Shown: in pieces, positions 1 to 64,000 of the stretch
Numbering within the stretch: position 1 is the first letter of the stretch
How the letters are laid out: every line of letters starts with the position of its first letter
Source of the DNA: Candidatus Moraniibacteriota bacterium
GTDB lineage: Bacteria > Patescibacteriota > Minisyncoccia > Moranbacterales > UBA1568
Direction: 5' to 3'
NCBI GenBank assembly: GCA_963743885.1
Contig: CAVURJ010000001.1
Coordinates: 204,949 to 268,948 of the forward strand
Length of the DNA stretch: 64,000 bases
Notes under the pieces: generated by a model
The model's database searches: none
Seen by the model: the letters and a program-made list of their open reading frames with translations, nothing else
What the model was told of the DNA's origin: nothing
Program-made: the position numbers and the translations under genes

Positions 1-102
1 CTCAATGAGATCAAAGAAGTTCTGGGTAATCTCGACTTGCATCTCGGGATGAAGCTTCCGTATGAGGCAGTCGCCGTCGTCTCAGCGATGTTCAAGGACT
101 AG
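1..102 (+). CDS. C-terminal fragment of an unknown protein that runs off the window start
   Basis: Frame-1 open from the window edge to TAG at 100-102, followed by a hairpin and a T8 terminator. No recognisable motif in the 33 aa. Confidence 0.25.
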   Translation, partial: LNEIKEVLGNLDLHLGMKLPYEAVAVVSAMFKD

Positions 103-122
103 ACCGACCCATCGCGCAGCAA

Positions 123-160
123 CCCCGTTTCTGGAACCTTCAGGAGCGGGTGTTTTTTTT
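123..160 (+). terminator. rho-independent terminator-like hairpin plus T-run
   Basis: The sequence ccccgtttctgg...caggagcggg is followed by tttttttt. Confidence 0.4.
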
Positions 161-185
161 ACATCCTGTTTATCGCTATGCTAAG

Positions 186-245
186 TGTGTCACATAAACA
201 ACGGCCGTCCGCCTTGCCGTCGAGGCAGGTGGTTTATATGACACG
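186..245. repeat. palindromic hairpin element, CACATAAAC...TTATATGACAC family (a related copy lies at 50905-50972)
   Basis: Imperfect inverted repeat GTGTCACATAAACAAC / GGTTTATATGACAC with a shared internal spacer ggccg(t/c)ccgccttgccgtcgag. A second copy is near 50.9 kb. Confidence 0.5.
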
Positions 246-247
246 GG

Positions 248-1120
248 TTACTTCTTCAGTTTCTTTGGCGGCTTTCTTTTTTCTAAGCCGAGGAAATTCT
301 TCTTGGTGCTGACGCGCTTGCTGGTTTTCGTTTCGATGTCTTTCCTCGTGCGGCCGGCTATGGCTCCGCCATCCTTGGCGTCTTTCTGTAATTTCGGGAA
401 ACCTTTTGAGTCCCGGTCTTGCGAGAGGCGCGTGGTGGCGGCTTCGCCGAGCATAGTGAGGATGAGCTCGATATCGTCCATGTGGTCGCGCAGATTCTCG
501 CGCTTCAGACCTTTGAATTTCTTGTATTCTTCGGCGGTCATATCGAATGTTCCGGCGAGGATATCGTTGGTGAGTATGGCATATTCGATGCCTTGCTTGG
601 CGCCGCGCTTCTGCCATTCGTTGGTCAGCGTCTCGCGGACTTCGATGCCGCGCATCCTTTTCTCGATCCAAGCTTCTGGATAGCCTTTGGCCCGATAGAT
701 TTCGCGGGCACGCTGCGCTGCCAGTTCCGGATTTTCTATTTCTTGCACTCGCTCATAGCCGACCTTGGCCAGCCAGCGCTTGAACGGCTCTGCCTTGGGC
801 GAGGGGATGGATTGAATAAGCCGGAACATTCCTTCTGTATTCCAGCAGTACATTTTTTGCTTACCTCCTAGGGTTTCTACTTCCAGCATAAGGGGTGGTA
901 CAAATTGTACCCCCCCTTGATCAACGAGTCTTGCAAGTTCAGCATCCCTCGTTTTAAGTCTTTTGAAGTATTGTGCTGGATCTTTCGAATCTGTGAGCGC
1001 TTCGATAACGTCGTTTACAACAAACCACCACTCGTTATTATGGAGCGCCTTGCGGATCTGTTTTCCTTCGAAAAGAGCGATTCTTGTGTTTTTCATAATT
1101 TCTTGTTTCTTAGTTGTCAT
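248..1120 (-). CDS. Bro-N / DinD-like (DNA-damage-inducible protein D family) protein
   Basis: N-terminus NEWWFVVNDVIEAL...KRLKTRD resembles a Bro-N domain. The C-terminal DAKDGGAIAGRTRKDIETKTSKRVSTKKNFL matches the DinD family tail. Confidence 0.55.
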   Translation of the reverse strand: MTTKKQEIMKNTRIALFEGKQIRKALHNNEWWFVVNDVIEALTDSKDPAQYFKRLKTRDAELARLVDQGGVQFVPPLMLEVETLGGKQKMYCWNTEGMFRLIQSIPSPKAEPFKRWLAKVGYERVQEIENPELAAQRAREIYRAKGYPEAWIEKRMRGIEVRETLTNEWQKRGAKQGIEYAILTNDILAGTFDMTAEEYKKFKGLKRENLRDHMDDIELILTMLGEAATTRLSQDRDSKGFPKLQKDAKDGGAIAGRTRKDIETKTSKRVSTKKNFLGLEKRKPPKKLKK

Positions 1121-1243
1121 TCCCGCCCGCCTAGACGTCGAGGCTGGCGTAGACGGGAATCCAGGTTTTTTTATGATAAGCCATACTTCTGGATCCCCGC
1201 CTGCGCGAGGATGACAGAAAAGAGAGTTTCGTAATTCAAAGTT
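1115..1243. repeat. two copies of a small palindromic element family (CTGGATYCCSGS-loop-SCSGGRATGACAGAA) plus a shared AGTTTCGTAATTSAA tail
   Basis: 1115-1164 reads tgtcattcccgc...gggaatccag in reverse orientation, and 1189-1219 reads ctggatccccgcctgcgcgaggatgacagaa. The ATGACA of the first copy supplies the start codon of the 248-1120 gene. Confidence 0.55.
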
Positions 1244-1349
1244 ATGTATGTCAATTGTACACCTGAAATTCGCTTTTCTACAACGAAAGAACGAGAATGG
1301 AGAGGTAGGATAAAATATGCTAAACTACTAAAGTTCTAGCAGATTTTTT

Positions 1350-1383
1350 CTGGATCCCGGGTCAGGCCCGGGATGACAGAATA
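1350..1383. repeat. palindromic element of the same family (ctggatcccggg tcag gcccgggatgacagaa) followed by a T-run
   Basis: Perfect 8-bp stem ATCCCGGG/CCCGGGAT with conserved CTGGAT and ATGACAGAA flanks, and ggattttttagg downstream. Confidence 0.55.
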
Positions 1384-1537
1384 GAAGGGATTTTTTAGGA
1401 TTTTTATATGCCCGGCAGTGAAACTTCGACCATGGCATTTGAGCGATTTTCGTGTTGATGAGGAATTTTCGAACAAGAGGGTTAATTTCGTATTTAGAGC
1501 ATCTTCGACGGAAAATGTCGAAGTTCTACTACCGGGC

Positions 1538-3781
1538 ATGAAATTCTGGGAACAAGGCCTCAATCCTGAGCAGTTGCGCGCGGTCCTCCAAACGGAAGGA
1601 CCGGTGCTTATCCTGGCCGGTGCCGGATCTGGCAAGACCAAGACACTGACGCACCGTATCGCCTACCTCATCGAGGAGAAGCAGGTGTCGCCGCAGCATA
1701 TCCTTGCGGTCACCTTTACCAATAAGGCGGCGCAGGAGATGCGCGAGCGTATCGAGAAGCTCCTGTCGCAGAGCGATGCGGCCGAGTATGGCGCCGTGGC
1801 GCTGCCACAGCATATCGGGACATTCCACAATATCTGCTGCCGCATCCTCCGGAGGGAGATTGAGGTTTTGGGGTATGGCAAGAGCTTCAATATCGTCGAT
1901 AGCCAGGATCAGGAGTCACTCGTCAAGAAGTCGATGCGTGAGCTCGAGATCGATCCGGATCAGGTGAAGCCGCGTGCTATCCTCGATGCCATCTCGCGCG
2001 CTAAGAACGCCTTCAAGAGCGAAGAGCAGTTCATGCTCGAAGCCGGCAGCTACTTTGAGGAGATCATCGCCAAGGTCTACGCGGCGTACCAGAAGGCGCT
2101 TCGTGCGGGCAATAGCTTGGACTTCGATGACCTCATCATGCTCACGGTCCGGCTCTTCCAGGAGCATCCGGAGGTGCTCGCGCGCTACCAGGAGACCTTT
2201 CGCTACGTCATGGTCGACGAGTATCAGGACACCAACTACCCGCAGTACCTCCTGGTGACGCTCCTCGCCGGCAAACACAAGAATCTCTTCGTCATCGGCG
2301 ACGACTACCAGTCGATCTATGGCTGGCGCCAGGCGGACATCCGCAACATCCTTAACTTCGAGAAGGACTACCCGGAAGCGGCGGTCATCACGCTTGATCA
2401 GAACTATCGCTCGACGCAGATTATCCTCGATGCGGCACATGGTGTCATTGAGCGCAACAAGAACCAGCGACACAAGAAGCTCTGGACGGAGATGAAGGGC
2501 GGCGAGCCGATCGCGCTCGTACCGGCCGAAGACGAGGAAGCAGAGGCGCGCTTCGTGGCGGAGACGATAGCCCGCGAACGGAAAGCCGGCAAGGGCTACA
2601 GCGACTTCGCTGTGCTCTACCGCACCAACGCTCAGTCCCGCATGATCGAAGAGATGTTCCTCCGCCATTCAGTGGAGTACCGTATCGTGGGCGGACTGAA
2701 GTTCTATCAGCGCAAGGAAGTGAAGGACATGGTCGCCTATGTGCGGCTCCTCGAGAACCCGCGCGACATGCTCGCGCTCGAGCGCATCATCAATGAGCCC
2801 AAGCGGGGCCTGGGCGACGCGACACTCGCACGTTGGACCAGTTTTGCTCGGACGAATGACCTGGATTTCTTTGACGCTGCATACAAGATGACGCCTGAGA
2901 CGAGCGACCTGCGCGAGGGCAAGATCAAGGCGATCCGCGAGTTCGCGGACATCTTTCTCAAGCTCCGCCTGGAGATGGGGGAGTATCCTGATCTCAAGCT
3001 GCCCGAGCTGCTCGACAAGATCGGCCGCGCGAGCGGCTATGTCGCGAGTCTCGATGACGGCACGGCAGAGGGCGAAGCGCGAGAGGAAAACGTGCGCGAA
3101 TTGCTTACCGTTGCCAAAAAGCACGACGACCTTCCGCTTGCTGAGGCACTCCATCTTTTCCTCGAGGAAGTGGCGCTCTCATCCGATACGGACGAGATCA
3201 GCCGCAATACCGATGCGGTGCATGTCATGACACTCCACAGCGCCAAGGGCCTCGAGTTTCCAATTGTCTTCATCCTCGGTCTCGAAGAGGGTATCTTCCC
3301 GCATTCGCGCGCGCAGCTTTCTCCGGCCGAGCTCGAAGAAGAACGCCGCCTCATGTATGTCGGTTTGACCCGTGCCAAAGAGCGCGTCTATCTCCTCTTC
3401 ACTGAGAGCCGCACTATTTATGGTTCGACGCAGGTCAACCCGCCGTCGCGCTTTATCGCGGAGATACCAGATCATCTCGTTGACGAGCAGGACCGTGTGA
3501 GCTCCGGTATGATGGGTAAGAAATATTTCCAGCGGTCGTTCCAGCGCTATCCGTCCGCGCCGAAGAAGAAGCTCACCGCTCCGGTAGCGAAATCCGAAGG
3601 TGCCGAGCCGCAGGGCACGCCGATCCAGCCGGGCGAGGTCCGGCCGGGGGATATGGTAGAGCATCCGCAGTTCGGCTCGGGTCTCATCGTCTCGATCGCG
3701 GGCACGCTCGCGACCATCGCCTTCAAGCGTTCTGGCGTGAAGAAGATGATGCTTGGCGTCGCACCACTTACGAAAGTATAA
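1538..3781 (+). CDS. pcrA: ATP-dependent DNA helicase PcrA/UvrD (superfamily 1)
   Basis: Walker A LAGAGSGKTKTLTHRIAYLI, VMVDEYQDTNYPQY, and a UvrD C-terminal tail. Start is taken at MKFWEQGLNPEQLRAV by analogy with the PcrA N-terminus; the ORF is open from 1418. Confidence 0.9.
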   Translation: MKFWEQGLNPEQLRAVLQTEGPVLILAGAGSGKTKTLTHRIAYLIEEKQVSPQHILAVTFTNKAAQEMRERIEKLLSQSDAAEYGAVALPQHIGTFHNICCRILRREIEVLGYGKSFNIVDSQDQESLVKKSMRELEIDPDQVKPRAILDAISRAKNAFKSEEQFMLEAGSYFEEIIAKVYAAYQKALRAGNSLDFDDLIMLTVRLFQEHPEVLARYQETFRYVMVDEYQDTNYPQYLLVTLLAGKHKNLFVIGDDYQSIYGWRQADIRNILNFEKDYPEAAVITLDQNYRSTQIILDAAHGVIERNKNQRHKKLWTEMKGGEPIALVPAEDEEAEARFVAETIARERKAGKGYSDFAVLYRTNAQSRMIEEMFLRHSVEYRIVGGLKFYQRKEVKDMVAYVRLLENPRDMLALERIINEPKRGLGDATLARWTSFARTNDLDFFDAAYKMTPETSDLREGKIKAIREFADIFLKLRLEMGEYPDLKLPELLDKIGRASGYVASLDDGTAEGEAREENVRELLTVAKKHDDLPLAEALHLFLEEVALSSDTDEISRNTDAVHVMTLHSAKGLEFPIVFILGLEEGIFPHSRAQLSPAELEEERRLMYVGLTRAKERVYLLFTESRTIYGSTQVNPPSRFIAEIPDHLVDEQDRVSSGMMGKKYFQRSFQRYPSAPKKKLTAPVAKSEGAEPQGTPIQPGEVRPGDMVEHPQFGSGLIVSIAGTLATIAFKRSGVKKMMLGVAPLTKV

Positions 3782-3858
3782 TAATCCGAACAAGTCTTAA
3801 AAAAGAGCTTTAATTAGAGCCCTTTTTTCTTTTAAACGACAGGAGAATAAGTAAAGTA

Positions 3859-3935
3859 TAGGTATAATTCAAGTATAATTAGACTGGTATTGACATAATG
3901 AGTCAAAATTAGGTATAATTCAAGTATAATTATAC
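3859..3935 (+). promoter_or_regulatory. promoter region with two 22-bp direct repeats (ggtataattcaagtataatta), each carrying two TATAAT boxes, plus TTGACA at about 3889
   Basis: Direct repeats at 3859-3881 and 3910-3932, in the AT-rich DNA upstream of the Fic gene. Confidence 0.4.
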
Positions 3936-3938
3936 TTA

Positions 3939-4029
3939 TTACCAAACGAAGTGAGTGAAACGAAAGTTAACTTTCGTTTCCGAGCGCAGTGCGGGTAAAA
4001 TCGGTAAATAACCGTTATTTTATAAATCG
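3939..4029 (+). repeat. structured two-hairpin element, copy 1 of 3 (TTACCAA..GTGAGYGAAA-stem-TTTCCGAGCGNAGYGC..GTAAAA-stem2); candidate small RNA or MITE
   Basis: Shared primary sequence with 32301-32460 and 46577-46665. Stem 1 is gaaacgaaag/ctttcgtttc and stem 2 is cggt/accg; both stems show compensatory changes across the copies. Confidence 0.55.
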
Positions 4030-4030
4030 T

Positions 4031-5386
4031 ATGCTTTTCAACTTAAAAAAGCCATCCGTGGCGCAAATGGATAATAGTCAAATGCTGGATCTTCTTTCTG
4101 AGAGGAGTTCGGAAATTTTTGATTTTGTAAAAAAGGTTTCTAACGCTGAGTATTTATATTGGGATAATTTTCGCCATAAGGAACCATCGCCAAAAAACAT
4201 TTCTAAAGAATCACTGTGGATGCTTACGAAATTCATCAGAAAGGCACAATCTATCAAAACACCTATTAAGGATAAGGGCGGCAGTGTTTTTACTTGGTCG
4301 AAGCTGCAGTATTTCGAGCAGTTTTTCCATGAGCTTGATATGAATACCGGCGGAGGATTATTTGTTGAAAGCTCGGAAGTAAATAAAGCCAATAAGCAGA
4401 AGCTTATTTCCAGGGGGATAATGGAAGAGGCTATCGCCTCTTCCCAATTGGAGGGAGCTGCTACAAGCCGGCAAGCAGCCAAGAAAATGCTACGTGAGGG
4501 AAGAAAGCCGAAAAATCGATCCGAACAGATGATCGTGAATTCGTATCTTTCCATGAAATCGATTGAGGAAAATTATAAGGATAGAAAAATGACGGTAGAT
4601 TTGCTATTGGAGATGCATAGCATGATTACGTCGGATACTCTTGATTTAGAAGGAGAAAGGCCAAGGTTAAGAGGAAAAAAAGATCCAATCGTTGTGTCGG
4701 ATGATGCGACTGGTATCGTATATCACGAAGGACCGAATATGGCCTTTGTAAAAAATGAGCTTGAACGATTGGTTGAATTCGCGAATGATGAATTGGACAG
4801 CGGAGAGTTTATTCATCCAGTCATCAAGGCTATCATGCTTCACTTTTGGATGGGATATCTCCACCCGTTTACTGATGGCAACGGGCGGTTGGCTCGCCTT
4901 TTGTTTTATTGGTATCTTATGAAAAAAGGATACTGGGCTTTTGCGTATTTGCCGATTTCTAAGGTAATCAAGCGTTCACCAAAGCAATATATTATGGCGT
5001 ATGTGTACAGCGAACAGGATGATAACGATCTCGCATATTTCATAAATTACAATATCCAGAAAATTAAGCTTGCTATGAGAGAGTTTTTGGAATATAGAGA
5101 AAAACAATCAACAATGAATGTCCAGATGCGCAAGATATATGGTGTTCGATATCATTTTAATGATAGGCAGATACATTTGCTCCAGTATCTTTATGGGGAT
5201 GCTGACGGAGAAACGACGTTGTTTTCCCATATGAATGTGAACCAGGTATCAAAGATGACCGCGAGCAATGATTTGAAGAACCTTGTGAAAAAAGGATTTC
5301 TTATCCGTTCTAAGCGAGGAAGAAACGTGTTTTATTCTGGAACAGAGAAGATCGAAGAATTGTTCGAAACAAGAAAGAATGGATGA
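4031..5386 (+). CDS. Fic family protein (putative AMPylase/toxin)
   Basis: Canonical Fic motif HPFTDGNGRLARLL. The gene sits in AT-rich DNA. Start is taken at the ATG after the structured element; the ORF is open from 3989. Confidence 0.85.
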   Translation: MLFNLKKPSVAQMDNSQMLDLLSERSSEIFDFVKKVSNAEYLYWDNFRHKEPSPKNISKESLWMLTKFIRKAQSIKTPIKDKGGSVFTWSKLQYFEQFFHELDMNTGGGLFVESSEVNKANKQKLISRGIMEEAIASSQLEGAATSRQAAKKMLREGRKPKNRSEQMIVNSYLSMKSIEENYKDRKMTVDLLLEMHSMITSDTLDLEGERPRLRGKKDPIVVSDDATGIVYHEGPNMAFVKNELERLVEFANDELDSGEFIHPVIKAIMLHFWMGYLHPFTDGNGRLARLLFYWYLMKKGYWAFAYLPISKVIKRSPKQYIMAYVYSEQDDNDLAYFINYNIQKIKLAMREFLEYREKQSTMNVQMRKIYGVRYHFNDRQIHLLQYLYGDADGETTLFSHMNVNQVSKMTASNDLKNLVKKGFLIRSKRGRNVFYSGTEKIEELFETRKNG

Positions 5387-5418
5387 TGCTTGGCGTCGCA
5401 CCACTTCGGAAGGTCTAG
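5382..5418 (+). repeat. relic duplicate of the last 12 codons of pcrA (MMLGVAPLRKV*), a direct repeat of 3745-3781
   Basis: gatgatgcttggcgtcgcaccactt is identical at 3745-3769 and 5382-5405. The downstream codons are near-identical and carry their own TAG stop. Confidence 0.7.
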
Positions 5419-5472
5419 GAGAGAAAAAGAAAAGGCGGCTTCGGGTGAAGCCGCCTGGAGGTTTTGCAGATG

Positions 5473-6786
5473 TTACTGCGTGTCGATGCCGATCTCTCTC
5501 GGGTCGGTGATGAGGGTATTGCCCCATGCGATGCCTTTGAATCGGGGCAGGCCTTGTGGGAATGTATCGCGCATACGCATGATGAGAGAGCTGACGCGTT
5601 TTCCGGCAAGCAGTTTTTCGAGCTTACCCTCGTTTGCTGTGGCCGGGTAGTCCTTGATACGCATAGGTTTCCCGTATTCCATGTCCACGATCCGGATATG
5701 GGTCGCTTGGTGCACATGCGAACTGACGAAGGCGACTCCGTTGATGCGAGTGAGCAAATAAGCGACGCGGTGGGCTTTTTTCGGCGGTGGAGCCATCCGG
5801 AGGTAGCAGCCGTATTCGGGGAAGTTGTGTGCTTCAAGTAGCAAGCCGATCTTTTCGACGGCTATCTGCTTGAGAACGGCGCCCATCTGGATGTTGCAGG
5901 GCGTGAGCACTTTCGCTTCTACGATGGCGGCGCTTCCGATCGGATATATCTTCAGGTCTTCCATGGCGATGACACCTTGCATGTCCTCGACTGTTTTTTT
6001 GACCGCCGACTTCAGATCATCGCCGAGACTCTTCTGGATGAGCACGGAGTATCCTTTTTCGCCGAGCTCGTAGGCTACTCGGAGGATGAGGATGCCGGCC
6101 GCCAATCCGAACGGGTATTCGATCCAGGGAGCCTGGAAAAAGTACTCGCCGGATATCCCGATGAGAGCAGCGCTCTCGATGATGCCGTCGCTTCGCGTCT
6201 CTTGGCCGTCGGCTACGATGGATGGCTTTTGATGCTTGTGGCCGACCGCCATTTGGATCCTTGAGGCGACGAACGAGAGGGCGATGCTTGTCAGCACGAT
6301 GCATGCCAATACCGGGTACCAGCCGTTGAAAATAGCCGGGTCGGTATGCGTTTCGGGGACGAGGACGGAAGGTAGTGCTGCGAAGGCAGCTTTGGGGATG
6401 GAGTCCGCGAAGAATGTCTGTGCGATCCCTATGCCCGAACTACAGAAGATGGAAAGCCCGATTCCTCCGAGCAGGAACCCGATCAGGAGGACGAAGATGC
6501 TTTCAAGATTGCGCCGTCCGAACGGGTAGTCGCTGTTGCCGGTATCGCGGGCCAGTGATACGACGAGTATCACGAGGCTGGCTTCGAAGATATCCGAAGT
6601 ATTGTGGATGCCGTCGGCCCCTACGACGAGGGAACCGGCGAGCAGTCCGCCGACACCGCCTTTCAGGACGACCTTGAAGATGTACATCGTGATGACCGCC
6701 AGCATTACGCCGTGTGGCGTGAAGAGCGGCGGGATCCTTTTTTCGAGCCAGCTGAGCCAGCCCGAAGCGTATGGATGCGTTGACAT
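5473..6786 (-). CDS. cation diffusion facilitator (CDF) family metal efflux transporter with an extra ~130-aa C-terminal domain
   Basis: TM region with LVVGADGIHNTSD and HKHQ..DG motifs, plus a CDF cytoplasmic domain (GVIAMEDLKIY...LEAHNF). The extra C-terminal domain is of unknown type. Confidence 0.65.
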   Translation of the reverse strand: MSTHPYASGWLSWLEKRIPPLFTPHGVMLAVITMYIFKVVLKGGVGGLLAGSLVVGADGIHNTSDIFEASLVILVVSLARDTGNSDYPFGRRNLESIFVLLIGFLLGGIGLSIFCSSGIGIAQTFFADSIPKAAFAALPSVLVPETHTDPAIFNGWYPVLACIVLTSIALSFVASRIQMAVGHKHQKPSIVADGQETRSDGIIESAALIGISGEYFFQAPWIEYPFGLAAGILILRVAYELGEKGYSVLIQKSLGDDLKSAVKKTVEDMQGVIAMEDLKIYPIGSAAIVEAKVLTPCNIQMGAVLKQIAVEKIGLLLEAHNFPEYGCYLRMAPPPKKAHRVAYLLTRINGVAFVSSHVHQATHIRIVDMEYGKPMRIKDYPATANEGKLEKLLAGKRVSSLIMRMRDTFPQGLPRFKGIAWGNTLITDPREIGIDTQ

Positions 6787-6794
6787 GGGTTCTC

Positions 6795-7589
6795 CTATTC
6801 CAGATGGTGGAAGGGAAGGATGAGCAATGGAACTGATCCGACGAGCAGCTCAGCCAATTGTTCGGCGTAATCACCGAGGACGACTTCCGGATCGCGTACG
6901 ACGATGATGAGGCTTGCGTCGGTCCGGAGAGCGGCTTCAGCTATCCCGCGGACAACCGTTTCGTCGGTACGGACCGTCGTCTTGATGACGATATCGAGGT
7001 CCTCACCGGCTTTTTCGGCTGCCTGGATGATGTCGAGCGCTTTCTGGCTGATGTGGTCGGTCGGTTGATCTTCTGATACGTCGGGCTTCTTCCAGGTAGT
7101 GTGATACAGCGTGACCTGTCCGAAGTGGGGCAGGAGACGTCTGGAGAGGAAAAGGCCGCGGCGATAGGTCAGCGTCGCGAGTTCGTTGTCACCGAGCGGC
7201 AGGAGGATGCCCGGCTTTCCTTGGCGGAAGAGCGAGGTTTCGTTCTGCGGCGCGAGAATCGCATGCGATCGGACGTCTGCGATATGTGCATTCGAAACGA
7301 TGAGATCGTTCGGCTGCAAGAGCGAGACGGCATGCTTGAGCGAACCGTCGTATCCGAGGATCTGGACCTGTTTCGGATGATAGCCGGACCTGTCCAGTAT
7401 TCGACGGACATCTACCAATATGGGGTAGTCGGTTTTCCGAAGCAGTCCTATCTTGGCAGCTGCTTGCGAGGCTTGTGACTGGCTCATCGTGAGAACGGTG
7501 AGTTCGACATCAAGCGTCATCGCGAGCGCTCCGGCGTAGGCGATTTCGCTTTCTTTCCCGTAGAGGGCGATGATGCGATCGATAGTCAT
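6795..7589 (-). CDS. hypothetical protein, possibly a tandem universal-stress-protein-like fold
   Basis: Co-directional with and 9 bp upstream of the CDF gene. The C-terminus LIIVVRDPEVVLGDYAEQLAELLVGSVPLLILP weakly resembles a UspA C-terminus. Confidence 0.3.
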   Translation of the reverse strand: MTIDRIIALYGKESEIAYAGALAMTLDVELTVLTMSQSQASQAAAKIGLLRKTDYPILVDVRRILDRSGYHPKQVQILGYDGSLKHAVSLLQPNDLIVSNAHIADVRSHAILAPQNETSLFRQGKPGILLPLGDNELATLTYRRGLFLSRRLLPHFGQVTLYHTTWKKPDVSEDQPTDHISQKALDIIQAAEKAGEDLDIVIKTTVRTDETVVRGIAEAALRTDASLIIVVRDPEVVLGDYAEQLAELLVGSVPLLILPFHHLE

Positions 7590-7889
7590 TTCTGACTCCT
7601 TTCTGATGGAGAGAGTAGGTTGGTAAAGGACTGCGTATCCTATCGGAAACGCAGGGGGGTGTCAATGCTCGGATCCTCAGAGTTTCATATCGAGACAGGC
7701 GCGTCTGGCGTGCTGACGAAAAAAATCGTCAATAATATGATTTTGTAGGTCGGATATTTCCGCTTAGAGAGGGGAATATCCGGCGGACCTATCCGGATGC
7801 GTATCAGAAATCAGCCCGGTGTGGCGCATCATGTGGGTATCGCCTCTACACTGACGGTGTGTTCGTTGACAACTGAAAAGGAGGGAATC

Positions 7890-9074
7890 ATGGAACGATA
7901 TCAGAACGGCCTCGTGGCATTGTCGGCGGACCCAATCACCTTCGGACACCTGGATCTCATCAGGCAGGCGAAGGAGCGATGTGAATCCGTCGTGGTGCTT
8001 ATCGCGAATAACGATCTGAAGAATGGGTCGTACCTCTTCTCTCTCGAGGAGCGGGTAGCGATCGCCATCCAGGCGGTCGCCTACTCCGGGATCGACGGTG
8101 TCCGAGTGATCGGTTCAGGCGGACTGCTCGTCGATACATACCTCCGCGAAGGATGTGATGCGGTCTTCCGCGGCATCCGCAATGCGAAGGATATCGAGTA
8201 TGAAGAGGAGCAGATGCGGCTGCATACGTTCATCCTTCCGGAGCTTGAGGGACGCATCGTGTTTCTTGAGTCGAGGGAGGAGTATCGCATCATCTCGTCA
8301 TCGCTTGTCAAAGCGTTCGTGCGGAGCCATATCGACGTATCGCGTTTCGTACCGGCCTTCGTGAAGCAGCTGCTCGAAGAACGGATCTGCCGGCAGTACA
8401 AGGTAGCCGTCACCGGTTGCCAGGCGAACGGCAAGACATTCGTAGCGGAGGCTCTCGCGAAGCGGTTGGAAGGACGTGGTATCCAGGTCCATACGATCAG
8501 CATCGATGTACTAGTGCGGCGCCTGTTTGAGGAGGATTCTCCCGGGGCGCAGTCGGTACGCGAGGCGATAGCGGAACTATTCGGAAGTCTGGTGCTGACA
8601 GGGGATCGGAAAGGCGTGGATCGGGCCGCTCTGAAGCGGGCGGTATTCGATCCGACGAACGATCCGGAAAAACGCGAAAAGCTGCATCGTCTGACGGAAC
8701 CGCATGTCGCACGCCTGTATCGGGAAGCGCTTTCGGGGAAGCAGGGGCTTGTCATCGTCGAATGGGCGCAGCTCGCAGAGATGGGCCTTTCGCACTGGAC
8801 CAATCATCAGGCGATTGTCGTCGCAGCGGCTGATGCGGAAGCATTTGCTGCAGCGCGGCTGATCAGTCCTGAAGAGCGGGAACGTGTCAGTCAGTTCCAG
8901 TGGAGCACGGAGCAGAAGGTGGAAGCGCTCTATCGCGCTGCCGATGAAGCGAAGCATGGGACGGTGGTCCAGTTCGTGAATCGGATCGGTGACGAAGCGT
9001 CTCTTGAGAGGCTCGCGGGCCAGATGCTCGAGCTCTTTCCGGATCTCAAAGGTTTCGAAAGGAGGAAGCCATGA
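7890..9074 (+). CDS. bifunctional phosphopantetheine adenylyltransferase / dephospho-CoA kinase (CoaD-CoaE fusion)
   Basis: N-terminal half is LSADPITFGHLDLIRQA...IISSSLVKAFVRSHIDVSRFVP (PPAT). C-terminal half has Walker A VAVTGCQANGKTF and a dephospho-CoA-kinase-like arrangement. RBS aaggaggg precedes ATG 7890. Confidence 0.75.
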   Translation: MERYQNGLVALSADPITFGHLDLIRQAKERCESVVVLIANNDLKNGSYLFSLEERVAIAIQAVAYSGIDGVRVIGSGGLLVDTYLREGCDAVFRGIRNAKDIEYEEEQMRLHTFILPELEGRIVFLESREEYRIISSSLVKAFVRSHIDVSRFVPAFVKQLLEERICRQYKVAVTGCQANGKTFVAEALAKRLEGRGIQVHTISIDVLVRRLFEEDSPGAQSVREAIAELFGSLVLTGDRKGVDRAALKRAVFDPTNDPEKREKLHRLTEPHVARLYREALSGKQGLVIVEWAQLAEMGLSHWTNHQAIVVAAADAEAFAAARLISPEERERVSQFQWSTEQKVEALYRAADEAKHGTVVQFVNRIGDEASLERLAGQMLELFPDLKGFERRKP

Positions 9075-9862
9075 ACATCGGCCAATACGAAGTGACAAGG
9101 AAGATCGGTGAGGGCAGCTTCGGGCGGACATTCGAAGGACGGCATCGGACGCTCGGCGTACCGGCCTGCATCAAGCAGGAGCGGACGGGCGACCCGACGT
9201 ACATGAGACTGTTCCGCGAAGAGGCATCCTTGCTGGCCAAGGTGCATCACGTCTCTCTTCCGGCGTTCCGCGACTATTACGAGCTTCCTGATTTTGGGCA
9301 AGTGATCGTGATGTCGTTCGTCGTCGGCGAGAACCTCAAGAAGAAGGTCGAGCGCGAAGGAGCGATCGATGATGAGCATATCGCATGGATCATCCAGCGG
9401 GCGCTTGATGCGCTGTCATACCTTCATTTCCAGGGCATCGTGCACTGTGATGTGAAGCCTGACAACCTCATCCTCCATCTGAAGGAACACAATGCGGTGC
9501 TCGTCGATTTCGGTCTTGGTGTGACGAACCCGGACGCAGCGACTCGGGCGAAGGGCGGTACAGAGATGTACATGCCGCCGGAATTCGGGAACGGCTTGCC
9601 GCCGATCCCGGCCTCCGATATCTATTCGCTCGGGAAGACGGCGCTCTTCCTTGCGGGAGGTAATCCACAGACAGGGGTGCCGCCGAAGGACATGCAGCCG
9701 CTTCTGGCGGAATGCATACGGGCGATGATCCGCAAGGATCCGCTTGCCCGGCCGCAGGATGCGCGCGGTATCAGCCGCGCCATCACAGAGATCCGTCGTC
9801 GGGCTTTCGGCCGGACGGAAACCGTTGAGTTGTTCAAACTACGCGAGAGGAGCATATCATGA
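9071..9862 (+). CDS. Hanks-type Ser/Thr protein kinase (minimal catalytic domain)
   Basis: IGEGSFGRTF glycine loop, HCDVKPDNLIL catalytic loop, and DFGLG. The start overlaps the stop of the CoaDE gene (ATGA). Confidence 0.85.
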   Translation: MNIGQYEVTRKIGEGSFGRTFEGRHRTLGVPACIKQERTGDPTYMRLFREEASLLAKVHHVSLPAFRDYYELPDFGQVIVMSFVVGENLKKKVEREGAIDDEHIAWIIQRALDALSYLHFQGIVHCDVKPDNLILHLKEHNAVLVDFGLGVTNPDAATRAKGGTEMYMPPEFGNGLPPIPASDIYSLGKTALFLAGGNPQTGVPPKDMQPLLAECIRAMIRKDPLARPQDARGISRAITEIRRRAFGRTETVELFKLRERSIS

Positions 9863-10896
9863 GCGGTGCATTCGGATGGGTGAAGGCGGATTCGGCTGGT
9901 GCCGGTACCAGGATCCATAGGCCGGACGATTTCGCAGGGGCGAAGGCGGCCTATGCTGGCGGTGCGAGGCGCGTCGATATCGGGTTTGATCCCAATGACG
10001 GGAAGAGCCGGAAGATCGATGCCTTCGCGACCAGGATGGGAGCGAGGGCGATCCCGGACGGAAAGTCGGCGTTTACCAGTACGGCAGCGAATGTCGTGAT
10101 GGTCGCGCTCGATGTGACGGGGTCGATGCAACAGTGGCCGCAGGAGATCTTCAAGCGGCTGCCGCTCCTCTACACTGATCTGGTCCGGTATTTCGGATCC
10201 GATGATGTGGAAGTACTCTTCGCCGCTTTCGGCGATGCGAGCGGTTCGGATCGGTATCCGATCCAGATCGGGCATTTCGCCAAAGGTCCGGATCTCGATC
10301 CGGTACTTGCCTCGCTCGAGCGTGAGGGCGGCGGAAACGGGCGCGGATCGCAGCGCGAATCGCATGAGCTCCTCGCCTACCATCTCGTCGAGCGAGTGGA
10401 TACCTCATCGGCACAGAATGTCTTCGCCTTCTTCATTACGGACGAGGCGGGATACGATGCGGTCGACGGGGGCCAGGTAGAGCGGTTGCTCGGCATCCCG
10501 ATGAATCGGGAGCTTGCGAAGACGAAGAATGTCTTCGCGAGCCTCTCGAGGAAAGCGGACGTCTATGCAATCGTCTGCGATACGGGGTCGTACAGCGACC
10601 CGATCGCTCATCGCTGGTGGCGTGAAACGCTCGATGCCGAGCGGGCGCTCAGTCTCGATGATGCGCGCCGGATCGTGGATGTGATGCTCGGAGTGATCGC
10701 GAGCAAGGTCGGCAAAGACGCTGAGTTCGATCTCGATCTCACCAGGCGTCAGGCCGGCACCAGATTCGGTCGAGCCAACATCGCGAATGTCGAAGAGACG
10801 CTCGCGATCGTCCGGAAGGGTGGAGTGACACGATTGCTCCCACCGCCGGATCGGTCAGGGCCTCTCGATGGAGAGACCCGGGCGCTGCTCGATTGA
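9859..10896 (+). CDS. von Willebrand factor A (vWA) domain protein
   Basis: MIDAS-like VVMVALDVTGSMQ. The start overlaps the kinase stop (ATGA), indicating translational coupling. Confidence 0.75.
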   Translation: MSGAFGWVKADSAGAGTRIHRPDDFAGAKAAYAGGARRVDIGFDPNDGKSRKIDAFATRMGARAIPDGKSAFTSTAANVVMVALDVTGSMQQWPQEIFKRLPLLYTDLVRYFGSDDVEVLFAAFGDASGSDRYPIQIGHFAKGPDLDPVLASLEREGGGNGRGSQRESHELLAYHLVERVDTSSAQNVFAFFITDEAGYDAVDGGQVERLLGIPMNRELAKTKNVFASLSRKADVYAIVCDTGSYSDPIAHRWWRETLDAERALSLDDARRIVDVMLGVIASKVGKDAEFDLDLTRRQAGTRFGRANIANVEETLAIVRKGGVTRLLPPPDRSGPLDGETRALLD

Positions 10897-10954
10897 AAGC
10901 GCAGAGATGAAAAAAGCGGCACACCCTGGAATTTCAGGGGTGCCGCCTTTCTTG

Positions 10955-11496
10955 TCAGCGTTTCTTGAACTCTTCGAGGCCGATGTTCCAGGCCGTGACG
11001 ACATCGTCGTAGATGAGCGGGTTGAGCATCCGCTTCAGCCTTCCGAACTGCCGATTAAGGAGCGCGTTCCGGACTTCGGTTGCCGAGACCTTTTTCGTCT
11101 TTCTGCCGGAGAACCGGTCGACGATATGGTGCGGCTTACGGCCTTCCTCGATGAGGACGGAGATCTCTTCCTGGCATCCGCCGAGAAATACGGTTTCCTT
11201 CGGGTTGAAGCCGGCGGCTTCCAAGAGATGGTCGAGAGCGGTCAGCCAGGCAGTGTTGCTTTCGTTGAAATCAGGAAGCGGCACGACTGTCAGTCCAGGG
11301 AAGACGCGCTTGATGAATCCTGCGCGTTCCGCATAGCCGAAGAAGTGCCGGAGCGAACGTTCGTGGTTGGCACTGCCGATGAAGAGGATGGAATGGTCAC
11401 TCATATCGAGCATCATCTGTATCATGGCCTCATGGCCGAGATGCTGCGGGTTGAAGCGGCCGACATAGGCCATCTCTGGATAGTGCGTCTGCTTCA
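10955..11496 (-). CDS. nadM: nicotinamide-nucleotide adenylyltransferase, archaeal/NadM type
   Basis: YVGRFNPQHLGHEAMI (H-x-GH), IGSANHER, and SATEVRNAL parallel archaeal NMNAT. RBS aggag precedes the ATG. The 409-aa ORF extending further 5' is treated as spurious. Confidence 0.75.
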
Positions 11497-11590
11497 TTAT
11501 AAAATCTCCTTTCTTTGGAGTGTGTGGGAAGGAACTGGAAGGAGCAGTGTATCGGAAAGCGGTTTTTCCGTCAACAGAAAGGAGTTTGAT

Positions 11591-12229
11591 ATGGAAGAGC
11601 AAAGACGATTGGAACAGCGGTTCAGCGCCTTCTGGAAGCGAGCTGGTTTGCGTGGCGATCCGACAGCGACTTTTTGGATGATCATGCGGCGCTATAGCGA
11701 AGCACATCGGCAGTATCATGCGCCGGCGCATCTCGAGAGTTGTTTCTGGGAGCTCGATCAGATCACTCGTCTGATCAGGGATCCGCTCGCGGTCGAGGGA
11801 GCGATCTGGTTCCACGACATCGTGTATGATCCGCGTCGGGCGGACAATGAAGAGCAGAGTGCGAAGCTCGCTCGGGGGTTGTTGGCTCGCGGAGGCGCGT
11901 CGAGGATGTTCGTCACGAAGGTGCGGCGGCTCATCCTGGCGACGCGGCATGCTGGTGCGACGCGGGATCGGGACACTGCGTTTCTGGTCGATATCGACCT
12001 CTCCATACTCGGGGCGGAACAGCCGCGATTCGATGAGTATGAGCGTGGGATCCGGAAGGAGTACATGTTCGTTCCGGAGGCGGAGTATCGTATCGGCAGG
12101 GGAGCGGTGCTTCGCAGGTTCCTTGATCGGAGAGCGATCTTTCAGACCGCTCCATTCAAGAGGCGCCTGGAACGTCAGGCGCACGAAAATCTTGAGCGCT
12201 CCATCGCGAGGCTTTTTGCCGCCGGGTAA
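11591..12229 (+). CDS. HD-domain metal-dependent phosphohydrolase
   Basis: YHAPAHL...IWFHDIVYD HD motif. RBS gaaaggag is upstream. The longer 10868-12229 ORF has a spurious N-terminus that is antisense to nadM. Confidence 0.6.
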   Translation: MEEQRRLEQRFSAFWKRAGLRGDPTATFWMIMRRYSEAHRQYHAPAHLESCFWELDQITRLIRDPLAVEGAIWFHDIVYDPRRADNEEQSAKLARGLLARGGASRMFVTKVRRLILATRHAGATRDRDTAFLVDIDLSILGAEQPRFDEYERGIRKEYMFVPEAEYRIGRGAVLRRFLDRRAIFQTAPFKRRLERQAHENLERSIARLFAAG

Positions 12230-12281
12230 TCCGGCGGTTTTTTCTTGATATTTCGGTTCGTGTACGCTAGGATGCAGGCAA

Positions 12282-13055
12282 TTGGCTATTGGTCATATGT
12301 TGAAAGAAATCAAGCATTCGCTCAAGAATCTCGGCTTCAGCAAGAATGAAGTCGCCGTCTATATCGCGCTCACGCAGCTCGGCGAGTCTCCTGCGGCCAA
12401 AATCGCCAAAAAGGCCGAGTTGCCGCGGACGACTGCCGCGAGCATCCTCCGGCAGATGGTTGAGCACGGCTATGTTTCTGCGCACCTTCATCGTGGCACG
12501 ACGTGGTATTGGATAGAGTCGCTCGATACGATGGAGCATATGCTCAAGAACCGGATCGCGGTCGCTCGCGAGCTGAAGGGGCTGCTTTCAAATTTCTACA
12601 GGAGCGAGGCCGATTTCCCAGAAGCGAAGATCTATGACACGCGGGAGGCCATCAAGACATTCATCGAGAAGACGCTGGTCACACTGAAGGATGGCACACT
12701 CATCCAGACGATGGATACGCCCGGTGCGGCGAATTATACGAAGATCTATTCGGAGAATTTTGATCTAGTGCTGCGCGATCTGAAGCGGAAAAAGAAGATC
12801 ATCACGCATACGCTCATTCCCGCCGGATCCGGCAGTGACATCGATCCGAAGAAGGTCATCAATCAGGGCATCACGCTCCGGGAGATGCCAGCTGGGCTGG
12901 AAGGGTTCCAGGCGTCGTTCTGGGTCATCGATGATTTGTTCGTGCAGTTTTCTGGGCGCTATCCGTTTATCGTCGCGGTGCGGCATAAGCTGATCTCAGA
13001 GAGCATGCGCGCGATATTTCAGTATCTCTGGTCGGTCTCTTCCCCGCTCAAATGA
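12282..13055 (+). CDS. TrmB/MarR-like winged-helix transcriptional regulator
   Basis: N-terminal HTH LKNLGFSKNEVAVYIALTQLGESPAAKIAKKAELPRTTAASILRQMVEHGYV. Confidence 0.55.
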   Translation: MAIGHMLKEIKHSLKNLGFSKNEVAVYIALTQLGESPAAKIAKKAELPRTTAASILRQMVEHGYVSAHLHRGTTWYWIESLDTMEHMLKNRIAVARELKGLLSNFYRSEADFPEAKIYDTREAIKTFIEKTLVTLKDGTLIQTMDTPGAANYTKIYSENFDLVLRDLKRKKKIITHTLIPAGSGSDIDPKKVINQGITLREMPAGLEGFQASFWVIDDLFVQFSGRYPFIVAVRHKLISESMRAIFQYLWSVSSPLK

Positions 13056-13167
13056 TGAGCGCGGCGATAGGGTGCGCATCATGCGAGAGGGGGCATGAAA
13101 GGACGGGCGGCAGGAATATCCTGTAGGCCCGTTTTTTGTCATCAGAGAGGGATTTTTCCGGAAATAC

Positions 13168-13305
13168 TTGACAGAATTTTAATAGTGTATATACTACACT
13201 TAGTACTTCGATAGAGCAGAGTGAACGAGGGGAGGGAAGGAGGAGAAAGAAGACAGGCGCCACGGGCGCTTTTCCACAGACTACTTAGTGTAGTATGTAC
13301 ACTAC
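13168..13305 (+). promoter_or_regulatory. sigma70-like promoter (TTGACA-16-TATACT) with an overlapping palindromic operator, plus a second operator copy
   Basis: Operators at 13183-13205 and 13284-13305 share an AGTGTA-N5-TACACT core. The same motif is found upstream of pncB and of pnuC-nadR. Confidence 0.5.
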
Positions 13306-13418
13306 AGAAACGAGAGGGATGCTGGCGGGACGCCTCTTCTCCGAAAGGGAGGGGAGACGCCTCGGAATCATCCGAGGAAGCAGTTCATTGACAATCAATC
13401 AAAGCAAAGGAGCTCATC

Positions 13419-14264
13419 ATGGCAGCCAAAGCGAATGCATACAAGGGCCTCAAGGTGCACCTCATCGTCATCGATCCGCAGAACGACTTCATGGACAGTC
13501 CAGAAGCAGCTCTGCCGGTGCTGGGCGCAAACGCGGATATGCAGCGGCTGGCTGCGCTGATCGATCGGATCGGCGGCCGGCTCGATGATATTCACGTGAC
13601 GCTCGACTCACACCGCGTCATCGACGTCGGACATCCGGGTATGTGGCGCGATTCGGACGGCAACGTCCCGAATCCGTTCACCATCATCTCGGCGGCCGAC
13701 ATCGAGAGCGGCATCTGGGCGCCGCGCAATCCGGGTTTCCGGGCACGTCTTCTGGACTACGCCCGCACGCTCGAGAAGAACGGCAACTACCCGCTCATGG
13801 TCTGGCCGGAGCACTGCATTATCGGGACCCCCGGGCACAATGTCCAGGCGGACCTGATGGCAGCGCTCAAGCGCTGGGAACGACGGGAGTTCGCCAACGT
13901 CGACTACGTGGTCAAGGGCACCAACACCTTCACTGAGCACTACGGTGCTCTCCAGGCGGAAGTCCCCGATCCCGCAGATCCGACGACCACTCTCAACACC
14001 GGTTTCCTCGATGTTCTCGCGCAAGCGGACATCGTGGCGATCGCTGGCGAGGCGCTGTCGCACTGCGTGAAATCGACGGTCTCCCAGATCGCCGACAACA
14101 TCGGTCCCGAGCAGATCAAGAAGTTCCATATCTTGACCGACTGTTCGAGTCCGGTGTCGGCGGTTCCGGGTGGTCCTGATTTCCCAGCCATCGCGCAAGC
14201 GTGGCTTCGGGAAATGGAAGGCCGCGGGATGAAACTCGTGACCTCTGCCGATTTCCTGGCCTGA
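13419..14264 (+). CDS. pncA: isochorismatase-family hydrolase, probable nicotinamidase
   Basis: LIVIDPQNDFMD and a catalytic Cys in ALSHCVKS. Preceded by the NAD-regulon operator and RBS aaaggag. Confidence 0.6.
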   Translation: MAAKANAYKGLKVHLIVIDPQNDFMDSPEAALPVLGANADMQRLAALIDRIGGRLDDIHVTLDSHRVIDVGHPGMWRDSDGNVPNPFTIISAADIESGIWAPRNPGFRARLLDYARTLEKNGNYPLMVWPEHCIIGTPGHNVQADLMAALKRWERREFANVDYVVKGTNTFTEHYGALQAEVPDPADPTTTLNTGFLDVLAQADIVAIAGEALSHCVKSTVSQIADNIGPEQIKKFHILTDCSSPVSAVPGGPDFPAIAQAWLREMEGRGMKLVTSADFLA

Positions 14265-14300
14265 TATTTCTGGCCACTCTACAACGAAAGGAGAAACATC

Positions 14301-15053
14301 ATGCCGAGACTCAATCAGGAAGAAGGGATGGGCAGCCATCGGATCGGCGGCGGGAACTTCACCTTTACCGGTGCCCGCATCGATCAGTTGGGGGCGACCG
14401 AGTATACGCTCGTGACGGTGGCAGTCGATGTCACCGGATCGACGGCGCGGTTTGCCGATGATCTGCGGGCGATGCTCGTGACGGCGGTGGAAGCCTGCAA
14501 GAAGTCGCCGCGTTCGGACAACCTGCTCCTGCGGGCCATCACGTTCTCGACGGCAGTCGGCGGCGTGAGCGAACTGCACGGCTTCAAGCCGCTGGCAGAA
14601 ATCGATCCGAACGCGTATCCGGTATTTTCTCCGGATGGGCTGACACCGCTCTACGACGCGGTCTACTCGTCGGTCGGAGCGATGACGGAATACGGCGAGC
14701 AGCTCATGCAGAATGACTATCTCGCCAACGCCATCGGCTTCATCATCACCGACGGGCTGAACAACGCCGGGACAGCGACGCCCAAGATGATCCGTGACGA
14801 GATCGGAAGTGTGGCGGCCAAGGAACGGCTCGAATCGCTCGTGACGATCTTGATCGGGATCAACGCGGCCGAGTATGAGCGGGAGCTCCGCGAGTTCCAG
14901 CACGAAGCCGGCATCGGGCAGTATATCGATGCGGGCGACGTGACCAAGGCGAAGCTTGCCAAGCTCGCTGACTTCGTTTCGCAGTCGGTATCCAGCCAGT
15001 CTCAAGCGTTGGGCACCGGCGGTCCGAGCCAGAATATCCAGGCCGTCATCTGA
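14301..15053 (+). CDS. vWA domain protein (TerY-like)
   Basis: MIDAS LVTVAVDVTGST. It is the first gene of a vWA / PP2C / kinase triad. Confidence 0.75.
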   Translation: MPRLNQEEGMGSHRIGGGNFTFTGARIDQLGATEYTLVTVAVDVTGSTARFADDLRAMLVTAVEACKKSPRSDNLLLRAITFSTAVGGVSELHGFKPLAEIDPNAYPVFSPDGLTPLYDAVYSSVGAMTEYGEQLMQNDYLANAIGFIITDGLNNAGTATPKMIRDEIGSVAAKERLESLVTILIGINAAEYERELREFQHEAGIGQYIDAGDVTKAKLAKLADFVSQSVSSQSQALGTGGPSQNIQAVI

Positions 15054-15131
15054 TGGTCCGGAGTACGGGGCGGCAGGAGATCTCTCCTTCCGCCCCTTTT
15101 TTTCTTCGAAGTGTATGAGAGGAGAGAAATC

Positions 15132-16052
15132 ATGGATATCAGGAATGCTGACCAGTATTTCCACATCGGATACTCGCATCTCATCGCGGGGAAACCGTGC
15201 GAGGACTACGCGCTCTCTGACATCTACGGAGAAGCGGCGGTAGCGATAGTGTCCGACGGCTGTTCGACCGGAGCCCATACCGACATCGGCTCGCGCATCG
15301 TGGCGCTCTCGATGGCGGGGGCGGTCCGCGATCAGTTGTCTGGCGGGAAGGGTTTGTCCGGCAGCCAGTCGGCGCGGGAGATCCGCAAGCGTCGCGGAGA
15401 GATCATCGCGGAGAGCAAGAGCATCCTTGGTCTCGAGGATCGGAATTTGCTCGCGACCTCTGTCGCCGCGGTATCTGCTTCACACGGCGCGATGGTCTTC
15501 GTGGACGGGGATGGCGTCGTCGCCTTCAAGTATCGCGATGGACAGTCTGTCCTCTGGCGATTCGAATGGGACGGCAACATGCCTTTCTACCCCGCGTACA
15601 GCGGAGAAGACCAGGAGCGTTTCGTGGCGGCGCATGGGGGCGATCCGGCAGTGGTCCGTTTTCGGCAGTCCGTCTGGGTATGCGGAAGCGATGGCACGCT
15701 CGAGGATAAAGGAGAGCGGTTGTGGACGCTTGCGGAAGGGATGGCGGGCATCACGCTCTTCGTCCCAGGCTCGCATCTGTCTGCCGAGCTGGAATACATC
15801 GCGGTCTTTACCGATGGTGTCACCCAGATTGCGGAGACGGATTGGAAGGACGCAGCACTCGGATTTCTGTCCTTCAAGAGTACGGCTGGCGAATTCGCGA
15901 AGCGCCGGATGATGAGCGGACTCCGGGATCTGCGCAAGGCGGGACGGGAGCCGCTCGACGACATCGCGTATGCGGTGCTTCACTTCAACTCTGACGAAAC
16001 CAAGGAGGCGGATCATGGCACAAGCGAAGAGCAATCTCAAGGTAACGCTTGA
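15132..16052 (+). CDS. PP2C-family Ser/Thr protein phosphatase
   Basis: AVAIVSDGCSTGAHTDIGS, VFVDGDGVVAF, and AVFTDGVTQ match PP2C metal-binding motifs. RBS aggaga precedes ATG 15132; the ORF is open from GTG 15111. Confidence 0.6.
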   Translation: MDIRNADQYFHIGYSHLIAGKPCEDYALSDIYGEAAVAIVSDGCSTGAHTDIGSRIVALSMAGAVRDQLSGGKGLSGSQSAREIRKRRGEIIAESKSILGLEDRNLLATSVAAVSASHGAMVFVDGDGVVAFKYRDGQSVLWRFEWDGNMPFYPAYSGEDQERFVAAHGGDPAVVRFRQSVWVCGSDGTLEDKGERLWTLAEGMAGITLFVPGSHLSAELEYIAVFTDGVTQIAETDWKDAALGFLSFKSTAGEFAKRRMMSGLRDLRKAGREPLDDIAYAVLHFNSDETKEADHGTSEEQSQGNA

Positions 16053-17748
16053 AGGCCGCGGGACGCTCGTCCTCCGGCCAAGCGATCACATCGCGACGGG
16101 CGGGGAGGGTTCGGTATACCGTGCCGGAGGCATGGTCGTGAAGGTCTACACCGATCCAGCACATATGCAGCGGGATGATATGGCCGGCAAGATCAGGCTG
16201 CTTTCTGGCCTGAAGCATCCGTCCATCGTCGCGCCGCACGGATTGGCGCTCGGCCAGAGCGGCGAGCCGATCGGGTACTACATGCCCTTCGTCCCGGGCG
16301 AGCCGCTGACACGCGCATTCACGAACGATTTCCGTATCCGCGAGGGTTTCGGTGATCGGGAGACGAGGCAGCTCGTCGATCGGATGCGCGAGACGGTTCG
16401 GTTCGCCCATGGAAGACAGGCTATCCTCGTCGATGCGAATGAGCTCAACTGGCTCGTGAAGCCGGGCAGCAAGAATGGTCCCGAGCCGTACGTCATCGAC
16501 GTCGATTCTTGGGCGGTCGGTCGGTGGCCAGCGAAGGTCATCATGCCATCCATCCGTGATTGGCAGTCAAAGGGATTCGACGAGGGGACGGACTGGTTCG
16601 CCTGGGGAGTTGTCACCTTTCAGGTGTTCTCAGGCATTCATCCGTACAAGGGCAGTCTGGATGGGTATAAGCGCGGTGATCTGGAAGGCCGGATGCGGGC
16701 GAAGGCTTCGGTCTTCACGCCAGGCATCGGGCTCAACCAGGCAGTGCGGGACTTCTCGTCCATTCCTGGGCCGCTCCTCAATTGGTATGAGGCGGCGTTT
16801 CAGGGGAGCGAGCGGTCAGAGCCGCCATCGCCGTTTCAGACCGGAGCACCGACAGCGAAATTGGCTCCGGTACGGCGAGCGGTCGCGACGGCCCAGGGAC
16901 TACTCGTCTACGACAAGTTGTTCGATGGCACGGGCGATCCGGCGATCAGAGTCTTCCCTTCCGGTGTCGTCATGACCAAGAAGGGGCGGCTCATCGACCT
17001 CTCCACGAAGCGTGAGATCGGGCAACCGCTCTCACGTGACGGCGAGGTCATCCGGGTGGAGGGCGGCTGGCTCAAGGCGGACTGGAAGGGCGGGCAGGCG
17101 GAGTACTCATTCGTCTCGAACACCCTTTCCGAAGAAGCCGTCTCGGTCCAAGCGAGCGTCTATCGCGTCGTGCGAAGTAGCAATCGGATGTTCGCAGTGA
17201 CGGACACGGGCCTCACCGAGCTCACCGTGCGTCTGTTCGCTCGCCCAGTGCTCTCGCTCGGACGGACATGGGGCGTCATGCGTCATGCTCTCCGGTGGTT
17301 CGACGGTGTGGGCGTGCAGGATGCTCTCGGGGCGATGTATCTCGTCGCACCGTTCGGCACCGAAAGCTGCGCGTACGTGCGGGTACCCGAGCTCGACGGG
17401 CTCCGGGTGATCGCTGCCAAGGCCGGGCATCGTTTCGTCTCAGCCATCGCGGCCGATGTGAACGGGATGTATCGGAAGCTCGAGTTCGCATTCGATAGCG
17501 AGTACCGGAGCTATACGCTGTGGCAGGGCGTGACGGATGATCCGGATCCCAATATCGCCATCCTGCCCAAGGGAGTGTGTGCCACGATTGTGGAGGACGG
17601 TGAGCTCGTCATCTTCGTCCCGGCGAACGGCCAGACGAACAAGGTGAAGGATCACCGCATCACGACCGCTCTCGCCCTCGCCAACTGGGAGGATCGAGTG
17701 GTCTACGTCTCCCAAGGCGAAGTGTGGCAGGTGCGACTCAAGCAGTAG
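16015..17748 (+). CDS. atypical protein-kinase-like protein with a ~300-aa beta-rich C-terminal domain
   Basis: GGEGSVYRA glycine loop, VKVY, HGRQAILVDANELNWLV catalytic-loop-like, IDVDSWAV, and DWFAWGVVTFQVFSGIHPY. RBS aaggagg precedes ATG 16015. The start overlaps the PP2C gene end. Confidence 0.6.
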   Translation: MAQAKSNLKVTLEGRGTLVLRPSDHIATGGEGSVYRAGGMVVKVYTDPAHMQRDDMAGKIRLLSGLKHPSIVAPHGLALGQSGEPIGYYMPFVPGEPLTRAFTNDFRIREGFGDRETRQLVDRMRETVRFAHGRQAILVDANELNWLVKPGSKNGPEPYVIDVDSWAVGRWPAKVIMPSIRDWQSKGFDEGTDWFAWGVVTFQVFSGIHPYKGSLDGYKRGDLEGRMRAKASVFTPGIGLNQAVRDFSSIPGPLLNWYEAAFQGSERSEPPSPFQTGAPTAKLAPVRRAVATAQGLLVYDKLFDGTGDPAIRVFPSGVVMTKKGRLIDLSTKREIGQPLSRDGEVIRVEGGWLKADWKGGQAEYSFVSNTLSEEAVSVQASVYRVVRSSNRMFAVTDTGLTELTVRLFARPVLSLGRTWGVMRHALRWFDGVGVQDALGAMYLVAPFGTESCAYVRVPELDGLRVIAAKAGHRFVSAIAADVNGMYRKLEFAFDSEYRSYTLWQGVTDDPDPNIAILPKGVCATIVEDGELVIFVPANGQTNKVKDHRITTALALANWEDRVVYVSQGEVWQVRLKQ

Positions 17749-17897
17749 CAGTATACCGGGGAATGGCTGAAACTAGCCTTCCCCGGATTTTTTTGTGACT
17801 ACGCGCTATTGACAGGATGGTATTTGCGTGATATTTTTATCCGTTATTTAAAAATTTTTACAACCACGCAGGATCCTTCAAGAAAGGGAGGAATGTC

Positions 17898-19052
17898 ATG
17901 GAAGTAGTGTACGCGAAAGAAAAGGCCCCGGAGGGGTATACGAAGTCGCTGTTCTTGGCTGGGCCGACCCCTCGCGATGCCTGGGTATCGTCTTGGAGGC
18001 CGGAAGCACTGGCAATCCTCGAAGCGAGCGGCTATGACGGCGTCGTCTTCGTTCCTGAAGCACGCGATGGCAAGTGGGCGAAGGGATACGAGGATCAGGT
18101 GGAATGGGAAGAGAAGCATCTCAACATGGCGGACTGCATTGTTTTCTGGGTTCCCCGGGAGATGAACACCATGCCGGCCCTGACCACCAACACCGAATGG
18201 GGCGTATGGCAGGATAGCGGCAAAGTCGTTTTCGGCGCCCCGGAGCATGCCGAGAAGGTCCGTTACCAGATCTATTACGCCAACCAGTTCAAGGTGTCCA
18301 TCAGTAGCAGCATCGAGGATACCATTCGGAGCGCGTTGTCGTTCATCGGCGAAGGCGTTTTGCGGTCTGGTGGCGAAAGAGATGTCCCTCTTTTCATCTG
18401 GAAGACGCCTCATTTCCAAGCGTGGTATTCCGCGCAGAAGAATGCGGGCAACAGGCTGGATGGTGCGAGGGTAGTCTGGACGTTCCGTGTAGGACCCAAC
18501 AGGAATTTCGTTTTCTTCTGGGCTCTCCACGTTGACGTCTTCATCGCCAGTGAGAACCGCAACAAGACCAACGAAGTCGTCCTTTCCAGGCCGGATATAG
18601 CGACTGTTGTGATGTATCGGCGAGCGGTGACGCTCGAAGAGACGACGGTCGTCTTGATCCGGGAATTCCGCAGTCCGGCGGCGACTGTCGACGGCTATGT
18701 CTGGGAAATACCAGGCGGGTCGTCATTCAAGCCGAAGGGCAATCCTCTGGAGTTGGCGGCGGCGGAATGCGAGGAGGAGACGGGACTGAGCGTGGATCCC
18801 ACACGGGTTTCTTTCCATAACGTACGCCAGCTCGTGGCGACGCTCTCTGCCCACAAGGCGCACGTATTTTCTGTCGAGATCACCTCGGAGGAAGTCGCTG
18901 CGCTTGAGGAGCAGAAAGGTATTCCGCACGGGGTACTGGAGGACACGGAAAGGACGTATGTGGAAGTCACGACCCTCGGCGAAATCCTCAAGCAGAACAA
19001 GGTCGACTGGTCCATGCTCGGGATGATCCTCTCCGTCATCAACCAGCGATAG
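17898..19052 (+). CDS. fusion of a nucleoside 2-deoxyribosyltransferase/DNPH1-like N-glycosidase domain and a Nudix hydrolase
   Basis: N-terminal flavodoxin-like region LFLAGP...YDGVVFVPE...EWEEKHLNMADCIVFWV...TEWGVWQDSGKVVFGAPE. C-terminal Nudix box GGSSFKPKGNPLELAAAECEEETGL. RBS aagggagg is upstream. Confidence 0.6.
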   Translation: MEVVYAKEKAPEGYTKSLFLAGPTPRDAWVSSWRPEALAILEASGYDGVVFVPEARDGKWAKGYEDQVEWEEKHLNMADCIVFWVPREMNTMPALTTNTEWGVWQDSGKVVFGAPEHAEKVRYQIYYANQFKVSISSSIEDTIRSALSFIGEGVLRSGGERDVPLFIWKTPHFQAWYSAQKNAGNRLDGARVVWTFRVGPNRNFVFFWALHVDVFIASENRNKTNEVVLSRPDIATVVMYRRAVTLEETTVVLIREFRSPAATVDGYVWEIPGGSSFKPKGNPLELAAAECEEETGLSVDPTRVSFHNVRQLVATLSAHKAHVFSVEITSEEVAALEEQKGIPHGVLEDTERTYVEVTTLGEILKQNKVDWSMLGMILSVINQR

Positions 19053-19077
19053 TTATCTGGCGAACTAGCCAGACGAA

Positions 19078-19116
19078 CCCCATAGGCTGCAAAGCTTATG
19101 GGGGATTTTTTTATGA
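19078..19116 (+). terminator. rho-independent terminator
   Basis: The sequence ccccataggctgcaaagcttatggggg is followed by attttttt. Confidence 0.55.
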
Positions 19117-19240
19117 AAATATTAGCGTACCTGGATCATGTGCGTTTTTTGTTTGGGAGGAATATACTTGGGGTAGAAGTAGAAAATGTGGTCACCCCCC
19201 ATCCATTAGGGGAAACTAGCTCTAAGGAATAAAGAAAGAC

Positions 19241-19927
19241 ATGGGAGTAAATCTAAACGAAAATAAACTCCGAAAAGCTGAAGTAGAGGCTTTCAAAAAT
19301 GGCATCAGGCTACATTTTGATGCCATTAAGCTTTTTGAGAATAAATCGTATCCCAGCGCCTATGCCCTATCGGTTTTATCTTTGGAGGAATTCGGAAAAC
19401 AACGTCTAATTGATGAAATACTCTTTCGTTACATTGAGCATAAGGGAGAATTTGAAAACGATAAACAGTTTACTGATTTTTGTAAGGATTTTGAAAACGG
19501 GATGTTAAGTCATTCTTTGAAACAGGGATTTGCTGTATCAGACGATTTTCCGTTCATGAGGGGACGTAACAGAATGCAGAGAGGATTTTTATATAAAATG
19601 TTTAATCACAAGAATGGAAGGAAATTGATTGATGGTTGGAAAATGAGATCAATTTATGTCGGGTTTGAACACAATAGCTTAAAAGGGAGAATACAAACAC
19701 CGCTAAGCTTTATTAAGAGAAAAAAAGCACAAGATCAAATAACCGCCATAAATGATTATTTAGTAAATTTTATAATTTACCTTAGACAAGGCAGATGGAC
19801 GCTCGATAATGAAAATCTTATGAGGTTTTATAACACCAATCTTTTGAATAAACTCGTTGATATTTGGAAGAACAGACATGAGGACACTAGAAGCAGGCTA
19901 GATACCTTTTTGAGTTCTCGGAAGTAA
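19241..19927 (+). CDS. AbiV-like abortive-infection protein (tentative)
   Basis: AIKLFENKSYPSAYALSVLSLEEFGKQ is reminiscent of the AbiV-family N-terminus. First gene of a low-GC island. Confidence 0.3.
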   Translation: MGVNLNENKLRKAEVEAFKNGIRLHFDAIKLFENKSYPSAYALSVLSLEEFGKQRLIDEILFRYIEHKGEFENDKQFTDFCKDFENGMLSHSLKQGFAVSDDFPFMRGRNRMQRGFLYKMFNHKNGRKLIDGWKMRSIYVGFEHNSLKGRIQTPLSFIKRKKAQDQITAINDYLVNFIIYLRQGRWTLDNENLMRFYNTNLLNKLVDIWKNRHEDTRSRLDTFLSSRK

Positions 19928-20050
19928 TAATTGGTTAATGATTTTTTTGCTAATTTTTTGTTTGAATTGATTGCGTGATATAGTAAAGGCAGTTGACAAA
20001 GGTAAGAGATTTTTATTATAGGTAGCTAATTAAGGCCATAAAATATTTTT

Positions 20051-20563
20051 ATGATAAATGTAAATAAAATAAACGATATATTAGGATTTTTTTCGGACAA
20101 TGTTTCGGATCTAACTGTTACTAAGATAATGAAGTTATTTTATTATGTTGATTTTGTTTCTTTTGCAGAAAAAAATACTTCTGTTACAAACGATGTTTAT
20201 TATAAGCTTCCTTACGGTCCAATTCCCTCTTTTATTAAAAACGAGATCAACACTCTGACTTTCAAAACCATGCTTGGAGCAGAGGCTGGAGATTTGCAAA
20301 TTTCAAAAAATTTCGGAGTGGAACAGAAAAAGATAGGCAAGTATGATGCTTATGTTGTTAAAAATAATGGAAAAAAGAGTTCTCTTGAGAACTTATCTGG
20401 TTATGAGGTAGAACTCATAAAAAGGATATTAAATAAGTTTGGAAAGAAAACGGCAAAGGAACTAACTGATCGTACTCACAAAGAGAAACCATATCTTTTG
20501 ACAAATGAAAATTCAATTATTGATTATAAACTTGCTAGTTTTCTTAATACCAGTTCTATTTAA
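20051..20563 (+). CDS. Panacea-domain (DUF4065, SocA-like) protein, a putative antitoxin
   Basis: TKIMKLFYYVDFVSFAEKNTSVTNDVYYKLPYGPIPSFI matches the Panacea/DUF4065 pattern. Confidence 0.55.
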   Translation: MINVNKINDILGFFSDNVSDLTVTKIMKLFYYVDFVSFAEKNTSVTNDVYYKLPYGPIPSFIKNEINTLTFKTMLGAEAGDLQISKNFGVEQKKIGKYDAYVVKNNGKKSSLENLSGYEVELIKRILNKFGKKTAKELTDRTHKEKPYLLTNENSIIDYKLASFLNTSSI

Positions 20564-20568
20564 CAAGT

Positions 20569-21117
20569 ATGGGAGACTACGGGTTTGGCGATGTTTATGA
20601 TTGCAGAAATGTTCCAGAAGTGGAACATTTTATTGTTATATTAGGATTTCAGGAAATTAAGGGGAAGAAGATTATATTTTATGAAAAAGTAACTTCACGA
20701 GTTTATAAAGCCTTCAAGAAACTCAGTGATTTTTTTGAGGGTAACTGTAATGGGCAATGCAAGAAGTTCAAGCATAATTTCAAAGATAAGACCCCCATTT
20801 TCCATTACGGGAAATTATGCTTTACGTTATTTTTAGATAAGGACGAAAACTATCTCAATGAAGATAGCATGGTTGTGATAAAGGGTGATCCAGAGAAGAC
20901 GGACGAAACTATTATGGAGCAATGGATTAAGGCCGGACTAGCTAAATCGAAAACGAGAATTTCAAATGTAGACATTTATAAGTTAATGGCTATATTAAAT
21001 AACTCGGATAATTTAAGTAGTCCAGTAATCCATCATATCCGTCTCGCCTTTAGTGGGGTTGATAAAATGATAAAGATGCAAAACCTTCAGAAGGCTAGTA
21101 AGAAAAAGAAGAAATAG
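20569..21117 (+). CDS. hypothetical protein, candidate toxin partner of the Panacea protein
   Basis: Starts 6 bp downstream of the Panacea gene on the same strand. No recognisable domain. Lys-rich tail. Confidence 0.4.
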   Translation: MGDYGFGDVYDCRNVPEVEHFIVILGFQEIKGKKIIFYEKVTSRVYKAFKKLSDFFEGNCNGQCKKFKHNFKDKTPIFHYGKLCFTLFLDKDENYLNEDSMVVIKGDPEKTDETIMEQWIKAGLAKSKTRISNVDIYKLMAILNNSDNLSSPVIHHIRLAFSGVDKMIKMQNLQKASKKKKK

Positions 21118-21158
21118 TGGTTTGTAAAAAGAAGAAAAGGGAGAAGAAAAGGGGTCAA

Positions 21159-21240
21159 GTACCTTTTTAAGAAAGAAATGACACACCCGAGGCGCGGGAA
21201 GAATCTTTCATGACGGATCGGTCCGGCCCGCAGCATCGCA
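21159..21240 (+). repeat. island repeat copy A (~100 bp) with an embedded SD plus mini-ORF MTHPRRGKNLS* (21178-21213)
   Basis: About 85% identical to 22326-22432 and 23258-23367. Followed by hairpin terminators at 21286-21320. Confidence 0.6.
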
Positions 21241-21491
21241 AGACTAGAGAATGGGTTAAGTAGAACAATTTCCCCACTACAAAAAGTAACACGAAATGAC
21301 GGCCGTCGTTTCGTGTAACATTTTTGTTTTGATTTACCCTGTGAAATCCGACTTTGTCGGTCCGCCTACTGGCGGAATTTCACAGGGTGAATATTGACCG
21401 GTTTTCATGGCTGGATGTATACTTATATATGTAAGTCATGTAAACATCTTGGTTACCTGAGAAGTTGGTAACGGGATGAGCAAAAACAATT

Positions 21492-22299
21492 ATGAAAAAG
21501 ATAGAAGTGCAGGGGATTGAGATAGCCATAGTCTCTCAAAAAGAGCATGACTATATCTCTTTGGCTGATATGCTGAGAGCGAAAGATGGGGATTTCTTCA
21601 TATCTGATTGGCTGAGAAATAGGAATACGGTCGAATTTTTAGGAATCTGGGAACGGATTAATAACCCGGATTTTAATTATGGCGAATTCGCCATAATTAA
21701 AAGCCAAGCAGGGCTCAATAGCTATAAAATCAGTGTTAAGGAATGGGTGAAGAAAACGAGGGCTAGGATTGAAATCAACAGCCGGACGATATGGCGGAAC
21801 TTTCGCTCATAAGGATATTGCCTTCGAATTTGGTATGTGGATATCGCCGGAATTCAAGTTGTACCTTATTAAGGAGTTCCAGCGACTGAAAGTTGAGGAA
21901 AATGAAAGACTGATACTAGGTTGGGACGTGAAGCGGATGCTGACGAAGATGAACTATAAGATTCATACGGATGCGATAAACGAGAACATTGTCATTCCAC
22001 AGAAACTGTCGCAGAAGGATGCGAATATGACGTATGCGAATGAGGCGGACGTTTTGAATATGGCGCTTTTTGGCATGACAGCGAAAGCCTGGAGAGATAA
22101 GAATAGGAAAAAGGAAGGGAACATGCGGGACTATGCTGATGTGACGCAGCTCGTGTGTCTCGCCAATCTTGAGGGGTTGAATGCGGAGTTCGTCAGGATG
22201 GGAATGACGCAAAAAGAACGATTGCTCAGGTTGAATGAGGCAGCGATAGCGCAGATGAAATCGCTTTCGGGAAACAAGAATATCCGGAAGTTTCTATAA
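21492..22299 (+). pseudogene. KilA-N domain protein interrupted by a frameshift (ORFs 21492-21812 and 21769-22299)
   Basis: N-part ISLADMLRAKDGDFFISDWLRNRNTVEFL and C-part GGTFAHKDIAFEFGMWISPEFKLYLIKEFQRL together form one KilA-N domain. The two frames overlap at 21769-21812. Confidence 0.55.
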
Positions 22300-22325
22300 G
22301 AATTGAGAAGATAAGGAATCGAACG

Positions 22326-22432
22326 CCTTTTCAAGGAAGAAATGATGCATCCGAGGCGTGGGAAGGATCTTCTGTGACGAATCGATCCGGTCCGCAGCAT
22401 CGCGGGAGCAGGGGAATCTGAATATCACCCAG
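22326..22432 (+). repeat. island repeat copy B with mini-ORF MMHPRRGKDLL* (22342-22377), followed by a terminator
   Basis: See copy A. Downstream aaaacagccctgtctagagctgtttttt is a terminator. Then comes the palindrome gttaactattgactatatagttaac. Confidence 0.6.
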
Positions 22433-22553
22433 TAAAACAGCCCTGTCTAGAGCTGTTTTTTGTATCGAGAAAGAAAGTCTTGTTAACTGCTGTAGTGTAA
22501 GTATTCTATTGTTAACTATTGACTATATAGTTAACATATGTTAACATAAGGAT

Positions 22554-22808
22554 ATGGAAAAACAATTCTATACAACCAAAGAGATTTCGGAGTTGCTTGG
22601 CGTTAGCCGAGTGACTGTTTTCAAACAGATCAAATCTGGAAAGATTAAGGCTCAGAAAGTCGGGCGTAACTATATCATCCTCAAAGAGGACATGCCGGAA
22701 ATGCTGAACAAATCGTTGAAAGAATTTGATAAATCGAATATTCAGGATGCAGTGAAAAAAGTGGTAGACGAGTACAGCGAGACCCTTAAGCTTCTTGGGA
22801 AGGAATGA
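22554..22808 (+). CDS. HTH (excisionase/MerR-type) DNA-binding protein, putative Phd-like antitoxin
   Basis: YTTKEISELLGVSRVTVFKQIKSGKIKAQKVGRNYII HTH. Its stop overlaps the start of the Doc gene. Confidence 0.6.
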   Translation: MEKQFYTTKEISELLGVSRVTVFKQIKSGKIKAQKVGRNYIILKEDMPEMLNKSLKEFDKSNIQDAVKKVVDEYSETLKLLGKE

Positions 22809-23269
22809 GAATAAAGCAGATCTCAATCGTAGAGGTGGAGTATGTGGCGCATCGTCTTGCGCAGGAGACGATGAAGTGGAGCGAGCCCATACCTGATTTC
22901 AGCACTCGTTATCCGAGAGTGCTTGAGAGCTGTCTCGCAGCTCCTTTTCAGACATTCAGTCGGAAAGTTTTGTATAAAGGTCTTCATGGAAAAGCCGCCA
23001 TGTTGTTTTATCTGATGGTGAAGAACCATCCTTTTGAGAATGGAAATAAGAGGATTGCGATGACAACACTTCTTTATTTCCTGTATAAGAACGGGAAATG
23101 GATCAAAGCGGATGAAATGGAGTTTTATAATTTCGCGAGATGGGTGGCTGAGAGCAGCCCGAAGTTCAAGGATGAGACTGTTGCGGCTGTTCGGAAATTC
23201 GTTACGACTAATATGATAGACGTCGCTACTCAAGCATTAGAAAAGAAAGAGGATCGAGTACCTTTTTAA
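22805..23269 (+). CDS. doc: Doc (death-on-curing) family toxin (Fic fold)
   Basis: Doc variant motif HPFENGNKRIAMTTLLYFLYKNG. Translationally coupled to the upstream HTH gene. Confidence 0.8.
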   Translation: MRIKQISIVEVEYVAHRLAQETMKWSEPIPDFSTRYPRVLESCLAAPFQTFSRKVLYKGLHGKAAMLFYLMVKNHPFENGNKRIAMTTLLYFLYKNGKWIKADEMEFYNFARWVAESSPKFKDETVAAVRKFVTTNMIDVATQALEKKEDRVPF

Positions 23270-23367
23270 GGAAGAAAAGATGCATCCGAGGCGCGGGAAG
23301 AATCTTCCATGATGGATCGGCCCAGTCCGCAGTATCGCGGGAGCAGGAGAATCTGAATATCACCCAG
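23258..23367 (+). repeat. island repeat copy C with mini-ORF MHPRRGKNLP* (23280-23312)
   Basis: The repeat begins inside the last codons of doc (RVPF*), which means it supplies the doc stop codon. Confidence 0.6.
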
Positions 23368-23469
23368 CAAAACAGCCTTCATTTGAGGATTGTTTTTTGT
23401 TCCCTGCAATGGATGTTCTGATTAGGTGCTTAAAAATGGCTTGATATAAGGACATTGTGCATATACTGG

Positions 23470-23579
23470 GAAAATATGTAAAAAGTAGTGAATATTGTTA
23501 TATTTATGAGTAAATTCACTAAATATTGACAAAAAGTAGTGAATATACTACAATTAACGCATACTATTCACTAAAAAAT
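23470..23579 (+). promoter_or_regulatory. promoter (TTGACA 23526-23531, TACAAT 23549-23554) flanked by AGTAGTGAATAT / ATTCACTAAA inverted and direct repeats
   Basis: aaaaagtagtgaatat occurs twice, and attcactaaa occurs twice in inverted orientation to it. This looks like an operator architecture upstream of the Fic gene. Confidence 0.45.
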
Positions 23580-24461
23580 ATGGCAATCACTCAACCGATT
23601 AAGAATCGTATCCAAGCGTTGAAGAAGGAGTTTGATGCCTTGAAAAAAGGAAGGGAATCGCTTTTGGTGCTGCTTGATGAAGCCGAGATTCCGGAAAGCG
23701 TCTATAATTCCAACGCTATTGAGAATTCGACGCTTACGCTCAAGGAGACGGAGAAGATCCTACTTGATGTATCGGTGTCGCGCGACGTATCGGTGCGGGA
23801 AGTTTTTGAGACGAAGAATCTCGCTCGCGTCATCAACTATATCCGCACGAAATCCCAAGGAAAAGAGATCGATAGGGAAATGGTCCTGCTGTTGCACCAG
23901 ATGCTCATCGGGGGCATCAAAGATGAAATCGCGGGACGCTTCCGGACAAAAGGGGAGTATGTCCGGGTAGGAACATATATTGCTCCGGCACCGGAGCATG
24001 TAGAGCTGATGATCGCTTCAATCTTTTCTGGATACGAAAGCGAGCATGATTCGTATTTTCTCGATAAGATGGCAAAGTTCCATCTGGACTTTGAGAATAT
24101 CCATCCATTCTGCGATGGCAACGGCCGCATCGGTCGGGTGCTTGCCTGTTACCAATTGCTTCGATTGGGATTTCCTTTGATTATCATTCGGGACAAGGAA
24201 AAGGAAATGTACTACCAGGCATTTGCTGATTATCGCGATGGAAAGAATACGAAGACGATGGAAAAGGTGTTTTCGCTGGCACTTACGGAATCACTGTATA
24301 AACGCATTACGTATTTGAAGGGAGAAAAAATCATGACACTCGCTGACTATGTGAAGAAACACAAAAAATCAGCCGCTGCCATGTCGAATGCTGCTCGTCG
24401 TCAGAACATACCAGCTTTCCGCGAAAAGGGCGTTTGGAAGATCGGGGAGAAGTTTAGATGA
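23580..24461 (+). CDS. Fic family protein
   Basis: HPFCDGNGRIGRVLACYQL. Start is taken at MAITQPIKN; the TTG at 23526 in the ORF track is the -35 box. Confidence 0.85.
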   Translation: MAITQPIKNRIQALKKEFDALKKGRESLLVLLDEAEIPESVYNSNAIENSTLTLKETEKILLDVSVSRDVSVREVFETKNLARVINYIRTKSQGKEIDREMVLLLHQMLIGGIKDEIAGRFRTKGEYVRVGTYIAPAPEHVELMIASIFSGYESEHDSYFLDKMAKFHLDFENIHPFCDGNGRIGRVLACYQLLRLGFPLIIIRDKEKEMYYQAFADYRDGKNTKTMEKVFSLALTESLYKRITYLKGEKIMTLADYVKKHKKSAAAMSNAARRQNIPAFREKGVWKIGEKFR

Positions 24462-24483
24462 AATTAAGAGTCGGAGCGTCCAG

Positions 24484-24520
24484 CAAAACAGTCCTCATCC
24501 GGGGGGGGGCTGTTTTTTTG
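24484..24520 (+). terminator. rho-independent terminator at the right edge of the low-GC island
   Basis: The sequence aaaacagtcctcatccgggggggggctgttttttt. Confidence 0.55.
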
Positions 24521-24607
24521 TCTGAAGCGTTTGTCATTGACCGCGGTGGGCATCTGATGTAGGCTGTTCTTTCGAAGTTCTTTGATTACGATAGTGGAGG
24601 ATGAGTC

Positions 24608-25276
24608 ATGAAAGCAGCGATTCTGACCGGTTTTGAGGTCTTTGGGAAGTACGCGGTCAATCCGACGGAGATCCTGGCGAGGTCTCTGGCAGGGGAGGTC
24701 GTCTCCGGGCACCTCATCCGTTCGATGGTTTTTCCTACGACGGTGCTTGTGCCGCATGGAGCGAGAGATGCTGGAACCCTGATCGTCGACGAAGCTTTTC
24801 TGGTCGACGCTTCGGTGATCATTTCTCTGGGCATAGACTCTGGAGCCAGGGGCGTGCGTATCGAAAGGACTTGCATCAATTGGGTGGAAAACGCGAAGTA
24901 CTGCACCCAATACGAGAATCAGAAGCCTCTCTCCGACGCGCATGATCCCAAGGAGAGGCTGCCGATGCCACTTCAATCATGGGATTTCGCAGGGTTGTCC
25001 GAGAGGTTGGCCCTAGCCGGCATTCCTTTGGAGACATCGGAAGATGCGGGCAGCTACTGTTGCAACGCGCTGATGTACAGGACACGCCGGTCCATGAAGG
25101 AGTGCTCGCTCGAGATACCGTTCATCTTCGTCCACGTTCCTTGCACCGAGGAAGCGGTGGCGGATATGCCCGATTTCGATCGCGCAAGCAAGGTTCTGTT
25201 CCACCAAGAGGATCTGGCAACGGTAGTGGAGAGCCTTCTCGAGTCGTACCTTCCGAATCCGCGAGTCGAGGACTGA
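24608..25276 (+). CDS. pcp: pyrrolidone-carboxylate (pyroglutamyl) peptidase I family
   Basis: MKAAILTGFEVFGKYAVNPTE N-terminus and a catalytic Cys in DAGSYCCNALMY. Confidence 0.7.
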   Translation: MKAAILTGFEVFGKYAVNPTEILARSLAGEVVSGHLIRSMVFPTTVLVPHGARDAGTLIVDEAFLVDASVIISLGIDSGARGVRIERTCINWVENAKYCTQYENQKPLSDAHDPKERLPMPLQSWDFAGLSERLALAGIPLETSEDAGSYCCNALMYRTRRSMKECSLEIPFIFVHVPCTEEAVADMPDFDRASKVLFHQEDLATVVESLLESYLPNPRVED

Positions 25277-25362
25277 AAGAATCAAGCAGCAGAGCCGCAG
25301 GGTATTACCCAGCGGCCTTTTTCTTTTAAAACAGCCCTTATTTGATTGATTTTTTCGGGTAC

Positions 25363-25401
25363 TTGACAGGAAACTATATAGTGTATATACTACACTTAGT
25401 A
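25363..25401 (+). promoter_or_regulatory. promoter TTGACA-17-TATACT with overlapping operator atagtgtatatactacacttagta
   Basis: Same motif as upstream of pncA-like and of pnuC. Confidence 0.5.
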
Positions 25402-25490
25402 ATGAGATAGGGAAGTTCTTTGTCAAACGAGGCATTTCAGGGGAGGCCGGGGTCCGGCTTCATGGATATCATCGATACGAGGAGGCGATC

Positions 25491-26741
25491 ATGGAAACGC
25501 TCAAGAGATTGTGGGGCAAGGACGAGCCGGTGGTCAGCAGCTTGCTCGAGACGGATGTCTACAAGATCCTCATGTTGTATTTCATCTGGCGGTATTTCCC
25601 GAGCTTGCGAGTGAAGTTCGGATTCACCAATCGTACCCGCACGGTGCGCTTGGCCGAATCACTCGACATCGGGCTGCTCCGAGAGAACATCGAGCACGTG
25701 AAGACGCTCCGGTTCTCGGATGCGGATATTGCGTACATCCGGTCGTGGCAGATGATGCCGGAGGAATTCCTTCTGGCACTTCGGGACCTGCAGCTCTCGG
25801 ACATTGCGGTCGAGAAGACGCGTGATGGACAGCTCCGCATCGAGCCCAGCGGGCTCTGGTTCAATAGCACGCTGTGGGAACTCTTTATCCTGCCGATGAT
25901 CACGGAACTACGAGCGCGCCAAGCGATCGGCGAAAGCGATGCCGCGCACGAAGCAGTGATCAAAGACGGAGAAGAGCGCCTGCTTGTCAAGATCCCGACG
26001 CTCAAGAGTCTGCACTGGAAGATCGCGCTGTTCGATCTCCGTCGCCGGCTGACGGGACGCTGGGAGCGGCATACGTCGCGTATCCTCTACGAGGAGATCC
26101 CGGAGCGGCTCTCTGGCATCTCGAACGTCGCTCTGGCGCGCGAGATGGGAGTCGAGCCGATGGGGACCAATGCGCACGAACTGCCGATGGCACTGGTCGC
26201 GCTGCGTTCCCACGAGGGGCCGGAAGCGATGCGGGCGGCGCTCTACGAGGTGCTCGAGAAGTGGCAGAGTCTCTTCGGCCACAAGGCGCTCATCATGCTG
26301 CCGGATACGTTCGGAAGCGACTACTTCTTCCGCAACCTGCCGAGCAGATACCTTCGGGACTTCCGCGGTTCGCGGCAGGACTCGGGTGATCCGCTCGCCT
26401 ACGGGGAGGCTCGCATCCGCGACTATCGCGAAGCTGGCATCGATCCGACGCAGAAGCTCGTGCTGTTCTCAGACGGGCTCACGCCGGAGAAGATGCAGGA
26501 GCTCGAGATGCATCTCTCCGGAAGGATCGGCGGCGGCTTTGGTTGGGGGACCAACAAGAGCCATGATGTCGCTGCGCTTCCGCCCATGTCGATCGTGATG
26601 AAGCTCATCGAAGCGGCAGGCAATCCGGCGGTCAAGCTGTCCGATAACATCGACAAAGCGACCGGATTTGAGCCAGGCGTGGTCGAAGCCAAGCGGGTCT
26701 TCGGATACCGCGCGGAGTTTCGCGAAGCGCCGATCTACTGA
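25491..26741 (+). CDS. pncB: nicotinate phosphoribosyltransferase
   Basis: LETDVYKILM, MGTNAHELPMAL, FRGSRQDSGDP...IDPTQKLVLFSDGL, and IVMKLIEAAGNPAVKLSD are collinear with PncB. Confidence 0.85.
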   Translation: METLKRLWGKDEPVVSSLLETDVYKILMLYFIWRYFPSLRVKFGFTNRTRTVRLAESLDIGLLRENIEHVKTLRFSDADIAYIRSWQMMPEEFLLALRDLQLSDIAVEKTRDGQLRIEPSGLWFNSTLWELFILPMITELRARQAIGESDAAHEAVIKDGEERLLVKIPTLKSLHWKIALFDLRRRLTGRWERHTSRILYEEIPERLSGISNVALAREMGVEPMGTNAHELPMALVALRSHEGPEAMRAALYEVLEKWQSLFGHKALIMLPDTFGSDYFFRNLPSRYLRDFRGSRQDSGDPLAYGEARIRDYREAGIDPTQKLVLFSDGLTPEKMQELEMHLSGRIGGGFGWGTNKSHDVAALPPMSIVMKLIEAAGNPAVKLSDNIDKATGFEPGVVEAKRVFGYRAEFREAPIY

Positions 26742-26860
26742 AACGCCAACCTGTGGGAATATCTCGGAACATCGAGGTATCCCCACTCTTTTTCGGACCA
26801 TCATGTGTGGTGATCCGAAAGAGGGATATTTCAAGCAAGATCTTTAACAAGGAGACCGAT

Positions 26861-28516
26861 ATGAAAATCATCGCATGCTCTACCAATCCGATTCCTGGTG
26901 ATGTCGCCGGAAACCTGAAACAGGTCCTGGCGGCATATCAAGGGGCGGCGGATCAGCAGGTTGATCTCGTCGTGTTTCCAGAGTTCGCACTTTTGGGATA
27001 TCCGATCGATGATCTCATCCGCTATGCGGACGTGCTGGCGGCAGAGGAAGCTGCGATCGAAGAGCTTCGCCGCCAAGTCGGCAGCATTGGCATCGTGATC
27101 GGCGTGGCAGAACGCAATCAGGGAGCAGGGAAGCCTTTCTTCAATAGCGCTCTCGTCATCCGCAATCACGCGATCGTGCATCGAGTCCGCAAGGCGAATC
27201 TGCCGACGTACGGGGAGTTTGATGAGTCGCGCTGGTTCGAGCCAGGGGCCGATGCGGCCGCAGTCTTCGACTATGACGGGCAGCGGATCGGCATCATCAT
27301 CTGCGAGGATATCTGGGTGTACGCCAATCGGGACGAGAAAGGTCGGGCCCTCTATCACCGCAACGTGGTCGAGGAGATGGCTCGGCTCAATCCTGATATC
27401 GTCATCTCGATCAATGCCTCGCCCTACTGGTGTGGCAAGCGCGATGTGCGGCTGGAAGTCGTCCGTGAGGCGGCGCAGGCGATGGGCTCTCCAATCGTCG
27501 TGTACGTCAATCGTTTCGGCGGACAGGATGAGCTGGTGTTCGATGGCGCGAATTTCGCTCTCGGATGCAAGGGGCAAGTCATCGCTTCGGCCATGCCGTT
27601 TCAGGGGGATGATCTGCTGGTCGTCGATACGGAGTGTTCGGATGAAGTTCCGTTCCGTTCTGATACGGGAAGTGCCGAGGATCAGTATGATGCCTTGGTG
27701 CTCGCGACGCGAGACTATGCTCGGAAGAGCGGGTTCTCGCAGGCGGTGCTCGGACTCTCCGGTGGGATCGATTCGGCGCTGACACTTGCGATCGCAGCCG
27801 ATGCACTCGGTGCCGGGAACGTGCAGGCGGTTATGATGCCGTTCCGATATACATCGGTGATGAGCCGGGAAGACGCGGCGGCAGAAGCGGAAGCGCTCGG
27901 TGTCCGGTATTCCGTCATCGCGATCGAGCCGCTCTACGATGCGTTCGCGGCGGCGCTTGCTCCGGAGTTCGCGGGCAGGGCAGCGGATGTGACCGAAGAG
28001 AATCTGCAGGCCCGTATCCGGGGGACTATCCTCATGTCGCTCTCGAACAAGTTTCGATCGTTCGTCCTGACGACCGGCAACAAGAGCGAGATGGCGGTGG
28101 GGTATGCGACGCTCTATGGCGATATGGCCGGCGGCTTCGCAGTCCTCAAGGATGTGCCGAAGACCGATGTCTATGCGCTGGCGCGGTATCGCAACGGTAT
28201 CAGCCGAGTCATCCCTGACAGCGTGATCACACGTGCGCCATCAGCCGAGCTCGCCCCTGGGCAGGTCGATCAGGATTCTCTGCCGGCGTACGATATCCTC
28301 GACGCGATAGTCGATCGGTACGTGGTCGATGGATCGTCTGCGGATGAGATCGTCGCGGCCGGATACGATGCCGGTACGGTGGAGCGAGTGATCGGCATGG
28401 TGCGCCGGGCCGAGTACAAGCGCCGACAAGCGCCGCCTGGTCCGAAGGTGACCAAGCGGGGGCTTTCTCCTGATGCTGGTCGGCGTGTACCGATCACGTA
28501 TCGCCATGGTTCCTGA
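26861..28516 (+). CDS. nadE: glutamine-dependent NAD+ synthetase (nitrilase domain plus NAD synthetase domain)
   Basis: N-terminal CN-hydrolase domain and PP-loop LGLSGGIDSALT. RBS aaggag precedes ATG 26861; the ORF is open from 26753. Confidence 0.85.
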   Translation: MKIIACSTNPIPGDVAGNLKQVLAAYQGAADQQVDLVVFPEFALLGYPIDDLIRYADVLAAEEAAIEELRRQVGSIGIVIGVAERNQGAGKPFFNSALVIRNHAIVHRVRKANLPTYGEFDESRWFEPGADAAAVFDYDGQRIGIIICEDIWVYANRDEKGRALYHRNVVEEMARLNPDIVISINASPYWCGKRDVRLEVVREAAQAMGSPIVVYVNRFGGQDELVFDGANFALGCKGQVIASAMPFQGDDLLVVDTECSDEVPFRSDTGSAEDQYDALVLATRDYARKSGFSQAVLGLSGGIDSALTLAIAADALGAGNVQAVMMPFRYTSVMSREDAAAEAEALGVRYSVIAIEPLYDAFAAALAPEFAGRAADVTEENLQARIRGTILMSLSNKFRSFVLTTGNKSEMAVGYATLYGDMAGGFAVLKDVPKTDVYALARYRNGISRVIPDSVITRAPSAELAPGQVDQDSLPAYDILDAIVDRYVVDGSSADEIVAAGYDAGTVERVIGMVRRAEYKRRQAPPGPKVTKRGLSPDAGRRVPITYRHGS

Positions 28517-28602
28517 GTCGGAGGACGGCCTTTCACGGGTGTGGATACGATGTATCCCACCCGTTTTTTCTTTGCATGAATTTGACCCCGCACCGCTTGA
28601 GC

Positions 28603-28642
28603 TTGACAAGAATATTTAAAGGTGTATACTATACACTAAGTA
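28603..28642 (+). promoter_or_regulatory. promoter TTGACA-16-TATACT with overlapping operator ggtgtatactatacactaagta
   Basis: GGTGTA-N5-TACACT half-sites. Lies upstream of pnuC-nadR. Confidence 0.5.
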
Positions 28643-28766
28643 AGGAAGTGGCTCGTGGTCGACGCGTCTCTCTCGTACGGTAATAGTGTAATAAGTACAA
28701 TAACTAAATACGGTAGGAGGGAAAGGACGGGAAGAGGGAGTGTAACCAGTAATATCACATACGACT

Positions 28767-29486
28767 ATGATAGCTTCATTCTTCGATATCAATAACGTGT
28801 TCTTCACGCTCTGGGACTATCCTATGAGCTACCTCGAGTTCTTCGGGACGATATTCAATATCCTCTGCGTCTGGCTGACGACCCGGAAGAGCATCTGGAA
28901 CTGGCCGGTCGGCATCGCTGCGGTCATCCTCTTCGGCGTGCTGTTCTACCAGATTCAGCTGTACTCGGATTTCATCGAGCAGGTCTACTATCTCGCGACG
29001 GGCATCTGGGGTTGGATCGTCTGGAGCCGCGTACGTGAGCAGTCGGCCAAGAAGGGCAGACTGGCGTCTGATGTGAAGCCTGCGACTGCCGCGCAGTGGG
29101 CGATCGTGGGAGTGGTGCTCCTCTTCGGGACGCTCGCGCTCGGGGGACTGATGGCGCGGATCGATACCATATTTCCCGAGTGGTTCCCGGAAGCGGCTTC
29201 TTTCCCGTATCTCGATGCTTTCACGACGGTGGCGTCGTTCGCGGCGCAGGTACTGCTCATCCTCAAGGTCGTCGAGAACTGGTACCTCTGGATCGCGGTC
29301 GATATCATCGGCGTGTGGCTCTACTATGAGAAGGAAGTGAAATTCGTCTCCGTGCTCTATTTCATCTTCCTCATCCTGGCAACTAAGGGGCTGCTCTCGT
29401 GGAAGAAGGAGTCCAAGCAATCGGAAAGCGGGGAATCGGCGCCTGTTCTGGGTGAGCCAGAAAGAGAGGGGGTGCCGGCCATATGA
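28767..29486 (+). CDS. pnuC: nicotinamide riboside / NMN transporter PnuC
   Basis: Multi-TM protein with a PnuC-like N-terminus NNVFFTLWDYPMSYLEFFGTIFNILCVWL...W..VGI. Confidence 0.75.
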   Translation: MIASFFDINNVFFTLWDYPMSYLEFFGTIFNILCVWLTTRKSIWNWPVGIAAVILFGVLFYQIQLYSDFIEQVYYLATGIWGWIVWSRVREQSAKKGRLASDVKPATAAQWAIVGVVLLFGTLALGGLMARIDTIFPEWFPEAASFPYLDAFTTVASFAAQVLLILKVVENWYLWIAVDIIGVWLYYEKEVKFVSVLYFIFLILATKGLLSWKKESKQSESGESAPVLGEPEREGVPAI

Positions 29487-30484
29487 AGCGAGGCATCGTT
29501 GTCGGGAAATTCTACCCGTTTCATACCGGGCATGCCTACCTCATTGAGGCGGCGCTCAAGGGGAGCGACCAGGTGACGGTGCTCGTCTGCGATCGCTCTG
29601 ACCAGGTCTTTCCAGGAGAGACGCGGGCGGAGTGGATCCGCGAGGTATTTCCCGGTATCGAGGTCCGCGTGATCCGCGATATCGGGCACGACGATGATTC
29701 CGAACTTTGGGCGCGCTATACGCTCGAGTTCCTGGGATATCGTCCGGATCTCGTGTTCACGTCCGAAGACTACGGTCCGGCGTATGCGAAGTTTCTTGGA
29801 GCGGAGCATGTCTCGGTCGATAGGCAACGAACGGTTGTCCCGATCTCGGGGACGGAGATTCGCAAGAATCCATATGCTGCTTGGGAGTACATGAGTGCGC
29901 CGGTACGGGCGAGTCTGGTCCGCCGCGTCGCGCTTGTCGGAGCGGAATCGACCGGTACTACGACGCTGTCACGGGCGCTCGCGGAGCACTTCCAGACTGC
30001 CTGGGTGCCGGAGTTTGGACGCTTCTATACTGAGGGCAAGCAGCTGTCAGGGACGCCATGGCAGACAGGAGAGTTCACCTTTATTGCTGATACGCAGAAC
30101 CGCATGGAAGAAGCGTATGCTCGGCAGGCGGACAGGGTCCTCTTCTGCGATACCAATGCCTGGGCGACGCGACTGTGGCATGAGCGCTACATGGGATCGC
30201 TTGATCCGTCGGTCGACGCACTCGCTCGAGGTCGCCGCTATGATTTGGTTATCCTGACTGGCGATGAGATCCCCTTCGTGGATGATGGCATGCGCGACGG
30301 CGAGCATATCCGCCATGCGATGCAGGCGCGTTTTCGCGAGATGCTTGAGCAGGAAGGCATACAGTATATAGAAGTATCCGGCAGTATTGAGGAGCGCCTA
30401 GCACAGGCGATCCCGGCGTGCGAGCAGCTCCTCTCGGATGGAAGCGATGTCTTCGCGGGGCTGCCGAGGATCGCGGGTGTATGA
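29483..30484 (+). CDS. nadR: NadR-type bifunctional NMN adenylyltransferase / ribosylnicotinamide kinase (no N-terminal HTH)
   Basis: IVVGKFYPFHTGHAYLIEAA (NMNAT) and VALVGAESTGTTTLSRALAEHF (RNK P-loop). Its start overlaps the pnuC stop. Confidence 0.8.
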   Translation: MKRGIVVGKFYPFHTGHAYLIEAALKGSDQVTVLVCDRSDQVFPGETRAEWIREVFPGIEVRVIRDIGHDDDSELWARYTLEFLGYRPDLVFTSEDYGPAYAKFLGAEHVSVDRQRTVVPISGTEIRKNPYAAWEYMSAPVRASLVRRVALVGAESTGTTTLSRALAEHFQTAWVPEFGRFYTEGKQLSGTPWQTGEFTFIADTQNRMEEAYARQADRVLFCDTNAWATRLWHERYMGSLDPSVDALARGRRYDLVILTGDEIPFVDDGMRDGEHIRHAMQARFREMLEQEGIQYIEVSGSIEERLAQAIPACEQLLSDGSDVFAGLPRIAGV

Positions 30485-30543
30485 TTGACACTTATAGCTG
30501 CGGGCGTATACTGGAAGCGGACAATTCATCAAACTTCTCTCCT

Positions 30544-31230
30544 ATGGCAATACGCAAACAGTCGCCTATCGTAAAGATCGTTAGCCCGGCCGTCGCGGTG
30601 GACACACTTATCTTTTCTGTCATCCGCGGCAAGCTGCGCGTGCTTCTGATCCAGATCGCCACGGGGCCGTATACCAAGAAGTGGGCGCTGCCGGGTGGGC
30701 TGGTCATGATGAATGAGTCGCTCGAAGAGGCAGCCGAGCGCGTGCTCTCTGAGAAGGCGGGCGTCGACGGTATCTATCTTGAGCAGCTCGCGACCTTCGG
30801 TGACCCGGAGCGCGATATGCGCGTTCGGAGCATCGCCGTGGCCTATTCGGCCTTGGTGAATAGCGACGAGTTCGCGCCTAAGACGAATGAATACTATTCT
30901 GATATCGCCTGGCACGATGTTGACCATCTGCCGCCGCTCGCCTTTGACCATCGCGAGATCATCGCGTACGGACGCCGCCGTCTCGAGAACAAGCTCGGCT
31001 ATTCCAACATCGCCTACGCGCTCCTGCCGAAGGAGTTCACCCTCTCCGAGCTCCAGACAGTCTACGAGACCATCCTCGGCCGGACCATCGACAAGCGCAA
31101 TTTCCGCAAAAAGATCAGCGATATCAAGCTGGTCAAGGAGACCGGCAAGGTGCGGCGCGACGGCCCGAGCCGCCCGGCCAAGCTCTACACTTTCTCCGAC
31201 CGCAAGCTCAAGATCGTTGACGTGCTCTGA
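30544..31230 (+). CDS. nrtR: Nudix-related transcriptional regulator NrtR candidate (Nudix plus C-terminal winged HTH)
   Basis: Nudix box LPGGLVMMNESLEEAAERVLSEKAGV, then a C-terminal DNA-binding-like domain. Located directly downstream of nadR. ATG taken at 30544; the ORF is open from 30418. Confidence 0.6.
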   Translation: MAIRKQSPIVKIVSPAVAVDTLIFSVIRGKLRVLLIQIATGPYTKKWALPGGLVMMNESLEEAAERVLSEKAGVDGIYLEQLATFGDPERDMRVRSIAVAYSALVNSDEFAPKTNEYYSDIAWHDVDHLPPLAFDHREIIAYGRRRLENKLGYSNIAYALLPKEFTLSELQTVYETILGRTIDKRNFRKKISDIKLVKETGKVRRDGPSRPAKLYTFSDRKLKIVDVL

Positions 31231-31243
31231 AAGAATAGAGAGA

Positions 31244-31272
31244 AAAAACGAGGCAGATTGCCTCGTTTTTTG
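31244..31272. terminator. bidirectional terminator between nrtR and xer
   Basis: The sequence aaaaaacgaggcagattgcctcgtttttt. Confidence 0.6.
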
Positions 31273-31291
31273 TTTCTTTATCCTGTACCCC

Positions 31292-32275
31292 TTACTCCTT
31301 ATCCTCTTGTTTTCGTTTCCCGTGGAAGCTCTTGTGGATCTCCTTGAGTCGTTCGTTGGTGATGTGGGTGTAGATCTGGGTGGTGGTGATGGAGGCGTGG
31401 CCGAGCATGGACTGGACCGATCGGATATCCGCACCGTTGACGAGGAGGTCGGTCGCGAAGGAATGGCGGAGTGTGTGCGGGTGCACGTCCTTTACAATGC
31501 CGGCTTTCTTGGCGTAGTGCTTCACGATGCGGGCGATGCTCCGCGGCGTGAGGCGGAGTGATTCGCGCTTGGCGTTCTTTTTGTTGACCAGTCCTTTCTT
31601 GCCGTGCGAGACGAAGAGCGCTGGATCGACATCCTGGCGCTGGTTGAGGTAGGCGGAGAGGGCGGCCTTGGCGGACGCCGAGATGAAGACGATGCGGAGT
31701 TTGGAGCCTTTGCCGCGGACGCTGAACTCCTCCTTGTCGAGGTTGAGGTGGGCACGGTCGAGCCCGGTCAGCTCGGAGACGCGGAGGCCAGCAGAGAAGA
31801 GAAGCTCGAGGATGGCCCGGTCACGGAGCGCTTTGACGGTATTGCCTTCTGTTGCGGTCATGAGGCGCTCGACCTCGTCGTATTCGAGGAAGTCTACCTG
31901 TCGATCCGGCATCTTGCCGACCTCGACCTTCTCGGCGGCTAGGGTCTTCACATCCTGCTTGGCCAGGTACTTGAGGAAGGTGCGGATGACGATGGCGTGG
32001 TAGGCCTGAGTGTTCTTTTTGAGGGTAGTGCCAAAGCGGGTGGGCTTGCGGTTGAGGTGGATGCGGTATTCCCGGACCCGGTCGGCCGTAATATCAGACG
32101 GTGTGGTGAGTGGGCCCCAGTCAAAAAAGAATCGGAGCGCCTGGCCGTAGCTCGCGAGCGTCCGCGGGGAGCGGGAAAGCTCGATCTCGAGGTGCTCGAG
32201 GAAGCGCTTGGCGTATTCTTCAAGCTCGTTCTTCGGTTTTTCGAATGGGGGCATAGCGGCTACATTATGAGACAT
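31292..32275 (-). CDS. tyrosine site-specific recombinase XerC/XerD family
   Basis: C-terminus HTLRHSFATDLLVNGADIRSVQSMLGHASITTTQIYTH with a catalytic Tyr. Confidence 0.85.
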   Translation of the reverse strand: MSHNVAAMPPFEKPKNELEEYAKRFLEHLEIELSRSPRTLASYGQALRFFFDWGPLTTPSDITADRVREYRIHLNRKPTRFGTTLKKNTQAYHAIVIRTFLKYLAKQDVKTLAAEKVEVGKMPDRQVDFLEYDEVERLMTATEGNTVKALRDRAILELLFSAGLRVSELTGLDRAHLNLDKEEFSVRGKGSKLRIVFISASAKAALSAYLNQRQDVDPALFVSHGKKGLVNKKNAKRESLRLTPRSIARIVKHYAKKAGIVKDVHPHTLRHSFATDLLVNGADIRSVQSMLGHASITTTQIYTHITNERLKEIHKSFHGKRKQEDKE

Positions 32276-32300
32276 TAGAATTGTAACATACCCTTTTTTA

Positions 32301-32460
32301 TTACTAAACGTAGCGAGCGAAATGAGAGCTTGTTCTCATTTCCGAGCGCAGTGCAAGTAAAAACAGGTGCTCCCCGAGGCTGGCCTCGGAACAGGCAAGC
32401 TTTGCTTGTTTGTGCTGCGGAATCCCCGCAGCTGGACACCTGTTATACACAAAAATAAAG
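32301..32460 (+). repeat. structured two-hairpin element, copy 2 of 3 (longer second hairpin acaggtg...cacctgt)
   Basis: ttactaaacgtagcgagcgaaatgagagcttgttctcatttccgagcgcagtgcaagtaaaa. Stem 1 gaaatgaga/tctcatttc covaries with copies 1 and 3. Confidence 0.55.
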
Positions 32461-32503
32461 GCTTTTTTTAGGCAAAATAATTGGAAAATCACCATTTTTA
32501 TGA

Positions 32504-32532
32504 TTGACGGAAAGGTTGGCCCGCGCTATACT
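32504..32532 (+). promoter_or_regulatory. sigma70-like promoter TTGACG-17-TATACT
   Basis: ttgacggaaaggttggcccgcgctatact. The TTG at 32504 listed as an ORF start is the -35 box. Confidence 0.5.
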
Positions 32533-32824
32533 GACCTTTGTAAAAATTAGGGCAAAGACCCCATGGGTGTTTCCAGGAGCCTGGCTCGCAGGCGGAACTC
32601 CCCAGGGCTTTGACCGATTGAAAGGCGAGAGTCTTATAGACACTCAACCGACATTCTTCCAGAAGATCGCCGCTCGGGTGCGTTCGCGCTTCGTCTGTGC
32701 TGCGGGATCTGAAGAAAAGAGGAGTCTTGCGTGCCGATTGCATGATCTGCACACCCGGATTCACCATATCCAGAGCCAGACCCTCCAGTTCATCAAGGAA
32801 GCTTCTGGATACCGCGTCGTACGC

Positions 32825-33895
32825 GTGTTCCGCAGCTACTCCGCTTTCTCCATAGTCGCGTCGAGTGCCCTCCTGGTCTCCGCGAGTAACTTTTCGCAGG
32901 AAAACGGCGCCCCTGGGTTGCTTTCCGGCTACGCCGACGGCGCCCAAGCCGCCGAAGCGCCGGTCAAGCATCGTATCGCTGCCCAGGTCAGTCGCAAGGA
33001 CAACCTCTCTTTCGTGCCGCTCGCGAGCGCGACCAATGCCGTCGATCCGGAAGCCAAGGATGAGTCGACCCTCTTCGATATCCAGAGCCCCGCTTCGCTT
33101 GATCCGCTCGCTCTTTCGGCCTGGTCGGGCAGCTATCCGAAGGATGGTGAGGACAGCAATGATGTGAAGATCTATACCGTCGTCTCGGGCGATACCGTCT
33201 CGGGCGTCGCGACGAAGTTTGGGATTACGGTCAATACCATCCTCTGGGCGAACGACATCGATAATGTTGATTCTATCAAGCCGGGCGATCAGATATTCAT
33301 CCTGCCGGTGGCTGGCCTTTCGCATACCATATCATCTGGCGATACGATCGATAGTATCGCGACCAAGTACAAGGCGGACAAAGAAAAGATTATTTCCTTC
33401 AATGGCTTGCCGGCCAACGGTGAGCTGCGCGTGGGCGACAGCATCATGATTCCGGATGGCAAGAAGGATGAGCTGGTCCGGACGATCGCTCCGGCAGCTG
33501 GCCTCGAGCGGCGCCAGTATGCTACCTCGACCGGTGGTACCGCGTCCGATGTCTCTGGTTACAAGAAGCTCGACGGCAGAGCGGGCACAGGCCATCGCTT
33601 CCCGTTCGGCTGGTGTACGTGGTACGTGGCGCAGAAGCGTTATGTGCCGTGGGGCGGCAATGCTGGTACCTGGCTCTATCATGCCAAGTCTATGGGTTAC
33701 AAGACGGGCCGCGCTCCAGCTGTCGGTGCTATTATGGTGACGACCGAGGATCGTCGCTATGGTCATGTCGCGCTCGTTGAGAAGGTGAGTGGTGATACGA
33801 TCACTGTGAGTGAGATGAACTATGTGAAGTGGGGCAAGGTCAATCGCCGCACGCTTTCGGCTTCGAGCCGGGCAATCAAGGGATTCATTTACTAG
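32825..33895 (+). CDS. secreted peptidoglycan hydrolase with two LysM domains and a C-terminal CHAP domain
   Basis: LysM YTVVSGDTVSGVATKFGITVNTILWANDI and HTISSGDTIDSIATKY. CHAP GWCTWYVAQKR...GHVALVEKV. No in-frame ATG exists, so start is taken at GTG 32825, which gives a signal-peptide-like MFRSYSAFSIVASSALLVSA. The frame is open from 32504, so the start is uncertain. Confidence 0.65.
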   Translation: MFRSYSAFSIVASSALLVSASNFSQENGAPGLLSGYADGAQAAEAPVKHRIAAQVSRKDNLSFVPLASATNAVDPEAKDESTLFDIQSPASLDPLALSAWSGSYPKDGEDSNDVKIYTVVSGDTVSGVATKFGITVNTILWANDIDNVDSIKPGDQIFILPVAGLSHTISSGDTIDSIATKYKADKEKIISFNGLPANGELRVGDSIMIPDGKKDELVRTIAPAAGLERRQYATSTGGTASDVSGYKKLDGRAGTGHRFPFGWCTWYVAQKRYVPWGGNAGTWLYHAKSMGYKTGRAPAVGAIMVTTEDRRYGHVALVEKVSGDTITVSEMNYVKWGKVNRRTLSASSRAIKGFIY

Positions 33896-33937
33896 CTGGT
33901 AGCTTGTTAGCTTCCCTAGCTTCGTTAGCATGAAAGG

Positions 33938-33963
33938 ACAGGTTCGGAAGAGCCTGTTTTTTG
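33938..33963 (+). terminator. terminator hairpin acaggttcggaagagcctgttttttg (copy 1 of 2)
   Basis: An identical 26-mer is present at 34939-34964. Confidence 0.6.
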
Positions 33964-34014
33964 CTTGTAAAAAATGAAAAAATGTGCTATATTGGCAGTA
34001 TATCCAAGAAAAAT

Positions 34015-34284
34015 ATGGCTCAAATAAGCGCTCTCAATCAGTTTATCCAGTCTCGTCCGTACCTCGTATGGTATGTGAAGGATGTGGAGAATATTTCGGA
34101 GGATTCCGTTGTTGAACACGTGCTCAATTATGGCGATTGGAAGGATTTCCAAGAGTTGATTCGTATCATCGGCATCGAACGCGTCGCGCGGGACTTCCGG
34201 CAGCGGGCCGATGTGCCGCGGACGAATTATCGTCCAGAGATCAAAAATCTCTTCCAGCTGTATTTTGATCGCTATGCTGCATAA
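34015..34284 (+). CDS. hypothetical small protein, candidate cognate antitoxin of the AbiEii-like toxin
   Basis: Its stop overlaps the start of the nucleotidyltransferase gene. Promoter-like TTGCTT...TGCTATATT lies at 33961-33996. No recognisable domain. Confidence 0.35.
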   Translation: MAQISALNQFIQSRPYLVWYVKDVENISEDSVVEHVLNYGDWKDFQELIRIIGIERVARDFRQRADVPRTNYRPEIKNLFQLYFDRYAA

Positions 34285-34891
34285 AGAAATCCTCTCTCAG
34301 GCTCAAGAGAGGCTACTACCGCTTGTGAGGGGCGTTGGCCAGGGGTTTGCGCTCTGTGGTGGTACGTCAATCGCGCTTCATATCGGACATCGTGCGTCTA
34401 TTGATTTTGATTTGTTCACTTCTGAAGAGCTCAATATCAACACGCTTCGCCGGAAACTTTCTGAAGCCGACAAAAACTTCGCTGTTCTCGTGAAGAGTGA
34501 AGACGAATATACGGTAGCGGTGAAGGGCGTCAAGATTACTTTTCTTCGCTACCCGTTTCCATTTGAAGGATCTATGTGGCTAGATGACGTCATTCAAGTA
34601 CCAGATTTGCTTTCTTTGGCGGCGATGAAGGCGTATGCGCTTGGTCGGCGTTCAAAATGGAAGGACTACGTCGACCTATATTTCATACTTTCTAAATACC
34701 ATTCTTTACGGGAAGTGGCGGACAGAGCCGCCCAGATGTTTGGTAACGAATTCAACGAAAAGATTTTTCGGGCGGCGTTGGCGTATTTTGATGATATCGA
34801 TTATTCGGAAGCGGTCATCTTTCAGTCAGGATTTGAGGTTAGCGATGAAGCGGTTCGCGCGGCACTCAAAGACGTGAGTACAGGGGAGTAG
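34274..34891 (+). CDS. AbiEii/AbiGii-family nucleotidyltransferase toxin (DUF1814-like minimal NTase)
   Basis: NTase motif ALCGGTSIALHIGHRASIDFDLF. Start is taken at MLHKEILSQ; the ORF is open from 34211. Confidence 0.65.
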   Translation: MLHKEILSQAQERLLPLVRGVGQGFALCGGTSIALHIGHRASIDFDLFTSEELNINTLRRKLSEADKNFAVLVKSEDEYTVAVKGVKITFLRYPFPFEGSMWLDDVIQVPDLLSLAAMKAYALGRRSKWKDYVDLYFILSKYHSLREVADRAAQMFGNEFNEKIFRAALAYFDDIDYSEAVIFQSGFEVSDEAVRAALKDVSTGE

Positions 34892-34938
34892 CCATGAGGA
34901 GAAGATGTAAGAGGAAAGACGCAAGAGACAAGAGAAGA

Positions 34939-34964
34939 ACAGGTTCGGAAGAGCCTGTTTTTTG
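34939..34964 (+). terminator. terminator hairpin, identical copy 2 of acaggttcggaagagcctgttttttg
   Basis: Direct repeat of 33938-33963. The pair flanks the AbiE-like two-gene cassette. Confidence 0.6.
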
Positions 34965-34995
34965 ATTTATATAAGCCAAAATATAATAAATACCC

Positions 34996-35024
34996 TTGAC
35001 AAAAACGGGAAAAAGGAGTATGAT
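34996..35024 (+). promoter_or_regulatory. sigma70 consensus promoter TTGACA-17-TATGAT
   Basis: cccttgacaaaaacgggaaaaaggagtatgatgg. The TTG ORF start at 34996 is the -35 box. Confidence 0.55.
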
Positions 35025-35094
35025 GGTGGTAGAAGTGGTTTTGTTAACAATCTGGAATTTTCCAACTTTCCGGCCAATGGCCAAGGAGCGCATC

Positions 35095-35490
35095 ATGAAA
35101 AACGTCATCAGCATGCTCATTGCGGCTCTGGCGGCCGCTTTCATCGCTTTTCCTGTTTCGGCTGGTGAGTCACAGTACGATGGGCTCAGCAAGGAGGAAT
35201 ACGTCGCCAAATACCATCCGAATAACGCGTACTGCGGCGGCCTGTCGCAACGTCTCAGGCAGACGTATGGGAACAATATCCCGTCCGGCCAGCAGGAGAT
35301 GTTGGCAAAGTGCGCCAAGGCGAAGCAGCTTTATGCACAACAGCAAACGCTTCGAGTGCAGAAGGTGTCGGATCAGAAGGATCCGGGGTATGCTGCTAGG
35401 CTTGAAGAGGCTCGCAAGATTCAATGTGCATTGACTGAGGATTTTCGCAAAATGTACCATGTCAACTCCCGTGGATGTAAAGGGCTTTGA
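35095..35490 (+). CDS. small secreted protein with a signal peptide
   Basis: MKNVISMLIAALAAAFIAFPVSAGE signal peptide. RBS aaggag is upstream. Confidence 0.55.
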   Translation: MKNVISMLIAALAAAFIAFPVSAGESQYDGLSKEEYVAKYHPNNAYCGGLSQRLRQTYGNNIPSGQQEMLAKCAKAKQLYAQQQTLRVQKVSDQKDPGYAARLEEARKIQCALTEDFRKMYHVNSRGCKGL

Positions 35491-35677
35491 TCATGAGCGG
35501 TTGACGGGCATTCCAGGATGGAGTGCCCGTTTTTTCATGCGTCAAATACAGCGCGAGTATATGGACTGGTACTAGAGCACAGCTTGTCTGGAGGGGGCAG
35601 CTGTTTTTTTTATCGCTTCATGGTATACTGCATATCGTATGCATCCATTATGACTCCTTTTACGGAGCCATAGCTCT

Positions 35678-37669
35678 ATGGTACGGAAAACAGGCACCAA
35701 CACGACAGCATCCTTCGGCATGCGCGCGGCTGCGCTGTTCTTTTTCGTACTGCTTCTTTCTGGGATGGCGGGGACTGTCCAGGCCGCGCCATTTACTTTC
35801 GGGGACATGTTGACTGGCGGGGCAGATACTACATCGATGTTCAGTGATGTCGGCGACGGATTGCTGACAGCGTTCAAGTGGTTGATCTACGGCGTCTTCT
35901 CTTTCTGCGGGCTCCTCGTCGGTGCTGCTATGACCATTTTTGGTCTGCTTACCCGCCCAGAGCTCTTCCAGGTCTTGAATGGCAGTGGTATCTATCAGAT
36001 GTGGCAGTTCATCCGCGACTTCTTCAACCTCTTCTTCATCCTGACCCTGCTTTATATCGCCTTTACGATCATCTTCCAGGTGGCCAAGGATTACAAGAAG
36101 GCGCTGCTCAATCTGGTGATCATGGCGCTTCTCGTCAACTTCAGTTTTCCTATCTCGCGCTTCCTCATCGATGCGGGCAATGTGCCGATGTATTTCTTCG
36201 CTAGCCAGATCAGCGATCGCGGTCCGGCTGTGGGGATGGCTGCTATTTTTAGTTCGACCAAGCTGCAGAATATCCTTATTCGCGGCAAAGCGGGTGATAC
36301 CGAGGTGACGTTCGACGATGTCAAGGGGGGCGAGGTGACGCGCCTCATCGCGGCGACGGTCTTCCTCTTCCTGCTTGCTATCACGCTTCTCGTCCTTGCG
36401 GTCATGTTCATCATCCGCTTCGCTGTACTTGTCATTCTTGTCATCTTTTCTCCGGTCGGTTTTGCTGGGACAGTCATTCCTGGTATGCAGAAGTACGCGA
36501 GTCAGTGGTGGGAGAGTTTCACTCAGTATGTGGTCTACGGCCCGGCGGCCATGCTCATGGTGTTGGTCGCGATCCGGTTCTTTTCGGCATTGTCGGCAGA
36601 AAGCGGATTCGAAGTGTTGGTACAAGAATCGGCTAGCGCAACAAATGTCGGAGGTATGACTGGTTTCATATCTTCTGTCGCGACGTTTTCTATTCCAATC
36701 GTCGTGCTCTGGATCGCAATCGGGCTCTCGAACAAGATGTCGATGTTCGGTTCGGCCGCGGTCGTCGGTGCAGGACTTGGCGCTGTCGCTTGGACGAAGA
36801 AGAAGGCGATCGGCGGTGCCAAGTGGGCAGCATACAGGAATCCAGTCGCTCGTGGCGTAGGATCTGGCGTAAAGGATCGTTTCAATTCCACTTGGCTTGG
36901 CAAGACGCTGAAGAGTCCGAGTTGGACGGAGGCTGCTGCGAAGGGCGCCGTCCTTAAGGGCAAGGGCACCATCCAGGGCGAGCTTGATGGCCGGCATAAG
37001 AAGATGGTGGCTGATCGCGTGGCTGAGGATAAGAAGAATGGCGTCAGCAATTCGGCGCACAGAGAGAACCTCAAGACGATGTCCAATGATCCGGTCACAC
37101 GCGAGGCGTCTGCACTCGCGCTCGCGAGCGAGAAGGAGCTCCGCTCATCTGAAGACCTCTTGCTTGCGGCTCAGGTGCTCGCTAAGAACCCGGACGGGCT
37201 CATCAAGGCGATCGAAAATGCTCGGCCAGAGACGGTCGGCAAGATGGATCAGAAAACCTATGGCGAGATGCTCAAGTCTGTCTCTGCCAATCCTGATGCC
37301 GTGGCTGCGCTTGATGGCAGGATGAAGAAGGAGGGCAATATCAAAGTGAAGATGGATTATGAGATAGCTGCTGCTGGTGGCGATGGCCAGAAGATAGCTG
37401 GAGTCTATGAGAAGAATCTCGGTATGAACGCTGATGACTTTGCCAAGCAGGGCAGTATCCATGAAGCTATCGGGAAGGATGCTGGCCTGACGGAGTATCT
37501 GAAGAAGCGTGTCGGCGATGATAAGGATTTCTATCAGGAAGCGCTCAAGAAGATGAAGACAGGCGAGGGCCGCGAGAAGATGAGAACGCTTGTGGGAGCG
37601 GGTTCTAGCCAGGGATCGGCGGGCGTCCGTGACAAGATGAAACAGGTGAAGAGTGAAAATGCCCGATAG
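35678..37669 (+). CDS. VirB6/TrbL-like polytopic membrane protein of a T4SS-like system
   Basis: Signal peptide, then at least 6 TM helices, then a ~300-aa hydrophilic C-terminus. It sits in a locus with VirB4. Homology is inferred from architecture only. Confidence 0.45.
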   Translation: MVRKTGTNTTASFGMRAAALFFFVLLLSGMAGTVQAAPFTFGDMLTGGADTTSMFSDVGDGLLTAFKWLIYGVFSFCGLLVGAAMTIFGLLTRPELFQVLNGSGIYQMWQFIRDFFNLFFILTLLYIAFTIIFQVAKDYKKALLNLVIMALLVNFSFPISRFLIDAGNVPMYFFASQISDRGPAVGMAAIFSSTKLQNILIRGKAGDTEVTFDDVKGGEVTRLIAATVFLFLLAITLLVLAVMFIIRFAVLVILVIFSPVGFAGTVIPGMQKYASQWWESFTQYVVYGPAAMLMVLVAIRFFSALSAESGFEVLVQESASATNVGGMTGFISSVATFSIPIVVLWIAIGLSNKMSMFGSAAVVGAGLGAVAWTKKKAIGGAKWAAYRNPVARGVGSGVKDRFNSTWLGKTLKSPSWTEAAAKGAVLKGKGTIQGELDGRHKKMVADRVAEDKKNGVSNSAHRENLKTMSNDPVTREASALALASEKELRSSEDLLLAAQVLAKNPDGLIKAIENARPETVGKMDQKTYGEMLKSVSANPDAVAALDGRMKKEGNIKVKMDYEIAAAGGDGQKIAGVYEKNLGMNADDFAKQGSIHEAIGKDAGLTEYLKKRVGDDKDFYQEALKKMKTGEGREKMRTLVGAGSSQGSAGVRDKMKQVKSENAR

Positions 37670-38753
37670 GTACAGTATGGAAAACAAAATCAACAATCCG
37701 ATATACTATCCGCTGCTTGCCTCCGAGGAGATCAATGGTGGAGTGATGCCAGAGGAGGAATTTCGGAGCGTCTGGAGTGCTTTTGACAAACTACCTGACG
37801 ACAGGAAAAATATCCTGACGAGCGATGCGATGCCGCAGAAGATCAAGCTCGCGCAGCAGACATTTGGTCTCGATGATGGTGTGACGGAGGGTGTGAGCGT
37901 CCTCGTGCGCTGGTTGTTTTTCGGGCAGGTGGACCAGGGCGGATTCCAGCGTGGGCTCCAGTCGGTGCTTTCTGGTTTCAATCCCGGACAAATCGAGCAG
38001 ATACAAAAGTTTGTCCAGACGGGGATCTTGACGGTGAAGCCGCAGATGAAGGCTGTGTCTCATGATGATATATCGGCGGCGCTGGTGACGGAGAGTCTGC
38101 CGCTCCTCCAGGCCATCACCAAGTACGAGAAGCTTTCGCAGCAGGCAATCACAACGGAAAAGATTAAGCTCAAGGCATCGTCAGAGCTGGTACGCCCTTC
38201 GCTCGTCAACTGGATCAAGTGCTATCGCGATGAGCTCGGAGTTGGCTTCCATGATAGTGTGCAGCGTGGCACCTTTCTCTTTCGTTCTGAGAACTGCAAA
38301 CGGCTTACGCCGCCTGAGCGTGAGCGCGTCAACTTGATCCTCAAGTCTATTGAGGAGAGCTATCCGCTTCCAATCGATACGGTCAAATCCGAGGTTTTCT
38401 TTCCGGAATATGCGGCGCTTCGTCCGCAGGCGGAAACCTCGGCCGTGCAGTCTCGAGCGTCTTCTGAGGAAAAGAAAGACAAGAATCCTGCCCTTAGCGA
38501 GTCATACCTTGGAGGCCGACTCAGTATTTTCAAGCCTGTTAGGCAGGAGATTGCCGCTTCTGGGGACGAGAAAGCTATTAGTTTCTCATCAAACCATGTC
38601 TTTCCGGCCGAGAAGGAAAGTATCGCTGTTCCTGAGCCTCCGCAGGCGCCATTGAAACCCAAGCAGCCAACCCCTGCTCCGCGACCGCTTAATCCGTTCC
38701 GTATCAATCCTGTGAGTCAGGTCGATAAGAAGATAGACCGGTATTCCCAATGA
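37653..38753 (+). CDS. hypothetical protein in the T4SS-like locus
   Basis: Co-directional and overlaps neighbouring genes. No recognisable domain. Confidence 0.4.
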   Translation: MKMPDRYSMENKINNPIYYPLLASEEINGGVMPEEEFRSVWSAFDKLPDDRKNILTSDAMPQKIKLAQQTFGLDDGVTEGVSVLVRWLFFGQVDQGGFQRGLQSVLSGFNPGQIEQIQKFVQTGILTVKPQMKAVSHDDISAALVTESLPLLQAITKYEKLSQQAITTEKIKLKASSELVRPSLVNWIKCYRDELGVGFHDSVQRGTFLFRSENCKRLTPPERERVNLILKSIEESYPLPIDTVKSEVFFPEYAALRPQAETSAVQSRASSEEKKDKNPALSESYLGGRLSIFKPVRQEIAASGDEKAISFSSNHVFPAEKESIAVPEPPQAPLKPKQPTPAPRPLNPFRINPVSQVDKKIDRYSQ

Positions 38754-38768
38754 CGTTTTTCGCTCGTT

Positions 38769-39170
38769 ATGATGTTCAGTGTACCCCAATTCATCGATGT
38801 CGAGGACAAGATTGCCGGGCCGCTCACGTGGCGGCAGCTTCTTTGGATGATCGGCATGGGAGCCGTGCTACTCCTCATGTTCAGCGTCTTCGATGCTCAG
38901 CTTTTTTTCGTGATAGCGATACCGGTCGTCATGCTTTTCATCGCTCTCGCTTTTTATCGGCCCAATGGTATTCCGCTCGCGATCTTCATATTCCATTCTA
39001 TTCTGTTCCTTTTTCGTCCGAAGATAGCCGTATGGGAACGTCCGGTGCGTGTCCAGGCGATACCGAAAAAAGAGACGGCTGCCCCGGTCGTTCCAGTCGT
39101 TAGACAGCAGCCGCTGACTCAGGAGAGACTCTCGGAGTTGGCACGGATGGTGGATAGGCATAGCAAATGA
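38769..39170 (+). CDS. PrgI/VirB3-like small membrane protein
   Basis: FIDVEDKIAGPLTWRQLLWM followed by two TM helices, which is typical of Gram-positive T4SS PrgI-like proteins. Confidence 0.45.
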   Translation: MMFSVPQFIDVEDKIAGPLTWRQLLWMIGMGAVLLLMFSVFDAQLFFVIAIPVVMLFIALAFYRPNGIPLAIFIFHSILFLFRPKIAVWERPVRVQAIPKKETAAPVVPVVRQQPLTQERLSELARMVDRHSK

Positions 39171-39206
39171 TGGTAGAATGAATCGTATCGTTTTGGAAAC
39201 TTCGTA

Positions 39207-39887
39207 ATGGAAACGCTCAAAAGGAAAAATGGGTCAAACGGGTCCAGCACTCAGAAATATGTCGATGTTGAGGAAATCCGCGACGGGACTATCGTTTTGA
39301 AGAATGGCGCGCTTCGGGCCGTGTTGCTCGTTTCGTCTGTCAATTTCGATCTCAAGTCGACGCAGGAGCAGGATGCTATCATCGCGCAATATCAGAACTT
39401 CCTGAACTCGGTCGATTTTCCGGTACAGATTGTCGTAAGCTCCCGACGGTTCAATATAGATCCCTATATCGCGCTTCTTGAAGATCAGGAAAAGCAGCAG
39501 GAAAATGAACTTTTGCGTTTTCAGATATCGGAGTACCGCAATTTCGTCAGGAATCTGACTGAAGTATCGAATATCATGTCAAAATTCTTCTATGTCGTCG
39601 TACCGTTTGCTCCTTCCGAGGATCAGAAGAGCGGTCTTCTCGGAAAGCTGACAGGTATTTTCCAGCCGAAGAAGGCTTCGAAGCTGTCCGATATTTCGTT
39701 TGATACGTATCGGAGCCAGCTATTGCAGCGGGTGGACCATGTATCTGCATCGTTGTCTGCTGCCGGACTACGCGTGACGCAGCTCAGCACCGAGGATATC
39801 ATAGAATTGCTTTACAATGCTTACAATCCGTCGCTCTTTACGACGACGGTGGTAAGGAATGTGGAGTCGATGGAGCTCTCGAAGTGA
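39207..39887 (+). CDS. VirB4-like N-terminal domain (separate ORF or frameshifted 5' part of virB4)
   Basis: YVDVEEIRDGTIVLKNGALRAVLLVSSVNFDLKSTQEQDAIIAQYQNFLNSV resembles the N-domain of PrgJ/TcpF-type VirB4. Confidence 0.55.
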   Translation: METLKRKNGSNGSSTQKYVDVEEIRDGTIVLKNGALRAVLLVSSVNFDLKSTQEQDAIIAQYQNFLNSVDFPVQIVVSSRRFNIDPYIALLEDQEKQQENELLRFQISEYRNFVRNLTEVSNIMSKFFYVVVPFAPSEDQKSGLLGKLTGIFQPKKASKLSDISFDTYRSQLLQRVDHVSASLSAAGLRVTQLSTEDIIELLYNAYNPSLFTTTVVRNVESMELSK

Positions 39888-41781
39888 GAGTCGGAATAAT
39901 CAGAAATGCAATGAATACATGTCTTCGGAAATAATCCTTGAAGAAAAGAGCAATACCAAGAAAGTCAGCCCTCATGGGGGCGGTGTTTTTGCTGGTGCTC
40001 GTTCTGCTGGCATGTCTGAAGGCGAGCGTCTTTATGAGCAGGGCATCGCGACAATTCGGGACCTTATCGCGCCGCCTGCCGTCCGCCTGACGCCCAATGT
40101 CATGCAGGTGGGCGATGTCCTTTCCAGGACCTATTTTGTCGTGGCGTATCCGAGGTATCTTTCGACCAATTGGTTCTCGCCGATCATCAATATGGACTTC
40201 GCGATGGATACCGCGCTTTTTATCCATCCGATTGATACGGCGGAGATATTGAAGAATCTCCGGAAATCGGCTACTCAGGTGCAATCGCAGATCCATATCG
40301 AGGCTGAAGATGGGAAGATCCGCGACCCCGTGCTCGAGACAGCGCTCGAGGATATCGAGGGGCTGCGTGATCGTTTGCAGCAGGGGGTCGAGAAATTCTT
40401 CCGTTTCGGTCTTTATATCACGCTGTATGGCGCTGATGATCAGGATTTGAACGAAAGATGTCGTACGGTAGAATCCGTTCTTGAGGCTCAGCTCGTGTAT
40501 GTGAAGCCGGCCGTATTGCGCATGGATCAGGGTTTTGCAGCGACACGCCCGCTTGCGACCGATACGCTTGATGTAGCCAATAATCTCAATACGGAGCCGC
40601 TTTCGACGACGTTTCCGTTTGTCTCATCTGATCTCTCTTCGAATGATGGCATCCTTTATGGCATCAATCGGCACAACAATTCCTTGGTACTCTTCGATCG
40701 TTTCAAGCTGGAGAATGCTAATATGGTGGTCTTCGCGAAGTCTGGTGCAGGTAAGAGCTACACTATCAAGCTTGAGGTGCTCCGTTCCATGATGTTCGGT
40801 ACGAGTGTCATCATCATCGACCCGGAAAACGAGTATAAGCATCTCTGTGAGGCGGTTGGTGGCAGCTTTATGAAGATATCGCTCGATTCCGATGTTCATC
40901 TCAATCCGTTCGATCTTCCTAAGGGTTCTGAAGACGAAGAAAATCTCGGTATTTTCCGCAATACTGTTGCGAATATCGTCGGGTTGCTCCATCTCATGCT
41001 CGGTTCGGTGACGCCTGAGGAAGATTCCATTCTCGACCAGGCGATTCGAGAGACGTATGCTATTCGCGATATTACCGAGACTTCGGACTTTTCTTCTCTT
41101 TCCACGTCTTCATTTCCGACGATGTCCGATTTGTATGCTGTCCTTGAGAATATGGAGGGGGCAGAATCGCTTGCAGCGCGTCTCGAGCGCTATACGGAGG
41201 GTATTTTCGGAGGATTTCTCAATAAGCAGACGAGTATCGATCTCGGCAGCCAGCTTGTCGTCTTCAATATTCGTGATCTGGAGGATGAACTCCGGCCGAT
41301 TGCCATGTATATCGTGCTCCAATTCATCTGGAAGGAGATTCGGGCGAATATGAAGCGTCGGTTGGTCGTGGTCGATGAGGCCTGGATCATGATGCAGCAC
41401 GAGGATGCGGCCGCTTTCCTCTTCGGTATCGCCAAGCGCTGCCGGAAATATTATACCGGTCTGACGACGATCACGCAGGATATCGCTGATTTTATGTCAT
41501 CACGTCATGGCAAACCGATTATCACGAACTCGTCGCTCCAGCTCCTGCTTCGGCAGTCGCCGTCTTCGATTGATCTGATCGCCGAGACGTTCTACCTGAC
41601 CGATCATGAGAAGTTTCTCCTGCTCGAATCGAACGTCGGTGAAGGTATTTTCTTTGCGGGCACCAAGCATGCCGCCATCAAGGTCGTCGCTTCCTATAGT
41701 GAAGATCAGCTCATTACGTCCGATCCGCGTCAGCTGCTCGAGATTGAGGAGGCTAAACGTGAATTAAGTAACGCATCCTGA
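39859..41781 (+). CDS. virB4: VirB4/TraE/PrgJ-family T4SS ATPase
   Basis: Walker A VVFAKSGAGKSYTIKL, Walker B RRLVVVDEAWIMM, and IAPPAVRLTPNVMQVGDVLSRTYFVVAYPRY. Confidence 0.8.
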   Translation: MWSRWSSRSESRNNQKCNEYMSSEIILEEKSNTKKVSPHGGGVFAGARSAGMSEGERLYEQGIATIRDLIAPPAVRLTPNVMQVGDVLSRTYFVVAYPRYLSTNWFSPIINMDFAMDTALFIHPIDTAEILKNLRKSATQVQSQIHIEAEDGKIRDPVLETALEDIEGLRDRLQQGVEKFFRFGLYITLYGADDQDLNERCRTVESVLEAQLVYVKPAVLRMDQGFAATRPLATDTLDVANNLNTEPLSTTFPFVSSDLSSNDGILYGINRHNNSLVLFDRFKLENANMVVFAKSGAGKSYTIKLEVLRSMMFGTSVIIIDPENEYKHLCEAVGGSFMKISLDSDVHLNPFDLPKGSEDEENLGIFRNTVANIVGLLHLMLGSVTPEEDSILDQAIRETYAIRDITETSDFSSLSTSSFPTMSDLYAVLENMEGAESLAARLERYTEGIFGGFLNKQTSIDLGSQLVVFNIRDLEDELRPIAMYIVLQFIWKEIRANMKRRLVVVDEAWIMMQHEDAAAFLFGIAKRCRKYYTGLTTITQDIADFMSSRHGKPIITNSSLQLLLRQSPSSIDLIAETFYLTDHEKFLLLESNVGEGIFFAGTKHAAIKVVASYSEDQLITSDPRQLLEIEEAKRELSNAS

Positions 41782-41792
41782 CACTTTTACGT

Positions 41793-42491
41793 ATGGTAGT
41801 CCAAGTCATCGCTGCTGCCGGACGAGCTGCTTCTGTCGCTGCGAAAACCGGCTCTAAGGCCGCTAAGCTCAGTGCGCAGGGCGCTAAAGCTGGGACAAAA
41901 GCCGTCCAGTCCGGTGCTAGCGCTGCCAATACAGGCGGACGTTATGCTGTTTCGACCGAACGGACGCCGACTGGTGGCGTAATCAATCGGACGACGGCAA
42001 AGGAAGGGACTTTGAGTAAGGAATTCGAGGAATACGCGCGCCGTCAGCGCGAGATTCGGAAAAAATGGGATAAGGAGAAGCAGAAGTTCTTTCATCAGGA
42101 TGAAGAGAATCAGTCGGGCGGAGCCAGTATGATGGCATATGCGGCACCGTTGGTCATAGCTGGCCTTAAAGACCTGCTTGATTTCGCAGTTATCGGTTCG
42201 TTCCCGGGTATCGGGATGATCGTTACCGGCTGTTTCGGTGCACTGATTGTGTTGCTGCTCGCTGTTACGCCGGGGGCGACGTCGAGGAACCGCGCCTCTT
42301 TTATGGTAGCTGCCGGGCTGACGATGATGGGAGGCTCAATTGTGGAGGGGGTCGCTTTTGGGCTCAATTTCATGCCACTGATGACGATTGCTGTCGTCAG
42401 CATCTATATTCGTGAAAAGAACGGTTCTGCCCATGGAGGAGTGCTGCTCGGCAAGATCAATGATATCCGAAAGAGAACATTACCCGTATGA
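41793..42491 (+). CDS. membrane protein of the T4SS-like locus
   Basis: Ala/Lys-rich N-terminus and 3-4 C-terminal TM helices. Confidence 0.4.
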   Translation: MVVQVIAAAGRAASVAAKTGSKAAKLSAQGAKAGTKAVQSGASAANTGGRYAVSTERTPTGGVINRTTAKEGTLSKEFEEYARRQREIRKKWDKEKQKFFHQDEENQSGGASMMAYAAPLVIAGLKDLLDFAVIGSFPGIGMIVTGCFGALIVLLLAVTPGATSRNRASFMVAAGLTMMGGSIVEGVAFGLNFMPLMTIAVVSIYIREKNGSAHGGVLLGKINDIRKRTLPV

Positions 42492-43156
42492 TACCGGCTG
42501 CGACAACATATCATGTAAGTGATCGGAAGCGATTCGTCATTACGGGTCTACTCGTTTCGTTCTCGCTCTGGTTCGTGTTGTTTTTTAAGGAGTCTGAAAC
42601 GCTCAGTATGGCGATTCAGGGCTTTATCGTCTGCGGCATGTTTTTTTTGTTGATTCCGATACTGTATAGTAGAATAATACTCAGGGAGTCCCTAGGAAGC
42701 ATTGGCTGGCAAAGCGGCCGCTCAGTGACGGGTACGATCATTTCGATCGTCGCGATTTCGATCGGCATCGTTTCCATGTCCATGCTTATCAGGTTTTCGC
42801 CATTCGGAGAAGAGTATGCTCTTCCGGGTCTCGCCGCGTCGGATTTCCGATGGTTCATCTTGTACGAAGCGGTGATTGTTCCGGTAGTACTCCTTTTGTA
42901 TGAGACGTTCTTTCGCGGTTTGGTGCAGCTTATGTGGCTCCGTGATTTCCCTGTCATCGGGGTGTTTGCACAGACAGCGATCTTCTACCTCTTCTCTTTT
43001 CTTGTTGGTGGTGTTGTCTGGCAGAATGCACCTCTTCTCATATTCGCACCATTCTCTGGAATTATCGCCTGGAAGTCACAGTCAGTATGGTATTCTTTTG
43101 CAGCAAGCTGGGTATTCTTTTTCATGACAGACGTGCTCGTTCTTGTCTTCGGCTGA
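42488..43156 (+). CDS. CPBP-family (CAAX protease / Abi) intramembrane metalloprotease
   Basis: Motif 1 LYETFFRGLVQ (EExxxR-like), multiple TM helices, and FSFLVGG. Confidence 0.6.
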   Translation: MIPAATTYHVSDRKRFVITGLLVSFSLWFVLFFKESETLSMAIQGFIVCGMFFLLIPILYSRIILRESLGSIGWQSGRSVTGTIISIVAISIGIVSMSMLIRFSPFGEEYALPGLAASDFRWFILYEAVIVPVVLLLYETFFRGLVQLMWLRDFPVIGVFAQTAIFYLFSFLVGGVVWQNAPLLIFAPFSGIIAWKSQSVWYSFAASWVFFFMTDVLVLVFG

Positions 43157-43266
43157 CCGGTTATGGTGTCGGACAGCTGGTTGAGGTCGCGCGCGTATAA
43201 GGCAGTATTAATCTGAAGCTTCAGCGGGATGCCAAGGCAGGCTAGCGGAGGCTTTATCCATCGAGT

Positions 43267-46008
43267 ATGCGTCTATCACAATGCAAAAAAGCGATGTTCG
43301 GCGGGCTGCTCGTCTTGGAGCTGTTTGTCGTGTCGGTGACGCCGGCTTCTGCTGGTCTGTTCGGCGGTGGCGGCGGTGGAGTAAGCTTGCCTTCAGCGCC
43401 TGAGGTGGCTTCGCAACTCGAGCGTCGATACCATCTCAATCTTGGGAGTATCCAGAATCAGGGAGAGATGTTCAATGTGGCTGACAACAAGAAGATGATT
43501 CCTGAAGTCACCCTCTTCTTTACGCCTACTGATCCAAAAGAGGGTCAGAAGCTGACGGCGCAGGCATTTCCGGCGTACTTCGCGTCGGATGAGAAATCCC
43601 TTTATTACACCTGGTATCTGAATCGTGCGGACTGTACAGCTGCTTCATGCGATTATGATGGTGATGGCGATTATGACGGGACGGACTGGAAGATCGAAGC
43701 CGCCCGCATCATCGCTCGTGGCGGATATGATCCAGAAGCGGCGCCGGCCGGCTCTGACGATGACGGATATCGGGCGAAGTTCGGCGGTGATGGAAAGGTT
43801 GGTATGCCGAATCATTGCTATATCCATGAGCCATCCAACGGTGTCAATTATGAGATGACCGATAGGATTTCCGGGTTTTCGACCGCGTGTTCTGGTACGC
43901 TCGCCTGTCTTGTCGGGTCTGGGAATATCAATCCGTCATCGCTTGTGCTCGGTAGCGGAGACGCATTCTCTTTTAGTGATAATGATCAATGCTATGTTGC
44001 CGGATACCCGTCGTGTTCTGGCGGGGCGCTGCATTGCGATACTGGTACGGTGAGCTGTTTGGCGTCGTCTCCGTCGTCATCTGTCATTTCGTGTCCGGGC
44101 AGTCCGGCGCTCGCTGATCTTTCCTGTTCGGTATCCAGCAAGGGATCAGCCAATCCGGTCTGTCGGCATCTTTTTCCGAATGCTCCTGGGCATACGACTG
44201 GGGATGGTGCATTCGGCGCTGCAGAGGAGAATTTTTGGGGGACTGATCCGAATGATCCGAGCACCGCGAATAATGGCAACAAGGATGAAGCGAATGTCTC
44301 TGGACTCGGTAGGACGACATTTTCATGGAATTATGTCGCCGGAGACAAGGTCGGTGTGGCGGTAGAGGGTATTTCCATGGTAGCGACGAAGCATGATGAT
44401 GCTTCATATATGATCATGTGGGCGTTTCCGAAAAAAGATTGTTCAGCACTCAGTCTCGCGGATTCTTCAGGATCATACTATACCAATATCAGGGGGTATT
44501 CCGTAGCCATACCTTCCGTTACTGGCGTGGATATGAATCGGTGTCTCAGCCGAAATCTTGTCGATCCAACAGAATCCGTTTCTAACTCTGATCTCGATGT
44601 ATCCGTTGTTGTTTCTCCGGAGGTCCCGACGAATGATGCGACTGGAGAAAACGGCGGCGATACGGTGACAGCTCAGGCGAGTATCAGCAATAGCAGTCGT
44701 GGCCTGACAGCAACATCGTTCGAGTGGGAGGTTTATGTAAGTAATAACTCGAGGTTCAATGATGGAGGTGCCGGAAACAAGGTGGCGAATGTTACCGATA
44801 CGCTCCGCGCAATGGGATTGTTGAGCAGCACGAAGGGTAATGCGCTTGATGCGGTATCGCTCAGGCTGAATATACCAAAAATCACTTTGCAGGACCCGGG
44901 TATTTTCAATGGTGCGATCCCAGACCCGGTCTATATTAGGTTCAATGTCAAAGCGACCGAAAATGTTTCTGGCACTATCGTGCGTCGCGGCCGCGGGTCG
45001 GCTATGGCGAAATTCACGTCGACAGACAGGAAGATGCAGGTGTATCCGTCGTCAGTCGTCATGGATGCCGGACGTTCCTATGCTGATATCGCTGCTGCTA
45101 CGATTTGTGATGGGGCGGCAGCGGATCCGCTCGATCGACGGCTTTGCCGCGTTATAAAGAATGAAATTATTGGCCTTCGCGTCGTGCCGGATGCTGGCCT
45201 GAGTGATTTTTCATGGACCATTAATGGTGTGCCGTTAAATTGTTCAAAGAGTGTTTCTAATCGGTGTGCCGTGTCTTCTCAGAATCAGTACAATTTCTTT
45301 CCGGTCACTGGAAATCCTGGTGATTCTTATACCGTGACAGTCAATGCGAATGATGTCGTTACTGGAAAACAGGTCACCCTTTCTAGGGCGTTCCATGTTG
45401 TTGATCCGGAAGTAGTAATCGTGTCGAGCGATAAGAGTGTCGTATGGCCGAAGCTTCTCGGTCAGTACCGGGATATCACTGGTGCGGCGGAGGGCTGCCC
45501 GGATGGCCTATGCAATGATTATAGCCAGAATCTATTCCGCGGTCTTGCTGGCGCATCGTTGCCGCTTCGTGCTGAATTCATCCCGTCGTTTATCGGCACG
45601 TTGACGACTCGTGCATGGACGGTCGATAGCGCGCCGATGAAAGAGACCGTTCCTGGCGAGGTGTCTGTGTCTGGAGGCAAGACACCCGGATCAGTCCTGA
45701 ATGTTTCATTGGAAGCGGTTTATGAGCAGTCTTTGGCGGTTCGTAAGGCATTGTATGATATTTGGAATATCTCGCCGCTTGATTCTCCTGAACATCGGTT
45801 TTCCTCGTCTGTACAGATAGAGCTGGAGGATGCTGATTCTGTCGTTGAAAAGTCGGCGCCGAGGAAGTATCTTGCCGCTATTATCTCTTATCTCCCAGCG
45901 TCGGTTATATTCGCTTTCCGGATGGCGCTTGTCGCGGCCCTTGTCCTTTTTGCAGCCGGTTTTCTCTTCGCGCTTGTGCCGGAGAATGGCTCCCGTCGCC
46001 GTGACTGA
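43267..46008 (+). CDS. large (913-aa) Cys-rich extracellular protein with a signal peptide and a C-terminal TM anchor
   Basis: N-terminus MFGGLLVLELFVVSVTPASA followed by a G-run. More than 30 Cys residues. C-terminus YLAAIISYLPASVIFAFRMALVAALVLFAAGFLF. Confidence 0.6.
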   Translation: MRLSQCKKAMFGGLLVLELFVVSVTPASAGLFGGGGGGVSLPSAPEVASQLERRYHLNLGSIQNQGEMFNVADNKKMIPEVTLFFTPTDPKEGQKLTAQAFPAYFASDEKSLYYTWYLNRADCTAASCDYDGDGDYDGTDWKIEAARIIARGGYDPEAAPAGSDDDGYRAKFGGDGKVGMPNHCYIHEPSNGVNYEMTDRISGFSTACSGTLACLVGSGNINPSSLVLGSGDAFSFSDNDQCYVAGYPSCSGGALHCDTGTVSCLASSPSSSVISCPGSPALADLSCSVSSKGSANPVCRHLFPNAPGHTTGDGAFGAAEENFWGTDPNDPSTANNGNKDEANVSGLGRTTFSWNYVAGDKVGVAVEGISMVATKHDDASYMIMWAFPKKDCSALSLADSSGSYYTNIRGYSVAIPSVTGVDMNRCLSRNLVDPTESVSNSDLDVSVVVSPEVPTNDATGENGGDTVTAQASISNSSRGLTATSFEWEVYVSNNSRFNDGGAGNKVANVTDTLRAMGLLSSTKGNALDAVSLRLNIPKITLQDPGIFNGAIPDPVYIRFNVKATENVSGTIVRRGRGSAMAKFTSTDRKMQVYPSSVVMDAGRSYADIAAATICDGAAADPLDRRLCRVIKNEIIGLRVVPDAGLSDFSWTINGVPLNCSKSVSNRCAVSSQNQYNFFPVTGNPGDSYTVTVNANDVVTGKQVTLSRAFHVVDPEVVIVSSDKSVVWPKLLGQYRDITGAAEGCPDGLCNDYSQNLFRGLAGASLPLRAEFIPSFIGTLTTRAWTVDSAPMKETVPGEVSVSGGKTPGSVLNVSLEAVYEQSLAVRKALYDIWNISPLDSPEHRFSSSVQIELEDADSVVEKSAPRKYLAAIISYLPASVIFAFRMALVAALVLFAAGFLFALVPENGSRRRD

Positions 46009-46029
46009 CATCCTTTGTGGATAAAACGA

Positions 46030-46063
46030 AAAACAGCCCTGACGTATGTCGGGGCTGTTTTTG
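46030..46063 (+). terminator. rho-independent terminator
   Basis: The sequence aaaacagccctgacgtatgtcggggctgttttt. Confidence 0.6.
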
Positions 46064-46160
46064 TATTTGTGTGGGCAGGGAGACCCGCCCGCATGACTCG
46101 CGTCAGCGTGTCGGGCGGGGACTCGCCAGTCAAAGGCTGGGCCGCCTTTGGCGGAAACTC

Positions 46161-46246
46161 TGGTGCCGGGGAGAGGACTTGAACCTCCATGAGATTGCTC
46201 TCGTCAGGTCCTAAACCTGATGCGTCTACCATTTCGCCACCCCGGC
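46161..46246 (-). tRNA. tRNA-Leu (anticodon TAG), CCA encoded
   Basis: Reverse complement reads GCCGGGGTGGCGAAATGGTAGACGCATCAGGTTTAGGACCTGA...GGAGGTTCAAGTCCTCTCCCCGGCACCA. The anticodon loop is TTTAGGA and there is a long variable arm. Confidence 0.8.
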
Positions 46247-46255
46247 GATATGCTT

Positions 46256-46567
46256 TTAAATGATCCGCGCTTTTTCTCCGAAAATACCAATAAGGCGATC
46301 TGTCTCGTCCTTTACTGGTCCCTCATTCTCATATTCTCCGTGATGACGGGTCGTCTCACCGTACGTATGCTTTTTCTGGTCGAGGTGGAGACTGAGATGA
46401 AGTGAGACTTTTTCGATTTTTGCGTAGCAATGGAAACGGGGGTAACCAGCACGTGCGAGCGGGCGGACGAAACTCATTTCATCCCCATCTTTGTGCTGAA
46501 AAGCATATCCGGCCCGCCTGAGAAGCGAGACTGGATTTTCTGTAATGGCTTCGACGAGGATGCGCAT
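46256..46567 (-). CDS. hypothetical protein
   Basis: 103-aa ORF. No confident domain assignment. Confidence 0.35.
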   Translation of the reverse strand: MRILVEAITENPVSLLRRAGYAFQHKDGDEMSFVRPLARAGYPRFHCYAKIEKVSLHLSLHLDQKKHTYGETTRHHGEYENEGPVKDETDRLIGIFGEKARII

Positions 46568-46576
46568 AGGAGTTTA

Positions 46577-46665
46577 TTACCAAGTGTAGTGAGCGAAACG
46601 AGAACTCGCTCTCGTTTCCGAGCGGAGCGCAGGTAAAATCGGGTTGAATACCCGTTATAAAGTCT
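46577..46665 (+). repeat. structured two-hairpin element, copy 3 of 3
   Basis: ttaccaagtgtagtgagcgaaacgagaactcgctctcgtttccgagcggagcgcaggtaaaatcgggttgaatacccgttataaag. Stem 1 is gaaacgaga/tctcgtttc and stem 2 is cggg/cccg. Confidence 0.55.
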
Positions 46666-46897
46666 ATAAAGTTCCTAAAGTCTTTAAAGTCAAGAAGGAG
46701 CCATAAGGCAATAACTTTGCTTTATGAACTTTATAACTTTTAACTTTATGAACTCGAATGGTCGGAGTGCCGAGAATCCCCTTCGGGCCGGGGTTTCTCT
46801 GCGAGACAGAGAAACCCTTCTCTTCCCGTCGCAAGCCAAGCCCTGCCTGCCGGTAGGCAAGAGTTGGCTTGCTTCACTTCTCCTTCGCGTTGCTCAG

Positions 46898-46968
46898 TCG
46901 GAGTGCCGGGAATCGAACCCGGGTTACACGCACCCGAAGCGTGCGTAATGCCACTATACCACACTCCG
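46898..46968 (-). tRNA. tRNA-Pro (anticodon CGG), CCA not encoded
   Basis: Reverse complement reads CGGAGTG TG GTA TAGTGGCAT TAC G CACGC TTCGGGT GCGTG TAAC CCGGG TTCGATT CCCGG CACTCCG A. Confidence 0.6.
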
Positions 46969-47045
46969 ATTTAGGGATTCTTGATTTAAGAAGAGATGCA
47001 AGCGCATTCATTCATAAATCGTAAATCTAAAATCTTAAATCATCT

Positions 47046-48602
47046 TCATTCTACCCAATGGGATTTCTTGATCTTCTCTACGTCTTCTTCGCGCTTCTCT
47101 TCGATCCGCTCTTTCGCGAGATCGCGGAGCTTCTCGAGATCATGGTTTTTGAGCTCGGCGGCCCGTTTGAGGAGTAGAGCTCGGTCGTTCTTGCTGGAGT
47201 CTTCGATGACTTCGGCAAGGAGGACGTCGAGGATGGCGCCAATCTTCGGTCCGGCCGGAATCGCGAGCGTTTCCATGAGATCCGTCCCTTTGAGGGGGAG
47301 CATCTTTACGGAAACAGGGTCTCTTGAGACCTTGTCGATCATGTATTCCAGATGGCGGAGCTTATAAGGCTTGCCTTTCGGGACGCCGGATCCCAGTCTA
47401 TCACCAATCCGGACATCCATCAAGTCATGCATGTTTTCGAGTCCGACGCGCTTGATAAGCCTCCGGACCGAGGCCTCGGTCACTTCGTCGACATTGTAGT
47501 AGAAGAGATGGTTGTCGACAAGGAGGGTGGCGTGCTCTACGATGGCCTTTGAAAAGCGCAGGCGCGTGAGTATAGCCCGCGTCATGCGGGCGCCGACGTG
47601 GTCATGGTTGTAGAACGTCGAGCGATAGCCATCGCCACGTTTGGTACGGGGTTTGCCGACATCGTGGAGGAGCGCTGCGAGGCGGACGGAGAGCTTCTTC
47701 GATGGGCAGGTCGCGAGCGCGCGCAGGTTGTGTTCCCAGACGGTATAGATGTGGTGGAGGTTTTGGGAAACATCGATGCCTTCTCTGAGTTCTGGCATGA
47801 TGAAGCGGAGCAGTCCGGCTTCTTCGAGCATCGTGATGCCTTCGGATGGGCTATCTGAGAGGATGATCTTTGAGAGTTCATCGCGGACGCGCTCTTTTGA
47901 GATGGCTTCGAGATGAGCCGAGAGCTTTTTGATTGCTTGAAATGTCGCATCTTCGATGTGCCAGCTGTGCGAGGTCTTGGTTTCGGATGGGTCACGGAGC
48001 TCGGCGTAGAATCGGATGGCGCGCATGAGACGGAGAGCGTCTTCACCGAAGCGCTCTTCTGGATCGCCTACGGTGCGGATGACGCGCTTTTCTAGATCCT
48101 TCCGACCCTCGAACGGATCGATGAATCCCCAACTTTCACCGGATTCCTCAGAGCCTGTATCTTGTTTCCCTGTCCGTCCGGCAGGCGGGTTGTATCTTGC
48201 ATCTTTTCCATATGCAATAGCATTGACGGTGAAGTCGCGGCGGGCAAGATCTTCTTCGAGCGACTGCGTGAAGAACACTTCTTTCGGTCGGCGCCGGTCC
48301 TCGTATGCCGATTCGATCCGGTAGGTAGTGACTTCGATGACATCATGTTCTTTGTCTTCTGGCGTCGTCGTGAGGAAGCGAGGGACCTTTACTCCTACGG
48401 TGCCGAAATCGTTCTCGTAGAAGCTCTCAGGGAAGAGCTCCAGAACCTTTTCTGGCAGGGCATCGGTCGTCACATCCCAGTCTTTCGGGGCACGTCCGAG
48501 CAATGTATCGCGCACACAACCGCCGACCGCGAACGCCTCAAAACCGGCCTTGTTTAGGCTCCCGATGATTTCCGTGACCGGTTGTGGGATGACGTGTTTC
48601 AT
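47046..48602 (-). CDS. cca: CCA-adding tRNA nucleotidyltransferase with an HD domain
   Basis: GGCVRDTLLGRAPKDWDVTT (polymerase-beta NTase) and LLHDVGKPRTK (HD). Confidence 0.85.
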   Translation of the reverse strand: MKHVIPQPVTEIIGSLNKAGFEAFAVGGCVRDTLLGRAPKDWDVTTDALPEKVLELFPESFYENDFGTVGVKVPRFLTTTPEDKEHDVIEVTTYRIESAYEDRRRPKEVFFTQSLEEDLARRDFTVNAIAYGKDARYNPPAGRTGKQDTGSEESGESWGFIDPFEGRKDLEKRVIRTVGDPEERFGEDALRLMRAIRFYAELRDPSETKTSHSWHIEDATFQAIKKLSAHLEAISKERVRDELSKIILSDSPSEGITMLEEAGLLRFIMPELREGIDVSQNLHHIYTVWEHNLRALATCPSKKLSVRLAALLHDVGKPRTKRGDGYRSTFYNHDHVGARMTRAILTRLRFSKAIVEHATLLVDNHLFYYNVDEVTEASVRRLIKRVGLENMHDLMDVRIGDRLGSGVPKGKPYKLRHLEYMIDKVSRDPVSVKMLPLKGTDLMETLAIPAGPKIGAILDVLLAEVIEDSSKNDRALLLKRAAELKNHDLEKLRDLAKERIEEKREEDVEKIKKSHWVE

Positions 48603-48741
48603 ACACTACACTCTAGCAATCTTTCCCGTCCCTGCCAATGCTTCTTCGAAGCGTTGTTTGGATTACCGTATTGAATCGTTGTCTCGGATAGCTTTTTACA
48701 GGATCGCACTCAATCAGCATTTGAACACCTAATATTTTGAT

Positions 48742-48778
48742 ATATCACATGATTGACGACCGTCATTTATGTGATATA
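48742..48778. promoter_or_regulatory. near-perfect 18-bp inverted repeat atatcacatgattgacg/ccgtcatttatgtgatat
   Basis: A second, similar inverted repeat sits at 49437-49474. The two flank the PaaX-like regulator gene. Confidence 0.5.
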
Positions 48779-49377
48779 TCTGAAATACGTATTTTGTCGG
48801 CATCGACGCTATCAGCGTTTGGTTTCGAAAAGAAATATTTCTTGAGCTCTTTTTTGTTATCAATATCCTGAATAGTGATAATGCGGACGTAGCGTGAGGC
48901 GTTGTAGAGATCGGTGAGGCAAGCAATCTCTTTTTCACAGGGAAAGGGGAAGATAAGAGCACTCTTCTGGAGTTCGACGAACCCGATTGTTTTGAGATGG
49001 TCGCGCAGGATGTTGCGGAACATGCGCTTCTTCTCTGGAATATCGAAAAGGACCAGTCTCCACAGCCCGTCCCATTTTTTTGGCCGCTTGATCTTTATCG
49101 TGCTGCCGAAAAGGCTGGCGTACTTTGCCCATCGCTTGCCTTGTTCTGTCAGGCGGAGCACGATGGTCCCGTCGGGATGTTGCGTCTCCTTGAGGAGCTT
49201 CTGTTGGCAGAGTGAACGGAGCGAGCGGTTGAGATTCTGTCGGTCGATATATCTCCAGTCTTTCCGGATGCCTTTCAGGATGCGTGGGAAAGCGCCTTGC
49301 GATCCGGAGATGCTGAGGGCTGCTCCGCCGAGGAGGATGAGGAGGATTTTCTGCTGTACCGAACCTATCTTGAGCAT
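48763..49377 (-). CDS. PaaX-like transcriptional regulator (wHTH N-terminus plus WDGxW C-terminal domain)
   Basis: WDGLWRLVLFDIPEKKRMFRNILRDHLKTIGFVELQKSALIFP resembles the PaaX WDGKW region. Confidence 0.45.
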   Translation of the reverse strand: MLKIGSVQQKILLILLGGAALSISGSQGAFPRILKGIRKDWRYIDRQNLNRSLRSLCQQKLLKETQHPDGTIVLRLTEQGKRWAKYASLFGSTIKIKRPKKWDGLWRLVLFDIPEKKRMFRNILRDHLKTIGFVELQKSALIFPFPCEKEIACLTDLYNASRYVRIITIQDIDNKKELKKYFFSKPNADSVDADKIRISDISHK

Positions 49378-49436
49378 ATTTTTAGAGTTTTCTGATATCT
49401 ATTATTGCATTAGTAGGTATTTTTTTCCTATCTCCA

Positions 49437-49474
49437 ATATATCATATGAATGACGGTCGTCAATTATGTGATAT
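49437..49474. promoter_or_regulatory. inverted repeat atatcatatgaatgacgg/cgtcaattatgtgatat upstream of the PaaX-like gene
   Basis: Sister of 48742-48778. Candidate auto-operator. Confidence 0.5.
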
Positions 49475-49482
49475 GTCTGGGA

Positions 49483-49700
49483 AAGATGGGAGGGGGGGGT
49501 AGAGGGAAAATAAGAGAAAAACAGGAAGGAAACAGAGGGAAGAAAGGAGGAAACAGAGGGAAAATGAAAGACGCGGATGGAAGATGAAAGACAGGGAGGA
49601 GAATGCGAGGAGAAAATCGTGGTTTGACAGGGGTATCGGGGGGGGTGGTGATAATAGGGAAAGAGAGCGGAGAAGCACTCCTTTTTCTTTGGTTTTGGTA
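49483..49700 (+). repeat. ~200-nt homopurine (GA-rich) tract with extreme strand asymmetry
   Basis: The plus strand is almost exclusively G/A: gggaaagatgggagggggggg...gaaggaaacagagggaag... Confidence 0.7.
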
Positions 49701-49722
49701 ATCTAATCTGATCTTAATCCCT

Positions 49723-50826
49723 ATGGACTTCGAAAAGCAGGCTGGTGCGGCGTCGAGAGAGGACTTTGCGAGCAATGAGGAACAGGTCGCAGCGAAGAAG
49801 GCGGCGATCGCCGAAGCGGCGGCGGCCGGAGACTATGACAAGGTAGCGGAATTGGCTCAGGCAGCCAAAGGGCTGGAAACAAGCAAGAACGAGATGATGA
49901 GTAATACGGAGGATGCTGCGAGAGCGGAGAACGCCGAGCGGGACGCGGCGGCCAAAAAGGAAGGCGACCATGTGGAAGCGCTGGAGATGAACAAGGCGTT
50001 CGATGAGAGCCAGGCCGCCGAGAAGGCAGCTCAGGAACGGGCCAAGATTGCTGAGGCGGACAAATTGAGTGCGGAAGCGGATGCAGCGGCGGCAGCCAAG
50101 CTTGCGGAGCAGATTAAGAGCGGGAATGTTGGAGTGGAAGTGCAGTCGGCTGAAGTGGTACAGGACAAACCGATTGGAAATACATTTGAGGCACCAAAGA
50201 ATGAGACGTTTGAGAAGTATGGGGAGAAGATGCGTGGAGCCGCGGCAGAATTGGTGAATGTGAAAAAACAGATGCAGGCGAATGAAAAAATCATGTATTC
50301 GAAAGAGCTTGATATGGCAGAGCGGTTGAAAGCACAGGATGAAAATAAAGCATTGAATGAGACAAGGAATAAGCTGAGGGAGGATGCTTTATTCGGGGCT
50401 GAGTTTCGTAGGCAAAAAACAGGAGAATCATATAGCGAGTATTCTGACTATCAAAGAAAAACTCTTGATGAGTATCGTGATGCTGCGATGCAAGACCCTC
50501 AGACTGTTCTAAGTATGTTGGAGTCAGGTGAATTGGGAAATGGATATCGTGAGGGCGAGGGAGTTGGACAGATCAGTGAGGAGCTTCGAGAAAATCCGGA
50601 GTTTATGGCAAAAGCACTTGAACTTTTGCCGAATGGTAGGGCAGCAGAAAATTTCTGGGTTCATGTTAAAGGAGAGGCAAGAAACAATTCTGAGCTGTAT
50701 ATTGCAGCGGTGAAAAAGAATCATTTGAATTACCAGTGGGGTTCGAAGGAATGGAAAACGGATCCGGAGATACAGAAAATCGCATTGGAAAGCGGTCTGG
50801 ACCCGATGTATTTGCAGCAGAATTGA
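49723..50826 (+). CDS. hypothetical protein with an Ala/Glu/Lys-rich low-complexity N-half
   Basis: 367-aa ORF whose C-terminal third lies in AT-rich DNA. No recognisable domain. Confidence 0.4.
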   Translation: MDFEKQAGAASREDFASNEEQVAAKKAAIAEAAAAGDYDKVAELAQAAKGLETSKNEMMSNTEDAARAENAERDAAAKKEGDHVEALEMNKAFDESQAAEKAAQERAKIAEADKLSAEADAAAAAKLAEQIKSGNVGVEVQSAEVVQDKPIGNTFEAPKNETFEKYGEKMRGAAAELVNVKKQMQANEKIMYSKELDMAERLKAQDENKALNETRNKLREDALFGAEFRRQKTGESYSEYSDYQRKTLDEYRDAAMQDPQTVLSMLESGELGNGYREGEGVGQISEELRENPEFMAKALELLPNGRAAENFWVHVKGEARNNSELYIAAVKKNHLNYQWGSKEWKTDPEIQKIALESGLDPMYLQQN

Positions 50827-50904
50827 GACACCTGGTTTTTTGAAAAAAGTATCGCTAGGTATATTAGTAAAAACAGCGGTTAAACCGCTGTTTTTGTCTG
50901 TCTA

Positions 50905-50972
50905 TATATGTAGCACATAAACCACGGCCGCCCGCCTTGCCGTCGAGTCAGGTCAATTATGTGATATGTGTA
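50905..50972. repeat. palindromic hairpin element related to 186-245
   Basis: gtagcacataaaccacggccgcccgccttgccgtcgagtcaggtcaattatgtgatatgtg. Confidence 0.5.
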
Positions 50973-51094
50973 GGAATGGACTAGGGAGAAGTTGGAGCTG
51001 ATTTTTCATATGATACCCCTTAGTTTCGCAGACGAAACAGCTCCCCTTGGAAAGGGGAGCTAGAGAAATATACGAGAGACTTTTTATGCGAAGC

Positions 51095-51151
51095 CTGGAT
51101 CCTGGGTCCCTCCATAGGCGGGCAGACATGCCCGGGATGACAGAAAATGAG
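51095..51151. repeat. palindromic element of the CTGGATCC...CCCGGGATGACAGAA family
   Basis: ctggatcctgggtccctccataggcgggcagacatgcccgggatgacagaaaatgag. Confidence 0.5.
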
Positions 51152-51293
51152 AATACTTCGAGCTACTGTTTTTGATACCCCTCAGTTTGGCAAGCTTCCT
51201 TAAAACCTCCCCTCAGTCCCCTCCTTGGAAAGCTTGCCTGTCCGGTAAGCAGGGAGGGGAGGTAAAAGAGTAGTGGGGAGCAGGAAGAAACTG

Positions 51294-53072
51294 TTAGAGG
51301 CTGCGCTTCCTCGACTCTTCTTTGTAGCAGATGAGGATGTCGCCTGATTCGATTTTCACGTTGCCTTCGAAGACGACGCCGCATTCGTTGCCCTGGCCGA
51401 CTTCGTCGGCGTTCTCCTTGTTGCGCTGGAGATTGAGCATCCGACCTGAGCCGACGATCTCATCGCCGCGCTTCACCTCGATCTGCGAGCCGCGGAGCAT
51501 CTTGCCTTCGGCGACGCGGCCGCCGACGATCATATCGCGCTTGCCGGTCTTGAAGATGGCGAGGACGGAGAGCTGGCCGGAATCGGTGCGGACGATCTCA
51601 GGCGGGAGCATTGAGGCGAGACGGTCTTTCACAGCTTCGACGAGTTTGTAGATGATATCGTAGGTCTCGATCTCGATCTTGGCATTCTCAGCCATGCGCT
51701 TGGCGACTGGAGTTGGGATACTATTGAAGCCCAAGATGAGCGCGTGGGCGCTCTCAGCCATGCGGACATCGGATTCGGTGATGGAGCCGACGCCCTGGTC
51801 GATCATCTCAAGCGCAACCTCATCAGACTGGATGGAGGAAGAAAGGATCTGCTCGATGGCTTCGAGCGAGCCCTGTACATCGGCCTTGAGGATGACCGGG
51901 AGCCGCTTGATGCCTTCCTCACCTTCTTGCTGGATGCGGCCGAGCTTGCTCTTCGCGCCGCCGGCTTCTTTGGAGCGCAGGCGCGCGAGGCTCTTGCCGG
52001 AGACGACTTCTACGACGTCGTTGACCTGCGGGGCGCTATTGAAGCCGTAGAGTGTGGCTGGAACTGACGGGCCGGCGGAGGTGACGTTCTTGCCGGCGAA
52101 ATCCTCGATGCGACGGATGCGTCCGAAGGCGCCGCCTGCGACGACATCCTGGCCGACCTTCAGTGTACCGGTGCGGACGAGCACGGTCGCGACCGGACCC
52201 TTCTGTGGATCGAGGTGTGCTTCGAGGACAACAGCGAGGCCATCACGTTTTGCATCGGCGCGAAAATCCTCGACTTCGGCAACGAGGAGGATGCTGTCTA
52301 AGAGCTTGTCGATATTGATATTGTTCTTGGCACTGATCTCATTGCACATGACGTCGCCGCCCCATTCTTCAAAGAGGATGCCATGCTCAGCGAGCTCCTG
52401 CTTCACGCGTTCTGGCTTGGCTTCCGGTTTGTCGATCTTGTTGATGGCGACGATGACTGGGAGTTTGTGCTCCTTCAGGTATGCGATGACCTCCTTGGTC
52501 TGCGGGCGGACGCCATCGTCGGCCGCGACAACGAGAATAGCGATGTCGGCGATAGAAAGACCGCGCTTGCGCATAGCAGCGAACGCCTCGTGGCCCGGAG
52601 TGTCGACGAACGTGATGAGCTGTTTGTGCTTCTTGGCCTGGTAGGCGCTGATGTGCTGGGTGATGCCACCCGCTTCGCCGGCTGCGACGCTCGCCTTGCG
52701 AATGGTGTCGAGAAGCGTAGTCTTGCCGTGATCGACGTGACCGAGGATGGTGACAATCGGTGCGCGTGGGGAGAGGTTCTTGCCGGATGCTTTCTCTTCG
52801 ATCAGGGCCTTGCCGAGACCTTCGAGGGTCATCTGGCCTTCTTTGGCGGCTTCGGTCGCTTCGGTCGCCTCGAAGCCGAGGCCAAGTGCGATGATGCTTG
52901 CAGTATCATAGTCAATCTCCTCGTTGATGGTCGCCAAGATGCCGTTCTTCATGAGCTCGGTGATGACGGCGGCCACAGGCAAATCAAGGAGCTCGGAGAG
53001 CTTCTTTACGGTGACCGATGACGGGAGGGCGACGGCCTTGATTTTTGCTTCGATTTCCTGCTCTTGATCCAT
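51294..53072 (-). CDS. infB: translation initiation factor IF-2 (short form, 592 aa)
   Basis: [28 protein letters not shown], plus IF-2 C-terminal domains. Confidence 0.9.
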   Translation of the reverse strand: MDQEQEIEAKIKAVALPSSVTVKKLSELLDLPVAAVITELMKNGILATINEEIDYDTASIIALGLGFEATEATEAAKEGQMTLEGLGKALIEEKASGKNLSPRAPIVTILGHVDHGKTTLLDTIRKASVAAGEAGGITQHISAYQAKKHKQLITFVDTPGHEAFAAMRKRGLSIADIAILVVAADDGVRPQTKEVIAYLKEHKLPVIVAINKIDKPEAKPERVKQELAEHGILFEEWGGDVMCNEISAKNNINIDKLLDSILLVAEVEDFRADAKRDGLAVVLEAHLDPQKGPVATVLVRTGTLKVGQDVVAGGAFGRIRRIEDFAGKNVTSAGPSVPATLYGFNSAPQVNDVVEVVSGKSLARLRSKEAGGAKSKLGRIQQEGEEGIKRLPVILKADVQGSLEAIEQILSSSIQSDEVALEMIDQGVGSITESDVRMAESAHALILGFNSIPTPVAKRMAENAKIEIETYDIIYKLVEAVKDRLASMLPPEIVRTDSGQLSVLAIFKTGKRDMIVGGRVAEGKMLRGSQIEVKRGDEIVGSGRMLNLQRNKENADEVGQGNECGVVFEGNVKIESGDILICYKEESRKRSL

Positions 53073-53173
53073 AGGGAGTCTGTAAAGTTTACCTTGTGAA
53101 ATTCCGTCGGAGCGGACCAGCGAAGCTGGATTTCACGGGGTAAGTTAAGTTTTGAAAATTGATTATGGAATAT

Positions 53174-53692
53174 TTATACGGTTTTCGGCTTGCCACTTAT
53201 GGCTTCTTGGATTGCCGCCTTCTCTTCCTCGGTGAAGGGGAATCCGTCTGGCTCGCCCAAGACAACGGGCTTGGCGTAGACACGGGTGCCTTCACGGGTA
53301 TGGAGCGAAGAAAGCACGGCGCCTGAGTTCTTGCCGTCGAGGAGCGCTACCGAAAAGCTCTGATTGCCGCCGACTTCCTTGAAAGGATTGAAGCGCAGTA
53401 CGGCGGTCTTATGGACGCTTTTGAGGCAGAGGTCGCGGAGGCGGTTCGATATCTCGAAGAGTTCCTGAATCTCTGAGTCGAGCTCCTTGGTGTTTTCGAG
53501 CTGTTCACGGAGGACCGATTCCAATTCTTTGGCGTCTTTGCCAGAAAAAAAGGTCTGAAGCGATCGCTCTATACGCCGCTGTTTCGCGAAGATGATGCCG
53601 ATGACCGCCAGAGCGGCGAGCACGGCGAGTATAAGGAACGTGAGGCTCCCGTAGATGATCGGCGCTGAAAATGTCTGGAGGAAAGATGGCAT
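53174..53692 (-). CDS. DUF4446-like membrane-anchored protein
   Basis: N-terminal TM helix plus ELESVLREQLENTKELDSEIQELFE. Family assignment is from memory and is tentative. Confidence 0.35.
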   Translation of the reverse strand: MPSFLQTFSAPIIYGSLTFLILAVLAALAVIGIIFAKQRRIERSLQTFFSGKDAKELESVLREQLENTKELDSEIQELFEISNRLRDLCLKSVHKTAVLRFNPFKEVGGNQSFSVALLDGKNSGAVLSSLHTREGTRVYAKPVVLGEPDGFPFTEEEKAAIQEAISGKPKTV

Positions 53693-53769
53693 AGACGCGC
53701 ATGATATCCGGTATTGACTACAGTATCACGCTTTTTCCTTTTTGTCTAGCCAAAAAACGTATATTCCCT

Positions 53770-54093
53770 TCAAGAAAGGTGCTTCTCGGCGTAGGCACGC
53801 ATTTTCCTGATGATTGGCAGCATATCGGCGCCCTGGCGGGTGAGCGAGTAGCTGACGGAGAGCTTGTCGAGGGTCTTTTCTTCGCGGCTGATGAAACCGA
53901 GCTTCTCGAGCTTCCTCAGGCGTCCAGAAAGCGTGACCGGACAGATATCCGGTATGGACCGCTCGAGTTCGGAAAAGCGCTTTGATTCGCTTCCGAGCGC
54001 ATCGATGATAAAGAGTGTCCAGGCATCGCCGAAGACCCAGAGGGCGGCTGCGGCGGGGCAGGCGGAGAGTTCTTTAGGGGAGGCTTGACGCAT
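53770..54093 (-). CDS. HxlR-family winged-helix transcriptional regulator
   Basis: CPAAAALWVFGDAWTLFIIDAL...RFSELERSIPDICPVTLSGRLRKLEKLGFISR. Confidence 0.75.
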   Translation of the reverse strand: MRQASPKELSACPAAAALWVFGDAWTLFIIDALGSESKRFSELERSIPDICPVTLSGRLRKLEKLGFISREEKTLDKLSVSYSLTRQGADMLPIIRKMRAYAEKHLS

Positions 54094-54181
54094 AGGCTTT
54101 CATTATACTATAATTCATATACCACTACATAATATATAGTGAATAACGGGAGGTAACTAATACAGTAATGATACCACAAGT

Positions 54182-54817
54182 ATGAAAGAAGCTATCATGA
54201 AGGCGCTCTCGTGGCGCTATGCGACCCAGGTATTTGATCCGGAGCGGAAGCTGCCGGAGGATACGCTCCGCACGATCCTTGAGAGCGGGCGGCTGGCGCC
54301 GAGCTCGTTCGGCGTTGAGCCGTGGAAATTCATCGTCGTCACGGATCGGGATCTGCGGGCGAAGCTTCGCGAGGCGAGCTATGGGCAGCCGAAAGTGACG
54401 GATGCATCGCATCTTGTCGTGATCGCCAGACGGACGGATGTCAGGGAGAATATCTCGCGCGAGCTGATTGAGCGTATTTCTGCGGCGACTGGGGCGACAG
54501 CGGATGACCTTGGCGGATTGAGGCAGATGGTGGATGGCGCGGTTGCTTCGCGATCCGATGCAGCGCTTGATGCCTGGGCGGCGGCGCAGACCTATATACC
54601 GCTCGGGATAATGATCGAGACGGCGGCGCTCCTCGGGGTGGATGCCGGTCCGATGGAGGGCTTCGTACCGGATCAGGCAGATGAGATCCTCGGACTCAAG
54701 GCGAAACATCTTTCAGCCACTACCATGCTCGCACTCGGTTATCGCGGCGAGGATGTGGCAGCTGCGCGGCCGAAGGTCCGGCGTGGCTTTGATGAGGCGG
54801 TCGAGTTCATCGGATAG
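54182..54817 (+). CDS. NAD(P)H nitroreductase family protein
   Basis: LSWRYATQVFDPERKLPEDTLRTILESGRLAPSSFGVEPWKFIVV. Divergent from the HxlR regulator gene, which is a classic pairing. Confidence 0.75.
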   Translation: MKEAIMKALSWRYATQVFDPERKLPEDTLRTILESGRLAPSSFGVEPWKFIVVTDRDLRAKLREASYGQPKVTDASHLVVIARRTDVRENISRELIERISAATGATADDLGGLRQMVDGAVASRSDAALDAWAAAQTYIPLGIMIETAALLGVDAGPMEGFVPDQADEILGLKAKHLSATTMLALGYRGEDVAAARPKVRRGFDEAVEFIG

Positions 54818-55019
54818 CATTCAAAACGAAGCGGAAAGGGAGACCTGTCTGCCGGCAGGCAGGGATTCGGTCAGGGATAATCCTGTCGCCGATGCGCCGG
54901 GATTTCCACGACCCTGTCTCGCGGTCAGACGTAGTCGTCTGACATCGCTCTGACTTTCTCATCCTCACGAAAGTGCCGCAGGGCACTTTCTCCTTTCTTC
55001 GCCTCACTTTGTTATGCTG

Positions 55020-55114
55020 CGGAAAGGGAGAGATTCGAACTCTCGATACCGTTTCTGGTATGCCGCTTTTCGAGAGCGGTGCTCCGCCAAAGGCGGATAA
55101 ACTTCAACCTTTAC
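55020..55114 (-). tRNA. tRNA-like sequence: degenerate paralog of the adjacent tRNA-Ser with an aberrant D-arm region
   Basis: Its anticodon arm (CCGCT CTCGAAA AGCGG), variable arm, and T-arm (GAGAG TTCGAAT CTCTC) resemble tRNA-Ser(CGA). The D-arm is replaced by a ccgcctttggcgg hairpin, and the acceptor stem has one mismatch. Confidence 0.4.
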
Positions 55115-55143
55115 CCGCCTTTGGCGGGACTCGGCATATGTTG

Positions 55144-55230
55144 CGGAAGCGGGAGGATTCGAACCTCCGATACGGTTACCCGTATACCGCATTTCGAGTG
55201 CGGCCTATTCAACCTCTCTAGCACGCTTCC
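55144..55230 (-). tRNA. tRNA-Ser (anticodon CGA), CCA not encoded
   Basis: Reverse complement reads GGAAGCG TG CTA GAGAGGTTGAA TAG G CCGCA CTCGAAA TGCGG TATACGGGTAACCGTAT CGGAGG TTCGAAT CCTCC CGCTTCC G. Confidence 0.8.
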
Positions 55231-55341
55231 ATATCCTACATGTTCTGTTGTACAGGAAAAATCCTGAATAATCAAGGGTGAATCCTTCCATTCATCAAGA
55301 TTTTGTTTTATAGTTGCATGGAAGTGTGGTAATAATCGCAT

Positions 55342-56451
55342 ATGTTTCAGAAAGAGTGTTTTCTCAGGGAAAAACTTCCCGTAGTTGTTGCGTATTGGGC
55401 TGTATATGGAACGGCGATCGCGGCGTTTTCGACCATCCCGTATTATGTTTCGCTGTTCCGTACGGAGGCTGCGATAAGGATGATGGGAGTCTCTATACAG
55501 CAGATAATGCTCCTCCTGTTATCGGGATTTAGTCTAATGACGCTCTTATCTCCGCGTTGTGTCGCATTCCGCGAGACCAGAATTTTTTCTACATTAGTAG
55601 CGATCCGTCTTTTTGCGGCAGGCGTGTTTCTTCGTGGCTCTATACCCGTACTCCCGCAGAGGGAAAAAGTGTCGCTTCTTCTCCTTTTGGTCAAGCTGGT
55701 CTTTGTCCCTCTCATGGCGGCGTTCCTTTTTGGGAATGCTGTGGCGTCTATTCATCTGATTGGCAAACTGTTTTCTTCCCCAATGCTATTTTCCGCTGAG
55801 ATGATCTTGAATGTTGTCTATCCGTTCCTGCTCAGCTTCATATTGGCGATTGACGTTTCTGTATTTTTAGCCGGATATCTCATTGAGTCGCCAGCGTGCG
55901 ACAATGTCGTAAGATCGGTTGAGGATACGGCTCTGGGCTGGCTGTTCGCGTTGGCGTGCTACCCGCCTTTCAATAACGTCACGGAGAAGCTTTTTGGTTG
56001 GCACGCTGGTCATTCCGAGAGTTTCGGCCATGTAGGTGTGGATGTCGTTATGGGCGGAGCAGCGGTCGCTTTTATGGCCGTGTATGTTTGGTCGTCTGTC
56101 ACGCTCGGCTTGAAAGCGTCCAACCTGACGAATCGCGGCATTGTAAGCAATGGGCCGTATCGGCTGGTTCGCCACCCGGCGTATATAGCCAAAAACCTCT
56201 CGTGGTTCATCGTTTGTTTGCCAGCGATCCTCTTCTCTTTTTTCGATCTTTGTTCGATCCGGCTTTCAGACGGATTGCCAGAGTTTTTTCATTATTTCCT
56301 CATTTTTGTAGCATCGCTCGCCACTCCCGCGATATGGGGTTTCATCTATTACATGCGGGCCGTTACGGAAGAAAGGCATCTTATGCGCGATCCGGAGTAC
56401 CAGACATATGCTGAGCGTGTGAAGTGGAGGTTTTTACCTGGATTGTTGTGA
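55342..56451 (+). CDS. polytopic membrane protein with a C-terminal isoprenylcysteine carboxyl methyltransferase (ICMT/PEMT) family domain
   Basis: NGPYRLVRHPAYIAKNLSWFIVCLP is a signature of ICMT-family methyltransferases. More than 8 TM helices. Confidence 0.6.
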   Translation: MFQKECFLREKLPVVVAYWAVYGTAIAAFSTIPYYVSLFRTEAAIRMMGVSIQQIMLLLLSGFSLMTLLSPRCVAFRETRIFSTLVAIRLFAAGVFLRGSIPVLPQREKVSLLLLLVKLVFVPLMAAFLFGNAVASIHLIGKLFSSPMLFSAEMILNVVYPFLLSFILAIDVSVFLAGYLIESPACDNVVRSVEDTALGWLFALACYPPFNNVTEKLFGWHAGHSESFGHVGVDVVMGGAAVAFMAVYVWSSVTLGLKASNLTNRGIVSNGPYRLVRHPAYIAKNLSWFIVCLPAILFSFFDLCSIRLSDGLPEFFHYFLIFVASLATPAIWGFIYYMRAVTEERHLMRDPEYQTYAERVKWRFLPGLL

Positions 56452-56526
56452 ATGTTTTTCGAGAGGGGTGGATTCCGCCAAGGCGGCTTTTGTTGTACAA
56501 TGAAGCTGTCGATATAAAATACATCT

Positions 56527-57075
56527 ATGAATATTCCAGCGGCGCTCATGTTCGTTGATCCAGAAACGATTGTTCGCGAGCTCCCTATTGAATCAGGTGA
56601 TCAGGCGGCCGATTTCGGCTGCGGTTCAGGATACTTTTCCATAGAATTCGCCAAACGCGTCGGATCGGATGGTACGGTGTATTCGTTCGATGTGCTCCCG
56701 TCGGCGCTCGAAGCGGTGGCGAGTCGCGCCAAGTCGCTCGGTCTTTCCAATATCCTGACTCGTCGTGTGAATCTGGAGACCGAAAAGGGGACCGGGCTGG
56801 ATGCTTCTGCTGTCGACTGGGTCGTCATCAAAGACATGCTGTTTCAGAATCAGCGCAAAGGAGCGATTCTTAAGGAAGCAGCGCGTGTTCTCAGGCCTGG
56901 CGGCCGGGCATTCATTATGGAATGGCATCCCAATCAGTCGCTTGTCGGACCAGAAAGGGATATCAGGGTGTCGCCGGATGAGCTTCAGTCGCTAATCAGC
57001 CAGTCCGGGCTCGTGTTTGAAAAAGAGGTGCGGACAGGAGGATTCCACTACGCTGTTCTCGTGAAGAAACCATAG
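56527..57075 (+). CDS. class I SAM-dependent methyltransferase
   Basis: Motif I ADFGCGSGYFSIEFA, plus VLRPGGRAFIMEW. Confidence 0.75.
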   Translation: MNIPAALMFVDPETIVRELPIESGDQAADFGCGSGYFSIEFAKRVGSDGTVYSFDVLPSALEAVASRAKSLGLSNILTRRVNLETEKGTGLDASAVDWVVIKDMLFQNQRKGAILKEAARVLRPGGRAFIMEWHPNQSLVGPERDIRVSPDELQSLISQSGLVFEKEVRTGGFHYAVLVKKP

Positions 57076-57076
57076 T

Positions 57077-58474
57077 ATGTCTCGCTATATGCGCAAAGCC
57101 GTCGCTGCTTGTTCGGTTCTCTTCGCATCTTTCATGTTGTCTGGATGTGGTTTTAGGGACTCTGCTCCTGAAGGATATGCGGTTGATCTTGAGATTTGGG
57201 GGGTATTCGATGATAGCGACGCGTATACTGATGTTTTCAATGCATATCGCCAACTGAATCCATATGTACGTGATCTGCATTATCGCAAGATGCCGGCTGA
57301 GACGTACAAGGAGGATCTGCTTGACGCGCTCGCTTCCGGCAAGGGGCCGGATATCTTCATGATTCGAAATTCATGGCGCAAATCCTTCGAGGATAAGACT
57401 GTGCCTGCCCCAGAGGGATTGTTGACGGAGAAGCGTTTCCGGGATGCGTTAGTAGATACTGCCGCGGATGATTTTGTCGGGAGCGATGGGAAGATCTACG
57501 GTCTGCCGGTATCAGTCGATTCGCTTGCGTTGTATTACAATAAGGATATCTTGAACGCTGCCGGCATCACTCAGCCTCCGGCTACATGGGAAGAGGTTTT
57601 GTCGGCTGCTAAGAAGATAAGCCGCGTCGATGATTATGGGAATGTCATCAGATCGGGAATCGCCATCGGGACAGCGTATAATATCAACCGCTCGACAGAC
57701 ATTCTTGCGGCAATGATGATGCAGCTCGGCAGCCCGATGATAAATAAGCAGAGCGGAATGGCGGAATTTTCTGATGAAAAGGGCCGAAAAGCACTCGAGT
57801 TCTATCTCCAGTTTGCGAATGCTGGATCAGGATCGTACTCCTGGAACCCATTCATGCACTATTCTATCGATGCCTTCTACGAAGGAACGCTTGGCATGAT
57901 GGTCAATTATTCCTGGCAGTACGCGACGCTCAAGCAGAAGAATGCCAAGCTTAATATCGGTGTGGCACCGTTGCCGCAGTTCGTCGGCACCCAACCGGTC
58001 AATATCGCTAACTATTGGGGTTATGCGGTTGCGAAGAATAAGCAGTATCAGGCACCGATCGGTCAAGAGAATGCTCCCGTCAATCTGGCGCAGTGGGATT
58101 ATCTCCGTATCCATGAAGCATGGCAATTCCTTTCGTATTTTGCGTTACCGCATGAAAATAATACCATGACGTTCGTCAATGGATTGGCGGGGACATCCAA
58201 GCCGCTTATCCTTCAGTCTGATCCTGCCGGTGTTTATCTCAAGAAAACTGGTAAGCCAGCTGCTCGTCGCGATCTCATTGAGACCCAGAAGGATGATCTG
58301 GTATTGGCGCCGTTCGCTGAGGGGAATCTTATTGCGAAGAATTGGTATCAGGGGAATACCGAAGCCGTTGAGGGGATCATGGCTGAAATGATAGATACGC
58401 TAAACCGTGGTGCGAGCGGCGTGTACGAGGCTTTGTCTGTTGCTATCAATCGAATAAATCTTCTCAGACGCTGA
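57077..58474 (+). CDS. ABC transporter substrate-binding lipoprotein (carbohydrate-type SBP)
   Basis: Lipobox FMLSGCG, then a family-1 solute-binding domain (PDIFMIRNSW, GKIYGLP). Confidence 0.7.
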   Translation: MSRYMRKAVAACSVLFASFMLSGCGFRDSAPEGYAVDLEIWGVFDDSDAYTDVFNAYRQLNPYVRDLHYRKMPAETYKEDLLDALASGKGPDIFMIRNSWRKSFEDKTVPAPEGLLTEKRFRDALVDTAADDFVGSDGKIYGLPVSVDSLALYYNKDILNAAGITQPPATWEEVLSAAKKISRVDDYGNVIRSGIAIGTAYNINRSTDILAAMMMQLGSPMINKQSGMAEFSDEKGRKALEFYLQFANAGSGSYSWNPFMHYSIDAFYEGTLGMMVNYSWQYATLKQKNAKLNIGVAPLPQFVGTQPVNIANYWGYAVAKNKQYQAPIGQENAPVNLAQWDYLRIHEAWQFLSYFALPHENNTMTFVNGLAGTSKPLILQSDPAGVYLKKTGKPAARRDLIETQKDDLVLAPFAEGNLIAKNWYQGNTEAVEGIMAEMIDTLNRGASGVYEALSVAINRINLLRR

Positions 58475-58656
58475 CAGATCCTTTCTCTTGACGATAGCCA
58501 CTAGATAGGGTATGATTTTGTAACCCTGATCAAGGCGTTCCCGCGCCTTTTTTGGTTCCGAATAGGAATCATCCTGTTATCGACTCCGAGGTCGTTGAGA
58601 TTCGAGGAAAGCTTGTCGAAGGGCTCTAAATTTTTTGAACTGTATTTAGTTAGAAT

Positions 58657-58746
58657 ATGGAAATTAGGAATATCGCTATTATTGCGCACCCCAGCACTAC
58701 AACGCTTTGCGTTGAGTGCGGGGCAGGCGTCTTTTATTGCTACTAA
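58657..58746 (+). CDS. 29-codon upstream ORF whose first 11 codons mimic the bipA start ([11 protein letters not shown]...), ending 5 nt before the bipA ATG
   Basis: atggaaattaggaatatcgctattattgcgcac differs from atggagattagaaacattgcaattattgctcat (58752-) only at synonymous positions. Stop TAA at 58744-58746. Confidence 0.35.
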   Translation: MEIRNIAIIAHPSTTTLCVECGAGVFYCY

Positions 58747-58751
58747 ATATA

Positions 58752-60538
58752 TGGAGATTAGAAACATTGCAATTATTGCTCATGTAGATCATGGGAAGAC
58801 CACGCTAACTGATGCTTTGATGCGCCAGACTGGTATGGTGACCGCTGAGGGTGTGTCGATGGATTCGAACGCGCTCGAGCGTGAGCGTGGCATCACGATC
58901 TACGCCAAGAACGCCTCGCTCAATTACAAGGATACGAAGATCAATATCGTCGATACCCCGGGACACGCCGACTTCGGATCGGAAGTGGAACGTGTGCTTC
59001 GCTCGATCGACTCGGTCGTGCTCGTCGTTGATGCGCAGGAAGGCCCGATGCCACAGACCCGCTTCGTGCTCAAGAAGTCGCTTGAGCTTGGACTCCGACC
59101 AATGGTCGTGATCAACAAGATCGACAAGCCGGCGGCCCGCCCGGAAGAGGTGAAGGAGATGGTGTTTGAACTTTTCCTCGATCTCGGTGCGACCGATGAG
59201 CAGCTTGATTTCAAGGTGGTCTATGCGATCGCCCGCCAGGGTATCGCGAAACTCACGCTTGAGGAAGAGGGGAAAGATCTGTCGCCGCTTCTTGATACGA
59301 TCCTTGAATGCGTGCCGGCTGCAGCGCATGATATTGAAGCGCCGCTCCGCGCTCAGCCGTTCAACCTCGGCTATGACAATTTCGTCGGTCGTCTGGCCAT
59401 CGCGCGCATCTACGAGGGGAAGATGAGGGTGAATGATCAGGTGCTGATTCGTCATATCTCAGGGAAAAGCGAATCCGGCCGCATCGTGAAACTTTTCACA
59501 TTCCGCGGACTGGAACGCGTCGAGACGGAAGAGGTGCAGGCGGGCGACATCGCGATGATCGCGGGTCTCACCGGCATCGAGATCGGCGATACGATTTGCG
59601 TGTCTCCAGAGCAGGAACTCCTGCCGGTGATCGCGATCGATGAGCCGACTATTTCCCTCAATTTCGTCGTCAATGACTCGCCGTTCGCCGGGCGCGAGGG
59701 CAAGTTCGTCACCAACAAGCAGCTTCGCGAGCGGCTTGAAAAGGAGCTTGAGATCAATGTCGGCCTCAAGATCGATTTTTCTGATGATCATTACAAGGTC
59801 TATGGCCGCGGCGAGTTGCATGTCGCTATCCTCCTCGAGAATATGCGCCGCGAAGGATATGAAGTCCAGGTCTCCCAGCCGCAGGTCATCATCAAGGATA
59901 TCGACGGCGTGAAGTCGGAACCGTTCGAGGAAGTGACGGTCGAGTGCCCGATGGAGGTCTCCGGTACGGTCATTGAGAAGATGGGCAAAAGGAAGGGTAT
60001 CATGATGGAGATGAAAGAAGGCTCCGGCGGCTATACTCGCCTCATCTTCGAGGTGCCGACCCGCGGGCTCCTCGGTTATCGTGGCGAGTTCATGGTGGAC
60101 ACCCGCGGCGAGGGGACGCTCTATACCCGCGTGCTCGGTTTCCGGCCGTATGCCGGCGAGGTCAAGAAGCGCGATACCGGATCAATGGTCTCGATGGCGA
60201 CCGGCAAGGCGCTCGCCTTTTCTCTCAACAATCTCCAGGAGCGCGGTGTGCTCTATGTCGCTCCTTCGACGGAAGTCTATGAAGGTATGGTGGTTGGCAA
60301 TGTGACCAAGGGGACCGATATGTCGGTCAATCCGATCAAGGGTAAGGCGATGAGCAACATGCGTTCGTCGGGCGCGGATGAAGCCATCAAGCTCGTGCCG
60401 CCGATCGAGATCACTATCGAGCGTGGTCTCGAGATCATGCTCGAAGACGAATACTTGGAGATTACTCCGCACAACGTCCGCCTGAGAAAACAGCTTCTTA
60501 CCGAGACTGACCGAGTGAAATCAGCTCGTAAGAAATGA
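58752..60538 (+). CDS. typA: translational GTPase TypA/BipA
   Basis: [37 protein letters not shown], and EF-G-like domains. Confidence 0.9.
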
Positions 60539-60592
60539 ACGGGCAGCTTCCCGCCCGTATCGCTACGCGAAGCGTGGCGGGCGGGCTTACTG

Positions 60593-60631
60593 AAACCGAC
60601 CGCGTGAAGGCGGGCCGGAAGAAATGAGGTA
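60593..60631 (+). repeat. relic copy of the last 13 codons of bipA ([13 protein letters not shown])
   Basis: cttactgaaaccgaccgcgtgaaggcgggccggaagaaatga compared with the gene end cttaccgagactgaccgagtgaaatcagctcgtaagaaatga. Confidence 0.55.
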
Positions 60632-60679
60632 AGAGACAAGAGGCATGAGTATCGTGCCGCGTCCCCAGAAGGGGCGCGG

Positions 60680-60717
<38 letters not shown>

Positions 60718-60842
60718 CTTATCTCTTATGTCTTACCTCTTGCTTCTTCTTTTAATCTTACCTCATACCCCATCTCCAATCCCGTGGTATACTAAAAACA
60801 TATCATCATAGCTAAGAAATTTTTGGTTACGAACTTTCTTTT

Positions 60843-60949
60843 CTGTCATCCCCGCGAAGGCGGGGATCCAGAAGAATGCCTTATTATGAGGAACTTGGAT
60901 TCCCGCCTTCGCGGGAATGACAACTACAAACGTAGTTTCGTAATTGAAG
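60843..60949. repeat. two palindromic elements of the GGATCC...ATGACA family plus an AGTTTCGTAATTGAA tail
   Basis: ctgtcatccccgcgaaggcggggatccag and ggattcccgccttcgcgggaatgacaactacaaacgtagtttcgtaattgaa. Perfect stems with covarying sequence. Confidence 0.55.
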
Positions 60950-60966
60950 CAGGAAAACAATAGAAT

Positions 60967-61248
60967 ATGGAAAGCCTATCCTTCGTGGCAGTCGTGCATG
61001 CTGGATCAATCAGCGATGCGCCGAGAGTAGTGACGCTTTTCGGTAACGTCCTTGACTTTCTGTTGTCGATTGCCGGCATCATTGGTATAATTGCGTTGGT
61101 AGTCGCCGGCAGTCTCTATCTTACTGCGGGCGGGGACGTGCGCCGCATCGCGCTTGCCAAGCGAGCTGCTGTTGCGGCAATTGTTGGTGTTGCTGTTGTT
61201 TTTAGCGCGTGGATTATCATCGGTCAGATAGTGGCATTCTTCGTTTAG
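60967..61248 (+). CDS. T4SS pilin-like protein (TrbC/VirB2-like, CPR type)
   Basis: Two TM helices flanking YLTAGGDVRRIALAKRA. Confidence 0.55.
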   Translation: MESLSFVAVVHAGSISDAPRVVTLFGNVLDFLLSIAGIIGIIALVVAGSLYLTAGGDVRRIALAKRAAVAAIVGVAVVFSAWIIIGQIVAFFV

Positions 61249-61291
61249 AAGATGTCCGATAACATACAAAACGAGAAAGGAGGTGAGAACT

Positions 61292-61660
61292 ATGAATTAT
61301 TTCAAGAACGCTCTCTACACGGCTTTCTCAGTCGCTTTGGCCGCCGTTCCGGCAGTCGCGAGCGCTCAGTGGGGCATTGGCAAAAGCAATGCAGCCGCTT
61401 CCGGACTGCCTGATGATACCATCTACGGGATCATCAATAGGACTATGAACTGGCTCCTCATGATCCTCGGTTTCATCGGCATCATCGGCTTCGTCATCGC
61501 TGGCATCCTGTATCTCACCGCCGCCGGAGACGAAGATCAGATTGGCAAGGCGAAGACTGCCATGATGTATTCCATCATCGGCATCATCGTCGCTCTCATG
61601 GGTTTCGTCATCATCAGAGCTGTCGAAAGCTGGCTCTCTGCAGGCGCATTCACTTTCTAG
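61292..61660 (+). CDS. T4SS pilin-like protein, paralog 2
   Basis: Signal peptide MNYFKNALYTAFSVALAAVPAVASA, then GILYLTAAGDEDQIGKAKTAMMYSIIGIIVAL. RBS aaggagg is upstream. Confidence 0.6.
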   Translation: MNYFKNALYTAFSVALAAVPAVASAQWGIGKSNAAASGLPDDTIYGIINRTMNWLLMILGFIGIIGFVIAGILYLTAAGDEDQIGKAKTAMMYSIIGIIVALMGFVIIRAVESWLSAGAFTF

Positions 61661-61736
61661 TACAGGAAGTCTCTGTGAAAGCTCTCCCGCCCTTTCGGGC
61701 GGGATTGTTTTTTGTCTTAGAAAGGGGTATCCTGAA
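61415..61736 (+). repeat. 322-bp segment identical to 61927-62248 (3' two-thirds of the pilin gene plus its terminator)
   Basis: Exact identity at a 512-bp offset. The N-terminal-encoding parts of the two pilin genes are about 80% identical. Confidence 0.85.
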
Positions 61737-61803
61737 GAGAGGAATCTTAATGGGGTGTTTCGACACGCCGGATAAAATACAAACCGGAAAGGAGGTGAGA
61801 AGT

Positions 61804-62172
61804 ATGAACTTCATCAAGAACGCCATGTACGCTGCTTTTGCAGCTGCTTTGGCTGTCACTCCATCCGTAGCGGGTGCACAGTGGGCCGCTGGAAAGGCCA
61901 ACGCGGCCGCTTCCGGACTCCCGAACGATACCATCTACGGGATCATCAATAGGACTATGAACTGGCTCCTCATGATCCTCGGTTTCATCGGCATCATCGG
62001 CTTCGTCATCGCTGGCATCCTGTATCTCACCGCCGCCGGAGACGAAGATCAGATTGGCAAGGCGAAGACTGCCATGATGTATTCCATCATCGGCATCATC
62101 GTCGCTCTCATGGGTTTCGTCATCATCAGAGCTGTCGAAAGCTGGCTCTCTGCAGGCGCATTCACTTTCTAG
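61804..62172 (+). CDS. T4SS pilin-like protein, paralog 3 (C-terminal 2/3 identical to paralog 2)
   Basis: MNFIKNAMYAAFAAALAVTPSVAGA signal peptide. RBS aaggagg is upstream. Confidence 0.6.
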   Translation: MNFIKNAMYAAFAAALAVTPSVAGAQWAAGKANAAASGLPNDTIYGIINRTMNWLLMILGFIGIIGFVIAGILYLTAAGDEDQIGKAKTAMMYSIIGIIVALMGFVIIRAVESWLSAGAFTF

Positions 62173-62282
62173 TACAGGAAGTCTCTGTGAAAGCTCTCCC
62201 GCCCTTTCGGGCGGGATTGTTTTTTGTCTTAGAAAGGGGTATCCTGAAAGAAATGGGGGTAGGTATATTTATATAAAAAATA

Positions 62283-63113
62283 ATGTCTATGGCGCGCGCT
62301 TTTCGCATGTCGGCATTTTTGGCAGTTTTGTCGCTAGCGGGTTTTCCGTTGTCGTTGGTATCCGCTCAGCAGCCAGGAGGGACTTCTGGGGAAGATTGTA
62401 CGGGTATGGGGACAGGGTATTTCTGTACCCCGATGCTTACATGCAATGGTACCAATGAGATAAAATCAGTGAGCGGATGTTCCAAATCTGAAGATGCATG
62501 CTGCGGACCAAAAGCAAGCGGAGGCACCGACTCGGGATCTTCATCGAGCGGTGGTTCATCTTCGTCATCCTCTGGTGCTTCTAGTGGAGGGGTGGCTTGC
62601 ACGGTTGCTCCGTATGGGAAAGTCGGCATATGTGGCGGTTCGACGTGCGCCGGTATCGCGGCGGCTGACGCTGTATGTGGTGCGTGGCCGGCGAATAAAT
62701 GTTGTTATATCGCTAGCTCCGGAGGCGCTTCTTCAGGAGGCGCTCTTGGTGGCGGAGCTTCCAGCTCCGGAGGAGGTGCCGCCGCCGCAGGAGTCGATTG
62801 TCCTGGCGGCATCATCAAGGGTGGCGTGTGTTTTCCTGGTGGTACCGGGCTGCCTGATCCGGTGGGCGGGATAGGCGAAGTGCTGATGAACCTTATGGAT
62901 TGGTTGCTCGGTATCTTCGGCATGCTCGCTGTCATCGCGTTTGTCATTTCGGGCATTCAGTATCTTCTTGCAGCCGGTGACGAACGTCAGGCCGAGACGG
63001 CGAAGCGAAATATGAAGTATTCCATCATCGGTATCGCGGTGGCGCTTTCGGCATATATCATCATCGACGCGATCAGCTGCATGTTCGGTTCCGGAGGATT
63101 CTTTATCTGTTGA
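62283..63113 (+). CDS. pilin-like protein with a long Cys/Gly/Ser-rich N-terminal extension
   Basis: Signal peptide, about 180 aa rich in C, G and S, then a pilin domain FGMLAVIAFVISGIQYLLAAGDERQAETAKRNMKYSIIGIAVAL. Confidence 0.55.
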   Translation: MSMARAFRMSAFLAVLSLAGFPLSLVSAQQPGGTSGEDCTGMGTGYFCTPMLTCNGTNEIKSVSGCSKSEDACCGPKASGGTDSGSSSSGGSSSSSSGASSGGVACTVAPYGKVGICGGSTCAGIAAADAVCGAWPANKCCYIASSGGASSGGALGGGASSSGGGAAAAGVDCPGGIIKGGVCFPGGTGLPDPVGGIGEVLMNLMDWLLGIFGMLAVIAFVISGIQYLLAAGDERQAETAKRNMKYSIIGIAVALSAYIIIDAISCMFGSGGFFIC

Positions 63114-63126
63114 ATCTCGGATTCTT

Positions 63127-63756
63127 ATGGCAATAGCGCGATATAGCCGCATCGTACTCGTCTTTGCTGCAGGGCTCCTTTTCCTCGGGATGGTTCTGTC
63201 GGCTATGCCGGTTGGCGCGCAGATATCCGGCAGCTCGACGACGATTAGTTTCGGTAAGCCAATAACAAGCGAGTCTATCGAGGATGCGACGAGTACTGTG
63301 CTTTCGACGATACGTGCCGTCATCGTCGTTCTCGCGGTCGTTTTCATCGTTATCGGCGCCGTGTTGTATGTTACTTCCGCTGGCAATGAGGACCGTATGA
63401 GGACCGCCAAGGGCGCGATTACTGCCGCTATGGTCGGTCTTGCGCTCGGTCTGGCAGCCCCGTCTTTCCTTAAGGAAATCGGCGGAGCGCTCGGCTGGAG
63501 CGGTGCTATTGTAAGCGACCCAAGCGTTCGGACGCTTTCCGATATCGCGCGGAGCACACTCAACTTTTTCCTCTCTATCGTAGGTATCCTTTCGGTTATC
63601 ATGCTTGTCGTCGGCGGGGCGGCATATCTTACTGCTGCCGGAGATGAGAGCCGGGCTGAGACAGCCAAGAAGATTGTCAAATGGGCGATTGTCGGTATCG
63701 CGGTCACATTCGCTTCGCTCACTATTGTCACCCAGGTGGCGATGTTGCTCGTCTAG
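63127..63756 (+). CDS. protein with two tandem pilin-like domains
   Basis: YVTSAGNEDRMRTAKGAI and YLTAAGDESRAETAKKIV, each flanked by TM helices. Confidence 0.55.
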   Translation: MAIARYSRIVLVFAAGLLFLGMVLSAMPVGAQISGSSTTISFGKPITSESIEDATSTVLSTIRAVIVVLAVVFIVIGAVLYVTSAGNEDRMRTAKGAITAAMVGLALGLAAPSFLKEIGGALGWSGAIVSDPSVRTLSDIARSTLNFFLSIVGILSVIMLVVGGAAYLTAAGDESRAETAKKIVKWAIVGIAVTFASLTIVTQVAMLLV

Positions 63757-63780
63757 GAGCTGTCGGTTTGTAGAGAAAAA

Positions 63781-63823
63781 AGAAAGCGGGCGGCTACGAT
63801 GTTCCGTAGCGCCCGCTTGTCGT
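63781..63823. terminator. bidirectional terminator hairpin
   Basis: agaaagcgggcggctacgatgttccgtagcgcccgcttgtcg. Confidence 0.55.
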
Positions 63824-63830
63824 TTGCTGC

Positions 63831-64000
63831 TTACTGCCGCAACCGTTCGATGTCGGCTGTGACCATCCCACGACTTCCGTTGAGGTAGGCCTTGTTCGGC
63901 GGGAGGTTGATCCCGCACGGACGAACCCGTTCGGTTTTCGTCAGCGTGAACGTCTCGCCTTTCCACGACTCCACGATGATTCCGGTGCCGACCCGCGTGA
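63831..64000 (-). CDS. 3' end of a convergent gene (partial, runs off the window)
   Basis: The minus-strand frame reads ...GIIVESWKGETFTLTKTERVRPCGINLPPNKAYLNGSRGMVTADIERLRQ*, with stop TAA at 63831-63833. Confidence 0.35.
   Translation of the reverse strand, partial: TRVGTGIIVESWKGETFTLTKTERVRPCGINLPPNKAYLNGSRGMVTADIERLRQ

Follow-up and report, generated by a model that had tools for sequence, protein, structure and literature searches.

The last 37 nucleotides (nt) of the pcrA gene of a Candidatus Moranbacteria genome harbor a self-contained 1.6-kb unit that carries a replacement gene end. Within the 64-kb stretch of DNA analyzed here (hereafter, the window), this insert comprises a substitute tail for pcrA, then a terminator-like hairpin, then a promoter rich in operators and, last, a single Fic gene. 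What is new here is that local direct repeats recurrently flank Fic homologs in other genomes, at duplicated targets that differ from locus to locus, and that a recombinase is seldom found near them.

The insert is delimited by the 25-nt exact direct repeat GATGATGCTTGGCGTCGCACCACTT, copies of which occur in the 64-kb window solely at positions 3745-3769 and 5382-5406, with 0 matches expected by chance even when 3 mismatches are permitted. The repeat search extends this core to 36 nt (89% identity, spacing 1637); taken to the stop codons, the repeat spans 37 nt with 5 mismatches, none in the core and all 5 in the last 12 positions (P = 0.0018 for this clustering). The left copy (3745..3781, plus strand) combines the core with the insert-borne tail ACGAAAGTATAA, encoding TKV and a stop codon, whereas the right copy (5382..5418, plus strand) continues from the core into CGGAAGGTCTAG and reads MMLGVAPLRKV-stop, the displaced original pcrA terminus. 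The segment between the copies is 1637 bp long with 38% GC, against 57-59% in its context. Along the GC profile, values of 0.58-0.63 outside drop to 0.31-0.46 between the copies and recover directly past the second one; pcrA has a GC content of 0.59 and GC3 of 0.77, compared with 0.38 for the insert and a GC3 of 0.43 for the Fic gene. Thus, the break in composition coincides with the direct repeat. The duplicated pcrA end and the AT-rich 1.6-kb segment between its copies had both been recognized in the first-pass annotation. Neither the ORF list nor the Pfam search yielded a second ORF, a partner ORF, a recombinase or an integrase within the insert.

The pcrA gene (1538..3781, plus strand), presumed to be essential in this organism, encodes a UvrD/PcrA helicase of 747 amino acids (aa) with the Pfam domains UvrD-helicase, UvrD_C and PcrA_UvrD_tudor, the last of which extends to the final residue. 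The ORF terminates in the left repeat copy as ...KKMMLGVAPLTKV-stop, its last 4 codons (TKV and the stop) being supplied by the insert. A syntenic relative, L134, has an empty site and shares with the window the downstream neighbors, namely, the genes for a cation diffusion facilitator (CDF), orf259 and a CoaE-like protein, in matching order. In the window, the CDF gene (5473..6786, minus strand; Pfam Cation_efflux) is the conserved right-hand neighbor that defines the empty site, and its product is 63% identical to that of L134. The pcrA gene of L134 ends in ...GATGATGCTCGGGGTCGCCCCACTGCGGAAAGTTTAA, translated as KKMMLGVAPLRKV-stop, with an MMLGVAPLRKV-stop peptide identical to the relic in the window, and is followed by a single hairpin, with the stop codon of the convergent CDF gene 55 nt away. 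This layout is equivalent to the right repeat copy, terminator and CDF gene of the window. The terminator in question is bidirectional (5433..5456; 10-bp stem with 7 G-C pairs) and original to pcrA and the convergent CDF gene; a hairpin is present at this position also at the empty sites of L134 and L013, and in the window it now stands after Fic.

The empty site and the orthologous right flank support the interpretation that the Fic unit was inserted and that the pcrA terminus would have been regenerated in the process. Alignment with relatives lacking the insert, proposed in the first-pass annotation, thus bore out the outcome described there, with L134 providing the RKV-stop end and the single hairpin. 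Given that the insert contains no integrase, however, the phrase "cassette that integrated" names an outcome rather than a mechanism. The suggestion that the same 36-bp duplication might surround other cargo genome-wide failed: the core occurs just twice in the window and has 0 matches in the three collections searched (genome, metagenome and viral). Nor did a donor or a circular form of the Fic unit, or an empty site any closer, come to light in these searches.

Comparison of the two repeat copies with pcrA genes of relatives suggests that they represent two different pcrA alleles joined at the core. Of the 12 nt in the working tail, 11 are shared with a natural pcrA allele, that of L012; pcrA tails occur naturally in several variants, which include TKV and RKV. 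Over the 36 nt past the core, the right copy agrees with the native pcrA end of L013 at 26 positions and the left copy at 10. Because the TKV-stop end matches a natural L012-type allele, the working pcrA terminus came with the insert, the original terminus being pushed aside as a relic. The five relatives compared differ from the window core by 3-6 mismatches per 25 positions, so that the identity of the two core copies is attributable to the insertion event rather than to general conservation. A cassette-free donor would have been unable to swap this tail alone because there is no homology to the right of it. The pcrA product is 92% identical to the Moranbacteria PcrA proteins P0121 and P0122, and the gene itself is a recombination mosaic relative to L013 and L012: it is 94-95% identical to L013 over the first ~850 nt and 71-85% beyond, where L012 is as close as L013, or closer.

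The non-coding leader of the insert begins with an AT-rich terminator-like hairpin followed by a U-run (3799..3833, plus strand), which is insert-borne and would now terminate pcrA transcription. The predicted RNA fold, (((((((.(((((....))))).))))))) followed by UUUUCUUUU, is weak (z = -1.0), and the consensus terminator scan missed this hairpin because it contains few G-C pairs. Next comes the promoter/operator region (3846..3941, plus strand), where the -35 box TTGACA (3890-3895) and the -10 box TATAAT (3914-3919), 18 nt apart, match the sigma-70 consensus at 12 of 12 positions. Two modules of about 40 nt (3846-3885 and 3897-3936) contain TAGGTATAATTCAAGTATAATTA, in agreement with the earlier description of the promoter as repeat-rich, and the 16-nt palindrome AAGTATAATTATACTT, a putative operator, lies immediately 3' of the -10 box. 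This region is the sole non-coding part of the insert conserved at other Fic loci, and its repeated 8-mer differs by Fic lineage. Because the leader repeat motifs track the Fic lineage, Fic, rather than a shared integrase, is indicated as their putative binder; the winged helix of Fic probably binds TAGGTATAAT-type repeats at its own promoter, resulting in autorepression. A structured RNA-like element had also been noted in this segment. The 5' UTR of Fic indeed folds (z = -2.94), but the structure amounts to a perfect 12+12-nt palindrome (GAAACGAAAGTT/AACTTTCGTTTC; 3957..3980, plus strand) that is specific to this copy and missing from the related Fic leaders compared, and an Rfam search of the 5' UTR produced no match.

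The Fic gene (4031..5386, plus strand; Pfam PF02661) encodes a protein of 451 aa, with the start and motifs fixed by alignment. As noticed previously, the gene runs into the second repeat copy, which contains its TGA stop codon (5384-5386). Its chain includes both an inhibitory motif, SSQLEG, and the active-site motif HPFTDGNGRLAR, and has a winged helix at the C terminus. The SoFic family is its best NCBIfam match, among PDB sequences a Coxiella Fic (8cil) matches best and SoFic is also found, and the structural matches of its AlphaFold model (pLDDT 72.6) are all Fic proteins, SoFic ranking first. By sequence and predicted fold, the protein is a Fic only, a self-inhibited, SoFic-like class II AMP-transferase. 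It shares with SoFic-type class II Fic proteins (PDB 3EQX, 3ZCN; Coxiella Fic 8CIL) the core motif, the in-chain inhibitory helix and the C-terminal winged helix, but is only ~17% identical to them and has an extra N-terminal region of ~117 residues. The original call of a Fic toxin gene therefore holds for Fic, but a toxin, in the sense of a two-gene toxin-antitoxin system, is not supported, given the protein's own inhibitory motif and the lack of a partner ORF in the insert. The nearest homolog is just 79% identical and resides in a different genomic context; across Patescibacteria, identity within the family is 62-79%, and the operator-rich promoter travels along with the gene.

Local direct repeats flank Fic in 18 of 77 loci, compared with 6 of 92 neighboring ORFs of similar size (Fisher p = 0.003); with a stricter repeat score, the counts are 16 of 77 and 3 of 92, respectively (p = 0.0004). 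No flanking repeat is detectable at about 77% of the Fic loci, L001, L111 and L120 among them. In the ~20 independent repeat-flanked loci, the bracketed DNA, mostly 1.4-1.7 kb long, consists of leader and Fic alone, and the pattern recurs at different targets in several phyla. The duplicated sequence is different at nearly every locus, with no common motif. The targets are often the ends of conserved genes that are left intact (tyrS, comM-like, pilB and hsdR), but also include a tRNA-Leu gene that is duplicated from the anticodon stem through the 3' end (L105, 56/56 nt) and the terminator that follows a Mur-ligase gene. Perfect or near-perfect repeats are found also at L056 (21/21), L051 (45/46) and L096 (54/56). 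The ends of the Fic units are not conserved except for the operator module, and the right repeat copy begins within ~20 nt of the Fic stop in many loci. In the fetched flanks, a tyrosine recombinase was detected at just 2 of the 108 Fic-bearing loci searched, in one case (L056) 774 nt past the unit.

We infer, with a probability of about 55%, that host homologous recombination acting on short portable arms, without a dedicated recombinase, placed the unit in pcrA. Under this scenario, the unit would retain a short piece of the conserved gene end that used to adjoin it, and host homologous recombination would pair this piece with the matching gene end of a new genome, probably after DNA uptake. 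The exchange could occur through a Campbell-type single crossover of a looped-out circle or through a double crossover of a linear piece in which both flanking repeat copies pair with one target. Either route would yield the gene end, the unit and the gene end again, with the target gene intact. Competence and pilus genes are reported to be prevalent in Patescibacteria (PMC12455944), and the lineage carrying the Fic unit is probably competent for DNA uptake. Several observations count against host recombination. The sharp right edge near the Fic stop at many loci is better explained by a defined cutting or joining step than by random recombination, and the part of tRNA-Leu duplicated at L105 is the classic footprint of an integrase. 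Furthermore, a 25-nt arm is close to the lower limit for RecA-dependent recombination, the searches yielded no donor, the nearest Fic homolog is no more than 79% identical, and flanking repeats are undetected at most Fic loci. The model covers spread between homologous targets only, not the first acquisition of a new target duplication.

The same sharp edge and tRNA-Leu footprint would fit a tyrosine or serine recombinase acting in trans, in which case the Fic unit would be a non-autonomous, cis-mobilizable-like satellite, with an attachment site that includes a copy of the pcrA tail and the 25-nt core as its attachment core. Integrases acting on gene 3' ends, classically those of phage 21 and e14 at icd, leave just such an identical core with a diverged tail that completes the gene, and the recombinase outside the unit at L056 points in the same direction. 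Still, we consider this explanation unlikely: the insert contains no recombinase, nearly every locus has a different duplicated sequence, with no motif in common, the units lack conserved ends, recombinases are as rare near Fic loci as noted above, and the lineage-specific leader motifs point to Fic as the binder. The only tyrosine recombinase in the 64-kb window (31292-32275), 26 kb from the insert, is 78% identical to a chromosomal recombinase at a comparable position in relatives and is probably Xer. It is more doubtful that a larger integrative element with its own integrase entered the pcrA tail and then lost everything but the terminal Fic. Deletion remnants with flanking attachment sites are known, and members of this clade differ in what follows pcrA: L013 has an NAPRTase gene, L010 and L012 have a methyltransferase unit and a recombinase gene, and L122 has sigma-factor genes. 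However, random deletions are unlikely to have repeatedly produced the one minimal content, leader and Fic, seen at ~20 independent loci, and the unit is compact and functionally complete, giving pcrA a terminator while Fic makes use of the original one.

A true long target-site duplication, whereby staggered breaks ~37 nt apart were filled in around a captured fragment and the copies diverged later, would account for the perfect and near-perfect repeats at many other loci, and the class of insertions in the literature discussed below is itself described as target duplication. At pcrA, this reading appears improbable: the mismatches are confined to the last 12 nt, altering one residue and the stop codon, and the copy that deviates from the empty-site state is the working one rather than the relic; it matches another natural allele and has a tail that a cassette-free donor could hardly have converted on its own. 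Chance similarity or an assembly artifact, for which we found no supporting point, can be practically dismissed: no chance matches are expected, the repeat is in frame and encodes the conserved PcrA tail, composition breaks at the repeat, and the two copies differ, which assembly collapse or a chimera would not yield.

The closest known kind of event is "insertion with long target duplication", so far reported for restriction-modification units. Nobusato et al. reportedly described such insertions of restriction-modification gene units in 2000. Restriction-modification units inserted with long target duplication and without a mobility gene have been documented, chiefly in species with natural competence (Furuta, Abe and Kobayashi 2010; PMC2853133). 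As in those insertions, direct repeats of some tens of bases enclose a small selfish-type unit devoid of mobility genes; the repeats align to one copy at a relative's empty site and often overlap the end of a neighboring gene. Unlike them, the cargo is a Fic enzyme, so that DNA cutting by the cargo is not to be assumed; the window copies are a mosaic of two alleles rather than a plain duplication; and one cargo family repeats the pattern at varied targets in several phyla.

Integrase insertions into gene 3' ends, such as those of phage 21 and e14 at icd in E. coli and of islands that target tRNA and tmRNA genes, resemble the Fic insert in that the element bears diverged last codons after an identical core, leaving the gene intact and the original end displaced to the far junction. 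The Fic insert differs in being 1.6 kb long with one cargo gene and in lacking an integrase, excisionase or other element gene. We know of no described natural, recurrent gene unit that bears its own portable arm. Campbell-type insertion-duplication and homology-facilitated illegitimate recombination in natural transformation are similar in that host recombination and a short anchor suffice and that one copy of the anchor ends up on each side of the insert; these are laboratory or single events, and the arm of the Fic unit is just 25-37 nt. Exchanges with homology at one end and an illegitimate joint at the other are documented in the literature (PMC3240628).

Two other small units show the same style of arrangement, in line with the portable-arm reading. 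In the window, an AbiEii toxin gene (Pfam) and a small upstream ORF are bracketed by a duplicated hairpin, the copies of which are 1001 bp apart. In a relative, a 63-nt repeat of the 3' end of its tyrosine-recombinase gene, probably xer, lies on both sides of a methyltransferase unit.

The 3' end of pcrA occurs twice in the window, at 3745-3780 and 5382-5417, where a repeat search finds a 36-nt direct repeat (89% identity) with a spacing of 1637 bp. Followed to the stop codons, the repeat covers 37 nt, 32 of them identical, with an exact stretch of 25 nt. This core, GATGATGCTTGGCGTCGCACCACTT, has two occurrences in the window with up to three mismatches allowed and none in shuffled sequence, and all five mismatches between the copies lie within the last 12 of the 37 repeat positions (P = 0.0018). 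The left copy ends a 747-aa ORF in which Pfam identifies the UvrD-helicase and UvrD_C domains and a PcrA/UvrD tudor domain extending to the final residue, and the right copy translates to MMLGVAPLRKV*. The GC content is 0.58-0.63 in pcrA, 0.31-0.46 between the copies and about 0.55 directly past the second copy; GC3 is 0.77 for pcrA versus 0.43 for Fic. The duplication of the pcrA tail around an AT-rich segment, proposed in the first-pass annotation, is thus borne out by the repeat search, the core count, the break in GC and the Pfam domains, and the Fic ORF (4031-5386) indeed takes its stop codon from the second copy. Scans for the core turned up no donor or second filled site: there was no exact match among the genome or metagenome contigs scanned, and a degenerate pattern of the core plus the TKV tail had no match in viral contigs.

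The insert is a recombinase-free unit of 1637 bp, well under 20 kb, with one ORF and, by Pfam, PDB or predicted-fold comparison, no mobility gene such as an integrase or a transposase; no further credible ORF is found in it, including the interval 3782-4030. At its left end lie the 12 nt of the putatively imported pcrA tail, ACGAAAGTATAA, encoding the working terminus TKV*, and then an AT-rich, weak hairpin with a U-run (~3799-3833; z = -1.0). The promoter region contains a perfect (12/12) TTGACA-18-TATAAT at 3890-3919, flanked by two ~40-nt modules with TAGGTATAATTCAAGTATAATTA, and the palindrome AAGTATAATTATACTT lies directly 3' of the -10. The earlier description of a repeat-rich promoter is therefore apt; of the structured RNA-like element that it also reported, the structure stands, as a perfect 24-nt palindrome in the 5' UTR (3957-3980) and a UTR fold with z = -2.9, but an Rfam search of the insert gave no match. 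No inverted repeats were detected at the insert ends in the repeat search, and a comparison of Fic units gave no conserved ends, the left ends included.

The Fic protein (PF02661) was aligned with 39 homologues, and the start codon was set from this alignment. Invariant across the 40 sequences are the active-site motif HPFTDGNGRLAR (pattern HxFx(D/E)GNGRxxR) and the in-chain inhibitory motif SSQLEG at residues 137-142 (pattern (S/T)xxxE(G/N)), N-terminal to the protein core. Among PDB sequences, Coxiella Fic (8cil) matches best and SoFic is also matched, and the top NCBIfam entry is the SoFic family; the C-terminus gives weak ArsR-type helix-turn-helix signals, and the structure matches of the AlphaFold model (pLDDT 72.6) are all Fic, with SoFic on top. 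Given these motifs, database matches and model, the window protein is predicted to be a self-inhibited class II AMP-transferase of the SoFic type, with a winged helix. In the FicT/VbhT class I modules, a separate small antitoxin gene brings the inhibitory helix, whereas the window Fic has its own in-chain motif; with this motif and without a credible ORF in 3782-4030, the toxin of a two-gene module was rejected as an identity, and the label "Fic toxin" is not supported for a self-inhibited enzyme that has no partner ORF. A recombinase or nuclease was likewise rejected, there being no likeness by sequence or predicted fold. The window copy is 6 residues longer than most homologues, which end in ELF, and its stop codon lies in the repeat. 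The family is large (>6,000 proteins), with 62-79% identity to the window copy in many Patescibacteria and extension to other phyla, and exact look-ups of the window Fic and PcrA proteins with the chosen start codons returned no record. IMG/VR yielded Fic relatives of only <=30% identity over substantial stretches and hence no evidence of a phage vehicle.

At nearly every Fic locus, the 220 nt upstream of the gene contain 3-8 copies of an 8-mer, which is TAGGTATA in the subgroup of the window Fic and is replaced in distant Fic lineages by ATGTATA, AGGTGTAA, CATGTTAA or ATGTAAAG. This pattern suggests that the motif is recognized by the predicted winged helix of Fic itself and has changed along with it. 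Autorepression, with TAGGTATAAT as the candidate operator, would be the simplest reading, because Fic is the sole protein travelling with the motif and has a winged helix.

Homologues of the window PcrA, with 71-92% identity, belong to Moranbacteria or Moraniibacteriota wherever named. The convergent right-hand neighbor of pcrA, a cation-diffusion-facilitator (CDF) gene, encodes a protein that does have an exact record, on a 652-kb contig, and it has a relative in P0244, a cation-efflux protein with 63% identity encoded on contig L134. The gene order of L134 is G5 protein, ksgA, UbiA, pcrA, convergent CDF, orf259 and a CoaE-like gene, and its last part (CDF, orf259, CoaE-like) is common to the window. 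L134 lacks Fic; its pcrA ends in ...AAAAAGATGATGCTCGGGGTCGCCCCACTGCGGAAAGTTTAA, that is, KKMMLGVAPLRKV*, followed by one hairpin, with the CDF stop 55 nt off. The end peptide equals the relic peptide of the window, and the layout equals the succession of relic, terminator (5433-5456) and CDF. L134 and L013, a contig encoding a PcrA with 92% protein identity, each have one pcrA tail, to which both window copies align; of the 36 nt past the core, 26 are identical to L013 in the right copy against 10 in the left. The expectation that insert-free relatives would align is thus realized in L134, a collinear, Fic-less site with a single tail, a hairpin and an RKV* end; this empty site and the L013 flank comparison also bear out insertion with a regenerated pcrA terminus. 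Because of the L134 peptide and layout and the L013 flank matches, the right copy is evidently the original pcrA terminus, and the left tail up to Fic is evidently imported.

The imported tail is identical at 11 of 12 positions to the native tail of another relative, L012, and the natural endings in this PcrA clade include TKV, RKV, KKV and others. In five relatives, the core differs from that of the window at 3-6 of 25 positions, so that a perfect common 25-mer would be unexpected in independently derived tails, while 5 differences in 12 positions would be unexpected in a fresh duplication. Judged by these alignments, the window copies represent two alleles joined at the core. A donor without the cassette would have been unable to swap in the TKV* tail alone, because homology is absent to the right of the tail; the TKV* tail and the terminator-like hairpin would therefore have come with Fic from a genome where the unit already followed pcrA.

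The window pcrA (1538-3781) is itself a mosaic, 94-95% identical to L013 over the first ~850 nt and 71-85% beyond, where L012 is equally close or closer than L013 and runs of L012-matching sites occur. The mosaic shows that pcrA recombines between lineages; it singles out neither a recombinant lineage nor an event tied to the Fic import. UbiA and ksgA, which are located upstream of pcrA in L010, L013 and L134, are absent from the whole window, and the segment upstream of pcrA (1-1537) is unlike that of the relatives, with a lower GC content (0.40-0.46) and a Bro-N domain gene at 248-1120 on the minus strand. A second case of insertion here was considered for a truncated PcrA (P0133, ending in GVKK) and rejected: in contig L122 (4580-4622), pcrA lacks 1 nt in the A-run just before the core (GTCAAAAAATGATG), through either a frameshift or a sequencing error, and the called protein is cut short at GVKK.

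Recurrence of flanking repeats was assessed at Fic loci from species-representative genomes (80) and metagenomes (15), with several more obtained via exact look-ups. The 1200 nt upstream of Fic were aligned with the region from -45 to +450 nt around the Fic stop, the cut-off (33.7) was the 99th-percentile score of mismatched locus pairs, and neighboring ORFs of 300-650 aa from the same loci served as the control. Scores above the cut-off were obtained for 18 of 77 non-redundant Fic loci versus 6 of 92 neighboring ORFs (Fisher p = 0.003), and scores above 50 for 16 of 77 versus 3 of 92 (p = 0.0004). The targets are varied and often conserved. The repeat corresponds to the 3' portion of tRNA-Leu(CAA), anticodon stem onward, in L105 (56/56 identical positions), a terminator 3' of a Mur-ligase gene in L096 (54/56), and the 3' ends of tyrS in L044 (58/63), a pilB-type ATPase gene in L102 (31/37), a convergent gene in L097 (80/86) and an upstream gene in L033 (51/60); in L056 (21/21), it runs from the end of the upstream gene into the first part of that gene's terminator. 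Other repeats lie within a comM-like gene (L089, 149/195) or in the first codons of hsdR (L051, 45/46; L057, 66/70). In all gene-end cases, the target gene is intact and the relic is on the far side. The bracketed units are mostly 1.4-1.7 kb, equivalent to the leader plus Fic, and the right copy often begins within ~20 nt of the Fic stop. No motif is common to the duplicated sequences across Fic loci, the operator module being the sole conserved non-coding part; in four loci (L024, L053, L060 and L100), the repeat is the operator module itself.

The majority of Fic loci have no flanking repeat. Among these, Fic follows polA in L001 and lies between tsaE and polA in L120, from a related genome, and in another Moranbacterium (L110-L119) it is flanked by the G5 gene and ksgA, with pcrA located 3 kb downstream. 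The possibility that pcrA is the usual home of Fic was rejected, because just 2 of the 80 loci from genomes have a UvrD-like gene nearby, in neither case adjacent. No Fic contig below 2.6 kb with overlapping ends, as expected of circular forms, was found. In L030 (4065-6590), from another member of Moraniibacteriota, a terminator-containing module, seen as ~70-200 nt, is present in three copies (~4065, 4818 and 6382), which act as spacers between a 139-aa ORF, Fic and a 138-aa ORF in a cassette-array layout.

A jackhmmer search seeded with the tyrosine recombinase of the window placed such an enzyme near Fic in 2 of 108 Fic-bearing loci. This protein (31292-32275), the sole recombinase of the window, is probably Xer, given its 78% identity to the L012 counterpart and their comparable chromosomal position; a cis-mobilizable element or satellite would draw on a resident element whose recombinase uses an identical attachment core, and within the window the core is present only at the two insert junctions. 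ORFs of 190-200 aa beside Fic in L020, L023 and L030 were considered as small serine recombinases and, where Pfam matched, rejected as YdjM, GNAT or PsbP-like; the suspected ORFs of L030 had no Pfam match.

To our knowledge, the category of insertion with long target duplication has, since 2000, been purely descriptive and restricted to restriction-modification systems. The reported cases are restriction-modification units that lack mobility genes, and most come from naturally competent species (PMC2853133); they were delimited by a repeat >30 bp, an insert <20 kb without a mobility gene, a collinear empty site and restriction-modification cargo (Furuta et al. 2010). The Fic unit is alike in its collinear empty site, its alignment to one copy and its lack of a mobility gene, and differs in cargo; it works like a member of this class although Fic is not a listed cargo type. 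The identical core at both junctions and the foreign substitute tail are shared with integrase elements at gene 3' ends, which, in contrast to the Fic unit, encode a recombinase. Integron cassettes combine a promoterless ORF and attC beside an integrase, whereas the Fic unit has its own promoter and no adjacent integrase, and no attC-like imperfect palindrome follows Fic, because its stop sits in the repeat. Insertion sequences and transposons have a transposase, terminal inverted repeats and a short fixed target duplication; the Fic unit has neither a transposase nor inverted ends.

We propose, with a probability of about one half, that host homologous recombination acting on a portable arm produced the arrangement. 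The unit would bear a short piece of the last neighboring gene end, which host recombination would pair with the target, either through a looped-out circle with one repeat copy and a single crossover or through a linear fragment with both copies and two crossovers on one target. Either route would remake the duplication and leave the target gene unharmed, and the perfect 25-mer would be the requirement for crossover between diverged alleles. Conserved gene ends and tRNAs would make the best portable arms, in agreement with the observed targets. The confidence is held at this level by the shortness of the arm and the first duplication at a new target, for which the portable arm does not account, and by two features that better fit a site-specific enzyme, namely, the sharpness with which the units end on the right and the footprint on tRNA-Leu in L105. 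An enzyme of this kind acting in trans is nonetheless an unlikely explanation. Still less probable is a plain staggered-cut duplication, to be set against the divergence of the two tails, and we rate just as low the reading of the locus as the remnant of a deletion.

Beyond host recombination on a portable arm, the promoter and Fic could constitute a minimal recombinase-free mobile element of a type not yet described, moving between genomes of Patescibacteria and into other phyla on a portable gene-end or tRNA arm; every insertion would restore the target and leave a long duplication, and Fic itself may promote the step. We regard this extension as speculative and rather doubtful. A topoisomerase or a recombination protein could, for instance, be the substrate through which Fic would aid insertion. 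Restriction-modification units offer a parallel, having been proposed to drive their own insertion by breaking DNA.

Little is understood about how single defense or addiction-type genes are transferred in the absence of a transposase or integrase. On its own, the locus is a well-resolved case of a known, obscure class with a new cargo. It adds to insertion with long target duplication a different cargo, Fic; a base-level anatomy, with an empty site and two recognizable alleles at a 25-nt core; statistics for one gene family in which the pattern is repeated, at conserved gene ends and in hosts thought to rely on DNA uptake; and a directly testable mechanism, the unit being short and defined arms being available. 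It also shows how a pcrA-like gene can tolerate insertion in its coding end. Competence and pilus genes are common in Patescibacteria (PMC12455944). In the literature searched, we found described neither recurrence for a single gene family nor a two-allele junction instead of a plain duplication.

Further repeats occur elsewhere in the window. The hairpin AAG[G/A]ACAGGTTCGGAAGAGCCTGTTTTTTG is duplicated at 33934 and 34935, with a spacing of 1001 bp, and the unit (33934-34984) contains an ORF of 107 aa together with an AbiEii nucleotidyltransferase toxin gene (34211-34891) in a layout like that of the Fic unit. An AT-rich island at 19000-25400 (GC 0.31-0.44) carries defense or addiction-type genes, including AbiV (19241-19927), a SocA/Panacea antitoxin (20051-20563) and a KilA-N protein (21769-22299), and a 157-nt module with a terminator-like end occurs three times in it (21141, 22305 and 23240), between successive small genes; the island looks like repeated insertions at one spot. 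At 48762-50976, the 25-nt GTCAATTATGTGATATGTCTGGGAA occurs three times (48762, 49459 and 50952), around a PaaX-like regulator gene on the minus strand (48763-49377) and a DUF4116 gene (49723-50826), and at 61269-62080 a 300-nt sequence is present in two copies with 87% identity and a spacing of 512 bp. In L012 (4655-6755, corresponding to L010 8712-10812), from a relative with a 92%-identical PcrA, a 2038-bp unit with its own promoter encodes a 609-aa methyltransferase and is flanked by a 63-nt repeat (87%) that is the 3' end of a tyrosine-recombinase gene, probably xer. The left end of this unit contains a degenerate pcrA-tail-like sequence, AAGATGATGTTTGGTGTTGTACTGTTGAGGTAA (KMMFGVVLLR*), which could mark a former location of the unit within a pcrA tail.

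Follow-up and report, generated by a model that had tools for sequence, protein, structure and literature searches.

A previously undescribed structured hairpin repeat dispersed in genomes of Moranbacteria-type Patescibacteria

The window, by which we mean the whole 64,000-nucleotide stretch of DNA analysed here, carries three copies of a structured repeat whose family is previously undescribed and specific to Moranbacteria-type Patescibacteria, with no description in Rfam or in the searchable literature. The unit runs from (TT)ATTACC to GTTAT and has two parts, an irregular hairpin of 63 nt and a 3′ hairpin of variable size; copies across the family measure 80–200 bases. Its behaviour is that of a small, parasitic mobile element and not of a regulatory RNA tied to a particular gene, and it is best described as a new, structurally unusual, small non-autonomous hairpin repeat. 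That it is a dispersed mobile repeat is highly probable, because there are multiple copies, near-identical copies at unlinked loci, positions that differ between syntenic genomes, an insertion into a coding sequence, a tandem copy and no orientation preference. To the explanation as a whole, namely that the family consists of new small non-autonomous mobile repeats of Moranbacteria-type Patescibacteria that are moved in trans as single strands, we assign a probability of about 0.5. Of the options that an initial annotation of the window had listed side by side (small RNA, ribozyme-like motif or MITE), the results favour a MITE- or REP-like dispersed repeat, and speak against a ribozyme or known RNA family and against a classical MITE.

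The three window copies and their fold

The initial annotation had proposed three related elements in the window, and these are real: TTTCCGAGCGSAGYGCRRGTAAAA, the middle motif common to the copies, has exactly three matches in the window, all on the + strand (positions 3977, 32339 and 46615), and did not occur in any of 100 shuffles. Neither the covariance model nor loose regular expressions found a fourth copy in the window. The 5′ motif GTGAGYGAAA, which had been given as shared, does not apply to copy 2, which reads GCGAGCGAAA. All three copies have TT directly 5′ and GTTAT at the 3′ end.

With limits set by comparison among the copies, copy 1 is a short form of 81 nt (3938–4018, + strand) that reads ATTACC…GTTAT, follows TT at 3936–3937 and scores 89.4 bits (E=6 × 10−22) with covariance model R1. 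Its 63-nt core, the irregular hairpin, occupies 3938–4000 (+), as taken from the RNAfold structure and from pair counts on 22 and 46 homologues; its second hairpin (4001–4018, +), taken from sequence and fold, pairs CGGT with ACCG (4002–4005/4011–4014) ahead of the terminal TTAT (4015–4018) and has an A-tract on its 5′ side and a T-rich run on its 3′ side. Copy 2 is a long form of 147 nt (32300–32446, +; 87 bits with R1) that ends in GTTAT; its core spans 32300–32362 (+), and in its second domain (32363–32446, +) the closing stem ACAGGTG/CACCTGT encloses a 70-nt insert of three small hairpins before the GTTAT end. Copy 3, again a short form (83 nt, 46576–46658, +; 82 bits with R1), consists of a core at 46576–46638 (+) and a second hairpin, CGGGT/ACCCG followed by TTAT, at 46639–46658 (+).

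RNAfold returned the same architecture on the + strand of all three window copies (z=−3.5, −6.4 and −3.3 for copies 1, 2 and 3, respectively), and their − strands fold less well. DNA parameters gave the same fold as RNA parameters, so the data do not tell RNA from single-stranded DNA as the folded molecule. From the outside inward, the first domain consists of an outer helix TTACC/GGTAA, a 2-bp helix, a 3 × 3 GNA/GNA loop, a second 2-bp helix, a tandem G-A loop, a G-C pair with a one-base bulge and the 10-bp 'stem 1'. In copy 1 (all on the + strand) these lie at 3939–3943/3995–3999 for the outer helix (P1), at 3946–3947/3990–3991 for the outer 2-bp helix, with the GNA/GNA loop next inward, at 3951–3952/3985–3986 for the inner 2-bp helix, at 3953–3954/3983–3984 for the tandem G-A loop and at 3957–3966/3971–3980 for the distal stem, which is capped by a TTAA loop. 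The outer helix of copy 2 is TTACT/AGTAA, a compensatory change from C-G to U-A, and in one 2-bp helix the A-U of copies 1 and 2 is replaced by G-C in copy 3, likewise by compensation. The core is followed by an A-rich linker and 'stem 2', the loop of which has 5 nt in copies 1 and 3; in short forms the second hairpin has 4–5 bp only. The pairs of stem 1 and stem 2 that had been listed earlier are present and paired in each copy; the outer helix, the 2-bp helix, the tandem G-A loop and the GNA/GNA loop had been missed. Of the three reading frames through the element, two are open.

Copy 1 lies between a candidate sigma-70-like promoter, a perfect TTGACA-18-TATAAT site (3890–3919, +; a consensus match only) 19 nt upstream of it, and the fic ATG at 4031; if that promoter is active, the fic leader transcript would include the copy in sense orientation. 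Copy 3 is flanked by tRNA-Leu and tRNA-Pro, both on the − strand, and is 87% identical to the copy in the relative L152, which is at an unrelated locus. These two placements agree with the initial annotation, while its placing of copy 2 upstream of the xer recombinase was right as to proximity and not as to sense: the copy is 24 nt from the xer start codon, on the opposite strand, and is thus divergent from the gene. No promoter was detected within the element itself.

Homologues, covariation and dispersal

An Rfam 15 search of the whole window at the gathering threshold returned three tRNAs only, and at E≤10 copies 1 and 2 gave nothing, or noise far under gathering (E=4–6). This Rfam comparison, which had been suggested earlier, gave no family match. 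Homologues are widespread in Patescibacteria, so the case of an element with no further homologues, which had been entertained, does not apply. In total, about 50 homologues were collected from Moranbacteria/Patescibacteria metagenome-assembled genomes (MAGs) and metagenomes. An exact-pattern scan of one genome per species yielded 21 true homologues in MAGs of Candidatus Moranbacteria/Patescibacteria and of 'uncultured Bdellovibrionales', together with 2 further matches in Helicobacteraceae coding sequence that are due to chance; a metagenome scan supplied about 30 more, and since its pattern was confined to the 5′ half, conservation of the 3′ half in that set is independent of the search. The source of the window is a Moranbacteria-like organism: the best named homologues of its UvrD are from Moranbacteria (73–76% identity), and the UvrD of one 'Bdellovibrionales' MAG is 84% identical to it, for which reason the label of that MAG is probably wrong. 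Core identity across species is 89%. The exact core was absent from the viral contigs searched, and divergent relatives of the core are present on three viral contigs. The family was not found described in the literature, whether the search was for its sequence or for repeats or structured RNAs of the CPR; published work on TIGR-Tas deals with tandem arrays and has no bearing here.

The earlier argument from covariation is much strengthened by these homologues. Across 22 copies the proposed pairs form in 99.3% of alignment cells, and across 46 copies in 98.4%, the latter in an alignment built by fitting to the model, which it tends to favour; in a control on the 46 copies, in which the partner was slid by 1–3 columns, pairing fell to 41–51%. 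Changes on both sides that preserve the pair are found at 13 of the 20 pairs, and in the variants L011, L144 and L072:4317 the helices are wholly different in sequence with pairing kept. G-U pairs outnumber A-C mismatches by 41 to 9 (P=6 × 10−6), which identifies the ATTACC strand as the strand under structural selection, and only this strand is predicted to fold. The purines of the internal loops are 95–100% conserved in the halves that were free of search-pattern constraint, while the helix positions vary.

Copies are numerous within single genomes, with at least 8 in the MAG CAYLJX01 (∼0.95 Mb) and 6 in MFSB01, 5 of them by exact match and a divergent sixth found by the model. Two copies on unlinked contigs of one MAG (L001 and L014) are 98% identical over exactly TTT-ATTACC…GTTAT, with sharp ends, compared with about 79% identity for the remaining copies of the MAG. 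Related loci differ in whether, where and in which orientation they carry the element: L009 and L090 are syntenic and carry the element in different spacers; L023 has it between two divergent genes, in a spacer whose orthologue in L005 is without it; and at L011 and L017 it lies upstream of the same gene in opposite orientations. In the closest syntenic relative of the window (L150/L151), the order uvrD–xer–LysM/CHAP is kept with no element between xer and LysM, where about 75 nt of unrelated sequence stand in place of copy 2 and the flanks align on both sides. A single copy was seen within a coding sequence, nearly all others being intergenic; this copy, at L090, adds 84 nt in frame to the N-terminal membrane segment of a protein, and the orthologue in L009 is without it. 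At L078, two head-to-tail copies have one TTAT in common (…CCTTTAT|TACCAAACG…).

All four orientations relative to the neighbouring genes were found at similar frequency, about one quarter of copies being antisense to both neighbours, and many copies lie directly after gene ends and many beside gene starts. No gene family recurs beside the copies, and no copy was found to be kept at an orthologous position. The tie to fic and xer that the initial annotation had implied is accordingly coincidental, as no neighbour family recurs and a relative with the same xer–LysM arrangement is without the element; a cis-regulatory leader of fic or xer was rejected on the random orientation, the lack of a recurring neighbour family and the element-free spacer of the relative. 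None of the available relatives, which are 70–87% identical (uvrD 82–87% nucleotide identity in the nearest), provided a clean empty site that could be aligned at the nucleotide level; the spacers are too diverged to place the insertion junction, and exact-protein look-ups and the nearest relatives gave presence or absence only.

Patescibacteria/CPR genomes measure about 1 Mb and are thought to be poor in repetitive DNA. A conserved, structured repeat present at roughly one copy per 20–100 kb is a sizeable unannotated feature of these genomes: it can break assemblies, creates spurious ORFs because two of its frames are open, alters gene ends by supplying a stop codon and a hairpin, and marks variable genome regions. 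The covariance model can be used for annotating Patescibacteria genomes.

Ends, neighbouring stop codons and candidate enzymes

The ends were compared in 42 copies. On the left flank, T is present at −1, −2 and −3 in 88%, 90% and 71% of copies, respectively, and the sequence further out is random; flank and start together read TTAT|TACC in most copies. At the 3′ end, TTAY is invariant and is followed by mild T-richness over three bases. There are no terminal inverted repeats, ATTACC… and …CCCGTTAT not being inverted copies of one another, and the left-flank variants CTAT, TCAT, TGAT and CCAT are all seen with an unchanged TTAT at the right end; with no covariation between the two sides, there is no target-site duplication. 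A classical MITE mobilised by a DDE enzyme was rejected on these two grounds, the lack of terminal inverted repeats and of target-site duplication.

Of the 42 copies, 16 meet an opposite-strand open frame, 60 codons or longer, whose stop codon is precisely the TAA within the terminal TTAY; two control frames gave 7/84 (Fisher P=1 × 10−4). About 11 of the 16 stop-sharing frames represent credible genes, among them ftsZ, HU, mntA, an RluB-like gene and the L152 gene, which was called independently by the database pipeline. An element that has TTAT as its own end and inserts immediately 3′ of a TTAT-like site would be expected to show such stop sharing. Read in antisense, the end has the form UAA-C-hairpin-AUUUUAC and is terminator-like; a terminator scan (G+C-rich stem of at least 5 bp, then a U-run) was passed on the − strand by the second hairpin of copy 3 and not by copies 1 and 2. 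The GC skew of the window is positive throughout, which places all three copies on the G-rich strand (3/3); over the wider set, the element strand is the G-rich strand at 25 of 39 loci, which is not significant (P=0.11) and only weakly in the direction of the lagging-strand template that an IS200/IS605 mechanism would favour.

None of the approximately 50 copies encloses an ORF, that is, no autonomous copy was found, and candidate mobilising enzymes were looked for in the same communities. A Y1_Tnp gene of the RAYT-like type lies 620 nt from the L001 copy. This RAYT-like family is large in Patescibacteria and has a hairpin of its own, TTGGAAGCAAGGCTTCCAA, on both sides of the gene and twice inside its own coding sequence; in L001, L144, L146 and L148 the hairpin flanking the RAYT-like genes differs from that of the element, and the element is within 1.5 kb of such a gene at 2 of 4 loci only. 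RAYT was rejected as the partner because of its own flanking hairpin and the lack of consistent linkage, and the 63-nt core is absent from the RAYT loci examined. True IS200 (148-aa TnpA) is present in the same communities, and one contig carries both an IS200 and a copy of the element. IS200 and its relatives (tnpA 148–157 aa) are T-rich on the left flank and terminate in a hairpin plus TTAT, TTTAT or TTCAT. The IS200 hairpin CCCCGCGG-CTTG-CCGCGG, i.e. CCGCGG-CTTG-CCGCGG, is preceded by GGGTnnAAThCC and is identical to the first hairpin of the second-domain insert in the 'long forms' of 135–163 nt; owing to this identity, the long forms are most simply read as short forms with a nested IS200-type mini-element. 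The 63-nt core is absent from the few IS200 loci examined (L079, L154–L160), and IS200 was rejected as the parent, since these loci have in common with the element the TTAT end and the nested hairpin only, their other hairpins differing from the element's.

On the explanation that we favour, an enzyme of HUH/Y1 type that recognises hairpins would act in trans to move the unit as single-stranded DNA, much as in the 'peel and paste' transposition of IS200/IS605, and the unit would insert just 3′ of a TTAT-like site. Its own terminal TTAT would rebuild that sequence at the right, including the TAA stops of convergent genes, and insertion at A-TAA gene ends would be neutral, the stop codon being rebuilt. 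Once inserted, it would form stable hairpins in transcripts of either strand, the antisense one presenting a stop codon, a hairpin and a U-run. The 3′ hairpin tolerates nested insertions; in the core, the G/A-rich internal loops are near-invariant and the helices change by compensation. The specifically IS200/IS605-like part of this explanation is more tentative and, in our estimate, falls somewhat short of even odds; it was drawn from the similar end logic, the hairpins on one strand, the absence of both inverted repeats and duplications, and the IS200 relatives in the same genomes, and it is weakened by the lack of an autonomous copy, the absence of the core from the IS200 and RAYT loci examined and the weak strand bias. 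The top-strand hairpin with TTAT provides a clean, testable substrate for finding the mobilising enzyme in organisms that cannot be cultured.

Alternative readings and known systems

Near-invariant G/A loops and 89% core identity across species would also be expected of a protein-bound functional RNA. In such a reading the element would be a structured RNA, either a small RNA gene or a module bound by protein through the tandem G-A and GNA/GNA loops, whose copies have multiplied while the fold is kept for RNA function. The pairing asymmetry points to one strand, loop purines conserved at 95–100% beside covarying helices are the classic signature of RNA–protein recognition, the second hairpin followed by UUAUUUU is terminator-like and would set the 3′ end, copy 1 has its perfect promoter consensus 19 nt upstream, and divergent core variants persist on viral contigs. 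However, promoter-like sites are found neither at a fixed distance upstream nor internally, about one quarter of the copies are antisense to both neighbours, one copy has inserted into a coding sequence and others are tandem or nested, no copy is conserved at an orthologous position, Rfam holds no match, and both G-T wobbles and tandem G-A pairs are stable in DNA hairpins too. We consider the structured RNA unlikely as an explanation; should the core be an RNA–protein module, it would represent a new CPR-specific RNA class. The relatives of the core on viral contigs indicate that the motif may serve something besides transposition. The invariant hairpin GYGAGYG-AAA-stem-UUU-CCGAGCG, found in divergent form on viral contigs, might conceivably be the recognition element of an undescribed system, either a mobile structured RNA with a dedicated protein or the target of a new CPR enzyme, neither canonical IS200 TnpA nor RAYT, that would carry out transposition or recombination directed by hairpins, a proposal to which we give roughly one chance in five.

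Stop sharing, by comparison, is what a REP-like 3′-end module exploited by the host would display, with the element providing a stop codon and a two-way terminator or mRNA-stabilising hairpin in compact genomes. In 16 of 42 copies a convergent gene takes its stop from the terminal TTAY, the antisense UAA-C-hairpin-AUUUUAC was flagged by the terminator scan for copy 3, the second hairpin lies between an A-tract on its 5′ side and a T-run on its 3′ side, and many copies come immediately after gene ends. Yet the second hairpin of short forms has only 4–5 bp, only one of the three window copies passes the terminator scan, many copies adjoin gene starts, the strictly conserved 63-nt core is left unexplained, and a TTAT target preference together with selection against disruptive insertions explains the stop sharing equally. 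Such a role seems rather improbable as the primary explanation; it is compatible with mobility and may explain the persistence of copies. The same stop codon within the element end also recalls integron attC sites, as do the variable length, the conserved one-strand fold, the conserved unpaired bases, the joint occurrence of a small ORF and the element at L009 with neither at L090, the bracketing of mntA by two copies in L072 and the xer-type recombinase that adjoins copy 2. That the element is a tyrosine-recombinase site folded as a single strand and marking gene cassettes is nevertheless very improbable: its two ends, unlike the R″/R′ boxes of attC, are not paired to one another, no recombinase recurs near the copies, xer is kept in place in the relative without the element, and the copies are dispersed, form no arrays and abut core genes such as ftsZ and HU. 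A self-cleaving ribozyme or guide-RNA scaffold (of tracrRNA or omega-RNA type) is scarcely credible. It is prompted only by loose resemblances between UGAGCGAAAC and part of the hammerhead core and between GUAAAAU-hairpin-GUUAU and the nexus of the Cas9 tracrRNA; against it, no ribozyme, HEARO or other Rfam model matched even at E≤10, there is no room for a hammerhead stem II, no cas, iscB or tnpB gene is adjacent, and the flanks are T-rich with no variable guide-like segment within the element. K-turn, T-loop, hammerhead, tracrRNA nexus and attC were each compared by eye, and the required geometry was not matched.

Returning to the mobile repeat as the preferred reading, the element fits no defined family, being neither a classical MITE nor a REP/RAYT element nor a demonstrated PATE. 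The IS200/IS605 family, of which IS608 is the paradigm, includes derivatives without an ORF (PATEs). Like members of this family and their derivatives, the element is without inverted repeats or target duplication, carries close to each end a hairpin that only one strand can form, and has a short conserved left sequence (TT/TTAT), a fixed right terminus (TTAT) and a tandem copy with a common junction; a true IS200 with a hairpin and TTAT right end exists in the same communities. Unlike them, it has no autonomous partner with the same ends among the loci found, its left hairpin is a 63-nt irregular helix with G/A loops rather than a short near-perfect palindrome, its right hairpin abuts the terminus, and its replication-strand bias is not significant. 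It resembles REP/REPIN sequences, which are mobilised by RAYT, in being short, multi-copy, extragenic and hairpin-forming, in the conserved purine-rich tag (GYGAG) that directly precedes the main stem on its 5′ side, in its frequent position at gene ends and in that a Y1-type enzyme is plausible for it. In contrast to those palindromes of 20–40 nt, it is much longer and has two domains, a 63-nt core and a second hairpin; there is no constant GTAG/CGTC tag, the tetranucleotide before GYGAG varying (GAAG, GTAG, GGAG, GCAG), no inverted pairs were seen, and the RAYT-like genes here are flanked by another hairpin.

The likeness to attC extends to a fold on one strand, structure kept over helix sequence, variable length, conserved unpaired bases and a neighbour's stop inside the end, whereas the 5′ end of the element pairs with an internal GGTAA and not with the 3′ end, and neither integrase association nor arrays are seen. 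Correia elements of Neisseria, ERIC and the pneumococcal BOX and RUP are likewise dispersed and intergenic, and add hairpins and possibly terminators in either orientation, but have the terminal inverted repeats and target duplications of DDE-type mobilisation, both of which the element is without. Although their sequence is unrelated, and although copies of the present element are almost all intergenic, Rickettsia palindromic elements (RPE) resemble it as lineage-specific palindromic repeats, about 100 nt long, of a reduced genome, and the L090 copy, in frame within a gene, adds to this resemblance.

Variation downstream of uvrD

The stretch that follows uvrD is a hotspot of variation. Among the loci from other MAGs, metagenomes or viral contigs compared with the window (designated by L-numbers), a relative represented by L150 and L151 (uvrD at 82% nucleotide identity) has uvrD leading nearly straight into the xer-LysM/CHAP region, whereas the window carries approximately 27 kb of additional sequence between the two (~3790-31170); downstream of uvrD in another relative, L152, lie still other genes than in the window or in L150/L151. 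At the uvrD-fic junction of the window, a 36-nt direct repeat (family D13) was found at 3745-3780, where it forms the very end of uvrD (its final 36 nt), and at 5382-5417, where it overlaps the fic stop codon; the two copies share 89% identity. These repeats enclose a 1.6-kb unit in which a terminator-like site and a duplicated promoter region are accompanied by copy 1 of the hairpin-forming element (3938-4018) and by fic; the arrangement resembles a fic cassette that inserted at the uvrD 3' end. Directly 5' of element copy 1 lies a 40-nt tandem-like duplication (family D9; 3846-3885 and 3897-3936; 85% identity between copies), which contains TATAAT boxes and is spanned by a perfect TTGACA-18-TATAAT site.

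Leader of the LysM/CHAP gene and element copies at mntA-hepT

The LysM/CHAP gene is preceded, at window ~32504-32700, by a promoter-like site (TTGACG-17-TATACT) and then by a leader that is kept in L150, as …TTAGGGCAAA…GATTGAAAGGCGAGAGTCTTAT…ACTCAACC, although overall identity is 70%. The leader region gave no Rfam match at the gathering score; it is a candidate that may represent a cis-regulatory RNA of this cell-wall hydrolase gene. In locus L072 (3978-4795), mntA, which encodes the antitoxin of a HepT/MntA pair, has an element copy on either side: one occupies the mntA-hepT spacer, the other lies 6 nt ahead of the mntA start, and the terminal TTAT of the element contains the mntA stop codon.

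Y1 transposase genes and other hairpin repeats

Two groups of Y1-type transposases were weighed as possible mobilisers of the element. RAYT-like proteins of ~225 aa belong to a large Patescibacteria family with 3686 homologues, and their genes were located in L001 (1809-2483), L144 (6001-6684), L146 (6001-6702) and L148 (2777-3469). On both sides of each of these four genes lies a REP-type hairpin, which reads TTGGAAGCAAGGCTTCCAA for L001, L144 and L148 and the variant TTGGGAGTTGGACTCCCAA for L146; two further copies of it lie in frame inside the respective coding sequence, where the TTGGAAGCAAGGCTTCCAA form encodes FGSKASK. Minimal IS200 elements, with a tnpA of 148-157 aa, are present in L079 (8247-8720, - strand), L154, L156 and L158; their left-end hairpin is CCGCGG-CTTG-CCGCGG, while the right-end hairpin is CTCGCGG-CTTG-CCGCGAG in L079, with related variants in the other three. 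The long forms of the element also contain this left-end hairpin, nested inside their second domain.

A second palindromic repeat family, TGTCACATAAAC…GC-rich hairpin…GTTTATATGACA (window 186-248 and 50909-50971), is unrelated to the element; together with a related 25-nt repeat (48762-48786, 49459-49483 and 50952-50976) it makes up families D6 and D7. Small G+C-rich hairpins such as CCTGCCTACCGGCAGGCAGG and GCCCGCCTAGCCGGCGAGGCTGGC are inserted within element copies of L086, L120, L101, L066, L009, L056 and L143 at several, differing points, some of them within the loops of other hairpins; another class of very small, inserting hairpins seems to be active in genomes carrying the element.

MAG labels and viral relatives of the core

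The element is present in MAGs deposited as 'uncultured Bdellovibrionales' (L002, L004, L006, L007, L009, L011, L015, L019, L022, L023 and L153). The UvrD of one such MAG shares 84% identity with the Moranbacteria-like UvrD of the window, and the label is probably wrong. Divergent relatives of the core hairpin were detected in IMG/VR contigs L162 (6452-6511), L163 (1114-1173) and L164 (12293-12353) and score ~20 bits (E = 0.006-0.009) with the covariance model of the element, CM R1. These viral relatives retain GYGAGCGAAA-stem-TTTCCGAGCG plus an outer helix, differ in their loops, and are followed by a small hairpin.

Follow-up and report, generated by a model that had tools for sequence, protein, structure and literature searches.

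A predicted NrtR operator set for NAD salvage in Candidatus Moranbacteria

The DNA analysed here is a 64-kb window of a 652-kb contig from Candidatus Moranbacteria (Patescibacteria), and all positions refer to this window. Its NAD-related genes are arranged in four units, whose genes, promoters, terminators and predicted operators are collected in Table 1. The nicotinamidase-like (PncA-like) gene, which the original prediction had given alone, is the first gene of a four-gene operon and is followed by genes for a vWA protein, a PP2C phosphatase and a kinase-like protein. The other units are pncB-nadE, pnuC-nadR and nrtR, the last being served by a promoter inside the pnuC-nadR-nrtR gene row. 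[quoted passage not shown] For nrtR, the start codon giving a 228-aa protein agrees with most homologs; an alternative ATG at 30481, overlapping the nadR stop codon, would give a 249-aa form. An integrative conjugative element, considered on account of an integrase gene and T4SS-like genes downstream, was dropped because the window has chromosomal markers, namely the genes for IF-2, BipA and the CCA-adding enzyme and three tRNA genes. The idea is also weakened by a preprint reporting that Patescibacteria have a type IV secretion system with homology to the conjugation machinery of monoderms. For the IF-2 of the window, every best match that has a name came from Candidatus Moranbacteria, at 75-81% identity.

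Table 1. Genes, promoters, terminators and predicted NrtR operators of the four NAD-related units (positions in the window)
Feature	Position	Strand	Remarks
Promoter, pncA-like operon	13168-13195	+	-35 TTGACA 13168-13173, 16-nt spacer, -10 TATACT 13190-13195; 11/12 match
NrtR operator 1a (predicted)	13179-13205	+	core AGTGTA-TATAC-TACACT 13184-13200, TAGTA flank; over -10 box and likely transcription start
NrtR operator 1b (predicted)	13282-13308	-	core AGTGTA-GTATG-TACACT 13287-13303; in leader
Divergent nicotinamidase-like (isochorismatase-fold) amidase	13419-14264	+	PncA model E 2e-4; PDB nicotinamidase 29iv E 1e-3
TerY/YegL-type vWA protein, MIDAS motif	14301-15053	+	AlphaFold pLDDT 84.8; Foldseek
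PP2C-family phosphatase	15111-16052	+	PP2C_2 E 2e-14
Protein-kinase-like protein	15970-17748	+	weak matches: Pkinase E 0.014, MLK kinases E 0.006
Terminator-like hairpin	17756-17794	+	CCGGGGAA...TTCCCCGG then T-run; 15-nt loop; closes four-gene operon; read from sequence
Promoter, pncB-nadE	25363-25391	+	-35 25363-25368, 17-nt spacer, -10 TATACT 25386-25391
NrtR operator 2 (predicted)	25375-25401	+	core 25380-25396; over pncB-nadE -10 box
pncB	25491-26741	+	domain search
nadE, glutamine-dependent	26753-28516	+	domain search
Promoter, pnuC-nadR	28603-28630	+	-35 28603-28608, 16-nt spacer, -10 TATACT 28625-28630
NrtR operator 3a (predicted)	28616-28642	+	core GGTGTA-TACTA-TACACT 28621-28637, AAGTA flank; over pnuC-nadR -10 box
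NrtR operator 3b (predicted)	28680-28706	+	degenerate core AGTGTA-ATAAG-TACAAT 28685-28701; 64 bp downstream of 3a
pnuC	28767-29486	+	domain search
nadR	29483-30484	+	NMN adenylyltransferase and ribosylnicotinamide kinase domains
NrtR operator 4 (predicted)	30476-30492	+	GGTGTA-TGATT-GACACT; overlaps nadR stop codon and nrtR -35 box
Promoter, nrtR internal	30485-30512	+	-35 TTGACA 30485-30490, 16-nt spacer, -10 TATACT 30507-30512; also kept in L004
nrtR	30544-31230	+	228-aa form; Nudix domain and winged HTH
Bidirectional terminator	31243-31271	+	closes nrtR unit

The span from 12.5 to 31.5 kb (19 kb) was scanned for the sigma-70-like consensus promoter TTGACA-16/17-TATACT. The five best matches in this span, each 11/12, start at 13168, 23526, 25363, 28603 and 30485, and four of the five carry one of the palindromic sites described below; the one without an NrtR-type site is that at 23526, before a Fic gene. 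A terminator-like hairpin can be read from the sequence ahead of each promoter, and therefore the four units are separate.

The palindrome RGTGTA-N5-TACACT, with up to one mismatch, was found at six distinct sites (11 strand-matches) in the 64-kb window. Its chance level, estimated from dinucleotide-preserving shuffles, was 0.06 matches, and none of 100 shuffles got to 11. All six sites lie in the leaders of the four NAD-related units and none elsewhere in the 64 kb: two belong to the pncA-like operon, one to pncB-nadE, two to pnuC-nadR and one to the internal nrtR promoter. The -10 box is covered by three of them and the nrtR -35 box by one, and the remaining two lie downstream in the leaders. 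The original prediction, that a 23-bp site precedes three NAD-salvage units, was borne out, and the sequences were found where it had located them. It had described the pncB and pnuC copies as both beginning with GGTGTA, which is right for pnuC; the 23-mer of the pncB copy is instead identical, letter for letter, to that of operator 1a, TAGTGTATATACTACACTTAGTA. It had also set every copy in a promoter with the operator over the -10 box. This is so for the sites at 13184, 25380 and 28621 and not for that at 13287-13303 (operator 1b), which lies in the leader about 95 nt downstream of the promoter. Operator 1b, whose minus-strand reading is TAGTGTACATACTACACTAAGTA, is 103 bp downstream of operator 1a from centre to centre and is inverted, with its asymmetric AAGTA flank on the opposite side from that of 1a. 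Two sites are additional to those predicted originally, namely the degenerate one in the pnuC leader (28685-28701) and the one at the -35 box before nrtR (30476-30492).

With regard to the regulator, the original prediction had placed a Nudix-wHTH protein with NrtR architecture last in the pnuC-nadR unit, and the domain searches agree with this assignment. The protein matched the Pfam models NUDIX (E 8.5e-14) and NrtR_WHD (E 1.7e-26) and the NCBIfam model for NrtR, NF050029 (E 4e-49, at 167 bits, below the equivalog cut-off of 400). Its best match in PDB was BtAraR (E 1.8e-44), and SoNrtR was also matched (E 9.5e-34). In the alignment, the Nudix box is degenerate, with RVLSEK where REUxEE is expected, so the Nudix domain is presumably a non-catalytic sensor rather than an enzyme. 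The recognition helix of the winged HTH, DKRNFRK, is that of BtAraR without any change, and it is kept in 33 of the 36 motif-linked NrtR homologs; the corresponding helices are QGKSFRR in SoNrtR, HKQNFRR in NadQ and DHSNFKK in an E. faecalis protein. In the BtAraR co-crystal, the operator has the form ..AGTGT-N7-ACAC.. (full sequence GCAAAAGTGTTACTTTTACACCCATGC), the readout of GTGT falls to K179, R180, N181 and K184 in the DKRNFRK helix and to the wing, and the dimer spans 25 bp (PMC4666351). The identical helix is the strongest sequence-level argument that the NrtR of the window would read the motif found here.

The motif itself conforms to what is known of the family. In the published description of the family (PMC2330246), an NrtR site is a palindrome of about 21 bp with a GT-N7-AC core, placed either over the promoter or in the stretch from there to the start codon, and Shewanella has such sites in tandem. 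AGTGTA-N5-TACACT equals GTGT-N7-ACAC and thus fits this description of an NrtR-family site, being a palindrome with the GT-N7-AC core on promoters or a little downstream of them. The likeness extends to the whole arrangement of NrtR regulons (Rodionov et al., 2008; PMC2330246): a Nudix and winged-HTH regulator is encoded beside its targets, the palindrome takes a promoter or leader position and is sometimes tandem, the targets are pncA, pncB, nadE, pnuC and nadR, and the regulator is autoregulated, which is a prediction in our case. On the other hand, the present locus differs from these regulons in its lineage, Candidatus Moranbacteria within Patescibacteria, in the gene order pnuC-nadR-nrtR with an extra internal nrtR promoter, and in the presence of a vWA-PP2C-kinase triad in the predicted regulon. 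Bacteroides thetaiotaomicron AraR (PDB 5BS6; PMC4666351) shares the DKRNFRK helix and the GTGT-N7-ACAC core, and its dimer footprint of about 25 bp agrees with the 23-27-bp conserved site here, whereas it senses L-arabinose and controls arabinose genes and the targets here are NAD genes. We regard it as very probable, judging from the sequence, that the NrtR repressor encoded nearby uses the palindromic sites as its operators and that they make up an NAD-salvage regulon in Candidatus Moranbacteria. The regulatory principle is not new, since NrtR regulons with such geometry have been known since 2008; the lineage (Moranbacteria, CPR) is new, and among the papers searched none joins NrtR with any CPR term.

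Other loci, designated by L numbers, allowed us to follow the sites beyond the window, to nrtR genes of other CPR bacteria and of Ktedonobacteria. In L004 and L008-L010, whose NrtR is 69-92% identical to that of the window, the pnuC-nadR-nrtR operon is kept together with the two-site leader, and the two sites are 63-64 bp apart. The site before nrtR is kept in the same four loci and in L005, and a similar one with a more degenerate right arm is present in L011. This site falls in a different reading frame of nadR in L008 and is intergenic, behind an unrelated gene, in L005, which indicates that it is conserved as DNA and not as coding sequence. As nrtR is served by a promoter of its own with a predicted operator over it, and this site recurs in five other loci, the predicted autoregulation is better supported now than when it was first proposed. 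L013, another Moranbacteria contig, has two sites between NAMPT-Nudix genes and nrtR. In L136, sites precede nadA and NAD-kinase-nrtR, and a pair of sites precedes a pncA-like operon. A search with NrtR of contigs from GTDB representative genomes gave three distant loci, two from Ktedonobacteria and one from a MAG; in Ktedonobacteria, where NrtR is 50% identical, nrtR is preceded by TAGTGTA-N5-TACACTAAGT right after a TTGACA promoter.

A scan of JGI metagenomes for the exact 23-mer pattern TAGTGTA-N5-TACACTWAGTA returned at least 120 loci, amounting to 0.76 Mb in total. Among the 120 loci listed, an NrtR homolog was found in 22, and homologs of the window NrtR or of the operon genes were found in 39. 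The listed loci contained NadE (11), PncB (7), NadR (6), PnuC (5), PncA-like proteins (5) and NDT-Nudix (3), and in 20 of them the site was no more than 400 bp ahead of the 5' end of a gene for a homolog of the window NrtR or of an operon protein. The neighbours in the remaining listed loci were MFS transporters (5), NadA (4), NAPRTase (1), isochorismatase (1) and miscellaneous others. These observations support that NrtR homologs and NAD genes accompany the motif across unrelated loci of the metagenomes. About 60% of the listed loci have no recognisable NAD gene beside the site; likely explanations are the shortness of the contigs, fortuitous matches where the DNA is AT-rich, and regulon members yet to be recognised. 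The left flank, which was unconstrained in the scan, is weakly symmetric to the right one in the metagenomic sites (A 64%, C 39%, T 60%), and some of these sites match on both strands. Because of these two features, the full operator is predicted to be the 27-bp palindrome TACTWAGTGTA-N5-TACACTWAGTA.

The palindrome might instead be the operator of another regulator, for which a TrmB-like HTH protein encoded next to the first unit (12282-13055), a NiaR-type repressor and an HTH-bearing NadR come into consideration; we think this highly unlikely. Only 130 bp separate the end of the TrmB-like gene from the first site downstream of it, and the outer flank has a superficial likeness to the TACT..AGTA-like elements of TrmB operators. 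However, a tblastn search with the TrmB-like protein in 134 motif- or NrtR-bearing loci gave one weak match, 9 kb from a site, whereas NrtR was found in 36 loci, and the TrmB-like neighbour was dismissed as the regulator for its lack of co-occurrence with the motif. NiaR (YrxA) and enterobacterial NadR, which are the two known NAD repressors besides NrtR, also repress genes of NAD salvage and uptake (pnuC, pncB, niaP) through palindromic operators at promoters, but they belong to regulator families unrelated to NrtR. The core of NiaR sites is GTGT-N6-ACAC, with a spacing different from that of the site here, and a scan of ORFs within and near the NAD clusters detected no NiaR. As for NadR, the protein of the window is without the HTH, starting at the equivalent of residue 65 of E. 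coli NadR, and the enterobacterial NadR box, TGTTTA-N6-TAAACA (PMC2330246), is a different sequence. NrtR thus stays the preferred reader of the sites.

It could also be argued that the shared sequence is a strong, recently duplicated promoter cassette (TTGACA-N16/17-TATACT with the start region) that has no operator function. The -10 hexamer TATACT falls inside the conserved 23-mer, so part of the identity from promoter to promoter reflects conservation of the promoter and not of an operator, and all 23 nt agree between the pncA-like copy and the pncB copy. We give this reading hardly any weight because operators 1b and 3b are away from promoters, the former being inverted, and the nrtR site overlaps a -35 box and not a -10 box. 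Moreover, the spacer, which is the home of the -10 hexamer in the window, is variable in other loci where the GTGTA/TACAC arms are fixed, and metagenomic copies occur in both orientations, some of them being fully symmetric. That the leaders act as RNA, in the form of a riboswitch or attenuator for an NAD-related ligand, is equally hard to believe: NAD+ riboswitches precede pnuC and nadA in other phyla, and the leaders here are long (about 130-220 nt) with small GC hairpins and then U- or C-rich runs between the paired sites, but Rfam scans, run at the gathering threshold for the whole window and with E up to 10 for two leaders, gave three tRNAs and noise with no riboswitch family, the fold z-scores of the leaders are unremarkable (-2.4, +0.9, -0.9 and -0.6), and the left arm of every promoter-proximal site would not be in the RNA because it is upstream of the predicted transcription start.

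Repression by NrtR would most simply operate by promoter occlusion, since the sites cover three -10 boxes and one -35 box. An NrtR dimer may sit on the palindrome of about 27 bp, TACTWAGTGTA-N5-TACACTWAGTA, with the DKRNFRK helix reading the GTGT-N7-ACAC core and the wing reading the outer AGTA. At the pncA-like operon, pncB-nadE and pnuC-nadR, the position of the operator over the -10 hexamer and the start site suggests that bound NrtR would shut out RNA polymerase, and at the internal nrtR promoter its position over the -35 box would lead to autoregulation. In the pncA-like and pnuC leaders, the additional site may tighten the repression, either as a roadblock or by cooperative binding. When NAD is consumed, a breakdown nucleotide would enter the Nudix pocket and take NrtR off the DNA, and by analogy with characterised NrtRs the releasing ligand is most likely ADP-ribose (ADPR). 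The release would turn on uptake and conversion of nicotinamide riboside by PnuC and NadR, and also the route from nicotinamide through nicotinate to NaMN by the PncA-like protein and PncB, together with NadE.

The residues of the Nudix pocket bear on the effector in a mixed manner. The ADPR contacts K76 and R98 of SoNrtR are kept here as K71 and R93, where BtAraR has L67 and G89. The arabinose-binding Arg34 of BtAraR is Ile here, and the phosphate contacts R41 and N43 of SoNrtR are Ile and Thr. Our best guess from these comparisons is that the effector is a phosphorylated product of NAD breakdown such as ADPR. It could be other than ADPR, because the closest structural relative by sequence is the arabinose sensor BtAraR and because R41 and N43 are replaced. 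In Corynebacterium, the regulator NdnR responds to NAD.

How Patescibacteria control transcription has hardly been explored, and they do not grow in isolation. A regulon readable from sequence offers a concrete handle on regulation in CPR, here in the form of a predicted 27-bp operator with four promoters and a candidate sensor protein. The predicted NrtR regulon would show how an episymbiont with a reduced genome times its scavenging of NAD precursors.

The unexpected part is the PncA-like/vWA/PP2C/kinase operon behind two operators. The nicotinamidase matches of its first product are weak but consistent, and JGI names it 'nicotinamidase-related amidase'. The stretches around the active site align with nicotinamidase at 'VIDPQNDF', 'WPEHC', 'KG' and 'SHCV', in which we take the roles of the residues to be those in M. 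tuberculosis PncA. For the vWA protein, sequence and profile searches of PDB found nothing, and the fold was recovered by AlphaFold and Foldseek, where the top matches of the AF2 model were vWA domains and integrin I-domains (E about 1e-7). All of 26 homologs compared keep the MIDAS residues D43, T45, S47, T115 and D151. There are about 2000 vWA homologs, typically 60-80% identical across CPR classes, with source names including 'YegL'. The homologs of the kinase-like protein in L136 and L137 likewise show a faint Pkinase match.

The operon recurs outside the window. In L080 the PncA-like, vWA, PP2C and kinase proteins are 62, 62, 38 and 54% identical to those of the window, respectively; L120 and L094 each have both a PncA-like and a vWA homolog, and L025 has a PncA-like one alone. 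The operon is also present in three loci that were found independently through vWA homologs, namely L135 (Saccharimonadales), L136 and L137. In each case that comes with NrtR-type sites, the PncA-like gene has a pair of them in front (the window, L080, L120, L094, L025 and L136). The module of L136 is flanked by NAD-kinase-nrtR and pncB-nadE, and divergently upstream are nadA, a nadD-like gene of the cytidylyltransferase family and a radical-SAM gene; this locus has further NrtR-type sites. Genes behind an NrtR-type site in L011 and L012 were compared as possible PncA-like and vWA relatives and proved not homologous.

A triad of a TerY-type vWA protein, a PP2C phosphatase and a Ser/Thr kinase, called TerY-P, is said to go back to Anantharaman and colleagues in 2012, and it reportedly figures as an anti-phage system in work of Gao and colleagues in 2020. 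Our operon has in common with TerY-P that a vWA protein with MIDAS, a PP2C phosphatase and a kinase-like protein (by weak matches) are encoded in one operon. It differs in that a PncA-like amidase is always ahead of the triad, in its high conservation across CPR classes and in the predicted control by NrtR where NrtR is present. It also differs in that PADLOC gave no match for the PncA-like, vWA and PP2C proteins, nor for NDT-Nudix, and a marginal mad6 match for the kinase. Among the papers searched, none connects TerY with nicotinamidase.

The Patescibacteria NrtR may perhaps also gate this four-gene module by a conserved double operator, coupling a nicotinamidase-like amidase to a phospho-switch of vWA, PP2C and kinase, though we put this forward as a tentative and rather doubtful proposal. 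If it were true, sensing of ADP-ribose or NAD depletion would be wired to a signalling or defence-like triad, and the depletion might come from NADase toxins, phage attack or interaction with the host. The module belongs to a lineage that has no de novo NAD synthesis at this locus and lives on other cells. Apart from this proposal, the predicted operators mark a widely conserved CPR operon (PncA-like, vWA, PP2C, kinase) as connected with NAD metabolism, which would provide a first functional context for about 2000 uncharacterised vWA proteins.

One weak match to the motif, at 23537 before the Fic gene, has three mismatches and was rejected as an NrtR site. The region before the Fic gene has another repeat, a different inverted repeat of the form TAGTGAAT-N20-ATTCACTA, which is present there in two copies.

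The PncA-like amidase of the window is divergent, and it is joined in one operon with a TerY/YegL-type vWA protein, a PP2C phosphatase and a kinase-like protein, a conserved composition that is common across Patescibacteria. For the vWA protein, about 2000 homologs were found, sharing 60-80% identity. Wherever the operon is accompanied by NrtR-type sites, two of them lie upstream of it. None of the PADLOC models was matched by the operon.

The fusion gene that follows has a promoter of its own in the window (17809-17837), where no NrtR site accompanies it. Its Nudix part is nearest to an ADP-ribose pyrophosphatase (1v8i, E 9e-4). Homologs of the fusion lie within operons downstream of NrtR-type sites at three metagenome pattern-scan matches (L026, L049 and L080), adjoining pnuC-nadR or pncB. 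The fusion may be a missing enzyme of NAD recycling or of effector degradation. The NAD-forming genes of the window are only pncB-nadE and pnuC-nadR (25491-30484), and no nadD was seen within it. A Francisella-type route is conceivable, in which NadE would convert NaMN to NMN and the NadR adenylyltransferase would then convert NMN to NAD. With regard to cofactor synthesis, a separate ORF (7797-9074) carries a cytidylyltransferase-like domain and a dephospho-CoA kinase (CoaE) domain, and could encode a PPAT/DPCK fusion that acts in the final steps of CoA synthesis.

Coordinates of the features in the window and at the comparison loci
Feature	Window	Comparison loci	Details
Four-gene operon, PncA-like amidase first	13419-17748	L080, L120, L094 (metagenome pattern-scan matches); L135 (Saccharimonadales), L136, L137 (all three reached via vWA homologs)	
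Fusion of nucleoside 2-deoxyribosyltransferase-like (PF15891) and Nudix domains	17898-19052		
Low-GC island between NAD units	19241-24461		36-47% GC vs 56-60% in flanks
Fic-family gene promoter region	23486-23572		TTGACA 23526, TACAAT 23549
GC-rich near-palindrome ACGCGYGGTCGACGCGT, then T- or C-rich run	28650-28675	L004 ~78-95; L008 ~8152-8168	
Tyrosine integrase (minus strand), LysM-CHAP hydrolase, AbiEii-like protein, T4SS-like cluster	31292-46008		3' of nrtR

The leader of pnuC holds another conserved element, ACGCGYGGTCGACGCGT, between its two NrtR sites. It is kept despite diverged flanks at L004 and L008, which share the pnuC-nadR-nrtR operon, and there it folds into a small hairpin; the window copy has a degenerate left arm. 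At the other end of this operon, the start of nrtR is ambiguous between two ATGs (30481-30546). Translation from 30481, where ATG and the nadR stop codon overlap (ATGA), would yield a 249-aa NrtR; the ATG at 30544 lies 3' of the internal promoter and would yield a 228-aa protein, in agreement with most homologs. Both forms may be produced, from different transcripts.

The T4SS-like cluster downstream of nrtR includes TrbL, PrgI, TraC-like and VirB4-like proteins, and nrtR of a Moranbacteria locus (L013) is flanked by similar integrase and LysM-CHAP surroundings. Proteins resembling AbiV (a HEPN protein), the SocA/Panacea antitoxin and Fic/SoFic (PADLOC PDC-S04, E 6e-36, for the last) are encoded in the low-GC stretch, which looks like a small island for defence and toxin-antitoxin functions. 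An inverted repeat unlike the NrtR site, TAGTGAAT-N20-ATTCACTA, stands in two copies, one on either side of the Fic promoter, and is probably the operator for some other regulator. Owing to this repeat, the NrtR pattern gives a pseudo-hit with three mismatches at 23537.

Among the motif-adjacent genes of the metagenome loci (L015-L134), at least four encode FabH-like 3-oxoacyl-ACP synthase III, at least three a glucosaminidase and at least three Band-7 proteins; the matches may be due to chance, the contigs may be close relatives of one another, or the genes may belong to the regulon without having been recognised as such.
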